Source: Actinomycetota bacterium (GTDB taxonomy: Bacteria > Actinomycetota > Geothermincolia > Fen-727 > Anoxymicrobiaceae). From it: DNA of 34,968 nt. Positions within the stretch are counted from its first letter, which is position 1; each line of letters opens with the position of its first letter. A program made the translations under genes and the position numbers. The notes below the pieces were generated by a model, which searched no databases, had not been told where the DNA came from, and saw only the letters and a list, made by a program, of their open reading frames with translations. The stretch is taken from positions 1-34,968 of the forward strand of contig JAHIMR010000054.1 in assembly GCA_018896525.1 (NCBI GenBank), given 5' to 3'. Shown piece after piece: positions 1-34,968 of this stretch.

Positions 1-134
1 CGGGACGGTCCGAAGTCACGCCTGTGGAGATTCGGGTGACCTGACTGAGCGATTGGTCGGGGTGACCGGGTCGTTGAAGCAGGAAAAGTTCCCTTCTTCA
101 AAGTAGGGAAGCCCCTTCCGTAAGGGAGGGGTAG

Positions 135-356
135 TTCACGCATTCCTGGAAGTCATACACGTCGAAAGAAGTAAACAAAATCCTCGGCCGCAATGGTCAG
201 TTCTGGCAAAGGGAATACTACGACCACTTGATACGTAACGAGGAAGAGTACTTCGCTTGTATCGAATACACTTTGAACAATCCGGTCAGTGCGGGTCTTT
301 GTGTTACCTGGGAAGAGTGGCCCTGGGTCGGTATTGGCAACCTTGAGATCAGGTAA
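135..356 (+). mobile_element. IS200/IS605-family (RAYT-like) Y1 tyrosine transposase, C-terminal fragment. It is 5'-truncated or frameshifted and probably non-functional.
   Basis: The frame-0 translation 135..356 reads ...SWKSYTSKEVNKILGRNGQFWQREYYDHLIRNEEEYFACIEYTLNNPV...*. This resembles the conserved C-terminal WQRxYYDHxIR(D/N)E....I..Y...NP block of TnpA(IS200)/RAYT proteins. An in-frame stop lies at 132, and the upstream sequence reads in a different frame. The HuH motif is not recoverable in one frame. A REP-like repeat lies immediately downstream at 366-380. Confidence 0.5.
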
Positions 357-365
357 CAGACGGTA

Positions 366-380
366 GGATGCCGGCGCTAC
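366..380. repeat. Partial REP-like element, a half copy: GGATGCCGGCGCTAC.
   Basis: It matches the 3' half of the dispersed consensus ...GCCGGCAAGATGCCGGCGCTAC. It lies 10 bp after the stop of the transposase fragment. Confidence 0.5.
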
Positions 381-491
381 GGTGTTCAGGTTTCATAGTA
401 ATAACGGGGGTTGCGGGAGGGAAGTCGTTGATTTCCGTAGAAGTGAAGGATATCCGATAGTCGTTGTGTTGCAGGATGAAAAGGAACTCAC

Positions 492-752
492 ATGGGCTTG
501 CTGGCATGGATCGTGCTCGGTGGTGTCGCGGGGTGGCTCGCCAGCCTGGTCGTAGGGGTCGGTGCCAGGATGGGCTGCCTGTTGAACATAGTCGCGGGAG
601 TGGTCGGCGCGGTCATCGGAGGGGTGATGTTCAACGCGCTTGGCTCCCGGGGGATCACCGGCTTCACCTGGTGGAGCCTCTTTGTGGCGTTCGTCGGAGC
701 GGTGATCCTGCTTGCTCTCCTCAGGCTGGTAGCGTTAATAATGAAAGATTAG
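492..752 (+). CDS. GlsB/YeaQ/YmgE-family small membrane protein (transglycosylase-associated protein family)
   Basis: The product is 86 aa, MGLLAWIVLGGVAGWLASLVVG...NIVAGVVGAVIGGVMFNALG..., with two or three TM helices. It matches the typical GlsB/YmgE pattern (Pfam Transgly_assoc, from memory). The start is an ATG at 492. An AAGGAA RBS lies upstream. Confidence 0.75.
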   Translation: MGLLAWIVLGGVAGWLASLVVGVGARMGCLLNIVAGVVGAVIGGVMFNALGSRGITGFTWWSLFVAFVGAVILLALLRLVALIMKD

Positions 753-811
753 GCCTCTCCGTTCTTGAGTGTGGCCTTCAATCCTCATCTCCGGGCTCTA
801 GCCCACATCCG

Positions 812-1024
812 GGGAACGGTTGCCGGCAAGATGCCGGCGCTACAGGGAACGAGGGATGCCGGCAAGATGCCGGCGCTACAGGGAACGAGGGATGCCGGCA
901 AGATGCCGGCGCTACAGGGAACGAGGGATGCCGGCAAGGTGCCGGCGCTACAGGGAACGAGGGATGCCGGCAAGGTGCCGGCGCTACAGGGAACGGGGGA
1001 AGCCGGCAAGGTGCCGGCGCTACA
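812..1024. repeat. Tandem array of 6 REP-like units with 36-bp period. The unit is GGGAACGAGGGATGCCGGCAAGATGCCGGCGCTACA.
   Basis: Six head-to-tail copies are visible directly. The first is 33 bp and the others are 36 bp. Each unit contains the hairpin GCCGGCA-AGA-TGCCGGC. On the bottom strand each unit starts with GTAGCGCCGGC, the GTAG hallmark of REP elements. No unique spacers are present, so this is not a CRISPR array. The array lies 8 bp from the stop codon of the convergent subtilase gene. Confidence 0.85.
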
Positions 1025-1032
1025 AGAAGGGG

Positions 1033-4000
1033 TCAGTCGCTGTACCCCCCTATGGTATCGGTCCCCGCTCCCCGCTCGTTCCAGTACATGGCCCTCTCCA
1101 CCATTATCTTGCTTCCAGCGGTCTTGGAGGTGACCAGAACCGCGGCCCTTCCCTGTATCCCGGCGTCGGCCATGAAGTACGTCTTGCGGGAGTTGCTCCC
1201 CACCGTATCGGTGAAGGTTGCGTTCCCCGTCCCGTCGGGGGTGAGGTAGGAGATCTCTACCGTGACGTCTGTCGCGTTGGGGTTGGCTACCAGGGTGTAG
1301 GTCTCCCTGCCGTTTGAGGTCTCACCGTCAGGGAGGTAGAAGGTGGTGTGGGGGGCGGATAACCCGATAGAGTCGTGGCACGCCTCTCCGGTTCCGTTGT
1401 CCCAGTACATGGCCCTCTCGGCGATGATGGGCTGGGAGCCGTGGACCTGGGTGGAGAAGTCGCTTGCGGGGAGCACGTCGTTCACCCTTATGGTCTTCCT
1501 CGAGTTGGCAGGCATGGTGAACGGTGCCTGGGGCACCGCTCCTGATGATGTCATGTAGGTGACGGTGACGTCGGTGTCGGTGTCGTTGGGGTTCTGCACC
1601 AGCACGTAGGTGGTGAACCCCCAGTCGGTGGTGCCCTCGGCCAGGTAGTAGTTCTCCGCCGGGGAGGTGGTCCCGATGGAGTCATGTCCCTCCCGCTTGT
1701 TGTTCCGGTACATGGCCCTCTCCGGGATTACCGGGATGTCGGCCACCACCTTGAGGGATGCGTCGGCCTCCCCTATGTCGTTCGCCATGCTGTAGGTCTT
1801 GCGGGACTGTGCCGGTATCTTCTTCTCGAACGTCACCGGGTCCGCATCCTTCATCATGTAGGTGACCTGGGCGGTTGCCTCGGTGTTGTTGGGGTTCTGT
1901 ATGAGGAGCCAGCACTCGAACCCCCAGGCGGAGGAGCCCTCGGGTAGGTACCATGTGGTGGCGGGGGATGTCACCCCCACCGAGCAGTGTCCGTCGGGGG
2001 AGGGGGCACCGGATCCGGTCCAGGTCATGGTGCGGTCCACCGCTATTGATTTGCCCTCTTTGCACTCCACGTGAGCGGAGAAGTCCTTGTCTCCCAGGAT
2101 GCCTCTCGGGTTTACCGTGGCCTGGCTCATTGCGGGGAGGTCTATGTCCCCACCGGGCATAGCGCCCGCGTCTGTCATGTAGGTGACGGTGGCGCTTACC
2201 GCCTCGTTGTTGGGGTTCTGAATCGTCACGTAGGTGGAGAACCCCCAGTCGGTGGAGCCCTCGGCCAGGTACCAGATGGGGGTTGTTGCCTCGCTGACCG
2301 TAAAGGCGCCGGCCAGTTCCCTGCTCTTGCCGTCGGTGTTCTCCACCTTGACCGCGTACGTGCCCGCCGCAGCCCCGTTGAGGTCGAAGGAGCAGGTTAT
2401 CTTCTTGCTTGATGCCACGTTCACGCCGGTTGCGTTTATGGTGCCTGCTCCCGTCTCCCCTGAGCCGGAGGGGCCGGCGAGTTGAACGGTCGCCCCGTTC
2501 CGGAAGCCGGTGCCAGCGAGGTTGGTGATGGAGACCGTTCCATCGTTAGTCGCGCCAGGGGGGATAATGCCAGTGACCGTGGGTGCGGGGTAGTCCACGG
2601 TAAACTCAACCCCGTTGCTGGTGCCGTTCGATGTGGTGACTCTTACCGGACCGTCAGTCGTGCCGGCGGGCACAGTACAAATCACCTCGGTATCCGACCA
2701 CGACTCGTAGGCGGTCACGGCCGTACCGTTGAACGTCACCTGCGACGTCCCCTTGGAAAACCCGAAGTCCGACCCCGAGATCGTCACCTGGGCACCCGGT
2801 TGGGCTATGCATGGTGCTACCTGGTCAATATGCGGAGTTGAGGAAATATCGCTCAACGCACGGCAGGCATCCACCCTGCCGTGCCCGAAGTAATCATCCC
2901 GCCCCGGGTCCCCCAGGTCCTCCGCGTTGTCCTCGATTACCTGCTCCACCTGCGAAGCGGTAAGCGATGGGTCGAAAGAAAAGATAAGGGCCGCGGTCCC
3001 GGCAACCATCGGTGTCGCGGCGGATGTGCCGGAGCCGTAACCGTAACCCCCGGACTTGGTAGTGGAGTACACGTACCACCCCGGGGCGGTGACATCGACG
3101 CTCGCGTTATGGTTGGAGAACGAGGCCTTCTCGTCCAGGTTGTTGGTGGCACCCGCGCCTATGACATTCTCGCAGTTTGCGGGATAGTACGTTGTTTCGT
3201 CCCCGTCGTTTCCAGCCGCCGCGACCAGCACCACGCCCTGCCCGTGAGCGTAGTCTATCGCGTCCTGCTCCGTGCTCGACTCGAACGGGCTGCCCAGGCT
3301 CATGCTTATAACCCTCGCCCCGTTGTCGGCGGCGTAGTATATCGCCTCGATGATCTCGTCGGTTGCCAGAACCCCGCTGGGCACGCCGCTACCGTCCAGC
3401 ACCTTCAACGGCATTATCCTCGCGCCCGGGGAGACGCCGGCGATACCCTGGCTGTCGCTCTCGGCGCCGGCTATCCCGCTTACGTACGTCCCGTGGCCGT
3501 TATCGTCCCTGGGATTCGAGTTGGGGTTGGTCTTGAAGTAATAATCGTCGGAGCCGCTGCCGTTCCACGTCCCACCGTCCCAGTGATGCTGCTGGCCCTC
3601 GTCGTAAACGTCACCGTTCTCAGCTCCCCGGTTCTCGTAGAGCATGTAATGGTTCGCCGGGTCCTGGTTGTCAGTTTCAATCACCAGGTAGTAGTTCGTC
3701 CCCGACCCCAGCGGTACCGGAGAGGACAGCGGTTCGTAGACTACGTACATGAACGAACCTAACTCAGCCGGGCTGACGGTGTACGAGGATATGTCCGCCC
3801 CGTAGAGGTCATCCCTTACCGAGATCTTGATCTCCCCCGCCGGATCGCCTACCTTGTCCAGGAGGATCCCTACGTGGGTAAGCTCGCAGCCGGCCCCGGT
3901 TATCGACTGGGCAACCGTCCGGGTTGCGGCGCTATCGCCGAAGGGGCGCGACATGAACACCGGCATCCCGCCCGAAAGGTAGTAGAAGACCTTCTGCGAA

Positions 4001-4665
4001 ATGCCGACGAAATTGTATCCACCTACATCGTCCACGTATCCGTTGATATCATCGTCAATGCCGTTGCCGGGAATCTCCCCCGGGTTCACCCATGTCTTCG
4101 ATTCCAGGTCCGGGTGGTCGAAGTCTATCCCGGAGTCCAGCACCGCCACCGTTATCTCGTTGGTCTGCCCGTCCTCGATATCCCAGGCGCTCACCGCGTG
4201 GATGTCCGCCCCCGGGGTTCCATCGACACCTCCGATGTTCTGGCCGGTGTTGTGAAGGCCCCACTGGTTGGGGAAGCCGGGGTCTGGTGGGGTGTACATG
4301 GCCCGCCTGAGAAAGTTAGGCTCGGCGCTGATAACCGCGTCGCTCGCCTCAAGCAAACGGACGGCCTCATCGATTTCCACGCCCGTCCGGAGATTGATAA
4401 GCCGGGTGTGCCTGTTCCCGGCAGGACCTATCTCCTTTAGCGTCGCCCTCGCGCCCGCCTCCCTCGTGATGCGACCTCTTTCGGTCGCGCTGATGCCGTC
4501 TCTGAACCGCACCAGCACCTCCCCCTGCCTGCGTGAGACGGAGATGCTACGCTCGCATGCCGTCCCTGCGCTCACCACGGCCGGGGCCGCCGCCGATAAC
4601 GCCGCCGCCGCAACCATTGCCGCAACGGTTATCAGGGCCGCGACAGTTGCTCTTAAACGCGACAT
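1033..4665 (-). CDS. Secreted multidomain subtilisin-like serine peptidase (S8 family) with an N-terminal I9-like propeptide, a large insertion between the catalytic Asp and His, IPT/TIG-like Ig domains, and a C-terminal module of 4-5 tandem ~110-aa repeats of unknown family
   Basis: The signal peptide is MSRLRATVAALITVAAMVAAAALSAAAPAVVSA. The catalytic triad motifs are VAVLDSGID (Asp), DDNGHGTYVSG (His) and GTSAATPMVAG (Ser). An IPT-like domain reads VTISGSDFG...VTFNGTAVTAYESWSDTEVICTVP. The C-terminal repeats read WYLAEGSTDWGFSTYVTIQNPN...VTYMT...DFSAHVE...IAVDRTMTW, and the last one ends ...ERAMYWNERGAGTDTIGGYSD. The long ORF 1033..4716 starts at TTG. The first ATG, at 4665, gives a standard signal peptide. 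Confidence 0.85.
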   Translation of the reverse strand: MSRLRATVAALITVAAMVAAAALSAAAPAVVSAGTACERSISVSRRQGEVLVRFRDGISATERGRITREAGARATLKEIGPAGNRHTRLINLRTGVEIDEAVRLLEASDAVISAEPNFLRRAMYTPPDPGFPNQWGLHNTGQNIGGVDGTPGADIHAVSAWDIEDGQTNEITVAVLDSGIDFDHPDLESKTWVNPGEIPGNGIDDDINGYVDDVGGYNFVGISQKVFYYLSGGMPVFMSRPFGDSAATRTVAQSITGAGCELTHVGILLDKVGDPAGEIKISVRDDLYGADISSYTVSPAELGSFMYVVYEPLSSPVPLGSGTNYYLVIETDNQDPANHYMLYENRGAENGDVYDEGQQHHWDGGTWNGSGSDDYYFKTNPNSNPRDDNGHGTYVSGIAGAESDSQGIAGVSPGARIMPLKVLDGSGVPSGVLATDEIIEAIYYAADNGARVISMSLGSPFESSTEQDAIDYAHGQGVVLVAAAGNDGDETTYYPANCENVIGAGATNNLDEKASFSNHNASVDVTAPGWYVYSTTKSGGYGYGSGTSAATPMVAGTAALIFSFDPSLTASQVEQVIEDNAEDLGDPGRDDYFGHGRVDACRALSDISSTPHIDQVAPCIAQPGAQVTISGSDFGFSKGTSQVTFNGTAVTAYESWSDTEVICTVPAGTTDGPVRVTTSNGTSNGVEFTVDYPAPTVTGIIPPGATNDGTVSITNLAGTGFRNGATVQLAGPSGSGETGAGTINATGVNVASSKKITCSFDLNGAAAGTYAVKVENTDGKSRELAGAFTVSEATTPIWYLAEGSTDWGFSTYVTIQNPNNEAVSATVTYMTDAGAMPGGDIDLPAMSQATVNPRGILGDKDFSAHVECKEGKSIAVDRTMTWTGSGAPSPDGHCSVGVTSPATTWYLPEGSSAWGFECWLLIQNPNNTEATAQVTYMMKDADPVTFEKKIPAQSRKTYSMANDIGEADASLKVVADIPVIPERAMYRNNKREGHDSIGTTSPAENYYLAEGTTDWGFTTYVLVQNPNDTDTDVTVTYMTSSGAVPQAPFTMPANSRKTIRVNDVLPASDFSTQVHGSQPIIAERAMYWDNGTGEACHDSIGLSAPHTTFYLPDGETSNGRETYTLVANPNATDVTVEISYLTPDGTGNATFTDTVGSNSRKTYFMADAGIQGRAAVLVTSKTAGSKIMVERAMYWNERGAGTDTIGGYSD

Positions 4666-4886
4666 CCTTATACTAACCTGATCCTTCGCTTGTCCATCCG
4701 CCACCAGGGCTTTCAACCCACTTCAACTCGTATAACGTATAACGCAACAAGAACCTTACAAGATACCTGGATAATCACCGGATAAGCGGGCGCCGGTTAT
4801 AATAGTCACGTCCGGTTACGTTCCTTGCACGGCAGGTTGACCGGCCCGGTGGTCAACCCCGTGCCCGCGACAAGGAGGCTTTCAAG

Positions 4887-6479
4887 GTGGCCGATGCACA
4901 GACGTCCGACCGGTTGGCTGACTATCTATCACTTGCCGCCCGGGACGTCCCCGAGAGGCCCGCTCTCATCTGTGGGGACATCCGGCTCTCCTACCGGGAG
5001 TACGCGGAGCAGGTTTCCCTGTTCGCCCGCGCCCTCCTGGCGCTGGGCCTCTCGCCGGGTGACAGGATCGCGCTGATGATGGACAACCAGGTCGAGCACC
5101 CGATAGCTTTCCTGGCGGCGGAGATGATAGGCGTTACGTCGGTGCTGATAAATAACCGCCTCCAGGCCGGAGAGTCGGCGTTCATCATCGATGACTCGGA
5201 GCCCCGCCTCATGGTGGTGGGAGAGAGGTTCGTTTCCGGCGAGGGCGCAGTCGAGATGCAGGAGATGCTCTCATCGCGGTTCGGCCCCGGCGCTGTGGTG
5301 GTGGCGGGTGGGCCCCCCGAAGGCGAAGCGTTCACCTCCTTCGATTCGGTGGCCCTCAGGGCGGCCGAGGCAGGCCCGGAGGACCTCCATGCGGCGGCTT
5401 CGGCCACGGGGCCGGACACACCGGTAGCGGTTATCTACACCTCGGGAACCACCGGCACTCCCAAGGGAGCCGTGCTCACCGAGCGCAACATCGTGTTCAA
5501 CCTTACCAGCTGGAGGGGGCGCCTGCCCGAGGGAAGGGACGCGGAGGTGGTTGCGGTGTTCTTCCCCCTGTTCCACTCAGGGGGCATGATAGGAGGCATC
5601 TGCGGGTCGGTGGTAAACCGGTTTACGGTGGTACTCGCCGACTTTGACATCGAGGACAGCCTCCGGCTGATAAGCGAGCACGATGTTACGGTTATGGGGG
5701 CGGTGGCCGCGATGACCGCGCTCCAGCTCAACCATCCCCGCTTCGATGAGTACGACTACTCCTCGCTGGAGTACCTCATCATGGGCGCGGGGCCGTGTCC
5801 CCCTGACATCCTCCGGGAGGTCAACAGCAGGATGGAGGCTGACGTCATCATCGGGTACGGGCTCACCGAGGGCACCATGGGGAACCTGATCACCACCCTC
5901 AAGGACGACACCGAGGAGCACAAGCTGAACACCATCGGGGTCCCCCTTCCCGGCGTCAAGGTAAAGCTCACGGACGGGAACCGGGAGGAGGTGCCCGACG
6001 GCATCGTGGGAGAGATAGCGGTTGGTGGGCCGACGGTCTTCGCCGGTTACCTCAACCGCCCGGACGCCACCAGGGACGCGGTAGACGACGAGGGCTGGCT
6101 GTACACCGGCGACCTGGCGACCCGTGACTCCGACGGCTACTACCGCATCGTGGGCCGCACCTCCGAGATGTACATCAGGGGCGGGGAGAACGTCTACCCA
6201 CGTGAGGTCGAGGAGGTCCTGTGCGAGCATCCCGAAATACTCCTTGCCGCTGTCCTGGGTATCCCCGACAGCGTCATGGGGGAGTCCGGCCGCGCCTACA
6301 TCCTGAAGGTGCCGACCTCGGAACTGACGGAGGAGAATGTCAAGGTGTACTGCGCCGAGCGCCTGGCGGGCTTCAAGGTCCCGAAACAGGTGGTGTTCAG
6401 GGAGATGCTGCCGCTCACACCGGTCGGCAAGGTCCTCAAGAAGGTGCTTGCCGAGGAGATAGAAAAGGAGTTCGAGTAA
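4887..6479 (+). CDS. AMP-dependent acyl-CoA synthetase/ligase (FadD-like fatty-acid--CoA ligase)
   Basis: The AMP-binding motif is IYTSGTTGTPKGAVLTERN. The second motif is YTGDLATRDSDGYYRIVGRTSEM. The C-terminal lysine lies in PLTPVGKVLKK. The start is a GTG at 4887, with an AAGGAGG RBS 8 nt upstream. Confidence 0.9.
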   Translation: MADAQTSDRLADYLSLAARDVPERPALICGDIRLSYREYAEQVSLFARALLALGLSPGDRIALMMDNQVEHPIAFLAAEMIGVTSVLINNRLQAGESAFIIDDSEPRLMVVGERFVSGEGAVEMQEMLSSRFGPGAVVVAGGPPEGEAFTSFDSVALRAAEAGPEDLHAAASATGPDTPVAVIYTSGTTGTPKGAVLTERNIVFNLTSWRGRLPEGRDAEVVAVFFPLFHSGGMIGGICGSVVNRFTVVLADFDIEDSLRLISEHDVTVMGAVAAMTALQLNHPRFDEYDYSSLEYLIMGAGPCPPDILREVNSRMEADVIIGYGLTEGTMGNLITTLKDDTEEHKLNTIGVPLPGVKVKLTDGNREEVPDGIVGEIAVGGPTVFAGYLNRPDATRDAVDDEGWLYTGDLATRDSDGYYRIVGRTSEMYIRGGENVYPREVEEVLCEHPEILLAAVLGIPDSVMGESGRAYILKVPTSELTEENVKVYCAERLAGFKVPKQVVFREMLPLTPVGKVLKKVLAEEIEKEFE

Positions 6480-6498
6480 GAGGAAAACGGCCGAGACA

Positions 6499-6523
6499 GA
6501 AGCCGGCAAGATGCCGGCGCTAC
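6499..6523. repeat. REP-like element, single copy (GAAGCCGGCAAGATGCCGGCGCTAC)
   Basis: It matches the dispersed consensus exactly. It lies in the 54-bp spacer between the acyl-CoA synthetase and gamma-CA-like genes. Confidence 0.7.
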
Positions 6524-6533
6524 GGGAGGAACG

Positions 6534-7076
6534 ATGGGCATCTTTGAGTTCGAGGGAAGGAAGCCGCTGGTGCCGGAGTCCTGTTACATAGACAGCACCG
6601 CCACCGTCATCGGCCTGGTGGAGATGGGCGAGGAGTGCTTCATAGGGCCCGGCGCCCGACTCAAGGGTGATTATGGCCGCATCGTGATAGGCGACTGCTC
6701 AAACGTGCAGGAGAACTGTGTCATTCACGCCCGGCCGGACTGTGAAGCGGTCATTGGCTCGAGGGTTACGGTGGGCCACGGGGCAATCCTCCACGGCCCC
6801 ACCATCGGCGATAACACGGTGATAGGCATGGGCGCGATCATCCCCGACTTCGTGGACATCGGCGAGAACTGCATCGTGGCGGAGGGTACGGTACTGACCA
6901 ACGGTACGGTCATTCCGCCCGGGAGTGTGGTCATGGGAATCCCCGGAAAGGTAAGAAACGAGCTTACCCCCGAGATGGCGATGTACCCGAAGATGGCCTC
7001 CGACGTCTACCGCGACATGGCGCACCGGTACAAAGAGAACATAAGGGAGATAACCCGTCGGGAGGCGTCGGAATGA
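6534..7076 (+). CDS. Gamma-class carbonic anhydrase family / hexapeptide-repeat (LbH) protein (PaaY/CaiE/YrdA-like)
   Basis: The 180-aa product has the gamma-CA-like N-terminus MGIFEFEGRKPLVPESCYIDSTATVIG. It also has repeated [LIV]G..x..x hexapeptide turns (IGDCSNVQENCVIHA, GHGAILHGPTIGDNTVIGMGAIIPD). A GGGAGGA RBS lies upstream. Confidence 0.85.
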   Translation: MGIFEFEGRKPLVPESCYIDSTATVIGLVEMGEECFIGPGARLKGDYGRIVIGDCSNVQENCVIHARPDCEAVIGSRVTVGHGAILHGPTIGDNTVIGMGAIIPDFVDIGENCIVAEGTVLTNGTVIPPGSVVMGIPGKVRNELTPEMAMYPKMASDVYRDMAHRYKENIREITRREASE

Positions 7077-7077
7077 C

Positions 7078-7125
7078 ACCCTGGTGCCAGGCACCAGGGT
7101 GTCATTTTGTTGTGTTTGTTGTGTG
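7078..7125 (+). terminator. Intrinsic (rho-independent) terminator of the fadD-like/gamma-CA transcription unit
   Basis: The inverted repeat TGACACCCTGGTGCC-A-GGCACCAGGGTGTCA is near-perfect, with ~15-bp arms. It starts 2 bp after the stop codon. The T-rich tract TTTTGTTGTGTTTGTTGTGTGTTGTGG follows. Confidence 0.7.
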
Positions 7126-7143
7126 TTGTGGCATATGTGGCGG

Positions 7144-10100
7144 TTAGAAGCCGATTACGTCGTGGCCACCGGTCCAGGCGCCTTGGTAGTTGAAGTACAT
7201 GGGGCGCTCCACCACTATCTTGATTCCGTTGGTTGACTCCACCTTCGCCGAGAAGTCATGAGCGGCGTCGTCACCCACACCCAGCGTATCCTTAACGGCA
7301 ACCGTCGAGCGGGAATGCGCCCCGACCGTCACATCCTGTTCCCGTGTAGTTCCATCGCCCTTCATGTAGGTTATCTTCACCTCGGCAACGGCAAGCTCCG
7401 GGTTCTCGATACAGATGTAGGAATCGAAGCCGGGGCGGCAGGTGCCCTCGGCGAAGTAAAAGGCCGTCTTCGGCGCGAGCGCGCCCACCACGTCCGAACC
7501 CCCCGTCCAGCCGGCGGCACCGTAGGAGAAGTACATGGGCCGCTCGGCTATGATCTCCTGCAGGTTGGTTGACTCCACCTGGCAGGAGAAGTCGTGAGCG
7601 GCGTCGTCACCTTCCCCAAGGACGTCTTTTACCCTCACGGTTGAGCGTGTCCGTGCTCCCACAACCAGTGACTGCTCGACACTGTTTCCGTCACCCTTCA
7701 AGTAGGTGATATCGACATAGGAATCGTTGGCCTGCGGGTTCTGGATACAGATGTAAGGGTCAAAGCCGGGGCGGCAGGTGCCCTCGGCGAAGTAGAAACA
7801 GTTACGTGGCGCGAGCGCGCCCACCACGTCGTGCCCGCCCGTAATTACACCGTGATAGTTGAAGTACATCGGCCTTTCGGCAACTATCTTTACATCGCTG
7901 GTTGACTCAACCTTCGCCGAGAAGTCATGGGCGGGATCGTCCCCCACGCCAAGGGCATCGTTCACCGTAACGGTTGAGCGGGAGTGCGCGGCAACAACGA
8001 GATCCTGCTCCTGGGTCATGCCGTCGCCCTTCATGTAGGTGATCTTCACCTGCGCCTCAGTATCATCCGGGTTCTGTATGCAGAAATAAGGTTCGAATCC
8101 GGGGCGGCAGGTGCCCTCGGCGAAGTAGAACGTGGAGGCCGGCGCCAGCGCCCCCACAACGTCCGAACCGCCAGTCCAGGCGCCACCGTAGTTGAAGTAC
8201 ATCGGCCTCTCGGCGATGATCTCTTCCCCGTTGGTGCACTCCACCTTGGCCGAGAAATCGTGCGCGGGGTCGTCCCCCTCCCCCAGGGTATCCTTCACCA
8301 CGACGGTTGAGCGGGAGTGCGCGGGAACGTCGAGCACCTGTTCTTGTGTGGTTCCGTCGCCCTTCATGTAGGTAATCTTCACATCAGCATCGTTGTCACA
8401 AGGATCCTGGATGCAGATATAGGGGTCGAAGCCGGGGCGGCAGGTGCCTTCCGCGAAGTAAAACATGAAGTCGGTTACCGTGAATCTCTCGCCCTCCGAT
8501 GTGCCCCAGGGGCATCTCACTTCTACGGCACCGGTGAAGCTTCCAAACGGAACAGAGCACAGTATCTCGGAATCAGACCAGGAAATATACTCTGTGACCG
8601 GTATGCCGTTGAAGGTGACATCCGAAGAACCCCTGGTGTTTCCGAAGTTCCCCCCACTTATGGTCACCTGCGTTCCCACCGTACCGGAGATTGGCGTAAT
8701 GCTGTGTACGAAGGGAGGATGAGCCGGCGCTTCGTAGATCGTCAGGCCTCCCGCCAGGGGATGAGGGACCTCCGCCCCAGTGATGACGTTTACGTCCCGT
8801 TCGCCGGGGGTCGCCGCAACGCCCACTTTTATCTTCGCGGTGGCGTGAGCGGAGTCGGTTACCGTGGTTGATTCAACGGCAACGCCTTCCCCCGAGATGT
8901 CCGCTTTACTCACGCCATCCTCGAAGTGGGTGTTGTTTCCCAGTACGTGAAGATCAACCTCGTGGCCCTGGACTACCTCGGTGGGAGAACAGGCCTTGAT
9001 GGCCGGCGCTTCGGTAAAGACGGTGAAAGCGCGTTTGAGGGGGTAAGGCTCCCTGGTTCCGGTGATAACGTTGACGTCCCGGGCGCCCGCGGGCGCGTCC
9101 TGGGCAATCGTTATGTTAGCGGTAGCGTGGTTGAGATCCTGTACGGTGGTGGAGTTCACGGTGATGCCATCGCCGGAGAAAGTGGCTACGCTGACCCCGG
9201 GGGTGAAGCTCTCGCCGTCACCCAGGATCTTGACGTCCACCGTTTCTCCGGGTTTGCCCGACCCGGGATGCACCGAGGCGATAAAGAGGGCCTGGACCTG
9301 TGTGTTGACGGTACCGCCGGGCGGAATCTCATCCATCTTGACGCGCAACGTCATATAGCTCGTCCTGGGACGCCAGTACTCCAGGAGGGTTCCGTTGGAT
9401 ATGCGGTAGCGGCCGACATCGCCTATATCGTCCATGGGGAAATCGACTACCGTACTGTCAAGGTTCACCGGAGGGTCACCCTCCGTGAAGTAGTTGGTGC
9501 ACCTGAAACTCTTGTTGACGCTATCGGAATCCGTTGAGTCAAAGCCCGCGTCCACCGCCGGTGTATCGAGGTCCGCCAGCGCCAGATACGCCTCCGCGAA
9601 GTTCGAGTGCTTCTTTATCTGGGTGTCCTTGTAGGTGGGCAGGGAGTAGCAGTCACCCTTGTAGTTGTACCTGCCAACCGCTCCATCTTCAATGAATACC
9701 TGGCGCATTCCCGGGTACTCGATTGTCCCGAAGCTGGTGGTAGTGGTGTTGAGGTGTGTCACCTTCTTGGGATGGGACGTGTCGATGAAAACATCGTCCC
9801 TGTGGACATGCCCGCTTATCGCCAGGCCGACACCGTAGTCATGAGTGTACTTCATGAGGTCGTCCATCTGGGCCTGGCTCGCCCAGGTGTCCCCGCTTGA
9901 TTTTCCGTAGAACGGATGGTGGACCGCCATCATCAACAACTCATACTTGCCCTTGACCTTGGCGAGGTCGCCTAACATCCACCCCCACTGGTTTTCCCTC
10001 ATCGCCCCGTTCGCATCAACCGGGCACAAGTAGGGCCATATATCCATGCTGGAGCGCTGGCCCTTCCCCAGTAACGCCCAGGGGTCCCTCTGCGGTTTGT

Positions 10101-11187
10101 CGTACCCATTCATGCCGGTGATGTGGAGCTTGTCGCCGTAATCCCACCCGCCGAACCGGGGGCCTATCATGGTGTGCCAGATGTGCGCTCCGTCCTGATG
10201 ATGCTTGTGTGTGTGGGGTTGGTTTCCCCCATTCTGCTTCTGGAGGTTGTAGCAGTCGTGGTTGCCCGGTATGCAAAAGACCGGAACCTCGAGCCGCAGT
10301 AGCTGTTCGTAGGCCTGACTGTATTCTCCGTCCCAGTCGGGCGCCTCTCCGGCGAAGTCGGTCCTCTTGTCCGCCGGCCAGTATAGAGGACAAAGGTCAG
10401 CGGCAAACTCGGGAACCCCGAAGGGCAGGTCGCCGGTCATGATCACAAAGTCGGGGTTCAACCTGTTCACGTTGTCCAGCGCCTTCAGGTTGTAGAGGTA
10501 GTTCTTGAACTGGCTGGGATCCGGGTACGGCCCCGGCACGAAGGCGATGCCGGGCCCCCGCGGGTCATTGACGTGAAAGTCGGTGATCTGTATGAAGTTG
10601 TAGTCGTCCTTGTACTCGTCTATCACCTGTACCGCGTGGGGTTGGGAATCGGTTATGGTGGTTGCCCCATCCGCGGTCACCTGCAGGTCATAGAGATCCG
10701 AGCGTGCACTCGAGGGCACCTTCACTGTAACGTGCCATACCTCCTTGCCGGCCCACGGCCCCGACCACTCTCCCTTGGCCGGCGATTCCGGCGAAGCGCC
10801 TTTCGCCCACGCCAACGACTCAGCCCTGACCGCGTTCTGGACCGGCAGGTCCGCAACGGTCGGCCACTGGTCATTGGATGAAAGGAGCCTGACGTCCCAG
10901 TCGGAGACATCGGGCTGCGATCCGCCCGCGCCCTTGCCAACATAGTCGAACTCCAGGGTAAACGTCTCTCCCTTCTTTCGGATCACCGGGCAGCCGATTG
11001 TGGGATAGTCAAGGTGGGTTATCTTCCAGGGCCAGCCGTCGGGTATGTTGACCTCGGTCGGCACGGGTGCGGCCTCCGCCTGCCCGGCCGGCAGCATGGC
11101 GATAGACATACCCATAGCCAGCAGTAACACCAGCGCTGCACAAACGACCCTGGACAAAACGACCGGCTTCCTGATTCTCTCTACCAT
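7144..11187 (-). CDS. Secreted giant surface protein: calcineurin-like metallophosphoesterase head, Ig-like/IPT domains, and five C-terminal ~115-aa repeats of the shared module
   Basis: The signal peptide is MVERIRKPVVLSRVVCAALVLLLAMGMSIAMLPAGQAEAAP. The metallophosphatase motifs are ITDFHVND, IMTGDLPFG, CIPGNHDCYN, MAVHHPFYG and ISGHVHRDD. An IPT-like domain reads VTISGGNFG...VTFNGIPVTEYISWSDSEILCSVP. The five C-terminal repeats read YFAEGTCRPGF[DE]PYICIQ[ND]P...VKITYMKGDG..EQ...V.AHSRSTV.V.D.LG.GDD.AHDFSAKVE....I.AERPMYFNY. The start is taken as the ATG at 11187, which precedes the signal peptide. The ORF also extends upstream to 11268. Confidence 0.85.
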   Translation of the reverse strand: MVERIRKPVVLSRVVCAALVLLLAMGMSIAMLPAGQAEAAPVPTEVNIPDGWPWKITHLDYPTIGCPVIRKKGETFTLEFDYVGKGAGGSQPDVSDWDVRLLSSNDQWPTVADLPVQNAVRAESLAWAKGASPESPAKGEWSGPWAGKEVWHVTVKVPSSARSDLYDLQVTADGATTITDSQPHAVQVIDEYKDDYNFIQITDFHVNDPRGPGIAFVPGPYPDPSQFKNYLYNLKALDNVNRLNPDFVIMTGDLPFGVPEFAADLCPLYWPADKRTDFAGEAPDWDGEYSQAYEQLLRLEVPVFCIPGNHDCYNLQKQNGGNQPHTHKHHQDGAHIWHTMIGPRFGGWDYGDKLHITGMNGYDKPQRDPWALLGKGQRSSMDIWPYLCPVDANGAMRENQWGWMLGDLAKVKGKYELLMMAVHHPFYGKSSGDTWASQAQMDDLMKYTHDYGVGLAISGHVHRDDVFIDTSHPKKVTHLNTTTTSFGTIEYPGMRQVFIEDGAVGRYNYKGDCYSLPTYKDTQIKKHSNFAEAYLALADLDTPAVDAGFDSTDSDSVNKSFRCTNYFTEGDPPVNLDSTVVDFPMDDIGDVGRYRISNGTLLEYWRPRTSYMTLRVKMDEIPPGGTVNTQVQALFIASVHPGSGKPGETVDVKILGDGESFTPGVSVATFSGDGITVNSTTVQDLNHATANITIAQDAPAGARDVNVITGTREPYPLKRAFTVFTEAPAIKACSPTEVVQGHEVDLHVLGNNTHFEDGVSKADISGEGVAVESTTVTDSAHATAKIKVGVAATPGERDVNVITGAEVPHPLAGGLTIYEAPAHPPFVHSITPISGTVGTQVTISGGNFGNTRGSSDVTFNGIPVTEYISWSDSEILCSVPFGSFTGAVEVRCPWGTSEGERFTVTDFMFYFAEGTCRPGFDPYICIQDPCDNDADVKITYMKGDGTTQEQVLDVPAHSRSTVVVKDTLGEGDDPAHDFSAKVECTNGEEIIAERPMYFNYGGAWTGGSDVVGALAPASTFYFAEGTCRPGFEPYFCIQNPDDTEAQVKITYMKGDGMTQEQDLVVAAHSRSTVTVNDALGVGDDPAHDFSAKVESTSDVKIVAERPMYFNYHGVITGGHDVVGALAPRNCFYFAEGTCRPGFDPYICIQNPQANDSYVDITYLKGDGNSVEQSLVVGARTRSTVRVKDVLGEGDDAAHDFSCQVESTNLQEIIAERPMYFSYGAAGWTGGSDVVGALAPKTAFYFAEGTCRPGFDSYICIENPELAVAEVKITYMKGDGTTREQDVTVGAHSRSTVAVKDTLGVGDDAAHDFSAKVESTNGIKIVVERPMYFNYQGAWTGGHDVIGF

Positions 11188-11428
11188 TTCAGCAACACCT
11201 TTCCCTCGAGGCTGCCCGGTGTCCCGTCTCATAAATACAATGGCATTCGAACGCCGCTGCATCCACACCGGCCGCGTTCCGCTCCCTCGAAGTACTCCAA
11301 GAGTACGACTTCAGTCGCGCGCCTTGCCGGAGCGGCGCTTCGACGCTCTCGGTGCGTCACCGTACTTATGAGAAGGGACACTGCTTTCACCGCCGTAGCA
11401 CCTGCCGCGAATCCGCCGCGGCGGTTTT

Positions 11429-13801
11429 CTAGTTCACGTCGAACCCCACGGAGCCGGTGGCGCACTGCCTTTCGTTGTAGTACAGTGCCCTTTCCACCAC
11501 CACCGGTCTATCCGATGTAACCCGCGTGGAAACGTTATATGTCTCGACTGTGTCAGCTATATTGACGCTTACCCTGCACCCGGGCGCCACGTCTATACCT
11601 GGTCCCTCCTTCTCGCCCTCACCGGTCATGTAGGTTACTGTCACGTGAGCGGTCTCCGCCCCCGGGTTCTGCACCAGTATCCAGGTCTCGAAGCCACCGT
11701 AGGTACTGCCTTCGGCCACATACCAGGCCACGCCCGTGTTCGTAGAGCCTACCGAGCCGGTGGCGCACTGCCTGTCGTTGTAGTAGAGCGCCCTCTCCAC
11801 CACCACCGGGTTGTCGGAGGCCACCCGTGTTGACACCGTGTATGTCTCCACCGTGTCGGCCACGTTCACGCTCTGCCTGCATCCCGCACCCACGGTGAGC
11901 GTGGGGCCCGCAACCTCCTCCCATTCGGTCTGGTACGTAAGTTCAACCTTGGCTGGCTCGCTCCCCGGGTTCTGCACCAGTATCCAGGTCTCGAAGCCGC
12001 CGCAAGTGCTCCCCTCGGCCACGTACCAGTTAGTGTCCGTGTCGGTGGCCCCTACCGAGCCGGTGGCACACTGCCTTTCGTTGTAGTAAAGCGCCCTCTC
12101 CACCACTACCGGGTTGTCCGACGTCACCCCGGTTGATACCTCGATCGTCTCAACGGTATCCGCCACGTTCACGCTCCGCCTTGTCCCCGGCTGTACCGTT
12201 ATGGTGGGGCCGAACGCCATCCCCTTGTCGGTGTAATATTTCAGGTTCACCTCCGCCGGTTCGCTCCCCGGGTTCTGCACCAGTATCCATGTCTCGAAGC
12301 CGCCGGAGGTGCTGCCTTCCGCCACGTACCAGTTGGTATCGGCGCTGGTGGCACCCAGCGAGCCGGTGGCGCACTGCCTTTGGTTGTAGTAGAGCGCCCT
12401 CTCCACCACCACCGGCCTATCGGAGTTGACCTCGGTGGAGACATCAAAGCTCTCCACGGTATCCGCCACGTTCACGCTCACCCTGCTACCGGGTGGCACG
12501 TCGGTTGCGGGACCCTCCTTCTCGCCCTCGCCGGTCATGTAGGTCAGTGTCACGTGAGCGGTCTCGGCCCCCGGGTTCTGCACCAGTATCCATGTCTCGA
12601 AGCCGCCGTAGGTACTGCCTTCGGCCACGTACCACGTCGCCCCGGCGAAGCCGTTGAACGAGGCCTGGGTCCAGTCGGTGTACGGCGGACCACCGGCGAC
12701 CGCCGTCCTCCACACCTCGCATCCCCTCTCGAGGTCCGTGGCCCCCACGAAGAGGTTCGAGCCGTATGCGGCCATTGAAGAAGCGTCCAGGTTGTTGGTG
12801 TCCCCGAAGCCGCCGGTATTGACCTGCTCGAAGCTGTTTCCGTCGGCGGAGCGCCAGACCCCGCAGCCGTAATCATGGTTGTAGCTCCCCACGTACAGGC
12901 AGGAGTCATAGACGCTCATGCTTGACGCGTCAACGTTGTGCTTGCTCCCGAAGCCGTCGCCGCCCAGTTGCGTCCAGTCGGCCGGGGTCGGCCCGTCGCG
13001 GCGCCATATCTCGCAGCCGGTCCCGTCGTTCCAGGTACCCGCGTACATCTTCCCGTCAAACGATTGGAGGGAAGAGACGGTGCCGTTGTGCCCGTCGGAG
13101 AAGCCGTCGTCATTCACCTGGTTGTAGTTGACGCCGTCAGCGGAGCGCCAGACCTCGCACCCGGTGACCGTGTTGTGGGTCCCGACGTACAGTTCAGACC
13201 CGTTCACCGCCATAGAAGAGGCGTCCAGGTTGTTCGTGTCCCCGAAGCCGCCGGTGCCGACCCGGTTCCAGGTACCGCCGTCCGCCGAGCGCCAGACCTC
13301 GCAGCCGGACTGGTGGTTCTCGAGACCTGCGTACAGCGCTCCATCATAGACGGCCATCGACGAGACACTGTGGTTGTGGCCGCTCCCGAACCCCCCGGTT
13401 TGGACCCGTGTCCAGTCTGTCCCGTCGTATCGCCAGACCTCGCAGCCGCTGACCCAGTTCATTGTCCCGGCGTACAACTCGGAGTTGAACACCGCCATCG
13501 AGGCGACCCCGTCGTTGTTGGCGTTCCCGAACCCGCGGGTGGCGACCCTGGTCCAGTCGCTTCCGTCGTAGCGCCAGACCTCGCAGCCGCTGAGCCAGTG
13601 GAGCGTCCCCGTGTACAGATCCGTCCCGTACGAGGCCATCGCATTGATGGCACACTGCTGCCCGTTGCCACCGGCGAACCAGGGCACCGGGTCGCCCGCC
13701 GCACCGGTTTCCATTCCGCCCGCCAGTGAAAACGACCCCAGGAGCAGGCCAGCCGTCATTATGAGAACCGACAGCCAGACCATAATTCTCATTCGTCTCA
13801 T
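11429..13801 (-). CDS. Secreted surface protein: beta-propeller of ~8 blades (47-aa repeats ...GFG..NN..ASSMAV....LY.GT.N...GCEVWR.DG..W..V) plus four C-terminal repeats of the shared module
   Basis: The signal peptide is MRRMRIMVWLSVLIMTAGLLLGSFSLAGG. The GCEVWR[YS].DG repeats are visible by eye and number seven to eight. The C-terminal repeats read WYVAEGST.GGFETWILVQNPG.E.A.V.L.Y.T......GP...V..G.R.SVNVADTVE...VST.V.SD.PVVVERALYYN. An AGGGGG RBS lies 6 nt upstream of the ATG at 13801. Confidence 0.8.
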   Translation of the reverse strand: MRRMRIMVWLSVLIMTAGLLLGSFSLAGGMETGAAGDPVPWFAGGNGQQCAINAMASYGTDLYTGTLHWLSGCEVWRYDGSDWTRVATRGFGNANNDGVASMAVFNSELYAGTMNWVSGCEVWRYDGTDWTRVQTGGFGSGHNHSVSSMAVYDGALYAGLENHQSGCEVWRSADGGTWNRVGTGGFGDTNNLDASSMAVNGSELYVGTHNTVTGCEVWRSADGVNYNQVNDDGFSDGHNGTVSSLQSFDGKMYAGTWNDGTGCEIWRRDGPTPADWTQLGGDGFGSKHNVDASSMSVYDSCLYVGSYNHDYGCGVWRSADGNSFEQVNTGGFGDTNNLDASSMAAYGSNLFVGATDLERGCEVWRTAVAGGPPYTDWTQASFNGFAGATWYVAEGSTYGGFETWILVQNPGAETAHVTLTYMTGEGEKEGPATDVPPGSRVSVNVADTVESFDVSTEVNSDRPVVVERALYYNQRQCATGSLGATSADTNWYVAEGSTSGGFETWILVQNPGSEPAEVNLKYYTDKGMAFGPTITVQPGTRRSVNVADTVETIEVSTGVTSDNPVVVERALYYNERQCATGSVGATDTDTNWYVAEGSTCGGFETWILVQNPGSEPAKVELTYQTEWEEVAGPTLTVGAGCRQSVNVADTVETYTVSTRVASDNPVVVERALYYNDRQCATGSVGSTNTGVAWYVAEGSTYGGFETWILVQNPGAETAHVTVTYMTGEGEKEGPGIDVAPGCRVSVNIADTVETYNVSTRVTSDRPVVVERALYYNERQCATGSVGFDVN

Positions 13802-13831
13802 TGTTACCCCCTGAACGCTACGTTTTGCATG

Positions 13832-13850
13832 ATTGTTGATTATATCACCC
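13832..13850 (-). promoter_or_regulatory. Candidate sigma-70-type promoter (extended -10: TGATATAAT) for the 790-aa surface-protein gene
   Basis: On the minus strand the sequence is GCGGGTGATATAATCAACAATC, about 35 nt upstream of the ATG. The TGnTATAAT is perfect. No good -35 is present, which is acceptable for extended -10 promoters. Confidence 0.35.
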
Positions 13851-13897
13851 GCAGGAAAACGATTGAGAAATGAATCCGGGGGTTGAGTCGAGGGATG

Positions 13898-14629
13898 TCA
13901 GTTGTGCGAAAGGATCTTGGAGAAGAACTCCCGTGTCCTCGGGCTCCGGGGGTTGGTGAACACGTCGACCGGTTTCCCTTCTTCCACTATCTCCCCTTCA
14001 TCCATGAAGACCATCCGGTCCCCCATCTCCTTGGCGAAGCCCATCTCGTGGGTCACCACGATCATGGTCATCCCCTCACGGACCAGGTCCTTCATGGTGT
14101 CGAGGACCTCCTTGACCAGTTCCGGGTCAAGGGCGGACGTCACCTCGTCGAACAGCATGACATCCGGGTCCATGGCGAACGCCCGTGCGATCGCCACCCT
14201 CTGCTGCTGACCCCCCGAGAGGTGCGCCGGGTAGCTGTCGGCCTTTTCCTTCAGGCCAACCTTGTCCAGAAGTTCGATCCCTCTCCTGTCCGCGTCCTTC
14301 TGCTTCATATCCTTGACCTTGACCGGAGCCAGTGTGACGTTCCCTAAGGCGGTGAGGTGTGGAAACAGGTTAAAGTTCTGAAATACCATCCCCAGTTTCT
14401 GCCGCACCAGGTTGATATCAGTGTCGTGGTCGGTTATGTCTATCCCCTCGACATAGACGTGTCCGCCGGTCGCGTGCTCCAGCCCGTTGATGCACCGCAG
14501 TAGCGTGCTCTTGCCTGAGCCGCTGGGGCCCACTATGACGACAACCTCCGAGGGCTGCACCTCGAAGTTTATCCCCCTCAATACCTCGTGGTGACCGAAC
14601 TTCTTCACCAGGTTCACAGTGCGTATCAT
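13898..14629 (-). CDS. Polar amino acid ABC transporter ATP-binding protein (GlnQ/ArtP-like)
   Basis: The Walker A motif is GPSGSGKST, the ABC signature is [14 protein letters not shown], and the Walker B motif is [12 protein letters not shown]. The start is the ATG at 14629 ([12 protein letters not shown]...). An in-frame TTG at 14647 would overlap the permease stop. Confidence 0.9.
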
Positions 14630-14643
14630 TGCCTCTTCCGTTT

Positions 14644-15285
14644 TCAATCCCCCCTTGCCATCCTCTTCTCAATGTACTGGACCAGCCGCATCAAGGGAAT
14701 CGTCAGCATCAGGTAACAGATAGCCACCCCGACCAGCGGCGTCACGCTGGCCAGGGTTCCCATCAACTCACGACCCCTCTGGAACACCTCCGCCAGCGCG
14801 ATCACCGAGACCAGCGCGGTGTCCTTGAGAAGGGCGATAAACTCGTTGGAGAGAGGTGGTATCACCCGCCTGACGGCCTGGGGCAGAATGATGTAGCGCA
14901 TCGACTTCATGTACCCCATGCCCAGCGAGCGGGCCGCCTCCATCTGGCCCTTGTCGATCGACTCGATGCCAGAGCGGAATATCTCCGCCTCGTAAGCCGC
15001 ATAACAGACCGTCAGGGCCAGCACTCCGGCGGTGAAGCGGTCCAGGTTCAGTCCCAGGTGCCCCAGCCCGAAGTAGATAATCACTATCTGGAGGATTAAG
15101 GGAATTCCCCTTATCACATCGATGTACACCGCCGCCAGGAACCGGAACACCCGTACCCTGGATATCCTCACCAGGGAGAGTAGCAGTCCCAGGATAAGGA
15201 TGCACACCTCCGAGACAACTGCCAGCTTGATGGTGATCCACATGCCCCGCAGCAGGTACGGCATCGACTCCCAGAGTATCTTCAT
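14644..15285 (-). CDS. Polar amino acid ABC transporter permease (HisM/GlnP-like)
   Basis: The 213-aa product has 5 TM segments and the EAA-like loop [30 protein letters not shown]. It sits in an operon with the SBP and ATPase genes. Confidence 0.9.
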
Positions 15286-15341
15286 GTTGAAGAACTCACT
15301 TAAGAAATCGTTTACCTGGACCGCCCCCTTTCAGGCAACAA

Positions 15342-15374
15342 ACGCGGGGACCCGCGGTAAGCAGGTCCCCGTGT
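15342..15374 (-). terminator. Intra-operon stem-loop, a possible partial terminator or attenuator, between the SBP and permease genes
   Basis: On the minus-strand RNA the stem-loop is CACGGGGACC-UGCUUACCGCG-GGUCCCGCGU, with 10/11 bp paired and UUUGUUG following. This arrangement commonly gives excess SBP transcript. Confidence 0.35.
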
Positions 15375-15401
15375 CGTCAGCGCATGTCTTCCAGCCGATT
15401 T

Positions 15402-16172
15402 CTAGCTCGACTCGCCGAACCACTTCGTGAAGATCGTGTCGTAGGTGCCGTCATCCTTCATCTCTTTGAGCGCCCCGTTTATCTTCTCGAGCAGTTCCGT
15501 GTTCTCCTTGTTGACCCCGATACCGTACTGCTCATCGGTCTTTATCTTGGCAACCACCTCGGTCTTGCCCCTCTCCTGGCTTATGTAGGCGTTGACCGGA
15601 TAGTCGTTCACTATCGCGTCCACTTTGCCCAGTTCCAGGGCCTCGAACGCAAGCAGGATAGTGTCGAACTTCTGTATCTCGGCCAGCCCCTCCATCTCCT
15701 CGGCGGTAAACTGGCCGGTGGTGTCGAGCTGCACACCGACTATCTTGCCCTTGAGGTCATCCTCGCCCTTGATGTCTGAGCCCTTTGCCACCGCTATTGA
15801 CTGGTCGGAGTCGATGTAGGGATCCGAGAAGTTTATCTCCTTCTCCCTGTCCGGGGTGATGGTCATCGCCGACATAATTACGTCGTACTTGTCGGACTTC
15901 AGACCGGGAATTATCCCGTCCCATGCCGTCGATATGACATCCAGCTCCAGGTCCAGCTTCTTGGCTATCTCGGTGGCGATGTCTACGTCGAAACCGACCG
16001 CCTTGCCACCATCCATGTTCTCGAACGGGGGGTAGGCGGTGTCGCTCCCCATCTGCAGCTTGCCCTCCTCGAGTGTCATCCCCTTCTCCCCGCATCCCGC
16101 AAGGAGCGTGGCGGCAACCATTGCCATCACCGCCAGCAGGACTACTGCTGTCCCAAACCTCTTTCCTTTCAT
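15402..16172 (-). CDS. Polar amino acid ABC transporter substrate-binding lipoprotein
   Basis: The N-terminus is MKGKRFGTAVVLLAVMAMVAATLLAGCGEK, with the lipobox LAGC. It has a periplasmic-binding-protein family 3 fold (DKYDVIMSAMTITPDREKEINFSDPY...). The start ATG is at 16172, with an AAGGAGG RBS 4 nt upstream. The 414-aa ORF in the track is a spurious 5' extension. Confidence 0.9.
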   Translation of the reverse strand: MKGKRFGTAVVLLAVMAMVAATLLAGCGEKGMTLEEGKLQMGSDTAYPPFENMDGGKAVGFDVDIATEIAKKLDLELDVISTAWDGIIPGLKSDKYDVIMSAMTITPDREKEINFSDPYIDSDQSIAVAKGSDIKGEDDLKGKIVGVQLDTTGQFTAEEMEGLAEIQKFDTILLAFEALELGKVDAIVNDYPVNAYISQERGKTEVVAKIKTDEQYGIGVNKENTELLEKINGALKEMKDDGTYDTIFTKWFGESS

Positions 16173-16380
16173 AAGACCTCCTTCTCTCGCGACTGCGCCG
16201 CTTCTCTTACCTACCCGTTGGAACCCTCGCATTCCCATAACCGTGCGATGACTGCTGTTACCGCGGGAACAAGGACATTGGCAATTATAATGTGTTAGCC
16301 GGTAAAATGCCACGAATGAGCTTTCGGGTTCATTTTCAACTAACGCAACTATCGTAGTCGACCGAGGCAGTGGACTCCTC

Positions 16381-17283
16381 ATGAACGCAACCGAAAACAG
16401 TGGAACCAGGCGGTTGTTCGGCCGGGCCCGCCGCGCCGAGGCGATGCTGGTCGCGGTCACCGCGGTATGGGGGCTGACGTTCTCCCTGGTGAAAGAGAGC
16501 CTGAACGAGATATCCCCGTTCGTGTTCATGTCCTTCCGCTTCTGGCTGGCGTTCGTGTTAGTGGCGCTGTTCTGCGTGGGAAGGATGCACAAGGTTGACC
16601 GGGGGTTGCTGAAGGCCGGCTTCCTCCTGGGACTTCTCCTCTTCATCGCCTACGCCTTTCAGACGTTCGGTTTGAAGTACACCAGCGCCGGCAACGCCGG
16701 CTTCATCACCGGGCTGTTCGTGGTGTTCGTGCCGGTGCTGTCCGCGTTGATGTTGGGGCAGAGGCCCGATAAGGCCTCGACGGTAGCGATAATCGTGGCC
16801 GTTGTCGGGCTTGGATTCCTGTCCCTGCAAAGCGGCCTGCGGGTAAACGGCGGGGACCTCATGGTGCTGGCCTGCGCCTTCGCCCTGTCCCTGCATATCA
16901 TCTACATGGACCGGTACGTAAAGGAGTACGACCTGATGCTCCTCACCCTTCTCCAGATGGGCGTACTGGCCCTCGGCAATACCGCCGCCGGGCTCGTCTT
17001 CGAGGGCTTCGCCTGGCCCGGCGGGAGGCTGGTCTGGACCACCATAATCGTGTGCGGGGTCTTCGCTTCCGCTATCGCCTTCTACGTACAGGGCTATGCC
17101 CAGCGGGTCCTGTCCCCCATCAGGACCTCGATGGTCCTCATAATGGAGCCGGTCTTCTCGGTGCTGTTCGGAATAATCCTTCTGGGAGAGACCTTGACCT
17201 GGCGCGGTTGGCTGGGGTGCGGCCTTATCCTATCGGGGATGGTGCTGACCGAGATCGTCCCCTACGTCCAGCGCGAATCCTGA
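16381..17283 (+). CDS. DMT-superfamily transporter (two EamA domains)
   Basis: The 300-aa product has about 10 TM segments and duplicated EamA-like halves. The first half reads AVTAVWGLTFSLVKESL... Confidence 0.85.
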   Translation: MNATENSGTRRLFGRARRAEAMLVAVTAVWGLTFSLVKESLNEISPFVFMSFRFWLAFVLVALFCVGRMHKVDRGLLKAGFLLGLLLFIAYAFQTFGLKYTSAGNAGFITGLFVVFVPVLSALMLGQRPDKASTVAIIVAVVGLGFLSLQSGLRVNGGDLMVLACAFALSLHIIYMDRYVKEYDLMLLTLLQMGVLALGNTAAGLVFEGFAWPGGRLVWTTIIVCGVFASAIAFYVQGYAQRVLSPIRTSMVLIMEPVFSVLFGIILLGETLTWRGWLGCGLILSGMVLTEIVPYVQRES

Positions 17284-17381
17284 GGGGTACCAGTAACCCT
17301 CATTTTCCCCGGATACGGACTGGACCAATGAATAGGGAAGATATGATATTCTTCTACCAACCACATTGAAAGGAGTCTGTT

Positions 17382-19355
17382 ATGGGAGAAACAGTAACCG
17401 GAATCGTATTGGTGGTCGTGTTCCTGTTCATCGTCCTTATCCTTCCTTCCATCAGGAAAATCGGTGCCACCCAGGTCGGGCTTGTCACCAAACGCTTCAG
17501 CTTCAAGAAGCTCTCCGATGACAACCCGGTGGCGTTCAAGGGGGAAGCGGGCTACCAGTCCGAACTGCTCATGCCGGGCTTCCGGTGGAAGTTCTGGATT
17601 ATGTACCGGGTACAGAAGTTCCCCTGGGTGCAGGTGCCCGCCGATGAGATCGGGGTCGTCATCGCCCAGGTCGGCCTGCCCTTACCCATCGGCGCCAAGT
17701 CCGCTGTTTTCAAAAGTGAGTTCGCTAACTTCAGCGACCTGGAACTGTTCGTCGCCGGCGGCGGCCAGAAGGGCGTCCAGCGCCCGGTGCTTCCCCCGGG
17801 GAGCACCGCGCCGATACACCCTGTGGGCTTCCTGGTGCTCACCAAGTCCCAGGTGTACGGGGTGCCGATCATCTCTGAACTGGAGCAGTACATACTTGAG
17901 CACGGGCGGCTGACACCAGAGGCATTCGGGCTGCTCCCCATGCAGTGCGAGCTGGTCAGGATAGTCCCCCAGCCGGGTGGCCCGGACGGAGGGCTGGTGG
18001 ACATGGTTGGAATCGTGACCACCTACGAGGGCGATCCGCTGCCGCCGGGGGACATCGCCAGCCGCCTGGGAGGGTTCGCCGACCTTGAACATACCGAGGC
18101 CGAAGACGCTCCCGACCCGGAACTCGTGGAGACGGTCCTGGGGAGCAAGAACAACCTGCACAACAACTACCAGGATTACCAGGCGTTCCTGGACAACGGG
18201 GGCCGGATCGGCCTGCAGCACGACCCGCTGCTGTACGGAGCCTACGCGCTGAACCCGTTCCTGGTCAGCGTTGAACTGGTGCCGATGCTGGTGGTCGAGC
18301 AGGGGCAGGTGGCGGTCATTAAGGCCTACGTGGGCCTCGCCACCATGGACACCTCCGGCGCCGGCTTCAAGTTCGGTTCGCTGGTCCGCCCCGGACACCG
18401 GGGCATCTGGGAAGAGCCGCTTCGCACCGGGAAGTACCCCATCAACCCCCGGTGCTACCAGGCGGAGATAGTCCCCACCGAGATAATCACCCTCAACTGG
18501 GCCGAGGCGGTCTCCGAGGCCCACCACCTGGACCGGCAGCTAAGCCAGATAATCGGTAAGAGCAGGGAGGGCTTCATTTTCGCCATCGACCTCCAGGTGC
18601 AGATACACGTCCCCGACACCAGGGCGCCGAAGGTGATATCCATGGTGGGAACGATGCAGAACCTGGTCAACGAGGTGCTCCAGGCGGCGGTGGGCAACCA
18701 CTTCAGGGACAAGCTCCAGAGCATGCCCGCGGTCCTGTTCATCGAGACCCGCCAGGAGGTCCAGGAACAGGCCTTTGAGTACATAAGGGCCAAGCTGGAT
18801 GATTACGAGGTGGTCACCCGGGGAGTCTATATACAGGACGTGGTGTTCCCCGAGAGAATGGTCAAGGTGCTCACCGAAAGAGAGATAGCCCACCAGGAGA
18901 TAGAGACCTACCAGAAGCAGAGGGCGGCGCAGGAACAGAGGATAGAGACGGAGCAGGCCAGGGGAACCGCCGATATGCAGGCCGACCTGGCGAAAGCCAA
19001 GGTCGGTGTCGACATAAAGACCAACGACGCCAAGGCCAGGAAAGCGGAGGCCGACGGCGAGGCGACCTACATCCGCGAGACCGGGGCCGCCATGGGCGCC
19101 GAGGTCGAGGCGGTAGGCATGGCCCGTGCCAAGGCGTACCTGGCCCAGGTCGAGGCGCTGGGCAGCGTCCCCACCGCGGTGGTCAACGCTGTTGACGCCC
19201 TCTCCCGCAGCGGCGAGCGGTTCGTTCCCGAGATCCTTGTCGCCGGAGGCGGTGGCGGTGGCGTTCTCGAAGGGCTCGCGGCTCAGATAATGAAAGCCAT
19301 CGGCGTCAGCCAGGCCGAAAAGGCGGAGGACACCCCGCCGCCGGACACGATTTAA
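17382..19355 (+). CDS. Flotillin-family SPFH/band-7 protein
   Basis: It has an N-terminal TM helix, an SPFH domain, and a long Ala/Glu/Gln-rich coiled-coil flotillin tail (EREIAHQEIETYQKQRAAQEQRIETEQARGTADMQADLAKAKVG...). An AAAGGAG RBS lies 7 nt upstream. Confidence 0.85.
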   Translation: MGETVTGIVLVVVFLFIVLILPSIRKIGATQVGLVTKRFSFKKLSDDNPVAFKGEAGYQSELLMPGFRWKFWIMYRVQKFPWVQVPADEIGVVIAQVGLPLPIGAKSAVFKSEFANFSDLELFVAGGGQKGVQRPVLPPGSTAPIHPVGFLVLTKSQVYGVPIISELEQYILEHGRLTPEAFGLLPMQCELVRIVPQPGGPDGGLVDMVGIVTTYEGDPLPPGDIASRLGGFADLEHTEAEDAPDPELVETVLGSKNNLHNNYQDYQAFLDNGGRIGLQHDPLLYGAYALNPFLVSVELVPMLVVEQGQVAVIKAYVGLATMDTSGAGFKFGSLVRPGHRGIWEEPLRTGKYPINPRCYQAEIVPTEIITLNWAEAVSEAHHLDRQLSQIIGKSREGFIFAIDLQVQIHVPDTRAPKVISMVGTMQNLVNEVLQAAVGNHFRDKLQSMPAVLFIETRQEVQEQAFEYIRAKLDDYEVVTRGVYIQDVVFPERMVKVLTEREIAHQEIETYQKQRAAQEQRIETEQARGTADMQADLAKAKVGVDIKTNDAKARKAEADGEATYIRETGAAMGAEVEAVGMARAKAYLAQVEALGSVPTAVVNAVDALSRSGERFVPEILVAGGGGGGVLEGLAAQIMKAIGVSQAEKAEDTPPPDTI

Positions 19356-19432
19356 ATATAGGCTCAAACCCGCATCCGGGACCGCGCTGTTCCCCGTAGC
19401 GCGGGCATCCTGCCGGCATTCGTGGCCGTGAC

Positions 19433-19660
19433 ATGCCGCCTGGAAGGCGGCTACCCCCACCTCAATCCTCCCCCGGGAACCCCCCCCCCATCCTAACCTT
19501 CCCCCAACCCCTAAGACCCCCCATCCCGGCCTTCCCCCCAGTGGGGGGAAGGAGCGGAGGGGGAAGGAAGGGTCAGGGGGGAAGGAGCGGAGGGAAAGGG
19601 AATGCCGGCAAGGTGCCGGCGCTACGGGGTGGGGGAGGGGGGTAAGACCTCATCACTCGG
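19433..19660. repeat. Low-complexity tract: ~95 bp poly-pyrimidine (C-rich) followed by ~110 bp poly-purine (G-rich), centred on the perfect palindrome CCTTCCCCCC-AGT-GGGGGGAAGG. It contains two direct copies of GGGGGGAAGGAGCGGAGGG and an embedded REP-like unit.
   Basis: Seen directly in the sequence. The C-runs give i-motif potential and the G-runs give G-quadruplex potential on the same strand. A 10-bp perfect hairpin core has imperfect extended complementarity. The tract lies 80 bp downstream of the flotillin stop. Confidence 0.6.
19600..19625. repeat. REP-like element (GAATGCCGGCAAGGTGCCGGCGCTAC)
   Basis: It matches the dispersed consensus and is embedded in the G-rich tract. Confidence 0.7.
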
Positions 19661-19787
19661 GGGATGCCCTCTCATACCAAAAGTACCGGTTTTTCAACCA
19701 TGTGGTTGACCAGTCTCGCGCCCTGTCATCCGACTCCATAAGTAGGAACTGAAATCGTGGCTGTGTGGATGGAAGGGGGTAGTTAAG

Positions 19788-20000
19788 ATGAGTCGCCGTG
19801 TACTGGTCATCATTATCTGCTCCCTGGTCCTGGCAGTATTAATCCTCTCGGCAAGCGCTGTCCAAGGCGAGGGTACATCTGTTTCGGTCAATATGACCAT
19901 GGCCAGGACGATACAGGTGGTGAACGGGGGCGAGTGCCGTTCGAACGTGCCGGTTGTTCGTCAGGTCTGCGGTGGGTTTGTTACTTTCATCTCCCGTTGA
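19788..20000 (+). CDS. Hypothetical small secreted protein (70 aa; signal peptide; two Cys)
   Basis: The N-terminus is MSRRVLVIIICSLVLAVLILSASAVQGE..., and the mature part contains ...GGECRSNVPVVRQVCGG... A GAAGGGGG RBS lies 8 nt upstream. It is convergent with the paralog cluster. There is no homology call, so it may be spurious. Confidence 0.35.
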   Translation: MSRRVLVIIICSLVLAVLILSASAVQGEGTSVSVNMTMARTIQVVNGGECRSNVPVVRQVCGGFVTFISR

Positions 20001-20044
20001 ACAACCTTCGGAGATCTAACTTGCCTGAACCCTGTTTGCGTTGT

Positions 20045-20998
20045 CTACTTTTCGCCCTTACTTTTCTTTCTCCGGCGCCCCACGAGCTTGAACAGTACGA
20101 ATAACACAGCGAGCGGGACAAGGAAGATGAGGAGCAGGGATGTCGGACAGGTGCTGAAACCGGCCGTCCCGGTCCTGGTGGTGTCAAGCTCCAACAGACT
20201 GGGCCCGTACCGGATGTCGACCTTGACGCTGTATGAGCCCAGCAGTGGAGGGTCGGGGATGACCCCCTGGTAGTACCGCTCGGAATCGGGCAATACGGTC
20301 ATCTCTTTCAGTTCCACCGTGCCGTGGCCCCACCCGAAGGAGGGAGTGTAGGTGAGCTTTCCCCTGATGGTGAGGTGTACGTTCCCCGTGTTCTTGAAGG
20401 CCACGCGATACTTCGGCGGTGACACGGGAAGTCGGAGGAGTTCTTTCGTGGGCCAGAACCACTTGCTCTCAACGGAGACCGATGTTATTTCACCTTCTCG
20501 CAGTATCTCTCCCGGGATGGTAATGAGTGCCAGGGAGGCTATCTGTATAACGTCGGTGCCGCGGTGGGACGTAGCGTCGGTGGTCTCCGGAACCTGCCGA
20601 AAGAGGACCGCCCCGAAGTGCCCCCCCGGCTCCGCGTCGGGCGGTGCGGTGGCGGTGAACCTGCTGACTACCCTCTGTCCCGCCGGCACCGTGAACTCCG
20701 GAACGTCGACGGAGAGCCATTTGGCACAGGAGTACGGGTAATGTCCCGGCTCCTCGAACACGCAGGTGCCTTCGGGCTTGACGTAGAAATCCATAAAATG
20801 GAGTGCAAGCCGCTGGTCCGCGGTGCCGCGGTTTTCGACGTAGATCTCAAACTCCCGCGAGGTGCCCGGTTCCATTGTGAGTTCGAACTTGACCGGGGAC
20901 ACGGCTACGTTGAACTCCTGGGCAACGGCGTGGAGCGCCGGAGCGAAACAGGAGATAACCAGAAATATGAATGCCGAAACTGCCGCTGTCTTTCTCAT
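20045..20998 (-). CDS. Cell-surface protein, paralog C of the cluster. It has a signal peptide, a beta-rich ectodomain and a C-terminal TM anchor (DUF916/DufA-like architecture). It lacks the acidic tail.
   Basis: It is 317 aa. The signal peptide is MRKTAAVSAFIFLVISCFAPALHAVAQEF. Conserved blocks shared with the 421- and 429-aa paralogs are FEEPGHY.YSCA.WLS, PPDAEPGGHFGA, NTGNVHLT..GKLTYTPSFGWG and GSYSVKVDIRYGPS. The C-terminal TM LLLIFLVPLAVLFVLF is followed by RRRKKSKGEK*. The conserved terminal motif survives only out of frame downstream (19987..20070). Confidence 0.8.
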   Translation of the reverse strand: MRKTAAVSAFIFLVISCFAPALHAVAQEFNVAVSPVKFELTMEPGTSREFEIYVENRGTADQRLALHFMDFYVKPEGTCVFEEPGHYPYSCAKWLSVDVPEFTVPAGQRVVSRFTATAPPDAEPGGHFGAVLFRQVPETTDATSHRGTDVIQIASLALITIPGEILREGEITSVSVESKWFWPTKELLRLPVSPPKYRVAFKNTGNVHLTIRGKLTYTPSFGWGHGTVELKEMTVLPDSERYYQGVIPDPPLLGSYSVKVDIRYGPSLLELDTTRTGTAGFSTCPTSLLLIFLVPLAVLFVLFKLVGRRRKKSKGEK

Positions 20999-21015
20999 TG
21001 TTTTCCCATAATAGT

Positions 21016-21046
21016 AGAAATCAAGAGGAGTTGCCTCTTGATTTCT
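21016..21046. promoter_or_regulatory. Perfect 13-bp inverted repeat AGAAATCAAGAGG-AGTTG-CCTCTTGATTTCT. It lies 18 bp upstream of the paralog-C start codon, between paralogs B and C.
   Basis: Seen directly in the sequence. No U-tract follows on the coding strand. It could be an operator or an RNA stem-loop (processing or attenuation). Confidence 0.4.
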
Positions 21047-21117
21047 GAATCCTCTGTCCTTTTCCGCGGGAGTTCACGCCTGCTGGTGTGAGGTCGTTGG
21101 TCATGTCGACGGTGGGA

Positions 21118-22383
21118 TTATTTCTTTCGTCCCCTCTTGAACAACCTTCGGAGATTCAACTTGCCTGAACCCCGTTCGCGGAGTTTCTCTTTTTCCCCGG
21201 GCTCTTTCTGTCCCTCGTCGTCGATGTCGTCTTGCTCACCGCCATCGCCGGAATCCTCGTCCCCGGGTATTTCCTCTTTCTCGTCCTCCAACAGTTCGGC
21301 CCAGAGCTCCTCCAGTCGCGGTTCCTTCTCGCCCCTTTCTTCCTTCTCGCCCGCTTCCACTTCAGGCGCTTTTTTCTTTCGTATGAAGAATCTTACCAAC
21401 TTGACCGCAACGACAGGAAGCGAGATAAGGATGATGAGTGCCAGAAGGAGGAAGGCCGGGTAGACGTTGAAGGCGGCGGAACCGGTCTTAGAAGTATCGA
21501 ACTCGTACATATTGGGGCCGTACATGACTTCAACCGTTACATCGTAGGACCCAAGGAAAGGTGGATCCGGAAGGGTCCCCTCGTAGTATCTCTTAGTGTG
21601 GGGCAAAATCACCATTTCGGGAAGCTGGATAGACCCCATTCCCCAGCCGAAAGAAGGAGTGTAGTACAGCACCCCTTTGGTGGTAAGGTGCACGTTACCG
21701 GTGTTATTGACTACCACCCTGTACCCGGGTGACGACCCTCCGATTACCGGTATCTTCTTGGAAGGCCAGAACCACTCGCTCTGGACCGAAACCGACTCTA
21801 TCTCGCCCTCCCTTACTATTAACCCCGGAATGGTTACCAATACCAGGGCGCCAACCCTGCCGGTTGACCGCACCACCGTTTCACCTTCCACCTCCGGTTG
21901 TAGAATTACTTCAAAAAATATGATGGCGTTATGAGTTCCCGGTTCCGCGTCGGGTGGGACCGCGACCGAAAACGGTATCGTCTCTTCCCGGCCCGCGGGT
22001 AACTCGAACTCCTTTATTTCCGTAGTAATCCACCTCGCGCAGGAAAAGGAGTAATGGCCGGGTTCCTCGAACGAAGTCTTGTTGTCCGGCGTTACCGTGT
22101 AATCCATTTCATAGACTCTTAACCGCAGGTCATTGGTGCTCTTGTTCAACAAATTGATATCAAGAGCCTGGGTGGTGCCGGGTTCTATCGTAAGCTCGTT
22201 TATGGATGGCCATAGCTTGATATCGAATTCCTGCGCAAAGCAGGGCGGACAATGGATGCCGGAAAGCCCCAGCGCGATACTGAGCATTATGGTAATCAGT
22301 ACCGGTTTCTTGATTTTCATGAACAAAGAACAACCGGGACCATTTTGGTCCCGGTTGTTGGGCTTGTTCTTACTCGTAGCCAC
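21118..22383 (-). CDS. Cell-surface protein, paralog B. It has a signal peptide, a beta-rich ectodomain, a TM anchor, a poly-acidic cytoplasmic linker and the conserved terminal motif GSGKLNLRRLFKRGRKK.
   Basis: It is 421 aa. The N-terminal region is MATSKNKPNNRDQNGPGCSLFMKIKKPVLITIMLSIALGLSGIHCPPCFAQEF. The real start may be the internal Met (MKIKKPV...). It has the same conserved blocks as the paralogs. The TM is FLLLALIILISLPVVAV, followed by KLVRFFIRKKK. The E/D-rich linker is about 90 aa, and the terminus reads ...GEKEKLRERGSGKLNLRRLFKRGRKK. Confidence 0.85.
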   Translation of the reverse strand: MATSKNKPNNRDQNGPGCSLFMKIKKPVLITIMLSIALGLSGIHCPPCFAQEFDIKLWPSINELTIEPGTTQALDINLLNKSTNDLRLRVYEMDYTVTPDNKTSFEEPGHYSFSCARWITTEIKEFELPAGREETIPFSVAVPPDAEPGTHNAIIFFEVILQPEVEGETVVRSTGRVGALVLVTIPGLIVREGEIESVSVQSEWFWPSKKIPVIGGSSPGYRVVVNNTGNVHLTTKGVLYYTPSFGWGMGSIQLPEMVILPHTKRYYEGTLPDPPFLGSYDVTVEVMYGPNMYEFDTSKTGSAAFNVYPAFLLLALIILISLPVVAVKLVRFFIRKKKAPEVEAGEKEERGEKEPRLEELWAELLEDEKEEIPGDEDSGDGGEQDDIDDEGQKEPGEKEKLRERGSGKLNLRRLFKRGRKK

Positions 22384-22409
22384 TCGCGCCTAATGCTTCA
22401 AATGCTTCA

Positions 22410-22937
22410 CTAAATCGCGGTTACGGTATAGACCTGGGTCGGAGTTAAGACCGGGAAAGCATAGGGGCCAGCCCATATATTGAAATCTTTGCTCAGTTGG
22501 AAGTTGAAATCCCAGCTCTTGACCCCTCGGTCTCCGTGGGCGAGTAGGACACCCATGTTAGCCTGGAAGCCTCCGGTCGCGACATCGAAGGTGACACCGG
22601 CGGACGGATTATTCTGCAGGAACGTGAACTGAGTATCACCGATAGTCCGCCCTGCAGCGGTTCCGGATCCCGTAAGGATGGGCGTGGTTGTCAACGTGAA
22701 GTTCCACAGCGTGTTGCTCTTTATTGCCACCGCGGAGGTCATTGTCGCGGTGGTCACTGGATCCGTCGGTACGATAGCGCCAAAATCAATAGCGGTAGGA
22801 GTCATAGTGAAATTGAGAGTGGGGCTGTAGGTCGCGGTAACCGTAGGACTCGCTGTCTGCGCAAATCCTCCAACCCCCATAAACGCGATTAGAAGGACAC
22901 CCGCGACAGCACTTGCGATAATAAGCCTCTTCTTCAT
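22410..22937 (-). CDS. Small secreted Thr/Ala-rich beta protein (175 aa), cassette partner of paralog B. It may be a WxL-like or pilin-like surface protein.
   Basis: The N-terminus is MKKRLIIASAVAGVLLIAFMGVGGFAQTA (signal peptide). The mature part is Thr-rich (...AVAIKSNTLWNFTLTTTP...NIWAGPYAFPVLTPTQVYTVTAI). It shares the blocks AVxxKSNxxW and a C-terminal aromatic/W motif with the 166-aa protein at 24691..25191. The start ATG is at 22937, with a GGAGGTG RBS. The long ORF extends to 22964. Confidence 0.75.
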   Translation of the reverse strand: MKKRLIIASAVAGVLLIAFMGVGGFAQTASPTVTATYSPTLNFTMTPTAIDFGAIVPTDPVTTATMTSAVAIKSNTLWNFTLTTTPILTGSGTAAGRTIGDTQFTFLQNNPSAGVTFDVATGGFQANMGVLLAHGDRGVKSWDFNFQLSKDFNIWAGPYAFPVLTPTQVYTVTAI

Positions 22938-22994
22938 TTCCGCACCTCCTGAATCTCTGACCATTTTACGGTCACCTATGAACTATAATTACAC

Positions 22995-23170
22995 ATTGAT
23001 TATAACGGCACTTATGCTCAGCTGTTACTGTTTGAAGGTATTAAGGAACGAACCGGTCATATGAAGTAACGAATGTACCGTGACGGGGAACGAATGACCA
23101 AATGGGGGATAAGAATATATCACCCGATCGGGGGATGAATCCACTCTTTTCCTTGTTTTTCCCCCGAGTG
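22995..23170 (-). promoter_or_regulatory. Conserved cassette leader, copy 1. It has three direct repeats G[GT]AACGAA at 21-bp spacing (23044, 23065, 23086), symmetric elements (GGTCAT...ATGACC, CCGTGACGG, CATATG), and a degenerate GC palindrome followed by a T-rich tract.
   Basis: It is about 80% identical to 25320..25495. It lies 60-230 bp upstream of the small secreted gene at 22937. Confidence 0.5.
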
Positions 23171-23235
23171 AGCGCACGCCTGGTGCCAGGCACCGTTGTT
23201 GCGGGCACCGTTGTTGCGTCATGCAGACGGTGGGC

Positions 23236-24525
23236 TTATTCCTTTCGTCCCCTCTTGAACAACCTTCGGAGATTCAACTTGCCTGAACCCCGTTTGTGGA
23301 GTTTCTCTTTTTCCCCGGGCTCCTTCTGTCCCTCGTCCCCGTTGTCCTCCCGCTCCCCGGCGTCGCCGGAATCCTTTTCATCCTCCTCTGGTAGCACCTC
23401 TTCCTCGACTTCCTCCCCTTCAGATACCTCTTCTCCCCCGGCTTCTTCCTTCTCCTCTTCTTGCTCTTCTTCGGGTTCTTCTTCTGGTTTCTCCTCCCAG
23501 ATAGTCGAAAATGATGTCCAGGATCTCTCTTCTGGCTCCTCCTTTTCCACCTCTTCTTTCCCCGGTGCCTTCTTACCCCGCTTCCGCTTGATGAACACAA
23601 CGGTAGCAGCAATCACCCCCAAGAGGACCAGCACCAGAAGGATTGCCAGAATAGGGTACGAGTTAAATCCGCAACTCATGGTCTTGGTCGTATCAAACTC
23701 AAAGAGGCTGGGGCCGTAAGAGATTTCGGCCTTCAGCTTGTACGAGCCAAAAAGCGGCGGTTTCGGTATTTCTCCCTTAAAATTCCTGGTGGTCCCGGGT
23801 AGCACCGTCGTCTCGGGCAGGTCGATGGTGCCAACTCCCCAGCCGAAAGAGGGTCTATAGGTCAGCTTACCCATAATGGTGAGATGGACGTTCCCCTTGT
23901 TTTCAAAGACCACGCTGTAACGAGTCGGTGAACGGGGAAAAACAGGAAGCCGACGAGTTGGCCAGAGCCAGTTGCTGGTTGCCGAAACCGACTTTATTAC
24001 ACCATCGCGTACTATCTCCCCCGGAACGGTAATCAAGACCATTGCGGCGATGCGGGCTGAGACCTTTACGGGTTCCTCCGCTTCTTCGGGGGCGGCCTGC
24101 TGGAAGATTATAGCCCCGTAGTGCCCACCCGGTTCCGCTTCGGGCGGGACATGCAACCCGAAGGTCTTGGTCGCGCTACTGGTCTCCGCCGTACCGCGAC
24201 CAGGTAACGTGAGTTCGGGGGTCTCGGTGGAGAGCCAGGTAGCACACGAATAAGAGAAATGCCCGGGCTCTTCGTAGACGACAGTGTTGTCGGGCTTCAC
24301 GTAGTAGTCCATGAAGTAGACATCGAGAGCATGGCTCTTTTCGGTGAAGTTTTCAACAGTTATATCGAACTCACTGGAAGCACCCGGATCGGCGGTGAGC
24401 TCCAGCTTGGAGGGAGAAACTCTCACGTGGAACTCTTCCTGGGCGTAGGAGACGGTCGCCGGGAGCGAGATTGAAACGATGAGCGCCAGTAGCAGTGAAA
24501 GCGCGGCTTTTTTCATGGTCTTCAA
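23236..24525 (-). CDS. Cell-surface protein, paralog A. It has a signal peptide, a beta-rich ectodomain, a TM anchor, a poly-acidic cytoplasmic linker and the conserved terminal motif GSGKLNLRRLFKRGRKE.
   Basis: It is 429 aa. The signal peptide is MKTMKKAALSLLLALIVSISLPATVSYAQEEF. It has the conserved paralog blocks. The TM is ILAILLVLVLLGVIAATVVF, followed by IKRKRGKK. The acidic linker reads (EEKPEEEPEEEQEEEKEE...). The last ~80 nt are almost identical to the 3' end of paralog B. Confidence 0.85.
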   Translation of the reverse strand: MKTMKKAALSLLLALIVSISLPATVSYAQEEFHVRVSPSKLELTADPGASSEFDITVENFTEKSHALDVYFMDYYVKPDNTVVYEEPGHFSYSCATWLSTETPELTLPGRGTAETSSATKTFGLHVPPEAEPGGHYGAIIFQQAAPEEAEEPVKVSARIAAMVLITVPGEIVRDGVIKSVSATSNWLWPTRRLPVFPRSPTRYSVVFENKGNVHLTIMGKLTYRPSFGWGVGTIDLPETTVLPGTTRNFKGEIPKPPLFGSYKLKAEISYGPSLFEFDTTKTMSCGFNSYPILAILLVLVLLGVIAATVVFIKRKRGKKAPGKEEVEKEEPEERSWTSFSTIWEEKPEEEPEEEQEEEKEEAGGEEVSEGEEVEEEVLPEEDEKDSGDAGEREDNGDEGQKEPGEKEKLHKRGSGKLNLRRLFKRGRKE

Positions 24526-24690
24526 ATAAAAAAACCCTTCTGTTTTACACGTGTGTGTTTATATCGAAGATCATTACGCTAGCTCAGCTCGGCTCAGTAT
24601 CATAAAAAATTACAAATAATAAGACCGGCTCAATCTACCTGGCTGAGCAAACGTACTATTCAATTGATTTTGTGCGTTGGTCCCGGCTCA

Positions 24691-25191
24691 TCAGTTGCTG
24701 GCGGTATAGGTGTGACTACAGGTGTAGTTAGCGGCCACCTCGAGAAGCCACGCAGCCGCCGGCGTCAGGTCGACCTTGTAGGTGAACTGGCCGTCGAGAT
24801 AAGTTCCCCTTGCACCACTCAGGCATGTACCCGCGATGGTGGGGTATTGAAGGTTGGTGACTCCTGTAGCCCCAGTCGCAGTCGTGGTCAAAGTGAAGTA
24901 GGACGAGGGTATCGTATTTAGACCAGACGTCAGCAAGCCGCCCGTGCTCACCGTAACCGTCCAAGCAGCGTTACTCTTTACCGTTACCGCGAGAACATTG
25001 GTTTGCGAGGTGCCCGGGATAGCAGTAATGGCTGCGGTGCTGGGTATCGAGAATTCAAGCGCCGGGGCAATCCCAACAGTTGGCGTCACGGGGGCGGCTC
25101 CAGCCACCCAGGCTCCCATAAACATAGACAACACAAGCATTCCAACCAGTGTTACACCAGCCAATACGCAAAACTTATGTACCTTCTTCAT
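24691..25191 (-). CDS. Small secreted Thr/Ala-rich beta protein (166 aa), cassette partner of paralog A
   Basis: The N-terminus is MKKVHKFCVLAGVTLVGMLVLSMFMGAWVAGAAP (signal peptide). It contains ...AVTVKSNAAWTVTVSTGG...PAAAWLLEVAANYTCSHTYTASN. It is paralogous to 22410..22937. A GGAGGTGA RBS lies 7 nt upstream. Confidence 0.75.
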   Translation of the reverse strand: MKKVHKFCVLAGVTLVGMLVLSMFMGAWVAGAAPVTPTVGIAPALEFSIPSTAAITAIPGTSQTNVLAVTVKSNAAWTVTVSTGGLLTSGLNTIPSSYFTLTTTATGATGVTNLQYPTIAGTCLSGARGTYLDGQFTYKVDLTPAAAWLLEVAANYTCSHTYTASN

Positions 25192-25319
25192 AATCTCTCA
25201 CCTCCTTTCATCCTTTCTCATGAGTCACGAATAATACGTCAGCACTAACTACCTCTAGTACTTACGTACTACCTTCCTCTAATACCTCTAACTGAGGCTT
25301 TTCGTAACAGCCTCCACAC

Positions 25320-25495
25320 CCATTACAACGGCACTTGCGTTCCGAGGGTGTAGTCCTTGAAGGCATTAAGGAACGAACAGGTCATATGAAGGAACGAACG
25401 TACCGTGACGGGGAACGAATGACCTCATGGGGTGATAAGAATTCATCCCCCAATCGGGGGATGAATCCACTCTTTTCCTTGTTTTCCCCCTTCTT
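25320..25495 (-). promoter_or_regulatory. Conserved cassette leader, copy 2. It has GGAACGAA x3 at 25370, 25391 and 25412 (21-bp period) and the 12-bp-stem palindrome GAATTCATCCCCC-AATC-GGGGGATGAATCC (25439-25468) with flanking T/U-rich runs.
   Basis: Seen directly in the sequence. It aligns with 22995..23170. It lies 130-300 bp upstream of the small secreted gene start at 25191. Confidence 0.5.
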
Positions 25496-25520
25496 GAGCG
25501 CGGGCGTCGGCCCGCGTCCG

Positions 25521-25588
25521 GGGAACGGTTGCCGGCGGGATGCCGGCGCTACGGAAAACGGGGAATGCCGGCAAGGTGCCGGCGCTAC
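25521..25588. repeat. Two tandem REP-like units, 8 bp from the stop of the 1643-aa gene
   Basis: The units are GGGAACGGTTGCCGGCGGGATGCCGGCGCTAC and GGAAAACGGGGAATGCCGGCAAGGTGCCGGCGCTAC. They sit in the same position relative to the gene 3' end as the 6-unit array at 812-1024. Confidence 0.8.
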
Positions 25589-25596
25589 AAGGGGAG

Positions 25597-28500
25597 CTAT
25601 TCCCCGTATCCACCGATGGTGCAGGTTCCCGCTCCCCGGTCGTTCCAGTACATGGCCCGCTCGGCCATTATCTTCGCTCCAGCGGTCTTGCAGGTAACCA
25701 CTATAGCGGCCTGGCCGTCGGGAATCTCGTCCGCCATGTTGAAGGTGGCACGGGAACCGGCGGCAACCGTGGCGGTGAAGGTGGCGTTATTGGTGCCGTC
25801 GGGTGTCAGGTAGGTTACCTCCACCTCCACGGCGGTATCGTTGGGGTTGGCCACCAGGGTGTACGTCTCGTGCCCGTCAGCGGTCTTCCCGTCGGGCAGG
25901 TAGAACGTGGTGTGGGGCCCGGCCAGGCCCACGGTGTCGTGGGACGCCTCTCCCAGGGGTGTGTCGGCTCCCCAGTACATTGCCCTCTCGGCGACTATCG
26001 GTTTGTCGGCGCTCACGGCAATGGAGAAGTCGGTGTCGGGGAGTACGTCGTTGACCCTTATGGTCTCCCTGGAGTCCGGTGGCATTTTGAACGGGGGCTG
26101 GGGCACCGGTCCCCCGCCGGTCATGTAGGTGACGGTCACCCGCGCCTCGCTGTCGCCCGGGTTCTGTACCAACAGGTAGGTCTCAAAGCCGTGGGCGCAT
26201 GTGCCCTCGGCCAGATAGTAGTCGGTCTCGGGGGTGGTCGCCCCGATTGAGTCGTGGCCCTCCCGCCTGCTGTTCCGGTACATGCTCCTCTCGGGGATTA
26301 CGGGCAAGTCGGAGTCCACCTTGATGGAGGCGTTCCTCTGCCCGATGTCATCCGCCATGTTGTAGGTGGCCCGGGAGTTGGCCGGTATCTTCTTCTCGAA
26401 CGTCTTCGACTCGGCCGCGCCGGTGGCGTCCTCCCCTGTCATGTAAGTGACCTGGCAGGTCGCATCGGTGTCGTTGGGGTTCTGTACGAGCAGCCAGGTC
26501 TCGAAGCCGTAAGCGCTGCACCCCTCGGGGAGGTACCAGGTCTCCGCGGGGGCGTTCACCCCTATCGAGCAGTGGCCGTCAGGGGAGAGTGCTCCCTGGC
26601 CGGTCCACCACATGGTGCGGTCCACCGCTATCGCCTTTCCCTCGGCGCAGACGACCCGGCATGAGAAGTCGGTCTCGAACGGTAGGTCGTTCGCCGGGGC
26701 TACGGACGTCTGGGAGAGGGCGGGCAGCAGGAGCGGGTCCCTCTGTACCGGGCCGTCGGGGGTCATGTAGGTGACGTCTGCGGTAACGTCCTCGTCGTTG
26801 GGGTTCATCAGTGTTATGTAGGTGTTGAAGCCCCAGGCGGTGGTGCCCTCGGCCAGGTACCAGCGCGAGAGTTCGGATGGTTCTTCTCCCGGAAGAGCTA
26901 CCACGAACCGGGACAAGCCCCCCACTTCCGCTGTCAACCTGTCGGCCTCGGTGTCCCTGCTCTTTGTGCGATCGACCCAGCTTCCGCTCTCTTCATGGAG
27001 TATCACCAGTCGGGATTCCTCTTCCGGTGATAAGCCGGAATCAGGGTAGGACAGGGTGACCCTGACGTTTCCACTGTATGTCGCGGTGGTCGAGACGTCC
27101 CGGCAGGTTCCCCGGACCACCAGGTAGCCGCCTGTCCCGGGGTCCGGCTTCTCGTCCGAGGTGGTGATTCCCGCGGAGGTAACCCGGTCAAACTCGACCG
27201 TTGTGGCTGAATCGGGGTTTACCTTGACGCCGGTTCCCTCGGGGGTGTTTACAACGGCGAAACCACCGGCAAGGGCGCGGGGCGTTTCGTTCCCGGATAC
27301 CAGGTTCACATCCCGTCCCCCCAGGGACGCGTTTGGCGAGATGGTGATGTTAGCGGTTGCTTTGTCAGGTTGGATATCTTTTATGTAGTTGACCGCTATC
27401 CCCTCTCCGAAGCCGGCCTGGCCCGAGAGGTCGAAGTGGGTTTCATTTCCTTCAATGATGACATCCCCGGTCCAGCCGGGCAGGCCGTACGAGGCTTCAG
27501 TGCCGGTAATAGCCGGGTCGGGGCCCACCATGAAGCCACCCGCCAGGGGGACTGCCTCCTCGGCACCGGTCACCACGCTGATGTCCCGCGGCCCCCGGGC
27601 GGCATAGGGATCGATGGTGATCTGGACACGGAGTTTGGTGTAGTCAAAAATCTGGAGGCTGCCCGGGACAACGGCAATACCTTCCCCGAAATCGACAACG
27701 CTGGAACCGTTGAAGTGTGTATACGCTCCAACCACCTCCACCGTCATGGTCTGGCCGGGATTTCCCCAGGTAGGATAACAACGCTTGATGAACGGCGGGT
27801 CGCAGTACAGGATCGTGCCGCCGTCTCCAACCGCCCAGATGTTGCTGGTGTCGAAGCCGTCGACGCCGTTGAGTTGCACCGTTACCGGACTCTCCTGGGG
27901 GGCCCATGCAGAGCCGTTGTAGAAGAGTATGGTGCCGCCGTCGCCCACAGCCCAGACGTGGGTGCCGTCCACGGCGGACACGCCGCGCAGGGTGACGGTT
28001 GTTCCGCTCGCCTGGGGGGTCCAGTTGGTCCCCCCGTCGGAGGTGTACAGGATGGTGCCGCTGGCCCCCACCGCCCATACTATGGAGGTTGAGAGGGCCC
28101 GGACCCCGTGGAGGTTGGCGGTGGTGCCGCTGGTCTGGCTGCCCCAGGCAACGCCGTCCGTCGTCCTATATATCCTGCCCTCGTTGCCCACCGCCCAGAC
28201 GTAGAGGGTGGAGGCGGCGGAGACCGCGTTCAGGGGCCTGTCGGTGATGTCGTCGTACTGTTTAGACCAGGTACCAGCAGGAGGAGGGGTTTTCCAGAGC
28301 CAGATGTTTCCTATCGAGGTGACATCCCAGATACGGTTGGTCGCCGGGGCCGTCACCCCGGTGTTGGATTCGCCGGCGGAGGTCGCCTTGAGGGCCCACG
28401 TGCTTCCGTTGAAGTAGAGGTCCTCGCCCCTCGACAGGGACGGGTTCCACCCCACCGCCCAGGCGAAGGTCGTGTTGACGGCGGAGACGGCGTTCAGGTT

Positions 28501-30459
28501 GACGGCGGTGGGGCAGGACTGTGGTGTCCACGTCTCGCCGCCGCTGGACGTGTACTGTATGGCGCTGTTGTCGCCCACCGCCCAGACCACGTCCGTGCTC
28601 AAGGCGTCCACGCCCCGGAGGTTCTCGGTGGTCCCGCCGGAGAGCGCGGACCAGGCAGAGCCGCCGTTGAAGAGGGCGGTGCCGGCGTCCCCCACCGCCC
28701 AGGCGCTGTTCGCGTCAAAGGCGGAGACGCCGCGCAGGGCCACGGCCGTGCCGCTGGCCTGCGGTCCCCAGCTCGTGCCGTTGTAGTGGCGTATGGTGCC
28801 GTTCGCCCCAACCGCCCATACACAGTTGGCGGCGGCCGCGCTCACGGCGTTCAGGTTCACAGCGGTCCCGCCGTCCTGCACGCTCCAGGAGGTTCCGTCG
28901 AAGAACAGGACGGTGCCGGTGTCTCCCACCGCCCAGACGTGGGTGCTGTCCACGGCGGACACGCCGCGCAGGGTCACGGCCGTTACGCTCGCCTGGGAGG
29001 CCCAGTTGGCCCCCCAGTCGGAGGTGTACAGGATGGTGCCGCCGGCCCCCACCGCCCAGGCGCTGCCGGTGGAGAGGGCGCTTACCCCGTAGAGGTTCTG
29101 CGCGGTGCCGCTCGCCTGGGTGCCCCAGTTGGTGCCGCCGTTGGCGGTGTAGCGTATCATTCCGGTCGCCCCCACCGCCCACACGTGGCTGGTATCCAGC
29201 GCGACGATATCGTAGAGCGGGTAGTCTATGTTCAACTGGGTGGTCCAGCTAACGCCGTCCCACTTGTATATCCACCCGTCCTCGTCCACAATCCACACGC
29301 TGTTGCTGGCCGCGGCAGCGACGCTGACTATCGAGTAGCCTGTCAGGGTCGCGCGCAACGACCACGAACCGCCATAATACCGCAAGACCTCCCCTCGCGT
29401 CAGTGCCGCGTTCCAGCCGACCGCCCAGGCCTCGTCCGCGCTTACCGAGTCCACGTCCAGGATGTTGGCGGTGGTGCCGCTGGCCTGTTCGGTCCATCCC
29501 CCTCCGCGGGAGAAGAGGAACTTTTCCGAGCCCACGGAGTAGACATGGGTGGAATCCAGGGCACAGACATCGTATAAGTCCTGGGTGGTGCCGGAGGGCT
29601 GTTCGGTCCAGGACACGCCGTTATAGTAACTGATCTTTCCGTCCCATCCCGATACCCAGACATTGCTGTTGCTCAGGGCGGAGATGTTTACGGGCCAGTA
29701 ATCATAAAGTCCGGTACTTTCCCAGGTCACTCCTTTGTTGCTGGACTTGAGAACCTCGCCCCACCAGGTTATGGACCAGATGTCATTAGCGCTGCAGGCC
29801 GAGACCATGTAAGGGTCGTGGTCATCGGGACCTCCACCCGGATTTACCACCTGCCAGCTGGTACCGTTGTAGTAGTGGGTCTCACAGTCCACGGCCCAGA
29901 CGTTGTTCGCGTCATAACCGGAGATATCCACCAGCCCGCCGGAAGGGTAGGTGTACTGAACGCTCCAGGAAGTACCGTTATAGGCGAGGATCGTCGCGTT
30001 CGTAAAACCGTTGGAGTCACACACGGCCCAGACGTACGGGGTTCCAGGGGCCAATTGCGGGGTGGCCCAGACCGCCTCCAGGTCATATGCGGTGACGCCT
30101 ATTCCCTGCTTGCTCCAGCTGGTTCCGTTGTAGTACAGGATGGTGCCGGCCTCGCCAACCGCCCACACGTTAGTCGCGTCAAGGGCGTGGACGCCATTCA
30201 GGTTATAGGTTGAGCTGCTGTACTGCCGCCCGAGAGTGGTTCCGTTGTAGAAAAGAATAGCTCCACCAGCCCCTACGGCCCAAACATGTGTTGAGTCGGC
30301 CGCGGACACGCTGCCACTGTACTGTCCTTCGGGAAGGGGGTTCTGCTTTATCCAGGTGTAGTCGTCCCCGGCAAGGCATTCCGCGCTCATCGAGAATATA
30401 AGCGCGATGGTGATTATCGCTGCCAGGACCACAAGGCCCCTTCGATGCGCACCCATCAT
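25597..30459 (-). CDS. Giant secreted surface protein: about 21 BNR/Ycf48-like beta-propeller blades (probably three 7-bladed propellers), Ig-like/IPT domains, and 4-5 C-terminal repeats of the shared module
   Basis: The signal peptide is MMGAHRRGLVVLAAIITIALIFSMSAECLAG. A GGGAGAG RBS lies 7 nt before the ATG-ATG at 30459. The longer ORF extends to 30528. The blades read ...VWAVG..GTILYTSDGGTNW..Q.SGT...L.GVSA.D..... The C-terminal repeats (WYLAEGTTAWGFNTYITLMNPN...) are about 75-80% nt-identical to the 3' end of the subtilase gene. The protein ends ...ERAMYWNDRGAGTCTIGGYGE. Confidence 0.85.
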   Translation of the reverse strand: MMGAHRRGLVVLAAIITIALIFSMSAECLAGDDYTWIKQNPLPEGQYSGSVSAADSTHVWAVGAGGAILFYNGTTLGRQYSSSTYNLNGVHALDATNVWAVGEAGTILYYNGTSWSKQGIGVTAYDLEAVWATPQLAPGTPYVWAVCDSNGFTNATILAYNGTSWSVQYTYPSGGLVDISGYDANNVWAVDCETHYYNGTSWQVVNPGGGPDDHDPYMVSACSANDIWSITWWGEVLKSSNKGVTWESTGLYDYWPVNISALSNSNVWVSGWDGKISYYNGVSWTEQPSGTTQDLYDVCALDSTHVYSVGSEKFLFSRGGGWTEQASGTTANILDVDSVSADEAWAVGWNAALTRGEVLRYYGGSWSLRATLTGYSIVSVAAAASNSVWIVDEDGWIYKWDGVSWTTQLNIDYPLYDIVALDTSHVWAVGATGMIRYTANGGTNWGTQASGTAQNLYGVSALSTGSAWAVGAGGTILYTSDWGANWASQASVTAVTLRGVSAVDSTHVWAVGDTGTVLFFDGTSWSVQDGGTAVNLNAVSAAAANCVWAVGANGTIRHYNGTSWGPQASGTAVALRGVSAFDANSAWAVGDAGTALFNGGSAWSALSGGTTENLRGVDALSTDVVWAVGDNSAIQYTSSGGETWTPQSCPTAVNLNAVSAVNTTFAWAVGWNPSLSRGEDLYFNGSTWALKATSAGESNTGVTAPATNRIWDVTSIGNIWLWKTPPPAGTWSKQYDDITDRPLNAVSAASTLYVWAVGNEGRIYRTTDGVAWGSQTSGTTANLHGVRALSTSIVWAVGASGTILYTSDGGTNWTPQASGTTVTLRGVSAVDGTHVWAVGDGGTILFYNGSAWAPQESPVTVQLNGVDGFDTSNIWAVGDGGTILYCDPPFIKRCYPTWGNPGQTMTVEVVGAYTHFNGSSVVDFGEGIAVVPGSLQIFDYTKLRVQITIDPYAARGPRDISVVTGAEEAVPLAGGFMVGPDPAITGTEASYGLPGWTGDVIIEGNETHFDLSGQAGFGEGIAVNYIKDIQPDKATANITISPNASLGGRDVNLVSGNETPRALAGGFAVVNTPEGTGVKVNPDSATTVEFDRVTSAGITTSDEKPDPGTGGYLVVRGTCRDVSTTATYSGNVRVTLSYPDSGLSPEEESRLVILHEESGSWVDRTKSRDTEADRLTAEVGGLSRFVVALPGEEPSELSRWYLAEGTTAWGFNTYITLMNPNDEDVTADVTYMTPDGPVQRDPLLLPALSQTSVAPANDLPFETDFSCRVVCAEGKAIAVDRTMWWTGQGALSPDGHCSIGVNAPAETWYLPEGCSAYGFETWLLVQNPNDTDATCQVTYMTGEDATGAAESKTFEKKIPANSRATYNMADDIGQRNASIKVDSDLPVIPERSMYRNSRREGHDSIGATTPETDYYLAEGTCAHGFETYLLVQNPGDSEARVTVTYMTGGGPVPQPPFKMPPDSRETIRVNDVLPDTDFSIAVSADKPIVAERAMYWGADTPLGEASHDTVGLAGPHTTFYLPDGKTADGHETYTLVANPNDTAVEVEVTYLTPDGTNNATFTATVAAGSRATFNMADEIPDGQAAIVVTCKTAGAKIMAERAMYWNDRGAGTCTIGGYGE

Positions 30460-30639
30460 GCCAACTCTCCCTGCCCCCGGCATGGGGGCTTGCCTCCCTG
30501 CCCCGTTCAAAGGCGCCACCCAGACCATTCGTTGCTTCTATTATAGACTATATCGGTTGCTTCCGCTGTTATCTGTAACCTATAACGGCCGTGGGCCCTT
30601 TGCGGATACCCCCCGGCGAGTCTCCCACCCCATAGCACC

Positions 30640-30790
30640 GGACCCTTCGGCTCTCTTTCCCGTGGGACCACGGGGCCGGACAGCGACGCCGACCTGCTGG
30701 TGATCATGAACTTCAATGGCTCCCGCGGAGAGAAAACCACCGAGATCGGTGTTGCGCCGGCGGCTAAATTCCTAAGTGCCCATACCATGG
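30640..30790 (+). pseudogene. Decayed fragment of a minimal nucleotidyltransferase (MNT) gene
   Basis: It translates to ...GPDSDADLLVIMNFNGSRGEKTTEIGVAPAAKF... The intact neighbour reads GPDSDADLLVVMNVKGSRREKATEIDVAL. The upstream LFPVGPRG is in a different frame from the GSHARG motif, and no start is present. Confidence 0.5.
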
Positions 30791-30983
30791 ATTGGCAAGG
30801 TCCTGGCGAGGGAGGGCGCCCAGTCCGTCTCCGTTTGGAAACGTGCCTCGCCAAACACGCCGTCGGCGTTGTATCCTATGGATGCGAGATGAAGTTGCTC
30901 CCGTGGGATTGTCGTGGGAACTGGAGGTGCCTGTGGCTGATTCACCAGGTAGTACGATAACCGCCCAGGAGAAGATAGAAGAG

Positions 30984-31277
30984 ATGGTGCGTCGTATCGT
31001 CGGTCAGTTCGACCCGGAGAGTATCATCCTCTTCGGCTCTCATGCCCGGGGGACCGCTGGGCCTGACAGCGACGCGGATTTGCTGGTCGTAATGAACGTC
31101 AAGGGCTCCCGCAGGGAGAAAGCCACCGAGATCGATGTTGCGCTGGTGGGAGTAGGCCTTCCCAAAGACCTTATCGTTGTTACGCCAGACGATGTTGAGA
31201 GGAGCCAGGACCGGGTAGGGACTATCATACACGCGGCTCTGCAGGAGGGAACGGTGCTCTATGAGCGGAGAGCCTGA
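30984..31277 (+). CDS. Minimal nucleotidyltransferase (MNT), the antitoxin of a HEPN/MNT module
   Basis: It contains ESIILFGSHARGTAGPDSDADLLVV, the GS...D.D motif of the Pol-beta NTase fold. It overlaps the downstream HEPN gene by 17 nt. The start is the ATG at 30984, with an AGGAG RBS upstream. The ORF extends to 30792. Confidence 0.8.
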   Translation: MVRRIVGQFDPESIILFGSHARGTAGPDSDADLLVVMNVKGSRREKATEIDVALVGVGLPKDLIVVTPDDVERSQDRVGTIIHAALQEGTVLYERRA

Positions 31278-31677
31278 GAGCACCCATACTGTTGTGCAAT
31301 GGATCGAGAAAGCGGAAAATGACCTCAGAAACGCTGAGTATACACTCACGCTCCAGGACAACTGCCCGTTCGACACGATCTGCTTTCACGCGCAGCAATG
31401 CGCCGAGAAGTATCTGAAAGGGCTTCTCTTCTTTCTTTCAATTTCTTTCCCAAAAACACATGACCTCGAAGCGTTGACAAGCCTGGTGCCAGACGATATC
31501 TCACTTGGGTTGGACATGGGCGCCGTCTTGTCTTTGAACCGCTATACGATCGAGGCGCGCTACCCGGGTGACTGGGAGCCAATTGCGAGAACTGAAGCCG
31601 AGAATGCCGTCGACGTCGCCCGGAGGGTCCGTGAGGCGGTCAGGAACAACCTCCCGGATGAGATAACAGGCCGGTAG
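31261..31677 (+). CDS. HEPN-domain protein, the toxin partner of the MNT
   Basis: It is 138 aa. It has a HEPN-like helical bundle with the ...IEARYPGDW... motif region. Its N-terminus is WIEKAENDLRNAEYTL. It is coupled translationally to the MNT gene. Confidence 0.8.
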   Translation: MSGEPESTHTVVQWIEKAENDLRNAEYTLTLQDNCPFDTICFHAQQCAEKYLKGLLFFLSISFPKTHDLEALTSLVPDDISLGLDMGAVLSLNRYTIEARYPGDWEPIARTEAENAVDVARRVREAVRNNLPDEITGR

Positions 31678-31875
31678 TTTCCTTCGTCTCGCTGGTTCCT
31701 TCAGAGCGTGGATTCCCTCGCTTTTTCTATTGACTTGCCTGCTCTGCTTGTGTTACTATCTGCTTGTATTGCTATCCTCTCCTCCTCTCCAGAAGGCTGG
31801 TGGGTCATCCCCGACGCTTTCGTCCGTCCCCCGGTGGGGATGGGAACCGGGACTGTTCCCCGGGAGTGCCGGTTT

Positions 31876-31898
31876 GTAGCGCCGGCAACTTGCCGGCA
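31876..31898. repeat. REP-like element in inverted orientation (GTAGCGCCGGCAACTTGCCGGCA)
   Basis: It is the reverse complement of the consensus TGCCGGCAAGTTGCCGGCGCTAC. It lies about 60 bp upstream of the Flp pilin gene. Confidence 0.7.
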
Positions 31899-31955
31899 AT
31901 CAACGTGGCCGACAAGCCGCCCGGAAGGCGGCGCGAAGAGAAAGGAGACCGGCAG

Positions 31956-32132
31956 ATGGAAGAGATAAAGCGGCTGATTCGTGAGGAGGAGGCCCAGACC
32001 ACCGCCGAGTACGCGCTGGTGATACTGGGGGCGTCGGCGGTAGCCGGAGCGCTCATCGCCTGGGCGGCGGGCGGAGAAGCGATAAAGGGCTTCTTCACCA
32101 AGATCTTCGACAAGCTCACCAGCGGCCTGTAG
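31956..32132 (+). CDS. flp: Flp/Fap-family type IVb pilin (Tad pilus major subunit)
   Basis: The 58-aa product is MEEIKRLIREEEAQTTAEYALVILGASAVAGALIAWAAGG... The G/Q-TT-EY prepilin processing motif is followed by a hydrophobic helix. An AAAGGAG RBS lies 8 nt upstream. The 122-aa ORF in the track is a 5' extension. Confidence 0.8.
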   Translation: MEEIKRLIREEEAQTTAEYALVILGASAVAGALIAWAAGGEAIKGFFTKIFDKLTSGL

Positions 32133-32140
32133 GAGATGCC

Positions 32141-32668
32141 TTGTACGGGGTAGTGTCGCTGGTCATACTGGTCGCGTTCTGCCTGGCGGCGATGTACGTC
32201 GACGTGCGCCGGGGCAGGATCCCCAACCTCTTGAACGCCACCGGCTTCATGGCGGGAGTCCTGCTGGCCTGCATCACCGATGGCACGAAGGGCCTGGCGG
32301 GAAGCCTTTCCGGGTCGCTTCTGGGGCTGTCGATCCTGCTCCCGCCGTTCCTTCTTCACATGGTGGGCGGTGGCGACGTCAAGTTCCTTGCCGCGTCGGG
32401 AGCGATCGTCGGGTGGCACGTGCTGTGGGTTTCCTTCCTTGCCGGGGCCACCCTTGGAGGGCTGACGGGGATTGCCCTGCTCGTCGCCCGCGACCGCTCT
32501 ATCGAGCGGCTCCTCGCGCGCTTCGTCCTGCTGAAGGCGGGGCTCCAGCGGAAGCAATCGATCGTGCCCCGTTCAATCGCCGGGACGTGCGCCCACACGC
32601 GGATGCCGTATGCGGTCCCCCTGTCCGCGGGGCTCATCGCCGTGTCCTCGATAACTCTATTGATGTAA
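32141..32668 (+). CDS. cpaA: Prepilin peptidase CpaA/TadV (A24 family)
   Basis: The 175-aa polytopic membrane protein has DVRRGRIPN and GGGDVKFLAA motifs, the two catalytic Asp regions of TadV/CpaA. It starts at TTG, and an AGGAG RBS lies 5 nt upstream. Confidence 0.75.
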   Translation: MYGVVSLVILVAFCLAAMYVDVRRGRIPNLLNATGFMAGVLLACITDGTKGLAGSLSGSLLGLSILLPPFLLHMVGGGDVKFLAASGAIVGWHVLWVSFLAGATLGGLTGIALLVARDRSIERLLARFVLLKAGLQRKQSIVPRSIAGTCAHTRMPYAVPLSAGLIAVSSITLLM

Positions 32669-32712
32669 GGGTGTTCGGTTTGAAGACGAAGCGGCGTCGG
32701 CACAGTAGGCGC

Positions 32713-33102
32713 ATGACGAGAGGTGGCTCGCCGGGCCAGGCAACGGTGGAATTCGCCCTGGTTCTGCCCACGCTCCTTATTGTGGTGGTAGCGGTCTGCC
32801 AGGTCGCCATTGCCCTGAACTGTTACCTGGTGGTCACCTCCTCCAGCCGCGAAGGCGCGCGGCGTGGTGCCGAGACCAACGACGTCGAGGAGGCCCGCGG
32901 GGCCGCGCTCGACGCATCCGCCGGCCTCCCCGGGGACCCACCCGGCGTTGATGTCGGCTTTCCCGAGGGGAGGTCCAAGGGCTCACCGGTGAAGGTTACA
33001 GTCACTTACCGTATGCCTCTTCTCCTGCCGGGGATCAGCCACCTCATAGGTGAGCCATCGTTTAGCGGCTCCACCTCCATGGCGCTGGAGAGGGATGATT
33101 GA
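32713..33102 (+). CDS. tadE: TadE-like pseudopilin
   Basis: It contains GQATVEFALVLPTLLIVVVAVCQVAIAL, the TadE N-terminal processing motif plus TM. In-frame alternative starts are a GTG at 32671 and a TTG at 32680. Confidence 0.7.
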   Translation: MTRGGSPGQATVEFALVLPTLLIVVVAVCQVAIALNCYLVVTSSSREGARRGAETNDVEEARGAALDASAGLPGDPPGVDVGFPEGRSKGSPVKVTVTYRMPLLLPGISHLIGEPSFSGSTSMALERDD

Positions 33103-33945
33103 ATGAGAGCGCCCGGACGCCTCATCCGAGACCAGCGGGGCAGCGTGACCATACTCATGATCGCCTGCCTGTTCCTGGTGCTGTCGCTTTGCCTTCTCAC
33201 AGTCGACATCGGCCTCTACCTCACCGCGCGCCACCGGGCCCAGAACGCCGCCGACGCCGCCTCCCTCGCCGCGGTCCAGCAATCGTTTCCCCTGTTCGGC
33301 ACCGGGCAGCAACCGGAGGCCGCCGCCTCGAAGATCGCCGGGGCCAACGGCGCGACTCTCGAGATGATAGAGGTCTCGGACGGCGGCTCTCACGTGGAGG
33401 TCGAGGTGTCGGTGAGGCCTGGATCACTGCTGCTTCGCGGTATGGGGGTGGGTCCTGAGAAGGCGACCGCCCGGGCGGCGGCGGAAGTCGACATCGAAGC
33501 CCTGCTGGCCAGCAACCGGATATGGTACACAATGGATCCAACCGCGCTGGCCGGCCTCAGGTCGTTCCTCTCCCGCAGGGGTTCGGAGAGCTTCTCGAGC
33601 GTTTCCACGATGGTATCGCTGCTCTCCCTTCAGCACCTCGGCAAGCCGTACGTGTGGGGCGCCACCGGGCCGAACTACTTCGACTGCAGTGGGCTGGTCT
33701 GCTATGTATACGCGCAGATAGGCGTGCGCCTGCCAAGGGTCACCCACTCGCAGGTCCGTGTCGGCCGCGCGGTCCAGGCCGTCGAGCTCGCCCCCGGCGA
33801 CCTGGTCTTCTTCAGGGGGAACAGGCACGTGGGGATATACCTGGGCGGCGGCTGTTACGTGCACGCCCCCCGCACAGGGGACGTGGTGAAGGTGTCGCAG
33901 CTTGGCTCCCGGTCGGACCTGTCCGCCTGCAGGCGGGTGATTTGA
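33103..33945 (+). CDS. Fusion protein: TadE/G-like N-terminal pilus-assembly domain plus a C-terminal NlpC/P60 (C40) peptidoglycan endopeptidase
   Basis: The N-terminus is RGSVTILMIACLFLVLSLCLLTVDIGLYLTARHRAQNAADAASLAAV, a Tad_N-like TM segment. The C-terminus is GKPYVWGATGPNYFDCSGLVCYVYAQIG....GDLVFF.GNRHVGIYLGGGCYVHAP, with the Cys-His-His triad of NlpC/P60. Confidence 0.8.
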   Translation: MRAPGRLIRDQRGSVTILMIACLFLVLSLCLLTVDIGLYLTARHRAQNAADAASLAAVQQSFPLFGTGQQPEAAASKIAGANGATLEMIEVSDGGSHVEVEVSVRPGSLLLRGMGVGPEKATARAAAEVDIEALLASNRIWYTMDPTALAGLRSFLSRRGSESFSSVSTMVSLLSLQHLGKPYVWGATGPNYFDCSGLVCYVYAQIGVRLPRVTHSQVRVGRAVQAVELAPGDLVFFRGNRHVGIYLGGGCYVHAPRTGDVVKVSQLGSRSDLSACRRVI

Positions 33946-34049
33946 GCATCCCCGGATCGCGATACCCTCCACTCTTGAGTGCGCCTACCCGCATTCCTGG
34001 ACCGCGACTGAAATCGTCCCTCGAGGAGACCGGTGAGGCACTGTTCAAT

Positions 34050-34069
34050 TGATATCACATATGATATCA
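34050..34069. promoter_or_regulatory. Operator-like element TGATATCA-CATA-TGATATCA, two copies of a self-palindromic octamer, overlapping the 5' end of hicA
   Basis: Seen directly in the AT-rich sequence. HicB-type antitoxins autoregulate through such palindromes. Confidence 0.4.
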
Positions 34070-34092
34070 TCTACAAGGAAGGGTTGCCGGTT

Positions 34093-34338
34093 GTGACAAA
34101 CGTCAGGAAGGTAGTAGGCAAGGCCTGCGACTCACCACAAAACCTTAGGTTTCGAGAATTGCAGACTCTAATAACAGAGGTTGGGGGTTACACTCTGGAC
34201 CACGTGGATGGCAGTCATTGGCATTACAAGCTTGATGGCTATCTGCCAATAGGTATCACGTACTCCAGAGGACATGCATATGTCTATGAAGTCAGGGAAG
34301 TTGTAAAGATGTTCAAGCAGAGGGAGTGGATACGATGA
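34093..34338 (+). CDS. hicA: HicA-family toxin (mRNA interferase)
   Basis: It contains ...LRFRELQTLITEVGGYTLDHVDGSHWHYK..., the HicA G-SH motif on a dsRBD-like fold. A GTG at 34093 with an AAGGAAGGG RBS gives 81 aa. The ORF extends to 34033. The local GC is only about 45%. Confidence 0.65.
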   Translation: MTNVRKVVGKACDSPQNLRFRELQTLITEVGGYTLDHVDGSHWHYKLDGYLPIGITYSRGHAYVYEVREVVKMFKQREWIR

Positions 34339-34748
34339 AGGATGTTGATTATTACATGGAGCTCAATTACGAGGTGAACATAGAACCAACCCCTGAAGGT
34401 GAATACTTCGCGACAGTCCCTGATCTGCCCGGATGCATGGCCACAGCGAAGACCAGAGATTCGGCTCGGGTCTCAATTGAAGAGGCAAAATATGGTTGGT
34501 TCAAAGTCGCACTCAAGAGCAATGTTGAGATCAAAGAACCTCCCATTGAAAGGCAATACAGCGGAAGGATACTGTTTCGGACAAGCCCCGCCATACACCG
34601 GTTTCTTGTAGAGGAATCCAAGAGAAGCGGGCTCACTCTCAACACGTACCTCAACGTCCTCTTGACGCAGAATCGTTGCCTTCTCGACAGGCAAGCCATT
34701 GAGAAAACCATATCCCGATCGGCCGCGTCAATAGAGACCACCACTTGA
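34335..34748 (+). CDS. hicB: HicB-family antitoxin (RNase-H-like N-domain plus C-terminal RHH-like DNA-binding tail)
   Basis: It contains EGEYFATVPDLPGCMATAKTRDSARVSIEEA and the C-terminal GRILFRTSPAIHRFLVEESKRSGLTLNTYLNVLL. The ATG at 34335 overlaps the hicA stop (ATGA). An AGGGAGTGG RBS lies upstream. Confidence 0.8.
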   Translation: MKDVDYYMELNYEVNIEPTPEGEYFATVPDLPGCMATAKTRDSARVSIEEAKYGWFKVALKSNVEIKEPPIERQYSGRILFRTSPAIHRFLVEESKRSGLTLNTYLNVLLTQNRCLLDRQAIEKTISRSAASIETTT

Positions 34749-34769
34749 GGGGCGACTCTCCTGTCGCCC
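34749..34769 (+). terminator. GC hairpin GGGCGAC-TCTCCT-GTCGCCC immediately after the hicB stop. No clear U-tract follows.
   Basis: Seen directly in the sequence. Because the T-run is absent, its function as an intrinsic terminator is uncertain. Confidence 0.3.
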
Positions 34770-34968
34770 TCCGCTTCCTGCGGACTTCAGCCCGCGTCCC
34801 CGGCATTCCCTTCTTGAGCGCGGGGTTCAGCTCACTTTCCCCACCCATCACCGCACCTCCCGTCGTAATTTCTGATCTCGCGTTTCTCCGGCATCAGCTC
34901 CACCGAGCAGCAGGGCTTCAGTCAGCCCGAGAGCCCTGGTGTACTGCTGTAGCTCATCGGTAAGCGGA

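What the first reader, a model, noticed from the sequence alone, without database searches (positions are those of the whole stretch)
135..1024. REP-like palindromic repeat family with the 5' GTAG signature, a 6-unit tandem array and an adjacent RAYT/IS200-like transposase fragment
The consensus GTAGCGCCGGCAYCTTGCCGGCWTC contains the hairpin GCCGGCA-AGA-TGCCGGC. It occurs at 366-380, 812-1024 (6 units), 6499-6523, 19600-19625, 25521-25588 (2 units) and 31876-31898 (inverted orientation). All copies are intergenic, often between convergent genes or directly after stop codons.

At the left edge lies a truncated Y1 transposase fragment with the RAYT-like WQREYYDHLIRNEEEY block, and a half REP lies immediately 3' of it. 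Together these fit a REP/RAYT system. The array has a regular 36-bp period. When read through, it creates an in-frame 12-aa repeat (MPARCRRYRERG), which explains the spurious ORFs there.
Basis: partly seen in the sequence, partly recalled or inferred. Interest (0 to 1): 0.6.

Follow-up and report, generated by a model that had tools for sequence, protein, structure and literature searches.

The report
REP hairpin repeats with broken RAYT transposase
This is an ordinary family of small GTAG-tagged hairpin repeats (REPs) scattered between the genes of an uncultured actinobacterium, lying next to the remnant of the tyrosine transposase (RAYT) that normally spreads them, a gene that here has been cut in two by another mobile element.

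Summary
The motif GTAGCGCCGGCAYCTTGCCGGC occurs 13 times in 35 kb, against 0 expected. Six copies form a 36-bp head-to-tail array at 822-1023. All copies are intergenic.

The REP/RAYT interpretation holds. The 73-aa fragment at 135-356 matches the C-terminal half of NCBIfam 'REP-associated tyrosine transposase' (E=1e-15). Of 61 testable metagenomic relatives, 51 have a GTAG-tagged hairpin next to the gene and 17 have one on both sides in inverted orientation. Nearly all are GTAGCGCCGGC-type, and two loci carry the exact window 22-mer. An intact relative's only solved-structure match is E. coli TnpA_REP.

New points:
- The RAYT is not simply truncated. Window 1-139 is the right end of a TnpB-encoding IS200/IS605-family element inserted into it. 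IS-free alleles exist in related strains.
- The two tandem arrays lie 8-9 nt after the stop codons of paralogous genes and share both flanks, so they are copies by descent. Unit number varies (6, 3 and 2), as in a VNTR.
- The same 22-mer occurs in at least 120 stretches of other genomes, mostly Acidobacteriota, although this MAG is Actinomycetota.

Verdict: a new member of a known kind, of modest interest.

The parts
2..106 (+). 3' end of a tnpB gene (RNA-guided endonuclease of an IS200/IS605-family element). The stop codon TAG is at 104-106. This is not part of the REP system; it is the element that interrupts the RAYT gene.
   Evidence: Contig L005 from the same organism extends 229 bp further left. 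Its ORF 3-335 hits PF07282 Cas12f1-like_TNB (E=1.3e-18) and NF040570 guided_TnpB, positions 319-385 of 389 (E=9e-16).
108..139 (+). Right end of the IS: the hairpin CCCCTTCC-GTAA-GGGAGGGG (112-131) plus the tail TAGTTCAC. The junction with RAYT sequence lies at about 135-139.
   Evidence: The hairpin folds at -18.2 kcal/mol, z = -3.4. Homology to the IS-free alleles L127 and L207 starts at GCATTCCTGG, window 140.
135..356 (+). C-terminal half (73 aa plus stop) of a RAYT (REP-associated tyrosine transposase). It keeps the WQREYYDH block and the catalytic-Tyr motif (IEYTLNNP). The HUH motif is missing.
   Evidence: NF047646 E=1e-15, model positions 77-145 of 146. In the alignment of a relative to 4ER8, Tyr115 falls on the Y of the Y..NP motif (Y115, H59 and H61 from PMC3479197). 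The HUH motif PNHMHVV is present upstream in the IS-free allele L207.
359..380 (-). 3'-flanking REP of the RAYT gene, GTAG on the minus strand. It is degenerate (GTAGCGCCGGCATCCTACCGTC) and the hairpin is lost.
   Evidence: Three mismatches to the consensus. No stable fold. It occupies the same position, 2-50 nt after the stop codon, as the ...GCCGGCGCTAC REP of intact relatives.
822..1023 (-). Head-to-tail array of six 36-bp units. Each unit is a 22-nt REP (GTAGCGCCGGCAYCTTGCCGGC) plus a 14-nt linker (ATCCCTCGTTCCCT). Three units have loop TCT and three have CCT. The array begins 9 nt after the stop codon of the S8 peptidase gene (1033-4716, minus strand).
   Evidence: Six units are present in six contigs of the same organism (L001-L006). 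Three units are present in strain L208.
801..821 (-). Conserved terminal flank of the array (AACCGTTCCCCGGATGTGGGC on the minus strand). It is shared with the second array.
   Evidence: Alignment of the two array loci.
6502..6523 (-). Single REP between the acyl-CoA ligase stop codon (6479) and the hexapeptide-protein start codon (6534).
   Evidence: An orthologous REP is present in the relative L210 (GTAG at 4437, minus strand, loop variant ATCCT).
19396..19454 (+). Two-hairpin doublet GTAG...CTAC (head-head, REPIN-like): GTAGCGCGGGCATCCTGCCGGC, a 15-nt spacer, then GCCGCCTGGAAGGCGGCTAC.
19604..19625 (-). Single REP in the 689-bp spacer between convergent genes.
25531..25588 (-). Two-unit head-to-tail array with 36-bp spacing. 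It begins 8 nt after the stop codon of the BNR/DUF5719 gene (25597-30528, minus strand), a paralogue of the S8 peptidase's C-terminal region.
   Evidence: Flanks homologous to those of array 1 on both sides.
31876..31936 (+). Second doublet: GTAGCGCCGGCAACTTGCCGGC, a spacer, then GCCGCCCGGAAGGCGGC. The outer CTAC has decayed to GCGAAG. It lies upstream of the Flp pilin gene.

Best explanation
The repeats are a REP family (repetitive extragenic palindromes). Each is a 22-nt unit with the tetranucleotide GTAG followed by a perfect 7-bp G+C-rich stem and a 3-nt loop. They belong to a REP/RAYT system (a 'REPtron'), whose RAYT gene lies at the left edge of the window.

By analogy with characterised systems, the HUH/Y1 enzyme binds the folded single-stranded REP together with its 5' GTAG. 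It cleaves nearby and performs strand transfer, and this spreads REPs or REP doublets into intergenic DNA.

In this strain the RAYT copy is dead. The right end of a TnpB-encoding IS200/IS605-family element replaces everything upstream of residue ~77, including the HUH motif. In a 99%-identical strain without the IS, the same gene carries a stop codon inside a REP that had inserted into the coding region. The REPs seen here are therefore probably relics that are no longer mobilised from this locus.

The 36-bp head-to-tail arrays are a secondary, local phenomenon. A REP plus its 14-nt linker downstream of an ancestral gene was amplified in tandem, most likely by replication slippage or unequal recombination. 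Copy number varies: 6, 3 and 2 units at orthologous or paralogous sites.

Shown here: the sequence anatomy, the RAYT homology, the REP-RAYT-REP arrangement in relatives, the IS junction, and the paralogy and copy-number variation of the arrays.

Inferred: the enzymatic mobilisation, the slippage mechanism, and any effect of the hairpins on the 3' ends of mRNAs.
For: Motif statistics and anatomy:
- 13 matches against 0 expected.
- 15 GTAG-hairpins against 2.1 in shuffles.
- Six regular hairpins in the array, z = -6.

RAYT identity:
- NF047646 E=1e-15 for the fragment.
- Full-length relatives score 71.5 and 80.9 bits against a cut-off of 80.
- PF01797 Y1_Tnp E=1.3e-7 for one of two relatives tested.
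- The only PDB hit is 4ER8 TnpA_REP, with the HUH and Tyr115 regions aligned.

Canonical arrangement in relatives:
- 375 tblastn-confirmed relatives in metagenomes, of which 80 were fetched.
- Of 61 testable loci, 51 have a GTAG-hairpin within 200 nt and 17 have one on both sides in inverted orientation. The 5' REP usually sits 57-71 nt from the conserved R..LPHW motif.
- L157 and L199 carry the exact window 22-mer on both sides.
- The loop-proximal stem pair changes in a compensatory way between loci (A-T, G-C, T-A, C-G), and the left and right copies within a locus usually match.

Orthologous IS-free alleles:
- L127 (85% identity) and L207 (99%) show tadC-like gene, then REPs, RAYT, degenerate REP and the same 86-aa gene.

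IS insertion:
- TnpB C-terminus, right-end hairpin and breakpoint.

Recent inactivation:
- dN/dS is about 0.19 for the fragment between the window and L127, similar to the neighbouring gene at 0.30. Counts are small.

Arrays:
- Homologous flanks on both sides.
- Three units in L208 against six here.

Literature:
- Head-tail dimers and tandemly reiterated REP clusters are described (PMC3733652; PMC3116915).
Against: - No intact RAYT is present in the window, and the rest of the MAG could not be searched. A functional REP/RAYT pair in this genome is therefore not demonstrated.
- The 3' REP next to the RAYT has lost its hairpin.
- Most copies here are singletons or head-to-tail units rather than the inverted doublets (REPINs) regarded as the replicative unit. 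Only 2 of 7 sites are doublets.
- Among 125 copies of the same 22-mer in other genomes, only 1 has a head-to-tail neighbour. The arrays are thus atypical for the family.
- Pfam Y1_Tnp does not hit the fragment itself or L127's protein.
- No biochemical data exist for this RAYT clade.
Confidence: 0.85

Rival explanations
1. The hairpins are the ends, or miniature derivatives (PATE/MITE-like), of the IS200/IS605-family element whose tnpB gene lies at the contig edge. On this view the Y1 fragment is that element's own TnpA, not a RAYT.
For: A tnpB 3' end lies 30 bp upstream of the Y1 fragment. RAYTs and IS200 TnpAs are homologous, and both recognise subterminal hairpins preceded by a 4-nt guide (PMC3479197).
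Against: - The IS right-end hairpin (CCCCTTCC-GTAA-GGGAGGGG) is unrelated to the REP.
- In strains and relatives without the IS, the Y1 gene continues upstream at the same chromosomal site and is bracketed by REPs (L207, L127).
- The best profile hit is REP_Tyr_transpos and the best structure hit is TnpA_REP.
- Homology breaks exactly at the IS end.
Confidence: 0.04
2. The hairpins are host regulatory elements, such as transcription terminators or mRNA 3'-end stabilisers. On this view they arose and are maintained for that function, and their association with the RAYT is incidental.
For: Several copies lie just after stop codons: 8-9 nt after two large genes and 22 nt after the acyl-CoA ligase. 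The stable G+C hairpin forms in RNA of either strand (-13.4 kcal/mol). Roles of this kind have been proposed for REPs (abstract of PMC3733652).
Against: - No T/U run follows the hairpin.
- Copies occur in both orientations relative to the adjacent transcription units.
- The conserved GTAG and near-identical sequence at unrelated sites indicate copying, not convergence.
- The same sequence brackets RAYT genes in many genomes.
- A secondary, exapted role is not excluded.
Confidence: 0.07
3. The 36-bp array is a CRISPR-like array or a protein-coding 12-residue repeat.
For: The array has a regular 36-bp period with a palindromic core. Four ORFs are open across it, one with the repeat MPARCRRYRERG.
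Against: - The 14-nt 'spacers' are identical between units, so there are no unique spacers.
- No cas genes were seen among the annotated genes.
- ORFs are open in several frames on both strands, as expected from a stop-free repeat.
- The array lies between two convergent stop codons.
- A database search with the repeat peptide found nothing at E<=0.001.
- Unit number differs between strains.
Confidence: 0.02

Closest known systems
REPtrons with short perfect-palindrome GTAG REPs (TnpA_REP 'group 3', e.g. Stenotrophomonas maltophilia and Marinomonas MWYL1; the GTAG-tagged REP superfamily of Di Nocera et al. 2013)
   Same: Both have a 5' GTAG followed by a short, perfect, G+C-rich stem-loop. Both are extragenic, multi-copy and flank a RAYT gene in inverted orientation. 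Both occur as singletons, head-head doublets, head-tail dimers and tandem clusters (PMC3733652; PMC8266576; this window).
   Different: This RAYT clade has a long N-terminal region (RSRGRLPHWE...YFVTFRL plus an insert of about 60 aa before the HUH motif). It was not assigned to any published RAYT group here. Head-to-tail 36-bp arrays dominate in this window. The host is an Actinomycetota MAG.
E. coli REP/BIME with TnpA_REP (RayT/YafM, PDB 4ER8; 'group 2')
   Same: The RAYT clade matches the same enzyme family and the catalytic residues align, with the HUH motif seen in intact relatives rather than in the window fragment. The GTAG guide tetranucleotide lies 5' of the hairpin. The RAYT gene is bracketed by inverted REPs.
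   Different: E. coli REPs are about 35 nt long, with imperfect palindromes and a bulge that is required for recognition. They form BIMEs of alternating orientation (PMC3479197; PMC8266576). Here the palindrome is perfect, the unit is 22 nt, and the arrays are direct repeats rather than alternating.
REPINs of Pseudomonas fluorescens SBW25 (Bertels and Rainey 2011)
   Same: Both have inverted REP doublets (two here, at 19396-19454 and 31876-31936). Both have tandemly repeated higher-order clusters that include flanking sequence, and REP clusters next to the RAYT gene (PMC3116915; the 77-bp triplication in L127 and L207).
   Different: In SBW25, 61% of REPs are in doublets and singlets are regarded as decayed remnants. 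Here, counting the 13 consensus-motif copies, 2 lie in doublets, 8 in head-to-tail arrays and 3 are singlets (one of them the degenerate REP 3' of the RAYT).
IS200/IS605-family insertion sequences (IS608, ISDra2) with TnpA and TnpB
   Same: These are the evolutionary source of RAYTs. They share single-strand hairpin recognition with a 4-nt guide. A real member of this family, of which only the tnpB 3' end and the right end are seen, is physically present at 1-139.
   Different: The REPs are not the ends of that IS. The Y1 fragment belongs to the chromosomal RAYT, not to the IS.

Membership tests
REP/RAYT system (REPtron) | [quoted passage not shown] | tested here: inconclusive
   The window holds only the C-terminal half. 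The Tyr motif is present and the HUH motif is absent. In IS-free alleles and relatives the full gene has HUH (PNH[VML]H) and Tyr. So the feature is met for the locus and lineage, but not for a functional gene in this window.
REP/RAYT system (REPtron) | The RAYT gene is flanked by its cognate REPs in inverted orientation. | tested here: met
   In the window the 3' REP is present but degenerate, at 359-380. The 5' REPs are seen in the orthologous alleles L127 and L207. Of 61 relatives, 17 have both flanks and 51 have at least one.
REP/RAYT system (REPtron) | REP anatomy: a conserved GTAG tetranucleotide immediately 5' of a palindromic stem-loop. | tested here: met
   GTAG-C-GCCGGCA-YCT-TGCCGGC. 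Eleven perfect copies were found, and they fold as predicted.
REP/RAYT system (REPtron) | The REPs are dispersed, multi-copy and extragenic across the genome. | tested here: inconclusive
   Met within the contig: 7 intergenic sites in 35 kb.
REP/RAYT system (REPtron) | The RAYT binds and cleaves its cognate single-stranded REP. | not testable with these tools
   This needs biochemistry. It is known only for the E. coli, S. maltophilia and Marinomonas enzymes (PMC3479197, PMC8266576).
REPIN (inverted REP doublet as the replicative unit) | Most REPs are paired in inverted orientation at a fixed spacing and can form a long hairpin. | tested here: not met
   Only 2 of 7 sites are doublets, and their two arms have different stems (GCCGGC versus GCCGCC). 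In other genomes, 66 of 125 copies of the 22-mer are in GTAG...CTAC units.
BIME (E. coli type) | Regularly spaced REPs in alternating orientation. | tested here: not met
   All array units share the same orientation.
CRISPR array | Direct repeats separated by unique spacers, usually with cas genes nearby. | tested here: not met
   The 14-nt linkers are identical. No cas domains were seen in the ORFs scanned.
IS200/IS605-family element (the interrupting IS) | A tnpB gene followed by a right-end subterminal hairpin, inserted without target duplication. | tested here: inconclusive
   The TnpB C-terminus and a right-end hairpin are present. The left end, the tnpA gene and the target motif are beyond the contig end.

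The most novel reading that the evidence does not exclude
A RAYT clade and its cognate REP (GTAGCGCCGGC-N5-GCCGGC) may move between phyla as a unit while the REP stays almost invariant. The exact 22-mer of this Actinomycetota MAG recurs in at least 120 stretches of Acidobacteriota, Verrucomicrobiota, Hydrogenedentota and other MAGs. It also brackets RAYTs that are only 52-63% identical to the fragment here. That would run against the prevailing picture of REPIN-RAYT systems as vertically inherited, lineage-specific pairs. On this reading the window captures the end of such a system's life cycle: the RAYT was first invaded by its own REP, inside the coding sequence, and then destroyed by a TnpB element, while orphan REPs persist and expand only by tandem amplification.
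Probability: 0.3. Interest if true: 0.45.

Novelty: new member of a known kind. Interest (0 to 1): 0.3.

Why it matters
It adds a well-documented REP/RAYT system in an uncultured Actinomycetota lineage. The supporting alleles are an intact one, a nonsense one and an IS-disrupted one, all at the same locus.

It gives a natural series for studying how REP families outlive their transposase, and how REP tandem arrays change copy number.

The near-identity of the REP across phyla is a usable handle for testing horizontal transfer of REPtrons. It also suggests a candidate enzyme-substrate pair (for example the L157 or L199 RAYT with the 22-mer) for biochemistry on perfect-palindrome REPs.

For annotation, it explains four spurious ORFs across the array and several REP-derived peptides that appear in gene calls.

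Tried and rejected
- **Pfam on the 73-aa fragment.** No hit. NCBIfam was needed.
- **Rfam.** No family reached the gathering score on the whole window. The permissive search on L005 and L207 gave only chance-level hits, RAGATH-18 at E=0.09 and mir-31 at E=0.24.
- **Word-indexed protein search with the fragment.** Only two proteins were found. The metagenome locus search was far more productive.
- **Protein search with the array read-through peptide.** 2002 candidates, none at E<=0.001. There is no evidence for a coding repeat, and no way to count arrays by this route.
- **Genome-collection scan for the 22-mer.** Genome-wide copy number and orientation bias in this organism remain unmeasured.
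- **CRISPR, BIME and IS-end readings.** All were considered and rejected (see rival explanations and membership test).
- **Whether the IS targeted the internal REP of the RAYT gene.** The junction lies about 30 nt downstream of that REP's CTAC, so REP-targeting is not supported.
- **Assignment to the published RAYT groups 1-5.** Not attempted, because no reference sequences were available.
Full report
**1. Observation**

The sequence at 135-1024 is as described. Tandem Repeats Finder reports an array at 821-1024 with period 36, 5.7 copies, 98% matches and no indels. The motif GTAGCGCCGGCAYCTTGCCGGC, allowing up to 3 mismatches, occurs 13 times in the 34,968-bp window. None is expected in dinucleotide-preserving shuffles.

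The copies are:
- 359-380 (-), degenerate
- six array units between 822 and 1023 (-)
- 6502-6523 (-)
- 19396-19417 (+)
- 19604-19625 (-)
- 25531-25552 and 25567-25588 (-), 36 bp apart
- 31876-31897 (+)

A motif-independent scan for GTAG followed by a perfect hairpin of 6 bp or more gives 15 sites, against 2.1 in shuffles. As single-stranded DNA the array folds into six evenly spaced hairpins with 7-bp stems and 3-nt loops (z = -6.0).

All copies lie between ORFs supported by Pfam hits or by length. Four ORFs read through the array in different frames and on both strands, including the MPARCRRYRERG repeat. A search with the repeat peptide found no homologue, so these ORFs are artefacts of a stop-free repeat.

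**2. The transposase fragment**

The 73-aa reading frame at 135-356 matches NCBIfam NF047646 'REP-associated tyrosine transposase' at E=1e-15, over model positions 77-145 of 146. Pfam gave nothing for the fragment.

A metagenome scan found 375 relatives, of which 80 loci were fetched. Full-length relatives are about 190-250 aa. They share these motifs:
- RSRGRLPHWE...YFVTFRL
- W[CS]VMPNHVH (the HUH motif)
- SWKSY
- FWQREYYDHLIR
- Y..NP.KAGL

One relative (L157) hits Pfam Y1_Tnp. Its only match among solved structures is 4ER8, E. coli TnpA_REP. In that alignment H59/H61 and Tyr115, the residues named in PMC3479197, fall on PNHVH and on the Y of the Y..NP motif. The window fragment retains that tyrosine motif (IEYTLNNP) but has no HUH.

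**3. The link between enzyme and repeat**

In 61 relatives with enough flanking DNA, 51 have a GTAG-tagged hairpin within 200 nt, and 17 have one on both sides in inverted orientation. The 5' copy usually lies 57-71 nt from the conserved R..LPHW motif. Almost all are of the form GTAGCGCCGGC-N-loop-N-GCCGGC.

L157 and L199 carry the exact window 22-mer on both sides. The loop-proximal base pair varies between loci in a compensatory way (A-T, G-C, T-A, C-G), and the left and right copies within a locus usually agree.

**4. Why the gene is truncated**

The window is a whole contig (JAHIJY010000123.1 of GCA_018897975.1). A short contig from the same organism (L005) extends 229 bp further left. It shows that window 2-106 is the end of a tnpB gene, with PF07282 at E=1.3e-18 and NF040570 positions 319-385 of 389. 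After the tnpB stop codon comes the hairpin CCCCTTCC-GTAA-GGGAGGGG at 112-131.

Two IS-free alleles of the same chromosomal locus were recovered:
- **L127** is 85% identical at the protein level. It carries an upstream tadC-like gene and shares the downstream flank.
- **L207**, with L208 and L209, is 99% identical.

Homology to both begins at window 140 (GCATTCCTGG). The RAYT was therefore interrupted by the right end of a TnpB-encoding IS200/IS605-family element. The Y1 fragment is not that element's own TnpA.

In the L207 strain the RAYT is broken in a different way. A two-unit REP insertion lies inside the coding sequence, between the HUH strand and the SWKSY helix, and it carries a C-to-T change that creates a TAA stop codon. 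In L127 a single REP sits at the same place in frame (SRQGAGAT) and the ORF is intact.

The dN/dS ratio of the C-terminal fragment between the window and L127 is about 0.19, based on 10 synonymous and 9 non-synonymous differences. The neighbouring gene gives 0.30. The counts are small, but they suggest that inactivation is recent.

**5. Anatomy of the family in the window**

The minus-strand copies are singletons or head-to-tail units. The 14-nt linker (AT[CT]CC[CT]CGTT[CT][CT]C[CT]) is itself conserved between the two arrays.

The two plus-strand copies are the left arms of roughly 60-nt doublets. Their right arm is a second hairpin, GCCGCC-YGGAA-GGCGGC, ending in CTAC at 19454 and decayed at 31936. 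The 3' REP of the RAYT at 359-380 has two stem mismatches and does not fold.

**6. The arrays**

Both arrays start 8-9 nt after the stop codons of two paralogous large secreted-protein genes. These are the S8 peptidase at 1033-4716 and the BNR/DUF5719 protein at 25597-30528, which end in ...MYWNERGAGTDTIGGYSD and ...MYWNDRGAGTCTIGGYGE. Both arrays end with the same flank, AACCGTTCCCCGGAYGYGGGC. They are therefore related by descent (gene duplication or conversion), not by independent insertion.

Unit number differs:
- 6 in the window and in five other contigs of the same organism
- 3 at the orthologous site of strain L208
- 2 at the paralogous site

In L127 both the array and the peptidase gene are absent. 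Within the window array the units are ordered as three TCT-loop units followed by three CCT-loop units, which is consistent with stepwise local duplication.

Tandemly reiterated REPs and head-tail dimers are already described (PMC3733652; PMC3116915). Among 125 copies of the same 22-mer in other genomes, 66 lie in GTAG...CTAC doublets or composites (median 87 nt) and only 1 has a head-to-tail neighbour. The arrays are therefore a local peculiarity rather than a family trait.

I infer replication slippage or unequal recombination. RAYT-mediated strand transfer between adjacent units cannot be excluded.

**7. Distribution**

NCBI names the window's proteins as coming from an Actinomycetota MAG. 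Most are Acidobacteriota (Terriglobia). A few contigs are labelled Verrucomicrobia, Hydrogenedentota, Thermodesulfobacteriota or Saccharimonadales. Several assemblies contributed 2-3 stretches each.

From base frequencies alone I estimate that far fewer than one match to a 22-mer would be expected in about 600 Gb. This is my own estimate, not a tool result.

A related genome (L210, a 213-kb contig) keeps a REP at the site orthologous to 6502-6523.

**8. Mechanism and status**

The mechanism follows established work on E. coli, S. maltophilia and Marinomonas TnpA_REP (PMC3479197, PMC8266576). The HUH/Y1 enzyme binds the folded single-stranded REP with its GTAG, cleaves at a nearby dinucleotide and can transfer strands. 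The perfect short palindrome here resembles the 'group 3' type.

None of this activity is shown for the present clade. In this strain the adjacent RAYT is inactive, so the REPs are probably orphans unless a second RAYT exists elsewhere in the genome.

**9. Rivals**

The IS-end or PATE reading is contradicted by the IS-free alleles and by the unrelated IS hairpin. A purely regulatory origin does not fit the GTAG conservation, the mixed orientations or the missing U-tracts, although an exapted role at mRNA 3' ends remains possible. The CRISPR and coding-repeat readings fail on the identical linkers and on the multi-frame ORFs.

**10. Verdict**

This is a new member of the known GTAG-REP/RAYT kind. 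Three additions are worth recording:
- a TnpB IS disrupts the RAYT
- the arrays are paralogous and variable in copy number
- the REP is conserved across phyla

Interest is modest, at 0.3.

Noticed in passing
window 1-139 (extended by L005 1-368): The right end of a TnpB-encoding IS200/IS605-family element abuts the RAYT coding sequence. By the usual TnpB logic, the omega-RNA guide would be the adjacent RAYT sequence (GCATTCCTGGAAG...). One IS200-derived system has thus landed in, and would 'home' to, another. The contig ends inside the IS, which suggests that it is multi-copy.
   Followed up: partly
L127 1817-1841; L207 596-655; L133 (internal VAPASSRQ...SRQDAGAT): REPs are inserted inside RAYT coding sequences, in the same surface loop between the HUH strand and the SWKSY helix, in at least two separate lineages. 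The insertion is in frame in L127 and L133. In L207, L208 and L209 it carries a nonsense mutation.
   Followed up: partly
L127 1268-1450; L207 44-230: A 77-78-bp unit, made of the 5' REP plus the RAYT leader with its ribosome-binding site and ATG, is tandemly triplicated directly upstream of the RAYT gene. As a result the REP is read as the N-terminal peptide VAPASCRQS.
   Followed up: no
L007-L126 (e.g. L014, L022, L034, L071): In Acidobacteriota the same 22-mer is often the first arm of composite elements of about 90-100 nt. These have three or four different G+C hairpins, bounded by GTAGCGCC... and ...GGCGCTAC, with loops of the RTCTY/GGGAC type.
   Followed up: partly
L031, L075, L043/L083, L029: The exact 22-mer also occurs on contigs binned as Saccharimonadales (CPR), Verrucomicrobia, Hydrogenedentota and Thermodesulfobacteriota. 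This could reflect horizontal transfer or mis-binning of acidobacterial contigs.
   Followed up: no
window 19455-19600: A strongly strand-asymmetric tract: a C-rich run followed by a G-rich run. It contains an inverted repeat (ccttcccccc-agt-ggggggaagg) and a 15-bp tandem repeat GGGGGAAGGAGCGGA (19544-19594). It lies between the doublet and the single REP in a 689-bp spacer between convergent genes.
   Followed up: no
window 1033-4716, 7144-11268, 11429-13801, 25597-30528 (all minus strand): Four large secreted-type proteins share DUF5719-like C-terminal repeat modules. Two of them contain long internal DNA repeats (333-bp period at 7187-8465; 303-bp period at 11451-12634). Only the two whose 3' ends are about 80% identical carry REP arrays.
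   Followed up: partly
window 21014-21045: An unrelated GTAG-prefixed perfect 11-bp hairpin (AAATCAAGAGG-agttg-CCTCTTGATTT) lies just downstream of the stop codon of the gene at 21118-22383 (minus strand). It is probably a terminator-like hairpin, with the GTAG occurring by chance.
   Followed up: no
window 30792-31677 and 31957-33100: An overlapping pair of short ORFs that looks like a nucleotidyltransferase/HEPN pair (judged by eye only, no domain search was run) is followed by Flp pilin, prepilin peptidase and TadE-like genes. In L127 and L207 a tadC-like gene lies directly upstream of the RAYT.
   Followed up: no

Follow-up and report, generated by a model that had tools for sequence, protein, structure and literature searches.

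Four proteins with export signals, encoded on the minus strand of the 34,968-nt stretch of DNA that we analysed (hereafter the window), all end in one and the same block of four tandem repeats. The repeat is a member of the ASRT/TM1070 ('ASRAH') fold superfamily and belongs to Pfam family DUF5719 by sequence. We propose that this tetrad is a putative block for non-covalent retention in the cell envelope, built as a single-chain ASRT-like pseudo-tetramer that would bind glycan or peptidoglycan, and we put the probability of this reading at roughly one half.

Translations and a motif scan placed 16 copies of the repeat in the window, as four tandem units in each of four ORFs. Searched in six frames with a repeat HMM, the whole window yielded 16 units (E 1e-35 to 1e-42) and no further copies, nothing else being better than E = 5. 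The repeat period is 101-112 aa, adjoining repeats are 0-3 residues apart, and the last unit of each protein reaches the stop codon. In all four proteins the units open with [WFY]Y[LFV][AP][ED]G, the first position being W in 9, F in 5 and Y in 2 of the 16 units. Residues Y5, G9, G14, P24, Y35, V72, R82 and G99 are invariant in 16/16 units, while N23 is at least 90% conserved and neither it nor P24 is disturbed by gaps. The original prediction had seen one module as the common C-terminus of otherwise unrelated proteins, and the four tetrad-ending ORFs bear this out, with heads that are indeed unrelated (Peptidase_S8, Metallophos, a 'GCEVWR' head without Pfam match, and PSII_BNR). Its motif list (WY.AEG, GF[ED]..QNP, VTYM, SR.T..V.D, DFS..V and ER.MY[WFY]) was accurate as well, and the tandem sharing stood; the number of copies is exactly four in each protein instead of the four to five that were suggested. 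The span of 1033..2480 given for the module in the S8 protein was too long, about 65 of its codons belonging to an Ig-like stalk domain (Table 1), and 'giant' was generous wording for exoproteins of 790-1643 aa.

Table 1. Tetrad-bearing genes of the window, their domain layouts and their repeat blocks (coordinates in nt of the window)
Feature	Coordinates	Strand	Description
S8 subtilase gene	1033..4665	-	Probable ATG at 4665 (MSRLRATV...); mechanical ORF to 4716. Signal-like segment, Peptidase_S8 (ORF aa 186-613), TIG (628-706), second Ig-like domain, tetrad
S8 tetrad, class A	1036..2283	-	aa 812-1227; four diverged, position-specific repeats
S8 repeat 1	1963..2283	-	107 aa; SQ replaces SR, VDRTM.W replaces ER.MYW
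S8 repeat 2	1660..1962	-	101 aa; WYLPEGSS.WGFE.WLL.QNP, PVIPER.MYR
S8 repeat 3	1351..1659	-	103 aa; YYLAEG, IAER.MYW
S8 repeat 4	1036..1350	-	105 aa; FYLPDG, G.ET.TLV.NPN; stop codon next
Metallophosphoesterase gene	7144..11268	-	Start near 11187, as implied by the public annotation (1347 aa). Signal-like segment, Metallophos (224-490), three Ig-like/TIG domains, tetrad
Metallophosphoesterase tetrad, class B	7147..8472	-	aa 933-1374; four homogenised repeats, mutual identity 66-75%
'GCEVWR' protein gene	11429..13801	-	790 aa. Signal-like segment, seven ~48-aa blades (no Pfam match), then directly the tetrad, without stalk
GCEVWR tetrad, class C	11432..12643	-	Four homogenised repeats, mutual identity 68-81%
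BNR/Ycf48-like propeller gene	25597..30528	-	Up to 1643 aa. Signal-like segment, PSII_BNR-like propellers, Ig-like domains, tetrad
BNR tetrad, class A	25600..26871	-	Colinear with the S8 tetrad

Within this one 35-kb window the tetrads fall into three classes (A, B and C) that are ~30-40% identical to one another. Between the two class A tetrads, S8 and BNR, like positions share 59% (r1-r1), 70% (r2-r2), 62% (r3-r3) and 70% (r4-r4) identity, against 25-44% for unlike positions, and the position-specific signatures of r1 to r4 are kept across paralogues. The tetrads are acidic, with a pI of about 4.3-4.6 and a net charge of -22 to -34.

Assignment of the repeat to a family came from both sequence and fold. 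The Pfam model DUF5719 (PF18986) scored 67.4, 55.8, 51.5 and 79.2 bits in the four proteins (cut-off 26.2) and matched 13 of the 16 single units at E <= 1. The best matches of the window proteins covered profile positions 48-134 of 319, which is the repeat core, and the consecutive repeats of relatives aligned to profile positions ~43-318. When the repeat profile was compared with the PDB, the top matches were ASRT (2ii7, E 0.0024) and TM1070 (1nc7, E 0.074). The Pfam ASRT model was also found in the metallophosphoesterase tetrad (28.1 bits, cut-off 25) and in the relatives P0245, P0242, P0374 and P0254 (32-54 bits, with P0245 at 53.9). The repeat has the eight-stranded beta-sandwich with TM1070 topology, its strand 1 begins with an aromatic residue, and its strand 2 ends in an Asn with an ungapped turn; the published ASRAH hallmarks are a conserved Trp starting strand 1 and a near-invariant Asn that ends strand 2 in an ungapped tight turn (PMC2739507). 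The earlier view that the repeat corresponds to no named domain is thus superseded, DUF5719 being matched above threshold and secreted tetrads of the ASRAH superfamily having been described in 2009. We rejected membership of the SLH, CWB2, choline-binding and LysM families, none of whose models was matched in Pfam by the whole proteins at E <= 0.01 or by the single units at E <= 1. The sole wall-related Pfam name, WxLIP_PGBD, appeared at chance level (E 0.17).

The number of repeats is held at four far outside the window. Four were counted in 120/120 closest homologues. Of the 142 top cluster representatives 130 have four and 8 have eight, and the rest look fragment-like; 72 of the 82 complete ORFs of genomic loci also have four. 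This count persists even in tetrads whose repeats share up to 93% identity. AF2 models of the S8 class A tetrad (pLDDT 95.6, pTM 0.92) and of the metallophosphoesterase class B tetrad (pLDDT 89, pTM 0.89) predict that the four repeats form a compact, rigid block, with a domain arrangement that is confidently fixed in both. From these pTM values and the copy-number rule we infer a TM1070-like pseudo-tetramer geometry: four would be the fixed copy number, and eight would stand for two blocks, because the block would copy the ASRT/TM1070 homotetramer in one chain.

Each of the four window proteins has one N-terminal hydrophobic, signal-like segment, and neither an LPXTG motif nor a further membrane segment was found in them. 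An N-terminal hydrophobic segment is present in 119 of 142 tetrad-bearing relatives; many of the other 23 appear truncated, their first residue lying within a domain or repeat, and a few start with Met and have no recognisable signal. The original prediction had named two observations as counting against an anchor, namely cytoplasmic carriers of the repeat and a match of the repeat to an enzymatic domain. No enzymatic match was found, and only the distant stand-alone ASRT and TM1070 (18-25% identity) are cytoplasmic, which leaves the few signal-less Met-start relatives. A stalk domain of the metallophosphoesterase matches the NCBIfam 'choice-of-anchor Z repeating domain', a name that we take to denote domains normally preceding the anchor signal of a lineage. 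In the window the tetrad genes have as neighbours an AMP-ligase, a hexapeptide transferase, an ABC transporter, an SPFH protein and others; a glycosyltransferase or other ligand-synthesis gene as conserved neighbour was absent there, and PADLOC gave no matches on the unannotated lower-GC ORFs.

The sharing of one module by different proteins extends well past the window, as relatives, clusters and a genome survey all indicated. The homologue search was run with the 416-aa tetrad as query and its matches were all at most 728 aa long; the proteins retrieved with a single-repeat profile were all shorter than 200 aa and mostly fragments, and that profile was not used for architectures. At E <= 0.001 there were 8,252 protein clusters. 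The genome survey, biased to class A because its query was the class A tetrad alignment, found at least 22 tetrad loci in one MAG, and copies seem to number dozens per genome, which appears to be new. Among 66 heads we counted 33 Pfam families, with TIG in 21, S8 in 6, Metallophos in 5 and GH39 and GH5 in 3 each, the heads in smaller numbers also including propellers, C25 and beta-helix domains. The tetrad is thus fused promiscuously, and in 50 of 75 cases the head of the nearest tetrad neighbour is unrelated. Within one class, identity across unrelated heads is 62-81%, and among proteins with homologous heads the tetrad was never less conserved than the head (e.g. 93% vs 47%). We rejected concerted evolution within genomes as the source of this similarity because the S8 tetrad is 82% identical to tetrads of other MAGs and 66% identical to the BNR tetrad of the window.

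Architectures other than head plus C-terminal tetrad were also observed. The tetrad is N-terminal or internal in 9/142 relatives, some relatives carry tetrads at both ends, head-less proteins consist of a signal peptide and one or two tetrads only, and one relative joins the tetrad to a PGA_cap capsule domain. Two tetrad-only proteins lie on predicted viral contigs, and among the neighbours of a viral-contig tetrad gene only an Amidase_2 endolysin was recognised (PHROGs, Pfam). A tblastn search of GenBank phages gave no match to the tetrad, and a fold search of viral predicted structures gave only meaningless multi-domain alignments (TM <= 0.26). In the literature we found DUF5719 in no paper, and only the 2009 paper (PMC2739507) used 'ASRAH' with the meaning intended here; judging by titles and abstracts, none of the four papers found for Geothermincolia deals with the cell surface. 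The rule of four, the two compact models, the three classes in a single window, the 33 head families and the 8,252 clusters are apparently new.

A role of the tetrad as envelope anchor is plausible and could work as follows. The proteins have Sec-type signal peptides for export and bear no other anchor. Four beta-sandwich repeats of ~105 aa, essentially without linker, pack as one rigid block, which would be an intramolecular copy of the homotetramer of free-standing ASRT/TM1070. Sitting mostly at the extreme C-terminus, and often behind an Ig-like (TIG) stalk, this block would use the clefts between repeats to bind a glycan of the cell wall or an element of peptidoglycan, and dozens of enzymes and binders per genome would be displayed on the surface of Geothermincolia-like Actinomycetota as SLH/CWB2 triads display theirs in Firmicutes. 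Since the tetrads are acidic, simple electrostatic binding to anionic wall polymers looks unlikely. That three such divergent classes occur together in one window is easier to reconcile with several ligands or partners than with one anchor site.

We considered whether the partner might be a protein, such that the tetrad would dock or self-assemble into an S-layer lattice or scaffold, in the manner of dockerin and cohesin, and would not bind glycan. The compact, rigid and highly conserved block with its position-specific surfaces would suit this, head-less tetrad proteins might serve as subunits of a lattice or scaffold, a protein with a tetrad at each end might act as a cross-linker, and an acidic surface is compatible with cation-bridged protein lattices. 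However, the only function so far inferred for the fold is that a cleft binds a small molecule or sugar, and the amidase-fused tetrads of Chloroflexi point to the wall and not to a protein partner, so we regard docking as unlikely. Distinctly unlikely, in our view, is that the tetrad is a carbohydrate-binding module aiming secreted enzymes at environmental polysaccharides or detritus and not at the cell's own envelope. Some heads are glycoside hydrolases (GH39, GH5), and several classes could mean several target glycans, but most heads (proteases, phosphoesterases, propellers, TIG-only proteins) are not carbohydrate-active, and head-less tetrad proteins exist. Moreover, tetrads of one class are better conserved than their heads across unrelated proteins, and a housekeeping partner therefore explains them better than diverse substrates would.

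A ligand sensor or regulator, in which metabolite binding would modulate the head allosterically as proposed for cytoplasmic ASRT, would be in line with ASRT superfamily membership and with the Cys that class B has where ASRT has its pocket cysteine. We nevertheless find it very improbable: propeller and TIG-array heads are non-enzymatic and offer nothing obvious to regulate, an Ig-like stalk lies between tetrad and head, and the His of the ASRT pocket signature is not conserved. We give equally little credence to a passive structural or export module without specific partner (a folding nucleus, a protease-resistant cap or a spacer). The block is compact, beta-rich, confidently predicted and terminal, as such a module might be, but the polar and aromatic residues of the motifs (E, N, R, ER.MY) show strong conservation in each repeat, even between classes that share only 30% identity, the tetrad is more conserved than the heads, and free tetrad-only proteins exist, including the two on predicted viral contigs.

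A broader form of the envelope-anchor reading, which we offer tentatively and would not call probable, is that ASRAH tetrads could be the main non-covalent surface display of a deep-branching uncultured class (Ca. Geothermincolia and relatives), as a single-chain ASRT homotetramer whose classes would have different envelope ligands, with phages borrowing free tetrads. If so, the tetrad would represent a further major class of envelope anchor alongside SLH, CWB2 and choline-binding repeats. An anchoring role would reveal how the surface of a whole uncultured class of actinobacteria is furnished, and a domain so far met only as a DUF and in a prediction of 2009 would acquire its first clear biological role. 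A clean structural hypothesis follows from the rule of four, that of a homotetramer turned into one chain. Possible uses are as a surface-proteome marker for these organisms and as a tag to label or capture cells from enrichments.

Among known systems, ASRAH family 2 comprises secreted N-acetylmuramoyl-L-alanine amidases with four ASRT-like domains from the Chloroflexi Roseiflexus, Chloroflexus and Herpetosiphon (De Souza, Iyer, Aravind 2009, PMC2739507), and the window proteins share its fold superfamily, secretion signal and tetrad form. The authors suggested that the family 2 tetrads assemble like a hetero-tetramer and bind peptidoglycan or sugar; their prediction of sugar or wall binding for the superfamily was based on a ligand cleft of which the dimer interface forms part of the wall, and also on tetrads fused to MurNAc-L-Ala amidases (PMC2739507). 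Unlike family 2, which is known here by its description, the window-type tetrad is promiscuous and mostly C-terminal, and no amidase domain was found in the four window proteins or, of the 33 head families, among the 25 commonest. The Actinomycetota tetrads also differ in their dozens of paralogues per genome and their three sequence classes.

DUF5719 itself appears to correspond to ASRAH family 3, a conserved cell-surface lipoprotein of actinobacteria with an ASRAH dyad. Family 3 has a lipobox Cys, its own N- and C-terminal extensions round the dyad, and a neighbourhood of WhiB, glycosyltransferase and inactive-zincin genes (PMC2739507). DUF5719 is the best sequence-family match of the window proteins, all four exceeding the gathering threshold, but these have a tetrad and not a dyad, and they have the repeat core only, without the family-specific extensions. 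Inspection by eye found no lipobox Cys after the hydrophobic segments of the four proteins, and the WhiB, glycosyltransferase and inactive-zincin neighbourhood is absent from the window. Orthology to the DUF5719 lipoprotein was rejected because neither architecture nor gene neighbourhood agreed.

ASRT (2II7) and TM1070 (1NC7) are single-domain, cytoplasmic and assembled from four chains, unlike the window proteins, to whose repeats they are 18-25% identical. The ASRT pocket signature SHEshChhN is replaced by GF[ED]T[YW]..[LIV]QNP in the window repeats, where in classes A and C the position of the pocket His is occupied by E or D and that of the Cys by L, V or I; class B keeps the pocket Cys, three residues before the conserved Asn, and not the His. 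Membership of ASRT-like family 1, the stand-alone sensors, was rejected, the His/Cys signature being lost and the proteins being multidomain with signal peptides.

The triads of SLH and CWB2 domains are non-covalent wall anchors of Firmicutes surface proteins, and such classical wall-binding triads are basic. As is generally known of them, they share with the tetrad a fixed small number of repeats in one pseudo-symmetric block, many paralogues, and a block that is better conserved than the variable functional regions. The tetrad differs from them in its unrelated fold and sequence, in having four repeats and not three, and in its acidic character. The analogy to SLH and CWB2 that was drawn in the original prediction is nonetheless consistent with a layout that runs from signal peptide through head and Ig-like stalk to a fixed number of repeats, and with the published prediction of sugar or peptidoglycan binding (PMC2739507).

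Translation of the four ORFs listed in the table showed that each closes with tandem repeats opening with [WFY]Y[LFV][AP][ED]G. A motif scan of these proteins placed exactly four repeat starts in each, 101-112 residues apart, with the fourth unit extending to the stop codon, and successive HMM matches adjoined with gaps of 0-3 residues. We refer to this block as a tetrad (units r1-r4, N- to C-terminal). Alignment of the 16 units gave eight invariant columns and a nearly invariant Asn in QNP. When all six frames of the window were scanned with a unit HMM, the 16 units gave E values of 1e-35 to 1e-42 and nothing else matched better than E = 5; this HMM was derived from the units themselves, and the independent evidence is that of Pfam, in which PF18986 (DUF5719) matched all four proteins with 51-79 bits (cut-off 26.2). 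Translations, motif scan, HMM and PF18986 thus bear out the original prediction of a common C-terminal repeat on four proteins; each of its listed motifs was found in the repeats, and the heads (the N-terminal functional parts) were unrelated as judged by Pfam. Its copy number of 4-5 is to be corrected to four, and its span of 1033..2480 is too long for the S8 tetrad, the excess reaching into an Ig-like stalk domain between head and tetrad.

Positions of tetrad proteins and other features in the window, and of tetrads at related loci
Feature	Position	Strand	Content
S8 protein ORF	1033..4716	minus	head Peptidase_S8 (Pfam)
S8 tetrad	1036..2283		class A
Metallophosphoesterase ORF	7144..11268	minus	head Metallophos (Pfam)
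Metallophosphoesterase repeats	7147..8472		class B
GCEVWR protein ORF	11429..13801	minus	presumed seven-bladed 'GCEVWR' repeat head, no Pfam hit
GCEVWR head	12644..13801	minus	seven repeats of ~48 aa
BNR protein ORF	25597..30528	minus	head PSII_BNR-like propellers (Pfam)
Lower-GC stretch	20045..25191		GC 0.52-0.57
Lower-GC ORF	20045..20998	minus
Lower-GC ORF	21118..22383	minus
Lower-GC ORF	22410..22964	minus
Lower-GC ORF	23236..24525	minus
Lower-GC ORF	24691..25191	minus
TadE-like ORF	32413..33102
Tad/TadE-like and NlpC/P60 ORF	33103..33945
Locus L002	6001..7257		tetrad, head of 532 aa
Locus L004	6001..7254		tetrad, head of 846 aa
Viral contig L080	5887..7275		tetrad-only protein, 462 aa
Viral contig L081	5887..7353		tetrad-only protein, 488 aa

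The domain had been considered unassigned, which did not hold: besides the DUF5719 matches in all four proteins, the metallophosphoesterase exceeded the cut-off of Pfam ASRT, the Anabaena sensory rhodopsin transducer (28.1 bits versus 25), and more distant relatives of the repeats reached up to 53.9 bits. When a 16-unit profile was run against all PDB sequences, only four hits were returned, including ASRT (2II7, E 0.0024) and Thermotoga TM1070 (1NC7). The AlphaFold2 model of the S8 tetrad was very confident (pLDDT 95.6), and Foldseek gave it a probability of 1.00 for ASRT and TM1070 only. Both are cytoplasmic stand-alone tetramers that form one of the three families of the ASRAH superfamily defined by De Souza, Iyer and Aravind in 2009, another family comprising dyads in a conserved actinobacterial lipoprotein; its hallmarks are a Trp where strand 1 begins and an Asn where strand 2 ends (PMC2739507). 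In the window repeats, the former corresponds to the W/F/Y that opens WY.AEG and the latter to the Asn in QNP. By fold, by hallmark residues and by profile links the repeats belong to the ASRAH superfamily, and at the domain level to DUF5719. The window proteins are not orthologues of the DUF5719/family 3 lipoprotein, since they have neither its defining architecture nor its neighbourhood, and they lack the amidase fusion that defines family 2. As originally predicted, models of SLH, CWB2 and choline-binding repeats, and also LysM, had no Pfam match in whole proteins or single units.

The copy number of four proved general. For the S8 tetrad, each of its 120 closest homologues in the database had exactly four repeats, and in the 40 listed of these the tetrad ended 0-4 residues before the C-terminus. 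With HMMER, 1.84 billion cluster representatives were scanned in full; 8,252 proteins passed E <= 0.001, and 3,423 passed E <= 1e-30. Among the 142 best new representatives, 130 had four repeats, eight had eight (two tetrads), and the remaining four resemble fragments or split matches, the last repeat lying <=10 residues from the C-terminus in 133. At 79 genomic loci, 72 of the 82 complete repeat-bearing ORFs had four repeats, and the other 10 look like pieces of disrupted genes. The number was kept both with old, diverged repeats and with repeats up to 93% mutually identical. Because both four-repeat AlphaFold models had a high pTM (S8 tetrad 0.92, metallophosphoesterase tetrad 0.89), we read the predicted structures as a fixed compact arrangement and not as beads on a string, and infer that the tetrad would be a single-chain counterpart of the ASRT/TM1070 homotetramer. 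Dyads and tetrads have been suggested to build homo- or hetero-tetramer-like assemblies (PMC2739507).

Sequence comparison separated three classes. The S8 and BNR tetrads (class A) were colinear, with identities of 59% (r1-r1), 70% (r2-r2), 62% (r3-r3) and 70% (r4-r4) and only 25-44% between unlike positions. Each position has its own signature, kept across >100 paralogues (in r1, SQ and VDRTM.W in place of the SR and ER.MYW of other repeats; in r4, PDG and G.ET); class A is an ancient, ordered hetero-tetrad. The metallophosphoesterase (class B) and GCEVWR (class C) tetrads are internally homogenised, with repeats 66-81% identical, and show only 28-44% identity to class A and to each other. 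Among the 130 four-repeat representatives the nearest class was A for 86, B for 19 and C for 10, each being carried by proteins of many different lengths. The metallophosphoesterase repeats of class B contain three cysteines each (FAEGTCRPGF..YICIQNP plus one later); the one three residues ahead of the conserved Asn coincides with the pocket Cys of ASRT, where classes A and C have Leu.

Named relatives were from MAGs of Actinomycetota, among them Ca. Geothermincolia, Ca. Anoxymicrobiaceae and Ca. Anoxymicrobium japonicum. A search with only two short peptide patterns retrieved 416 confirmed class A tetrads from the species-representative genome set; among the best 79 of these, the MAG JAHJCO01 had at least 22 and the MAG JAZDFZ01 at least 12, and several loci had two adjoining tetrad genes. 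Heads of 66 complete proteins fell into 33 Pfam families: TIG (21), Peptidase_S8 (6), Metallophos (5), DUF5122 propeller (4), Peptidase_C25, beta-helix, PSII_BNR, GH39 and GH5 (3 each), and others at lower counts. In 50 of 75 cases a tetrad's nearest neighbour was attached to an unrelated head. Wherever two heads were homologous, their tetrads were conserved at least as well as the heads (for example, 93% versus 47% and 91% versus 58%), so the module is shuffled among heads and constrained more strongly than they are. Loci L002 and L004, from different MAGs, have tetrads 95% identical and heads with no BLAST similarity, which suggests a recent module swap or head replacement. Relatives with two tetrads (P0242, P0244, P0245, P0246, P0249, P0250) include some with one tetrad after the signal peptide, one at the C-terminus and arrays of TIG domains between, and others of ~900 aa with nothing but a signal peptide and eight repeats; such proteins could be cross-linkers or lattice subunits. 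Tetrad-only proteins of four repeats were also found on two predicted viral contigs (IMG/VR). That of L081 has a clear N-terminal signal peptide, and an Amidase_2 endolysin is encoded two ORFs downstream of its gene; free tetrads may serve phages, for example in masking or binding a wall receptor.

In each of the four window proteins, basic residues precede a single, strongly hydrophobic segment at the N-terminus, and there is no LPXTG motif or later membrane-like segment. Such an N-terminal segment was present in 119 of the 142 representatives; many of the other 23 begin mid-domain or mid-repeat and look truncated, and a few start with Met and have no recognisable signal. As to the expectation that the module be absent from cytoplasmic proteins, no clear cytoplasmic case was found among tetrad proteins; only the distant single-domain relatives are cytoplasmic. 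We propose that the tetrad would act as a non-covalent envelope-retention module, presenting enzymes and binders at the cell surface, because it is a rigid, terminal four-domain block, mostly behind an Ig-like stalk, on exported proteins with no other anchor; because it is shared promiscuously among dozens of paralogues and conserved above the functional heads; and because cleft-mediated sugar binding is the only functional inference for the fold. An anchoring role, presumably analogous to that of SLH or CWB2 triads, has in our estimate about an even chance (roughly 0.5). Small additional pointers are the NCBIfam 'choice-of-anchor Z' match of the metallophosphoesterase stalk (37.5 bits versus 30) and relative P0351, a fusion of an N-terminal tetrad (aa 49-482) with a PGA_cap domain (poly-gamma-glutamate capsule synthesis, CapA-like), tying the module to an envelope-polymer enzyme. 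Evidence against anchoring is that tetrads are acidic (pI about 4.3-4.6), that three divergent classes occur side by side, and that a few tetrads are N-terminal.

The likeliest alternative is that the tetrad docks onto an S-layer or scaffold protein; the head-less proteins of one or two tetrads are suggestive of this. Next comes the direction of enzymes to environmental glycans, though the majority of heads are not carbohydrate-active, followed by an allosteric sensor and a purely structural role. The other window genes, including those for an AMP-ligase, a hexapeptide transferase, an amino-acid ABC transporter, an EamA transporter, an SPFH protein and Tad-like proteins, did not point to any dedicated system for secretion or ligand synthesis.

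Three further features of the window deserve mention. The GCEVWR head, in which every repeat carries G-C-E-V-W-R, matched no Pfam family at E <= 0.01 and is presumably a seven-bladed propeller of an undescribed type. The lower-GC stretch (about 0.60-0.65 elsewhere in the window), whose five ORFs had no Pfam or PADLOC match, may be a foreign island. Directly after the TadE-like ORF lies one with a Tad/TadE-like N-terminus and an NlpC/P60 peptidoglycan hydrolase domain; it is unusual for a wall hydrolase to be fused to a pilus-assembly pseudopilin-like segment.

In the open-access literature, 'DUF5719' occurred in no paper, 'ASRAH' in the domain sense occurred in the 2009 paper only, and nothing was found on Geothermincolia cell surfaces. 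Secreted ASRAH tetrads are already known, as is the prediction that sugar or peptidoglycan is bound in a cleft to whose walls the dimer interface contributes (PMC2739507). Given these searches, the promiscuous, mainly C-terminal tetrad on many head families, the scale of the family, its strict quantisation to four or eight repeats, near-identical ones included, and its three classes appear to be undescribed.

Follow-up and report, generated by a model that had tools for sequence, protein, structure and literature searches.

A duplicated cassette of WxLIP-like membrane proteins and small secreted subunits remotely similar to TLP-1 protomers, with putative LytTR-type promoters, in an Actinomycetota bacterium

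WxLIP, of the Firmicutes WxL/WxLIP surface system, is described as part of a wall-associated complex and not as a pilus chaperone. TLP-1 fibrils are orphan fibrils, imaged in pond water. The WxLIP protein carries a C-terminal transmembrane (TM) anchor (PMC10599100), and TLP-1 has been solved experimentally as a donor-strand-exchange fibril (TLP-1a/1b; PDB 9ikj, 9ikk; CryoSeek; PMC11494351). The sites of LytTR regulators are 9-bp direct repeats with 12-bp spacers, located upstream of the -35 element (PMC6193735). The locus described here lies in a 34,968-nucleotide stretch of DNA from an uncultivated Actinomycetota bacterium, referred to below as the window. It encodes a pair of proteins, S and L, which is a distant relative of the WxL/WxLIP system and is probably related to the machinery behind the TLP-1 fibrils.

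The region is a tandemly duplicated cassette, in which S is the small secreted subunit and L its membrane-anchored partner. All five open reading frames (ORFs) are on the minus strand, where they had been predicted. In cassette 1, S175 (22410-22937; the annotated 175-aa form, P0112) can be extended to an upstream ATG, giving S184 (22410-22964). It is followed by L400 (21118-22320; annotated start MKIKKP at 22320, P0015 being the 400-aa form), composed of the ectodomain, a TM helix, an acidic tail of ~94 aa and the terminal GSGKLNLRRLFKRGRKK; a GTG start at 22383 yields the longer reading, L421 (21118-22383). Cassette 2 consists of S166 (24691-25191; P0120) and L429 (23236-24525), the latter with a signal peptide, two beta-sandwich domains, a TM helix and a disordered acidic tail. 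Both S products are small secreted Thr-rich beta-sandwich subunits. The third paralog, L317 (20045-20998; 397 bits with the large-family HMM), has a signal peptide, a two-domain ectodomain, a TM helix and a short basic tail, with neither an acidic linker nor its own S gene upstream. The original prediction of three large paralogs, two of them each preceded by a small one, agrees with these data: the three L proteins (317, 400/421 and 429 aa) are pairwise 45-51% identical and all contain the quoted conserved blocks, and the two S proteins, 31% identical to each other, have 19-20% Thr in their mature parts.

Several hairpins accompany the cassettes. Between S175 and L400, a hairpin with a 14-bp stem and a terminator-like match (22329-22359, minus strand) ends 8 nt before the L400 ATG; its predicted fold of -38 kcal/mol (z = -4.98) was equalled in stability by none of 200 shuffles. 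GC-rich hairpins of the GCCGGCACCTTGCCGGC type flank the cassettes on both sides, with two copies at 25525-25588 (minus strand; repeat family D9), downstream of the gene for a 1643-aa protein, and a third, identical copy at 19598-19625, which has a terminator-like match at 19620-19604.

The L proteins appear to be remote relatives of the DUF916/WxLIP superfamily rather than members of the curated families, and the kinship proposed for the large paralogs is thereby borne out. In the Pfam search, two of the three window proteins matched PF06030 below the threshold (17.2 and 16.3 bits, against a cut-off of 27.3), and 43 of 112 L-family members match it (E up to 0.01, best E 1.2e-9). The family profile also matched EfmWxLIP1 in the PDB (E 7e-4). 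The AF2 model of L429 contains the expected beta-sandwich ectodomain, with one sandwich at aa 34-167 and a second at aa 175-289, followed by a TM helix at aa 292-317 (nt 23575-23652). The pLDDT of the ectodomain is mostly >90 (blocks 85-98), and that of the acidic tail is about 45-51. In the Foldseek search of the PDB, the top match of the modelled ectodomain was Enterococcus faecium WxLIP 9i25_C (E 3e-11; 259 columns aligned to the 251-residue chain), and 9i1y was a further WxLIP match. Thus, the tandem pair of Ig-like domains and the C-terminal TM helix of the WxLIP architecture are present in L. The next matches were the chaperones CfaA, Caf1M, CsuC, FimC and EcpB (E 3e-10 to 2e-7), so that L also has the two-domain shape of PapD-like chaperones, at the level of fold only. 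Two L relatives bear the name 'PapD' in the JGI annotation.

The acidic tail ending in RR[LW]FK..RRK, noted in the original prediction as a module not known from DufA proteins, is a clade-specific extra of the L family. This cytoplasmic tail is 50-260 aa long and closes with a basic motif. In L429 it is disordered and acidic (aa 318-429; 43 D/E and 25 K/R in the 117 aa counted) and ends in GSGKLNLRRLFKRGRKE (nt 23239-23289). The predicted GSGKLNLRRLFKRGRK end is found in L421 and L429, but L317 stops short of it, after KLVGRRRKKSKGEK. A relic of the tail end (…QGSGKLDLRRLFNGR and a stop codon) persists out of frame downstream of the L317 stop codon, at 19987-20044 (minus strand), and the 106-nt repeat D1 shows 74-77% identity with the 3′ termini of the L400 and L429 genes. 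The truncation is not an assembly error, because exactly this 317-aa protein is encoded on 10 contigs that were assembled independently. Immediately downstream of L317, and convergent to the L genes, lies a mini-ORF of 70 aa (19788-20000, plus strand), encoding a signal peptide and a mature peptide of ~43 aa (GTSVSVNMTMARTIQVVNGGECRSNVPVVRQVCGGFVTFISR). At its N-terminus it aligns with the beginning of the S profile, it is called as a gene in 5 independent assemblies, and its position and orientation are kept in loci L001, L003, L013, L016, L017, L018, L019 and L021. This secreted mini-protein and the acidic tail of L, which lies in the cytoplasm and ends in the basic RRLFKRGRK, may act as accessories of the cassette.

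The proposal that the small proteins are WxL domains did not hold. No PF13731 match was obtained for S166 or S184 in the Pfam search, and none (0/146) is among the matches listed for the 146 S relatives, so the two or more clustered WxL-domain proteins typical of a WxLIP cluster were not found. The PDB sequence search gave no WxL match, and the top 50 to 60 fold matches of S included no WxL chain. The S proteins have one W-x-[LVF] motif only (SN..W.L), as opposed to the two Trp-x-Leu motifs of WxL, and a C-terminal Y-T-A-T. WxL identity was therefore rejected. Judging from sequence, the nearest experimentally characterised relative of S is the TLP-1 fibril protomer, although the similarity is remote. 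An S profile (A7) matched 9ikk and 9ikj in the PDB with E 0.011 and 0.04, and hhalign paired the S family with an alignment of TLP-like proteins at a probability of 84-91% (E 1e-6 to 8e-6) over only 63-79 N-terminal columns, which span the donor strand, beta2 and the SS..W.L strand. At the C-terminus, a G-x-Y-x5-Y motif is common to S and TLP-1, and the spacing P/A-15, G-14, Y-12, Y-6 recurs in the S logo and in TLP-like proteins, e.g., PGVYTMNVKYVLMEN. S has an N-terminal strand with alternating hydrophobic residues and a C-terminal strand motif at invariant positions (G-14, Y-12 and Y-6). In the AF2 monomer model of S166, a beta-sandwich (pLDDT 74), the mature N-terminus (~aa 29-44) is unstructured, with a block-mean pLDDT of 56-61 over aa 21-40.

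The association of the two genes extends well beyond the window. As the original prediction implied, small and large genes co-occur: in each of the 16 distinct close-clade loci with upstream DNA, S is the gene directly preceding L. Broader profiles place the S domain beside L in Saccharibacteria, Thermoleophilia and Gaiellales, either as a stand-alone protein or at the extreme C-terminus of proteins of 560-1157 aa. On freshwater contigs, an L homolog lies just upstream in six of the eight TLP-like loci for which upstream DNA is available. An example is the segment 5416-6333 of locus L104, upstream of a TLP-like gene, which aligns with the L family over both domains (hhalign probability 98.2%, E 6e-14) and has no TM helix.

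These observations suggest a fibre-forming system on a monoderm cell surface, a reading that we hold to be about evenly balanced between right and wrong. In this model, L would be a type-I membrane protein of a presumed single-membrane bacterium, with an ectodomain homologous to WxLIP (DUF916/DUF3324) and shaped like PapD-type chaperones. We infer that, once S has been exported, L takes it up on the outer side of the membrane through beta-strand complementation, in the way that WxLIP binds WxL and PapD binds pilins. The S subunits would then polymerise by donor-strand exchange through their own N-terminal strand, as the TLP-1 protomer does in the solved fibrils, with the membrane-anchored L serving as chaperone and probably also as base anchor. 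No usher would be needed, because there is no outer membrane. The fibre-forming reading is weakened by the short reach of the S/TLP-1 alignment (63-79 N-terminal columns, PDB E 0.011), by the best fold match of L being a wall-complex protein, by the TM anchor and long cytoplasmic tail of L, absent from known chaperones, and by the lack of a LytTR regulator gene in the window.

Possible, though somewhat doubtful, is a non-polymeric complex of the WxL type, where L would stay on one S domain in a 1:1 complex by strand insertion and anchor or present it, with no fibre formed. Elsewhere, L would likewise anchor or present the giant proteins whose last domain is S, and S would be the functional analogue of WxL. 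Such an arrangement agrees with the top fold match of L, a WxLIP bound to a long WxL, and with the C-terminal TM anchor common to L and WxLIP (PMC10599100). With S as the whole of small proteins and as the C-terminal domain of large ones, alongside L, the loci are laid out like the clusters of small WxL, large WxL and WxLIP (PMC9772566, PMC10599100), and the S domain, like WxL, always occupies the extreme C-terminus. However, S has no detectable similarity to WxL in sequence or fold, its conserved N-terminal strand aligns with the TLP-1 donor strand, and L homologs accompany the subunits of a solved fibril.

It is unlikely that L acts as an anchor or a receptor for the giant DUF5719 exoproteins encoded nearby (protease, phosphoesterase, BNR propeller), with the cassette tethering secreted enzymes to the envelope and S as an accessory. 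In 9 close-clade loci the gene immediately downstream of L does encode such a giant, and the window itself encodes four, but the window giants have no S domain and the L/S pairing reaches phyla whose listed gene neighbours have no DUF5719 match. The four giants and the Tad-type genes said to be close by are both seen among the window ORFs. The wider notion of a cell-surface island holds only in part: the DUF5719 giants keep synteny with the cassette across related genomes, but no link between the cassette and the Tad genes was found.

Each cassette is preceded by a conserved block of ~180 bp (minus strand), at 22992-23175 for cassette 1 and 25315-25501 for cassette 2. The blocks are 86-92% identical, and the coding DNA between them is far less conserved (31-67%). 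The '175-bp leader' of the original prediction is therefore a real conserved element, but it lies mostly upstream of the predicted -10 and would be, instead of a leader that is transcribed, a promoter carrying direct repeats of the LytTR type. In cassette 1, boxes TTCGTTCC, TTCGTTAC and TTCGTTCC stand exactly 21 bp apart (23045-52, 23066-73 and 23087-94), a -35 (GTAACA, 23023-23028) and a -10 (TATAAT, 22999-23004) are predicted downstream of them, and the block includes a palindrome, ATCACCCGATCGGGGGAT (23119-23140). Cassette 2 has three perfect TTCGTTCC boxes in the same 21-bp register (25370-77, 25391-98 and 25412-19), a predicted -10-like TGTAAT (25322-25327) and the palindrome at 25441-25466. 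In both blocks the boxes keep the spacing typical of LytTR promoters (9-bp direct repeats, 12-bp spacers), and those of cassette 1 precede a predicted -35. Three boxes at exactly 21-bp spacing recur in 10 further orthologous promoters. The observed triples have 0-5 mismatches, as against at least 6 for the best triple among 20,000 shuffled windows. Reading the block as a transcribed regulatory RNA, be it a riboswitch, an sRNA or a leader, would explain a palindrome able to fold and a block far better conserved than coding DNA, but this is very improbable, given that no Rfam family reached its gathering score, that the conserved core is upstream of the predicted -35/-10, and that three 21-bp-register direct repeats and the -10, and no conserved helix, are kept across genera. 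Each cassette would have its own promoter, and we infer that a LytTR-family response regulator, encoded elsewhere in the genome, binds the three 9-bp repeats and activates the cassette. A neighbouring Response_reg+LytTR gene is found in 10 related loci; none is among the ORFs of the 35-kb window.

The putative promoters resemble those of the AgrA, ComE and HdrR/BrsR type in their 9-bp direct repeats with 12 bp between them, upstream of a weak -35. They differ in having three repeats (possibly four) instead of two, in the box TTCGTT(C/A)C, in a gap of ~16 bp to the -35, and in having no regulator gene in the window. Chaperone-usher pili (PapD, FimC, Caf1M, CfaA, CsuC) share with the S-L pair the boomerang-shaped fold of two Ig domains, a small beta-sandwich subunit with an N-terminal extension, conserved aromatic and glycine residues in the C-terminal strand of the subunit, and the tip-adhesin-like layout of a large protein with a C-terminal subunit domain. 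In contrast, S-L has neither usher nor outer membrane (no usher family is among the Pfam matches of the window ORFs), the chaperone-like L is membrane-anchored, and L does not belong to the PapD families at the sequence level.

The likeness to TLP-1 fibrils includes the alignment of the S family with the N-terminal donor strand, beta2 and the following strand, and the L-family gene that precedes TLP-like genes as well. However, TLP-like protomers are ~100 aa longer than S, with large loop insertions, their genes are on low-GC contigs (~32% GC), the L homolog there has no TM anchor or tail, and a protein of ~1180 aa follows. In the one locus scanned, L104, the T9SS sorting tail of a giant neighbour suggests Bacteroidota as the source.

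The WxL/WxLIP clusters (CscA/DufA) of Lactobacillales and Bacillales share the build of L, i.e., a signal peptide, two Ig-like sandwiches and a C-terminal TM helix, together with weak but consistent PF06030 homology and WxLIP as the best PDB fold match. Common to both is also a partner domain that occurs alone in small proteins and C-terminally in large ones, with strand complementation as the proposed binding mode. No LPxTG partner was seen among the window ORFs inspected. The S-L pair differs in that the partner of L is not a WxL domain and that its hosts are Actinomycetota and Patescibacteria, as opposed to Firmicutes. Furthermore, L extends into the cytoplasm with an acidic tail of 50-260 aa that closes on a basic motif, and the cassette, accompanied by a conserved 70-aa mini-ORF, appears to be under the control of LytTR-type promoters.

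The five genes of the original prediction were all recovered on the minus strand: L317 (20045-20998), L429 (23236-24525) and S166 (24691-25191) as they stand in the ORF list, L421 (21118-22383), for which the public annotation begins at MKIKKP (22320) and gives 400 aa (L400), and S184 (22410-22964), annotated as a 175-aa form with its start at 22937 (S175). The conserved blocks that it quoted are present in the large membrane-anchored L proteins, which are 45-51% identical in pairs. The identity between the two small secreted S proteins is 31%, and Thr makes up 19-20% of their mature part. The window is one contig of a MAG labelled 'Actinobacteria bacterium', and close relatives carry the names Geothermincolia, Anoxymicrobiaceae or Actinomycetota. 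The stop of L317 falls shortly after the TM helix, and the tail end (…GSGKLDLRRLFNGR) is kept out of frame just 3′ of it. This truncation is real and an assembly error is ruled out, because the identical 317-aa protein is encoded by 10 contigs assembled independently of one another. A scan of the window for tRNA and tmRNA genes gave no match.

Direct Pfam and NCBIfam scans gave no supra-threshold family for the five proteins, and PF06030 (WxLIP_PGBD, formerly DUF916) matched below threshold in L317 and L421, as the only Pfam family signal there. With L429 as the query, 111 relatives were retrieved, and PF06030 is matched by 43 of the 112 sequences of the L family alignment (best E 1.2e-9). The L family profile finds the WxLIP of E. 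faecium in the PDB (9i25, 9i1y; E 7e-4). The AF2 model of L429, built on the 112-sequence alignment, is confident, with ectodomain pLDDT mostly above 90. It shows two beta-sandwiches (aa 34-167 and 175-289) that lead into a TM helix (292-317), beyond which the tail is disordered. In a Foldseek comparison of the model with the PDB, WxLIP is the top match (E 3e-11, the alignment spanning both domains), followed by the chaperone-usher chaperones CfaA, Caf1M, CsuC and FimC. Taken together, the family, profile and fold matches make the DUF916 resemblance noted for the large proteins right at the superfamily level, and the model shows L as a WxLIP/PapD-like, TM-anchored two-sandwich protein. WxLIP proteins combine a PGBD, an HBD and a TM helix, are essentially confined to Lactobacillales and Bacillales, and are predicted to complete the WxL sandwich with an inserted strand (PMC10599100, PMC9772566). 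A scan of GTDB species genomes revealed 268 loci with an L relative in Actinomycetota and Patescibacteria; its query consisted of 32 close sequences, as the full 112-sequence alignment was too diverse.

The small proteins required a different approach. Word-indexed homolog searches were nearly blind to them (6 and 13 matches), and an exhaustive representative profile search was needed, which yielded 472 S clusters, most of 150-175 aa and some of 440-570 aa with the S domain at the extreme C-terminus. No Pfam or NCBIfam family matches the S proteins of the window. The WxL resemblance suggested for them is not supported, and PF13731 (WxL) is absent from the Pfam listing of 146 sampled S relatives. 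Five of these 146 match DUF4402, a domain for which no literature was found and which gave no match in the TLP fragment and nine weak S relatives. The S profile A6 had no match in the PDB, and the broader profile A7 matched 9ikk (E 0.011) and 9ikj (E 0.04) over its N-terminal 60 residues. These entries are TLP-1a/b, fibrils discovered by cryo-EM in pond water, which assemble by donor-strand exchange via the N-terminal beta1 strand and for which the discoverers could not name the source organism or the genes (PMC11494351).

A metagenome scan with the TLP fragment uncovered 31 low-GC freshwater loci encoding TLP-like proteins of 265-271 aa, among them those at L104 7923-8720 and L089 1191-2003. 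In profile-profile comparison, the S family matches these proteins with a probability of 84-91% (E 1e-6 to 8e-6), and in their C-termini (PGVYTMNVKYVLMEN) P-15, G-14, Y-12 and Y-6 are spaced exactly as in the C-terminal logo of the S family. Six of the eight loci with upstream DNA have an L-family homolog close upstream of the TLP-like gene, and its presence was no part of the search criterion. An example is the protein encoded at 5416-6333 of the freshwater locus L104, which hhalign places with the L family over both ectodomain domains (probability 98.2%, E 6e-14); it has a signal peptide and a weak PF06030 match and is devoid of TM helix and tail. The S-L pairing thus recurs around the subunits of a donor-strand-exchange fibril of solved structure; S and the TLP-1-type subunits are probably homologous, and L homologs accompany the latter. 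Candidate TLP-1 fibril loci are L104 (5416-13072), L107, L089, L114 and L117, all of them low-GC freshwater loci with encoded proteins that share 72-76% identity with the modelled TLP-1b sequence. The gene order there is an L-like chaperone without TM helix, the TLP-like subunit, a second subunit-like protein of 240-250 aa, a protein of ~1180 aa containing prealbumin-like domains, and an FKBP isomerase of four domains. The giant encoded upstream, as scanned in L104, has a T9SS sorting tail, which suggests a host among the Bacteroidota.

The original prediction also required the small and large genes to occur together in related genomes. One to three S genes lie directly upstream of L in all 16 distinct close-clade loci with upstream sequence, and S is an obligatory neighbour of L. 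The broader S profile places S domains beside L genes in Saccharibacteria, Thermoleophilia, Gaiellales and others, as stand-alone proteins of ~180-210 aa, as forms of ~345 aa, or at the C-terminus of proteins of 560-1157 aa. This layout fits the scheme of small WxL, large WxL and WxLIP and that of pilin, tip adhesin and chaperone alike. In the preferred reading, L would bind S by strand complementation, and S would then polymerise into a fibre anchored at the membrane; as a whole, this mechanism is given about even chances. S may instead stay in a WxL-like 1:1 surface complex with L, in line with the WxL scheme that the layout also fits and with the WxLIP fold of L; with the TLP-1 resemblance of S pointing to a fibre, this is a possible but minority reading. 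That the cassette anchors DUF5719 enzymes is improbable: it is prompted by synteny, a DUF5719 giant being located 3′ of the cassette in nine related loci, and no S-like domain was found in the giants of the window.

These four giants (1033-4716, 7144-11268, 11429-13801 and 25597-30528, all minus) have in common C-terminal DUF5719 repeats with a WYLAEG…NP motif and differ in their heads, which are an S8 subtilase, a metallophosphoesterase, one without an assigned domain and a BNR/YCF48-like propeller. No literature on DUF5719 was found. Further neighbours include a Tad-type set (31764-33945, plus strand) composed of a Flp-like DUF4244 protein, an A24 prepilin peptidase, a TadE-like protein and a fusion of a TadE/G-like N-terminus with an NlpC/P60 peptidase, for which no secretion ATPase or platform genes are present within the window. 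Two putative toxin-antitoxin pairs (30792-31677 and 34033-34748, plus strand) are also present, one of the nucleotidyltransferase/HEPN type and the other with a 101-aa ORF ahead of a HicB-like antitoxin.

Positive-inside residues place the L tail in the cytoplasm. In the close clade, the tails are D/E-rich and 50-260 aa long; about 20 terminate in RR[LW]F[KR]x[RK][RK]K and the rest end otherwise, and in distant L forms of ~310 aa the TM helix is followed only by a short basic stretch (RKRFRFRIERK). The tail is disordered in the L429 model. Matches of this tail to SIT, SpoIIIAH, SAG1386/EF1546 and AuxB, and to calnexin in the PDB, were dismissed as compositional. Another clade (L035, L058, L065, L049 and L060, from Thermoleophilia, Gaiellales and Actinomycetes) encodes an L of ~455 aa with a different conserved cytoplasmic end (…RIGLLSEIGxIDDLL), which goes together with a further, shorter L paralog and with a protein of ~1110 aa ending in an S domain. 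From this difference, the tails appear to be clade-specific modules. It is a guess that the basic-aromatic end binds the membrane or docks a cytoplasmic partner.

The conserved leader claimed upstream of each cassette is real as conservation and is read here as a promoter rather than a leader. The two blocks are 74-86% identical in 90-nt windows and 86-92% across the repeat cores. Each contains three TTCGTT(C/A)C boxes with a spacing of exactly 21 bp; in cassette 1 they are followed by a -35/-10 pair (GTAACA, 18 nt, TATAAT). In the same arrangement, three boxes and then a GCCGTTAnnn element precede the first S gene in L001, L003, L004 (twice), L007, L008, L010, L015, L016 and L021. The observed triples show 0-5 mismatches, and the best triple in 20,000 shuffled windows had at least 6. 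Direct repeats of 9 bp with 12 bp between them, situated upstream of the -35 element, are the binding sites of LytTR proteins (PMC6193735). A Response_reg+LytTR gene is immediately upstream in 10 related loci; none is within the window, and no Rfam family reaches its gathering threshold in the whole window. The promoter carries LytTR-type repeats, and from these sequence features the block is best read as LytTR-dependent. A conserved 118-aa cytoplasmic protein (…PWPSxEARERYxxFLxLEL…) is encoded 5′ of the regulator in L001 (7946-8302), L004 (7136-7492), L016 (3997-4353) and L021 (2705-3061). No histidine kinase adjoins the regulator in the related loci, with the exception of a 903-aa receiver-containing protein in L008.

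The two cassettes form a mosaic, in which 21082-21257 corresponds to 23200-23379 (L 3′ ends) and 23024-23200 to 25347-25525 (promoter blocks). At the nucleotide level, identity is 74-86% across the blocks and the final ~170 nt of the L genes (81-82% for that stretch in L400 and L429), in contrast to 31-67% for the S genes and L ectodomains (S coding 31-47%, L ectodomain 46-67%). Regulatory and cytoplasmic ends are thus conserved or homogenised and extracellular parts diverged, a pattern suggestive of gene conversion or strong constraint acting on the ends, with diversification outside. Between S175 and L400, a hairpin with a 14-bp stem (22329-22359, minus; -38 kcal/mol, z = -5) ends 8 nt before the L400 ATG and may be an attenuator setting the subunit-to-chaperone ratio; the comparable S-L hairpin of cassette 2 is not significant (z = -1.16). 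In the database homolog P0010, a comparable segment (peptide or hairpin-forming) is retained. The cassettes are bracketed by a 28-nt GC-rich hairpin element (GGGAATGCCGGCAAGGTGCCGGCGCTAC) at 19598-19625, 25525-25552 and 25561-25588, two copies being 100% identical about 5.9 kb apart. It is probably a terminator or a REP-like element, and the S gene in L003 is preceded by a hairpin resembling it.

Immediately 3′ of L and convergent to it, a mini-ORF of 70 aa (19788-20000, plus), kept in at least eight related loci, encodes a signal peptide and about 43 mature aa beginning with an S-like strand; its role as a donor-strand cap or nucleator is pure speculation. Its 3′ end overlaps the L317 tail relic in antisense. 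Between the Band_7 gene and the mini-ORF, a purine-rich low-complexity stretch (19433-19645) contains GGGGGGAAGGAGCGGAGGG repeated in tandem, with C-rich inverted arms next to it.

Chaperone-assisted donor-strand exchange is regarded as a hallmark of Gram-negative chaperone-usher pili, and to our knowledge a dedicated PapD-like chaperone is absent from the known donor-strand fibres of archaea and monoderms (TasA, bundling pili, cannulae). Here, a membrane-anchored PapD/WxLIP-like partner appears coupled to TLP-1-like subunits, and the window system is plausibly linked both to pilus assembly of the chaperone type and to the orphan TLP-1 fibrils. If the mechanism holds, chaperone-assisted donor-strand exchange extends to monoderm bacteria, the enigmatic WxL/WxLIP system gains a mechanistic relative, the pond-water TLP-1 fibrils gain candidate gene loci and an assembly factor, and the LytTR boxes provide a defined promoter/regulator pair open to experiment. 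A broader proposal is tentative and rather doubtful: the S-L pair would define a class of chaperone-assisted donor-strand-exchange pili that spans phyla and has so far gone unrecognised, including the orphan TLP-1 fibril genes and their assembly factor. Its WxLIP/PapD-like chaperone would be anchored in the membrane in monoderm Actinomycetota and Patescibacteria but soluble in Bacteroidota, and Firmicute WxL/WxLIP would be a derived branch. Compared with this Firmicute system, that of the window belongs to the same WxLIP superfamily, whereas it occurs outside the Firmicutes, has another partner domain, and adds the cytoplasmic tail, the mini-ORF and LytTR control.

Follow-up and report, generated by a model that had tools for sequence, protein, structure and literature searches.

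Probable gene conversion at the 3′ ends of two old WxLIP-like paralogs in an Actinomycetota genome

In Firmicutes, a WxLIP consists of a DUF916 domain, a DUF3324 domain and a TM helix, at which its description ends with no cytoplasmic region mentioned, and a WxL gene cluster contains at least one WxLIP together with at least two WxL proteins (PMC10599100). Gene conversion between bacterial paralogs has been described (PMC6053082), including rRNA operons (PMC8022953) and the antigen families of M. tuberculosis (PMC13061034). In these cases a short tract is homogenised within one genome, which shows as low synonymous divergence inside the tract, high synonymous divergence outside it and a conflicting tree for the tract. 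Here we analyze an array of three genes, termed A, B and C, in a 34,968-nt stretch of DNA (the window) from a metagenome-assembled genome (MAG) of an Actinomycetota bacterium. The three are tandem paralogs of old origin that encode WxLIP-like cell-surface proteins, and two of them share a near-identical 3′ end.

An array of WxLIP-like proteins in Actinomycetota

Paralog A starts with a signal peptide, followed by two beta-sandwich domains, a TM helix seen in a hydropathy scan and in AF2 (residues 289-317, numbered from the 400-aa start) and an acidic cytoplasmic tail of 91 aa. Paralog B shares this architecture with an acidic cytoplasmic tail of 119 aa, and both tails are strongly acidic except for their last ~18 residues. 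The cytoplasmic tail of paralog C comprises just 11 aa (GRRRKKSKGEK). The pN/pS between paralog C and its ortholog at locus L003 is 0.40, and the gene is, on sequence grounds, under purifying selection. An AF2 model built from an 11-sequence alignment yielded two confident beta-sandwich domains with an ectodomain pLDDT mostly above 85; in the tail it contains a short helix (residues 337-345, EELWAELLE), the remainder being disordered with a pLDDT of about 30.

Comparison of this model with the PDB using Foldseek returned the E. faecium WxLIP structures 9i25_C and 9i1y as top matches (E = 2e-13 to 1e-11), which outrank chaperone-usher chaperones in the same fold search. On the profile level the relationship is more distant. 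For A and B, Pfam and NCBIfam yielded next to nothing: neither matched PF06030 (PGBD) or PF11797 (HBD), and B gave only a sub-threshold match to the unrelated PF15330 (SIT), while paralog C reached 17.2 bits for PF06030 (WxLIP_PGBD) against a cut-off of 27.3 and, as A and B, gave no hit for PF11797. A family profile search retrieved 11,466 cluster representatives, some distant ones of which pass the PF06030 threshold, and the genome matches came from Actinomycetota MAGs (Geothermincolia, Anoxymicrobiaceae, Solincola), Chloroflexota and Patescibacteria. A, B and C belong to the WxLIP-like (DUF916/DUF3324) surface proteins as distant members.

With the Firmicutes WxLIPs (PMC10599100; 9i25, 9i1y) they have in common a signal peptide, two tandem Ig-like domains and a C-terminal TM helix, and as in WxL clusters the genes are clustered beside genes for small secreted proteins. 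They differ in that the host belongs to the Actinomycetota and not to the Lactobacillales or Bacillales, in that PF06030 stays below threshold and PF11797 is absent, and in that the neighboring small proteins have no recognisable WxL domain. Furthermore, A and B belong to a type with an acidic cytoplasmic tail of 90-140 aa that ends in a conserved C-terminal motif; typical members of the family have about 25 residues after the TM helix, and the description in PMC10599100 contains no such feature. WxLIP-like surface proteins reach well beyond the Firmicutes, and a branch within the Actinomycetota has gained a long acidic tail with a conserved cationic motif at its end.

The small secreted proteins encoded between the big genes had no credible sequence or profile match in Pfam, NCBIfam or the PDB (best scores: E = 0.05 to unrelated DUFs in Pfam and E = 0.15 to a nanobody in the PDB), and their AF2 model was unusable (pLDDT 40). 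Two leader islands in the array are 86-92% identical to each other, and the leader core is kept even in the very distant locus L001. Each unit is flanked by two conserved islands, the leader and the tail, and the unit boundaries are visible in an alignment of the intergenic regions. Loci L003 and L124 have the order leader, small gene, A, C and lack a B unit. Among the retrieved genomes, no other one contains A and B together, and most other loci are single-copy. The coordinates of all features are compiled in Table 1.

Table 1. Features of the array and of its repeated 3′ ends, in positions of the window
Feature	Position	Strand	Description
Convergent small gene	19788..20000	+	70 aa; N-terminal hydrophobic segment; 3′ end overlaps the relic after C
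Wider relic after C	19952..20057		106 nt; 77% identical to A, 74% to B
Pseudo-tail after the TAG of C	19987..20044	-	+1 frame; would read ..KSRQRKQGSGKLDLRRLFNGR and then stop
Third occurrence of the core 35-mer	19997..20031		2 mismatches
Paralog C	20045..20998	-	317 aa; ORF intact; TAG stop at 20045-20047
Post-stop flank of A	21093..21117	-	CCCACCGTCGACATGAC..; non-coding, inside the similar tract
Putative conversion tract, A side	21100..21221	-	Last 34 codons, stop and 18 nt of 3′ flank; 92.6% identical to 23218-23339
Paralog A	21118..22383	-	421-aa ORF from GTG; NCBI annotation 400 aa, MKIKK start at 22320
53-nt perfect run, A side	21124..21176	-	Equals 23242-23294; encodes RGSGKLNLRRLFKRGRK
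Shoulder	21222..21289	-	Weaker similarity, ~70-77%; acidic linker with DSGD[GA]GE motif
Small secreted protein	22410..22964		Between big genes
Leader island	23032..23175		
Post-stop flank of B	23210..23235	-	CCCACCGTCTGCATGACG..
Putative conversion tract, B side	23218..23339	-	Partner of 21100-21221
Paralog B	23236..24525	-	429-aa ORF; annotated 426 aa, start 24516
53-nt perfect run, B side	23242..23294	-	Equals 21124-21176
Small secreted protein	24691..25191		Between big genes
Leader island	25357..25501		

The high-identity tract between paralogs A and B

A sequence-only reading of this DNA had pointed out that the 3′ ends of A and B are nearly identical although the rest of the genes has diverged substantially. 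Both observations hold. Positions 21118-21205 align without gaps to 23236-23323 (offset 2118) with 84 of 88 bases identical (4 mismatches, 95.5%), the interval 21125-21200 singled out in that reading has 2 mismatches to B in 76 nt, and the encoded tail peptides (...RGSGKLNLRRLFKRGRKK) are those it had given. The real tract is larger than noted there and, depending on the method, measures 122 nt at 92.6% identity, 158 nt at 90% (repeat search) or 204 nt at 84% (blastn). Outside of it, A and B share ~54% nucleotide identity and 45% protein identity in the ectodomain. The shoulder of weaker similarity may mark the margin of an older exchange or else reflect a conserved motif.

We determined the divergence between A and B region by region using Nei-Gojobori counts. 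In the ectodomain (54% nucleotide identity) the synonymous sites are saturated at a pS of 0.76 with a dN of 0.496, and in the linker (60% nucleotide identity) they are likewise saturated, with a pS of ~1 (top value 0.99) and a dN of 0.318. The last 35 codons are 93% identical, with a dN of 0.070 and a dS of 0.069 that is noisy because the tract is short and offers about 23 synonymous sites; the resulting dN/dS is ~1. Where A and B have the same residue, their codons agree at 29 of 30 positions in the tail and at 71 of 164 (43%) elsewhere (Fisher p = 9e-9). Moreover, when the codon columns were permuted 5000 times, the longest stretch of identity averaged 14 nt and reached at most 34 nt, compared to the 53 nt observed. 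The similarity continues beyond the stop codon, where 15 of 18 bases are identical, and reaches ~25 nt. Judged by these nucleotide comparisons, the terminal ~120-200 nt of both genes, with ~20 nt of non-coding flank included, are shown to have a far younger common ancestor than the remainder of the genes. A recent whole-gene duplication followed by fast evolution of the ectodomain is ruled out by the saturated synonymous sites of the latter.

The tails of orthologs provide a reference for this divergence. Comparison of A to its orthologs P0002, P0003 and P0004 gave a tail dS of 0.14, 0.14 and 0.52 and an ectodomain dS of 0.29, 0.36 and 0.38, respectively. Since the synonymous sites of the ortholog tails thus diverge at about the rate of the remaining gene, a constraint on the nucleotide level is not indicated. 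Relative to ectodomain dN, tail divergence amounts to 0.7-1.4 for the ortholog pairs and P0005 versus 0.13 for A and B.

The diverged copy that the sequence-only reading had placed after paralog C is present, but it does not constitute a third functional tail. The core 35-mer occurs three times in the window compared to 0 expected, the third occurrence being the one behind C. As read from its frame, this copy is an out-of-frame relic outside of protein C that is not translated. The TAG stop of C and its frame are the same in L003, where an insertion of ~700 bp with a response-regulator gene splits the relic, and a programmed frameshift that would restore the tail of C is unlikely for the same reasons. 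A decayed linker is likewise found after the stop codon of P0006.

The convergent 70-aa gene is conserved in L003 (pN/pS 0.33) and in L001; in the latter, its overlap with the real tail of P0005 amounts to 20 nt. Downstream of the stop, all copies including the one in distant L001 have about 40 nt in common (CCCACCG..GAC.TGACGAACAACCGGCAC), which in the terminal unit form the 3′ end of the convergent gene. The flanks of A and B hence represent relics of a tandem-duplication unit that had taken in the end of this gene.

Origin of the shared 3′ end

In a neighbor-joining tree of the last 108 nt, the tail of B falls inside the A-type tails, which is at odds with the ectodomain tree (45% identity between A and B); its distance to A is 0.065, compared to 0.16-0.21 for the A ortholog P0004. 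On the B side this comparison comprises a single tailed B ortholog, P0159, which is the closest one found (66% identical, BLASTP); it carries an unrelated tail (..IRKWKRLFEPKSKQQ.. / ..IRKWKRLFEPKSKQQNKSDSEPNSDKY), the DNA of which has no similarity to that of the B tail.

We consider gene conversion, or recombinational replacement, the best explanation for the tail identity of A and B, and regard this account, including what it says about the motif and about the loss in C, as probable. One 3′ end would have been copied over the other by homologous recombination, presumably seeded by short homology that was left by the original tandem duplication unit, which would have consisted of the leader, the small gene, the big gene, the tail and ~40 nt of the convergent small gene. 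The transfer probably ran from A to B, such that an A-type tail would have replaced the native 3′ end of B, a direction that depends on the one B ortholog. The converted segment would encode the C-terminal cationic-aromatic motif GKLNLRRLFKRGRKK at the end of an acidic disordered linker, and a deletion of linker sequence together with a frameshift would have cost paralog C its tail and left the relic behind. As the A-B tail distance of 0.065 is about that among the A orthologs (0.056-0.074), the exchange would not have been very recent.

The sequence-only reading had offered concerted evolution or strong selection on a C-terminal cytoplasmic signal as explanations, naming localisation, secretion-coupling or partner binding as what the signal could serve. 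The former is borne out for the nucleotide identity by the low dS, the codon usage, the similarity of the non-coding flank and the conflict between the trees. The latter applies on the level of the family, where the motif is old, and fails for the nucleotide pattern, as synonymous sites in the tails of orthologs diverge normally. With the known cases of paralog conversion the A/B pair shares a short tract homogenised within a single genome, low synonymous divergence inside and high outside of it, and a conflicting tract tree. It differs from these cases in that only the last ~120-200 nt are affected while the rest is saturated, in that the tract crosses the stop codon, and in that a single genome holds both partners, with rate and direction poorly constrained. 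The process itself would be textbook concerted evolution, and the pair provides a clean worked example in which a tract of ~120 nt is recognised from synonymous sites and a non-coding flank. It also cautions against taking local nucleotide identity between paralogs for functional constraint.

The same pattern would be expected if B was a chimera from the time when the array was built, in which case a crossover, either unequal or between strains, whose breakpoint lay in the common 3′ end or the linker would have joined a B-type cassette, i.e. the small gene plus the B ectodomain, to an A-type tail, and no later conversion between the resident copies would be needed. The present data do not separate this from conversion. 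We nevertheless hold it to be unlikely, although the absence of a B unit from L003 and L124 and the bracketing of the units by leader and tail islands speak for it. In addition, P0004 and P0005 have similar acidic linkers although their ectodomains are A-type and B-like, respectively; this likeness implies that 3′ regions are mobile and were transferred between types of ectodomain on more than one occasion. The islands lose some of their weight because the leader core is also found in distant L001 and hence is probably kept by function and not by exchange. Furthermore, the relic after C and the non-coding flanks of A and B are still 77-82% alike despite the ancient duplication, which fits repeated exchange among resident copies.

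We further considered a cis element on the nucleotide level, such as an RNA hairpin, a terminator or a binding site for an sRNA or protein, that spans the stop and is conserved in all copies. The ~40 conserved nucleotides past the stop in every copy, including that of L001, would agree with such an element, as would a possible 8-bp helix between GGTTGTTC (in the RLF codons) and GAACAACC (in the flank), which is predicted in several copies, and the enrichment of AACAACSG in the window (7 versus 2.3 expected). Of the fold z-scores (-2.7 to +0.3), however, only that of one copy is remarkable, compensatory changes are absent from all 8 pairs, and 3 of 7 copies have a broken central pair. Rfam yielded no credible match, its two hits (E = 0.12 and 0.22) lying far under the gathering score and outside of the tail tracts, and a terminator scan detected no terminator-like site within the tail tracts. 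In the terminal copies the 3′ arm codes for part of the convergent 70-aa protein (..PVVRQV..), which accounts for its conservation in these copies, and the tail dS between orthologs is not lowered. Based on Rfam, the terminator scan, folding and the lack of covariation, we rejected an RNA element as the cause of the pattern, and a cis element of any kind appears improbable.

Even less probable is purifying selection on the peptide alone, acting in the absence of recombination. The motif is indeed conserved in the protein across distant relatives, but the synonymous sites of the tail are unsaturated (dS 0.07 versus saturation elsewhere) at a dN/dS of ~1, and hence selection on the peptide is not the cause of the nucleotide identity. 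Neither the near-complete identity of codons nor that of the post-stop bases, which are non-coding, would follow from it, and between orthologous tails the synonymous rates are normal. An assembly artefact from collapsed or chimeric repeats, a caveat raised in the sequence-only reading and suggested by the short repeat in a metagenome-assembled contig, is excluded for practical purposes, because the copies differ at fixed positions, a separate JGI contig (L125, sample 3300013392) is 99.976% identical over 20.8 kb with all three copies, and orthologs in contigs from other samples carry the same tail.

The C-terminal motif and the acidic tail

Looking for the terminal motif in homologs from other genomes, as had been proposed, we found the same tail on orthologs and similar ends on relatives, although some members are without it. 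Actinomycetota relatives with long acidic tails and 40-50% ectodomain identity terminate in KRWFKGRRK, GRRFKERRK, RKWFKERRK, RWWLKERRK, RRLFKGKQK, [KS][RK]LFDPED or PERLF, and among them P0167 (locus L129) carries LSRIFRRRAQRGK ~20 residues before its C-terminus. Among the homologs compared, the motif is absent from paralog C and several relatives. In 1,953 ORFs of the retrieved Actinomycetota loci it occurs only on WxLIP-like genes. A scan of metagenome contigs gave 117 DNA matches to GGTTGTTCAANNGGNNANNAAAG, all of which were chance matches with no flanking similarity. As judged from its distribution, the peptide motif is older than the conversion and ancient in the subfamily.

Short-tailed members possess a comparable cationic amphipathic stretch directly after the TM helix, for example LRKIFSRDKKGRRKK, RAVRILFGKE or RERFSKILSVMFKG, and RERFSKILSVMFKG resembles the distal RKRILSVLKRF of P0015. 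We infer that the terminal motif may be an ancestral juxtamembrane segment that was displaced when the acidic disordered linker was inserted; in that case it would probably have remained active at the inner face of the membrane. The tail harbors two more conserved islands, EPxPEE[RL]WxEL and DSGD[GA]GE, which would fit a disordered region with multiple motifs.

The terminus of E. coli MinD (..KKGFLKRLFGG) forms an amphipathic membrane-targeting helix (PMC8155659) and shares its L[RK]RLF core with the motif of A and B. Like this membrane-targeting sequence (MTS; ..EEEKKGFLKRLFGG), the motif is short, is located at the extreme C-terminus and consists of a cationic-hydrophobic L[KR]RLF core that is bounded by glycine and preceded by acidic residues. 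It differs by its much lower hydrophobicity, its much higher positive charge and the lack of a predicted helix: the best 10-mer has a muH of 0.73, an H of -0.08 and a charge of +6, compared to 0.55, 0.40 and +3 for the MinD MTS, and AF2 models the motif as coil with a pLDDT of about 30. MinD-type targeting furthermore denotes the reversible membrane binding of an otherwise soluble protein, whereas A and B are integral membrane proteins anchored by their own TM helix. Tentatively, the motif may lie back on the anionic inner membrane face in a manner similar to the MinD MTS, a function against which the low hydrophobicity, the lack of a predicted helix, the acidic residues after RLF in some relatives (KRLFDPED) and the absence of the motif from paralog C and several homologs count. 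About equally plausible, it may be a short linear motif by which a partner in the cytoplasm is bound; these two roles are the likeliest ones. Should it serve membrane return or partner binding, it would offer a handle on how wall-associated complexes are linked to the cell interior.

Taken further, and as a doubtful proposition, the linker, the terminal motif and the two islands might make up a cytoplasmic module of the Actinomycetota WxLIP-like proteins that has not been described before and that would link the extracellular complex with the inner face of the membrane or with a partner in the cytoplasm; recombination at the 3′ module and the leader would swap variable ectodomain cassettes between units and strains. 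A conserved SPFH/flotillin-like protein is encoded nearby at 17382-19355 and would be a candidate partner for such a module.

Leader regions of the small secreted-protein genes

The leaders located 5′ of the two small secreted-protein genes (window 23032-23175 and 25357-25501) share 86-92% identity and contain three direct TTCGTT[CA]C repeats with a spacing of about 22 nt. These repeats lie upstream of a promoter-like site on the minus strand (window 23028-22999). Since the leader core is also retained in the compared loci L124 and L003 and in the distant locus L001, it probably represents a regulator-binding region.

Acidic linkers and a possible loss of the long tail

Within the acidic cytoplasmic linkers of A and B (window 21223-21393 and 23341-23595), EPxPEE[RL]WxEL and DSGD[GA]GE form two additional conserved islands, the former of which is predicted to be helical in A (residues 337-345). 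Both islands are common to the A ortholog P0004, the L001 protein P0005 with its B-like ectodomain and the relatives P0008/P0163. Another relative, P0006, possesses a short tail, and its ectodomain shows the highest identity to that of P0005. Because traces of an acidic linker (..KKEPEPVSGEKEKAEGA.., ..EGGSGD; L208 1009-1195) persist out of frame beyond the P0006 stop codon, the sequence suggests that the long tail was lost independently in P0006.

Repeats and genes bordering the array

The 28-nt repeat enclosing the paralog array, listed below with the other features, could be a REP-like element or mark an island boundary. A fragment resembling a tRNA 3′ end (..GGTCGCAGGTTCGATTCCTGC..) is located downstream of the B ortholog P0159 (L206, approximately 5735-5770) and could be the remnant of an integration site.

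Features in and around the paralog array
Feature	Position	Strand	Location
28-nt perfect direct repeat GGGAATGCCGGCAAGGTGCCGGCGCTAC	window 19598-19625 and 25561-25588		both sides of the entire array
Inverted copy of GGGAATGCCGGCAAGGTGCCGGCGCTAC	window 19392-19421		close to the array
1643-aa protein, Ycf48/BNR-like repeats and DUF5719 region	window 25597-30528	-	upstream of the array
SPFH/Band-7 protein	window 17382-19355		array side opposite the 1643-aa protein gene
Conserved 70-aa gene, N-terminal hydrophobic segment	window 19788-20000	+	convergent with the array's final big gene
~700 bp insertion	L003 5943-6690		interrupts the C ortholog's tail relic, which is out of frame
Response-regulator gene	L003 6192-6608	-	within the insertion
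13-bp perfect stem-loop AGAAATCAAGAGG ... CCTCTTGATTTCT	window 21016-21046		between A stop and C start codons
Perfect 14-bp hairpin AACAACCGGGACCA/TGGTCCCGGTTGTT	window 22329-22359		A 5′ end

In L125 and L001, Tad-pilus genes (TadE, prepilin peptidase, Flp-like) follow beyond the gene of the 1643-aa protein. An EamA transporter gene shares the side of the SPFH/Band-7 gene, and both are syntenic in L003. The 70-aa gene shows a pN/pS of 0.33 between the window and L003; its L001 counterpart and the authentic tail of the big gene share a 20-nt overlap. The window contains no counterpart of the L003 insertion.

Hairpins close to A and an enriched motif

The stem-loop between A and C is not followed by a T-run, and the same element is present in L124. 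The 14-bp hairpin falls within a putative N-terminal extension of A that is conserved in the orthologs P0002 and P0004. Across the window, the AACAACSG motif is overrepresented, occurring seven times compared to 2.3 expected.

Follow-up and report, generated by a model that had tools for sequence, protein, structure and literature searches.

We have analysed a conserved element of about 170 nt that occurs twice in a 34,968-nt stretch of DNA from an uncultured actinobacterium (the whole of this stretch is called the window below). Each copy carries three octamers in direct repeat with a period of exactly 21 bp, and these arrays are predicted to be the operator of a LytTR-family response regulator that would activate operons for surface proteins; we assign this reading a probability of about 0.7. 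The operator is of a known class, closest to the triple-repeat type of RcoM and CoxC, and no new mechanism is involved. What appears to be new is that the triple-repeat type is combined with a regulator of the classical receiver-LytTR kind, and that it is found in an uncultured actinobacterial clade ahead of surface-protein operons.

The genes around the element are all on the minus strand, in the order giant gene, copy A, 166-aa gene, 429-aa gene, copy B, 175/184-aa gene and two paralogs of the 429-aa gene. The main features are as follows; distances are given from the predicted transcription start.

25597-30528, minus strand: giant DUF5719/BNR protein of 1643 aa, upstream of copy A
25412-25419, minus strand: copy A repeat 1 (distal), TTCGTTCC, centred at about -100.5
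25391-25398, minus strand: copy A repeat 2, TTCGTTCC, centred at about -79.5
25370-25377, minus strand: copy A repeat 3 (promoter-proximal), TTCGTTCC, centred at about -58.5
25322-25331, minus strand: copy A CCGTT and -10-like TGTAAT (25327-25322), where the homology of copies A and B stops
24691-25191, minus strand: 166-aa secreted protein with signal peptide, predicted to be driven by copy A
23236-24525, minus strand: 429-aa WxLIP-like protein, next after the 166-aa gene
23087-23094, minus strand: copy B repeat 1, TTCGTTCC
23066-23073, minus strand: copy B repeat 2, TTCGTTAC, the A variant
23045-23052, minus strand: copy B repeat 3, TTCGTTCC, centred at about -56.5
23028-23023, minus strand: copy B -35-like GTAACA, with an 18-nt spacer to the -10
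22999-23008, minus strand: copy B CCGTTATAAT, with a perfect -10, TATAAT (23004-22999)
22410-22937, minus strand: 175-aa secreted protein, start MKKRLII per gene calls (the ORF extends to 22964, 184 aa), predicted to be driven by copy B
21118-22383 and 20045-20998, minus strand: WxLIP-like paralogs after the 175-aa gene

On the plus strand copy A has GGAACGAA at 25370, 25391 and 25412, and copy B has GGAACGAA at 23045 and 23087 and GTAACGAA at 23066. These positions confirm the preliminary description of the DNA, which had reported three octamers at exact 21-bp spacing and a second copy. Since every gene here is on the minus strand, the functional reading of the octamer is TTCGTTCC; in this gene sense both copies are three TTCGTT(C/A)C octamers, preceded by the hairpin and followed by the small genes. 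The element then reads as an A-rich tract, the hairpin, the three octamers with their 13-nt spacers, TTAATRCCTTCAA, 18-20 variable nucleotides and AAGTGCCGTT(A/G)TAAT; beyond this -10-like end the 5'-UTR is unrelated and leads through a Shine-Dalgarno sequence to the ATG. The window holds 7 octamers against 1.5 expected, and 5 octamer pairs spaced at 21 bp (with up to 3 mismatches) against 0.37 expected; none of 100 shuffles contained 5 such pairs.

The block common to the two copies (25322-25490 and 22999-23168) is identical at 147 of 170 positions (86%). The 5'-UTRs of the copies cannot be aligned, the upstream flanks have diverged and the downstream proteins share 31% identity over 91 aa, so that conservation of the element lies well above that of its flanks. 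The preliminary description had named the opposite outcome, a longer duplication with no elevated conservation, as grounds for doubting a regulatory role. Its proposal of a dedicated regulatory unit ahead of each cassette is supported, with the direct repeats as the conserved, functional-looking part.

Homologs of the window proteins are labelled Candidatus Geothermincolia. Further contigs were sampled through homologs of the cassette proteins, and later of the LytTR regulator, because pattern scans of genome and metagenome collections were uninformative. A scan of the genome collection for TTCGTTNC-N13-TTCGTTNC-N13-TTCGTTNC gave at least 120 matches; those listed are coding tandem repeats of 21 or 63 nt or chance occurrences in unrelated taxa, and none of those listed resembles the element by blastn or profile, the pattern being too permissive. 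The metagenome collection, scanned with an invariant 20-mer, gave a single match to an unrelated terminator hairpin; this collection evidently does not contain the lineage, since the JGI contig L004 was not returned.

Protein-anchored sampling produced eight more arrays, at loci L006, L134/L135, L136, L139, L137/L138 (two arrays), L141-L143 and L144. The hosts are contigs of related, Geothermincolia-like Actinomycetota, and the ten arrays represent seven or more lineages in a sample anchored on cassette homologs, in which the arrays of window copy A, L006 and L139 are close relatives and not independent. Each further array is located upstream of a gene for a small secreted protein, and in most loci a WxLIP-like gene comes next. 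TTCGTT(C/A)C octamers are kept in all ten arrays, repeat 2 is TTCGTTAC in 8 of the 10, and every one of the 20 spacers is exactly 13 nt long, with no indels. Array orientation is constant, as is the distance to the -10 and to the downstream gene. What lies within the spacers is variable, and neither the two palindromes nor the GGTCAT/ATGACC arms escape this drift: L134 has substitutions at the central base of CCGTCACGG and at one base of TCATATGA, neither palindrome is recognisable in L136, L137, L141 or L144, and outside the window copies the GGTCAT arm is confined to L006 and L139.

Scored with an nhmmer profile of the array, the family members reach 26-52 bits, and 120 control loci, chosen for three TTCGTTNC at 21 bp, no more than 22 bits. 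Run over about 1.1 Mb of sequence, the window and related loci included, the profile found no further copy; regulons can be mapped with it throughout the clade. Some homologous cassettes (L005/L007, L129 and L131) have no array, and the array is thus a separable regulatory module.

Downstream of the repeats, CCGTT is invariant in the ten arrays at 36-39 nt past repeat 3, with a TAnnnT-like hexamer right after it. The hexamer after CCGT was taken as the -10 and start positions were derived from it. Its agreement with TATAAT is 3-6 of 6 positions and is perfect in copy B and L139. With this assignment the repeat centres fall near -100, -79 and -58, repeat 3 lying at -58.3 +/- 1.1; the gap between repeat 3 and the -10 differs by up to 3 bp, so that helical phasing is not strictly kept. 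The best -35 match to TTGACA at 16-19 nt spacing averages 2.8 of 6 positions over the ten promoters, against 2.65 for random sequence. From a recognisable -10 and no usable -35 we infer an activator-dependent promoter; activation rather than repression is thus a prediction from the promoter sequence, as are the transcription starts. The 5'-UTRs range from 18 to 124 nt among the arrays. Promoters of ECF type (GGAAC-N16-CGTT), sigma-54 type and FliA/WhiG type were considered by eye and rejected, since no -35 partner is consistent over the ten promoters.

CCGTT 5' of a -10 hexamer also occurs at 30579-30588 (minus strand), about 60 nt upstream of the ATG of the giant gene, and at L005 1076-1085, in an array-less promoter of the orthologous small gene. 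The motif may be a core-promoter or sigma-specific extended -10 element, or a proximal contact for the regulator. The L005 gene itself (1156-1665) encodes an 87%-identical ortholog of the 166-aa protein; its promoter is a different one and its context differs as well, with an FhaA/FhaB/PP2C/FtsW division cluster adjoining.

Several inverted features accompany the repeats in the window.

25499-25516: GC hairpin CGCGGGC-N4-GCCCGCG, between the giant gene and the element, 3' of REP-like repeats
25441-25466: copy A hairpin with an 11-13-bp stem, -28.9 kcal/mol, z -2.9 (fold against shuffles)
25328-25343, minus strand: GGAACGCAAGTGCCGT, an inverted copy (13/16) of repeat 2 and its flank, in copy A and L006 only (L006 about 263-278)
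23120-23138: remnant of the hairpin in copy B, z -0.96, no better than shuffles

The nested palindrome, the GGTCAT...ATGACC arms and the GC stem that the preliminary description had reported are all present in copy A, as the CCGTGACGG palindrome, a GGTCAT arm at 25380-85, an ATGACC arm at 25418-23 and the hairpin at 25441-25466. As parts of the element the palindromes and arms did not hold up; they are not conserved beyond close relatives and so do not belong to the core. Together with the hairpin they are best regarded as lineage-specific extras. GGAACGCAAGTGCCGT abuts the -10 and overlaps the -35 and spacer region; it is absent from the remaining arrays, and either an additional operator or a chance resemblance would account for it.

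The A-tract 5' of the copy A hairpin on the minus strand is a T-run 3' of it on the plus strand, and a terminator scan calls the hairpin on the plus strand with this T-run; the gene-sense tail is only TTCTTAT. In copy B the 3' arm has three changes that are not compensated, and the hairpin is absent from the distant arrays L134, L137 and L144. The earlier suggestion of a terminator or insulator is therefore plausible for copy A and does not extend to the element in general; in copy A the hairpin is likely to serve the preceding giant gene from outside the conserved core, and to be dispensable.

The REP-like repeats next to the GC hairpin are 36-bp units (TGCCGGCAAGrTGCCGGCGCTACrGGGAACGrGGGA) with an internal GCCGGC..GCCGGC hairpin. 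In the window they are found at 816-1032 (6 tandem copies), 6496-6532, 19598-19634 and 25525-25597 (2 copies), and elsewhere at about L134 6962-6990 and L139 2750-2775. They directly follow large genes on the 3' side, in some places as tandem copies with no spacer between them, and the unit appears to be a clade-specific repetitive extragenic palindrome.

Two explanations would do without a DNA-binding regulator. If the conserved block were transcribed as a cis-regulatory leader RNA, in the manner of a riboswitch or attenuator, the hairpin and arms would be its RNA structure, and copy A, with its strong hairpin, a 16-nt inverted repeat and a fold better than shuffles (z -3.5), looks the part. 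For copy B the fold is no better than that of shuffles (z -0.8), its mutated hairpin arm is uncompensated, and the hairpin, arms and palindromes are all missing from distant arrays. An Rfam search gave no match at gathering thresholds or at E<=1, and RNAalifold found zero conserved base pairs in the ten copies. This lack of Rfam and RNAalifold support, the decayed hairpin, the end of A/B homology at the -10-like hexamer and the unrelated UTRs of variable length beyond it favour a DNA site, in the form of a promoter with an upstream operator, and make a leader RNA extremely improbable.

The copies could also be a neutral remnant of segmental duplication or gene conversion in which the octamers have no function or, in a variant of this idea, serve as recombination substrates for swapping or deleting cassettes. 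The copies are indeed direct repeats 2.3 kb apart that flank one cassette, and the element stays similar while the cassette proteins are highly divergent: at L006 (419-913) the small protein is 58% identical to the product of 24691-25191 and the upstream element 88%. Against neutrality, octamers, spacer lengths and CCGTT are kept where the neighbouring proteins are 40-55% identical and the spacer sequences have diverged, and the fixed orientation and distances noted above point the same way. We consider this explanation very unlikely; recombination between the copies could still occur as a side effect. An invertible promoter was rejected, as flanking inverted repeats common to both copies never exceed 11 nt.

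The candidate regulator comes from the related loci. At L137/L138 a 249-aa protein with receiver and LytTR domains is encoded directly upstream of two arrays; it matches PF04397 with 77.8 bits (cutoff 22.6), and its alignments to the BtsR and LytR models run over the full length. Orthologs with 54-56% identity are found in an equivalent position in GCA_018896015.1 (L141-L143) and GCA_054640755.1 (L144, Candidatus Geothermincolia), where the array lies within the spacer that separates the regulator from the small gene. A Response_reg+LytTR gene adjoins the array in these three independent loci. The regulator genes have sigma70-like promoters of their own (e.g. TTGACG-17-GATAAT and TGGTATAAT), without an array. 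At L141 the gene preceding the regulator encodes a 906-aa hybrid histidine kinase (receiver, four PAS, HisKA and HATPase_c domains); this is the only locus with a kinase adjacent to the regulator. For at least 10 regulator homologs the longest contig is identical in size to that of cassette homologs; this is a proxy for co-location and suggests that linkage of LytTR regulator and cassette is frequent.

The preliminary description had advised looking for a regulator nearby or co-occurring, and one is present upstream of the array in these relatives. In the window tblastn found no regulator of any kind, a LytTR ortholog was not traced through NCBI accession blocks in the four MAGs that hold this contig, and no LytTR gene lies within 10 kb of the array in 4 of the 7 array-bearing lineages. 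In this genome the LytTR protein is thus a putative binder, proposed from the loci of relatives.

A stand-alone 138-aa receiver-domain protein is encoded beside the cassette at L139 (6192-6608, minus strand) and L140 (3072-3488, minus strand). L139/L140 is the closest syntenic relative of the window, and by tblastn this protein is missing from the corresponding 400-nt gap of the window (19646-20044). A conserved 70-aa gene adjoins cassettes on the opposite strand in five loci: the window (19788-20000, plus strand), L141 (6955-7167), L144 (12843-13055), L136 (11103-11315) and L139 (6691-6903). Its product has a signal peptide and a short conserved mature region (..RSNVPV.RQ..G.FITFV..), with no family match, and could act as a secreted peptide or as a small component of the surface. 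It was rejected as a regulator, the 19788-20000 homolog being a secreted peptide and not a DNA-binding protein; the ORF at 19433-19645, also considered as a homolog of this gene, is a low-complexity artefact.

With octamers separated by exactly 13 bp, the three repeats fall on one face of the helix, and one-face direct repeats upstream of a promoter with a weak -35 suit any class-I-type activator. The binder might then belong to another family, either the OmpR/PhoB-type winged-helix regulators, as the preliminary description had proposed, or the AraC/XylS-type dimers. OmpR/PhoB winged-helix regulators use half-sites about 10-11 bp apart, and the half-sites of AraC/XylS-type dimers are about 21 bp apart. 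The arrays have a strict 21-bp period and no 10-11-bp half-sites: among the ten, no half-period motif between the octamers (GlnR- and PhoP-like motifs included) is conserved or in fixed register. Neither a Trans_reg_C (PF00486) gene nor an AraC-family gene appears in the gene tables of the sampled loci, where it is the LytTR regulator that abuts the array, three times independently; and three 8-bp repeats with 13-bp spacers have a direct LytTR precedent (PMC11347149). That the window itself encodes no regulator, and that L139/L140 have a stand-alone receiver protein near the cassette, speak for another activator, which we nevertheless hold to be unlikely. Of the earlier claim, the response-regulator site survives, with a response regulator as the best, putative, candidate binder; its assignment to the OmpR/PhoB family probably does not.

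The products of the cassettes provide some clues about the function of the presumed regulon. An AlphaFold model of the 429-aa protein (pLDDT 80.6) consists of a signal peptide, two beta-sandwich domains, a transmembrane helix and a disordered tail of acidic character. It is closest in the PDB to the Enterococcus faecium WxLIP structures 9i1y and 9i25 (E 6e-11 to 1e-10), which are WxLIP free and WxL-bound, and next to chaperone-usher chaperones; the TM-scores to WxLIP are modest (0.45-0.47, normalised to target length). The protein has the two Ig-like domains and C-terminal anchor by which WxLIP proteins are recognised, and Pfam WxLIP_PGBD is present in some of its homologs. On the strength of these fold matches and homologs the cassettes appear to be the actinobacterial equivalent of WxL/WxLIP surface complexes, the small protein being a putative partner. 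As in WxL/WxLIP loci of Firmicutes, a gene for a small secreted partner is followed by one for an anchored WxLIP-like protein; unlike them, the host belongs to the Actinomycetota and the small proteins have no WxL family match. The 166-aa and 175-aa proteins have no match in Pfam or NCBIfam, WxL included, and the structure model of the small secreted protein is unusable (pLDDT 39.8). These small proteins diverge far faster than their promoter or signal peptide. As far as titles and abstracts show, no paper retrieved by a literature search ties LytTR regulation to WxL loci, and the two co-mentions are unrelated.

The window is otherwise dominated by four very large secreted proteins, all on the minus strand (1033-4716, 7144-11268, 11429-13801 and 25597-30528), with DUF5719, BNR/YCF48-like and TIG-like internal repeats at periods of 117-336 nt. 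Similar giants lie beside cassettes in L131, L137, L141 and L144. At about 30900-34750 (plus strand) there is a set of Tad/Flp-type pilus genes, comprising a DUF4244 Flp-like pilin, a Peptidase_A24 prepilin peptidase, TadE and a Tad/NlpC-P60 protein, alongside a HEPN/nucleotidyltransferase pair and a HicB-like antitoxin; the L134 cassette is flanked by those Tad genes too. In L136, phage-like genes (an Amidase_2 endolysin, a holin and large structural-looking ORFs) at 1-8700 stand directly upstream of the array cassette, which suggests a prophage or tailocin as its neighbour.

Taken as a LytTR operator, each copy would control, from upstream, a minus-strand promoter that depends on an activator, and its octamers near -100, -79 and -58 would be bound by a response regulator with a LytTR DNA-binding domain. 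Phosphorylation of the receiver, for which one relative has an adjacent PAS-domain histidine kinase, would lead to binding of an oligomer to the repeats; once bound, the regulator would bring RNA polymerase to, or shift it on, a core of CCGTT and TAtAAT that lacks a usable -35. With the operon on, the small secreted protein and the membrane-anchored WxLIP-like protein may form a complex at the cell surface. The scheme provides a testable chain, from sensor kinase through LytTR regulator and triple-repeat operator to surface-protein operon, in a lineage known only from metagenomes, and it suggests that WxL/WxLIP-like surface complexes occur beyond the Firmicutes and under signal-dependent control. 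A bolder extension, which we regard as speculative and quite unlikely, is an orphan LytTR regulon of peptide cell-cell signalling in deep-branching uncultured Actinomycetota; the 70-aa peptide (19788-20000) would be the signal precursor, fast-diversifying WxL/WxLIP-like complexes under constant promoters would be the outputs, and CCGTT would be a fourth, polymerase-proximal contact of the regulator.

LytTR operators are defined by direct or inverted repeats of about 8-11 nt with spacers of 10-13 nt and a period of about 20-22 bp (PMC4847170, PMC11347149); typical sites have 9-11-nt repeats and 11-13-nt spacers, with no universal consensus (PMC4847170). Three 8-nt repeats with 13-nt spacers lie within this definition in both repeat size and spacer length. 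LytTR activators mostly bind upstream of the -35 (PMC11347149).

Among receiver-LytTR regulators, the sites of the AgrA/ComE/PlnC and BtsR/YpdB types are likewise direct repeats with 11-13-nt spacers (PMC4227749, PMC4847170). The proximal AgrA repeat is centred near -60 and AgrA promoters are sub-optimal (PMC4227749), and the arrays would resemble this type in a proximal repeat predicted near -60 (-58.3 +/- 1.1, computed from the predicted -10 and start) and in a sub-optimal core promoter that would need an activator. Those sites have two repeats of 9-11 nt, and here there are three of 8 nt. Many of those systems also autoregulate and form an operon with the kinase and a peptide signal; here array-less promoters of their own precede the regulator genes, and a kinase is adjacent once.

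AlgR of Pseudomonas aeruginosa, another LytTR regulator, binds the 9-mer CCGTTCGTC (PMC4064291), which shares the core GTTCGT with the array octamer (G-TTCGTT-M-C). This resemblance covers six bases and may be coincidental. Full activity of algD requires three AlgR sites, and the structures under AlgR control, type IV pili and alginate, belong to the cell surface (PMC4064291). Unlike the tight 21-bp array, its sites are scattered (-470, -394 and -45) and in mixed orientations (PMC4064291).

The closest precedent is provided by RcoM1 and CoxC, whose sites have three 8-bp repeats, TTCNNGCA, with 12-13-bp spacers (PMC11347149). The likeness lies in three imperfect 8-bp direct repeats that start with TTC and are evenly spaced; CoxC binding needs all three repeats, and RcoM1 activates from a site upstream of the -35 (PMC11347149). 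The repeat itself differs, TTCGTT(C/A)C here and TTCNNGCA there, and the CoxC site, unlike what is predicted for the arrays here, overlaps the -35 and represses. RcoM1 and CoxC sense through PAS-haem or MHYT domains and have no phospho-receiver, unlike the LytTR regulator described here, and their target is CO dehydrogenase, where the arrays stand ahead of surface-protein genes. The triple 8-bp-repeat LytTR operator, so far associated with the CO sensors RcoM and CoxC, would thus extend to a receiver-type regulator in the Actinomycetota.
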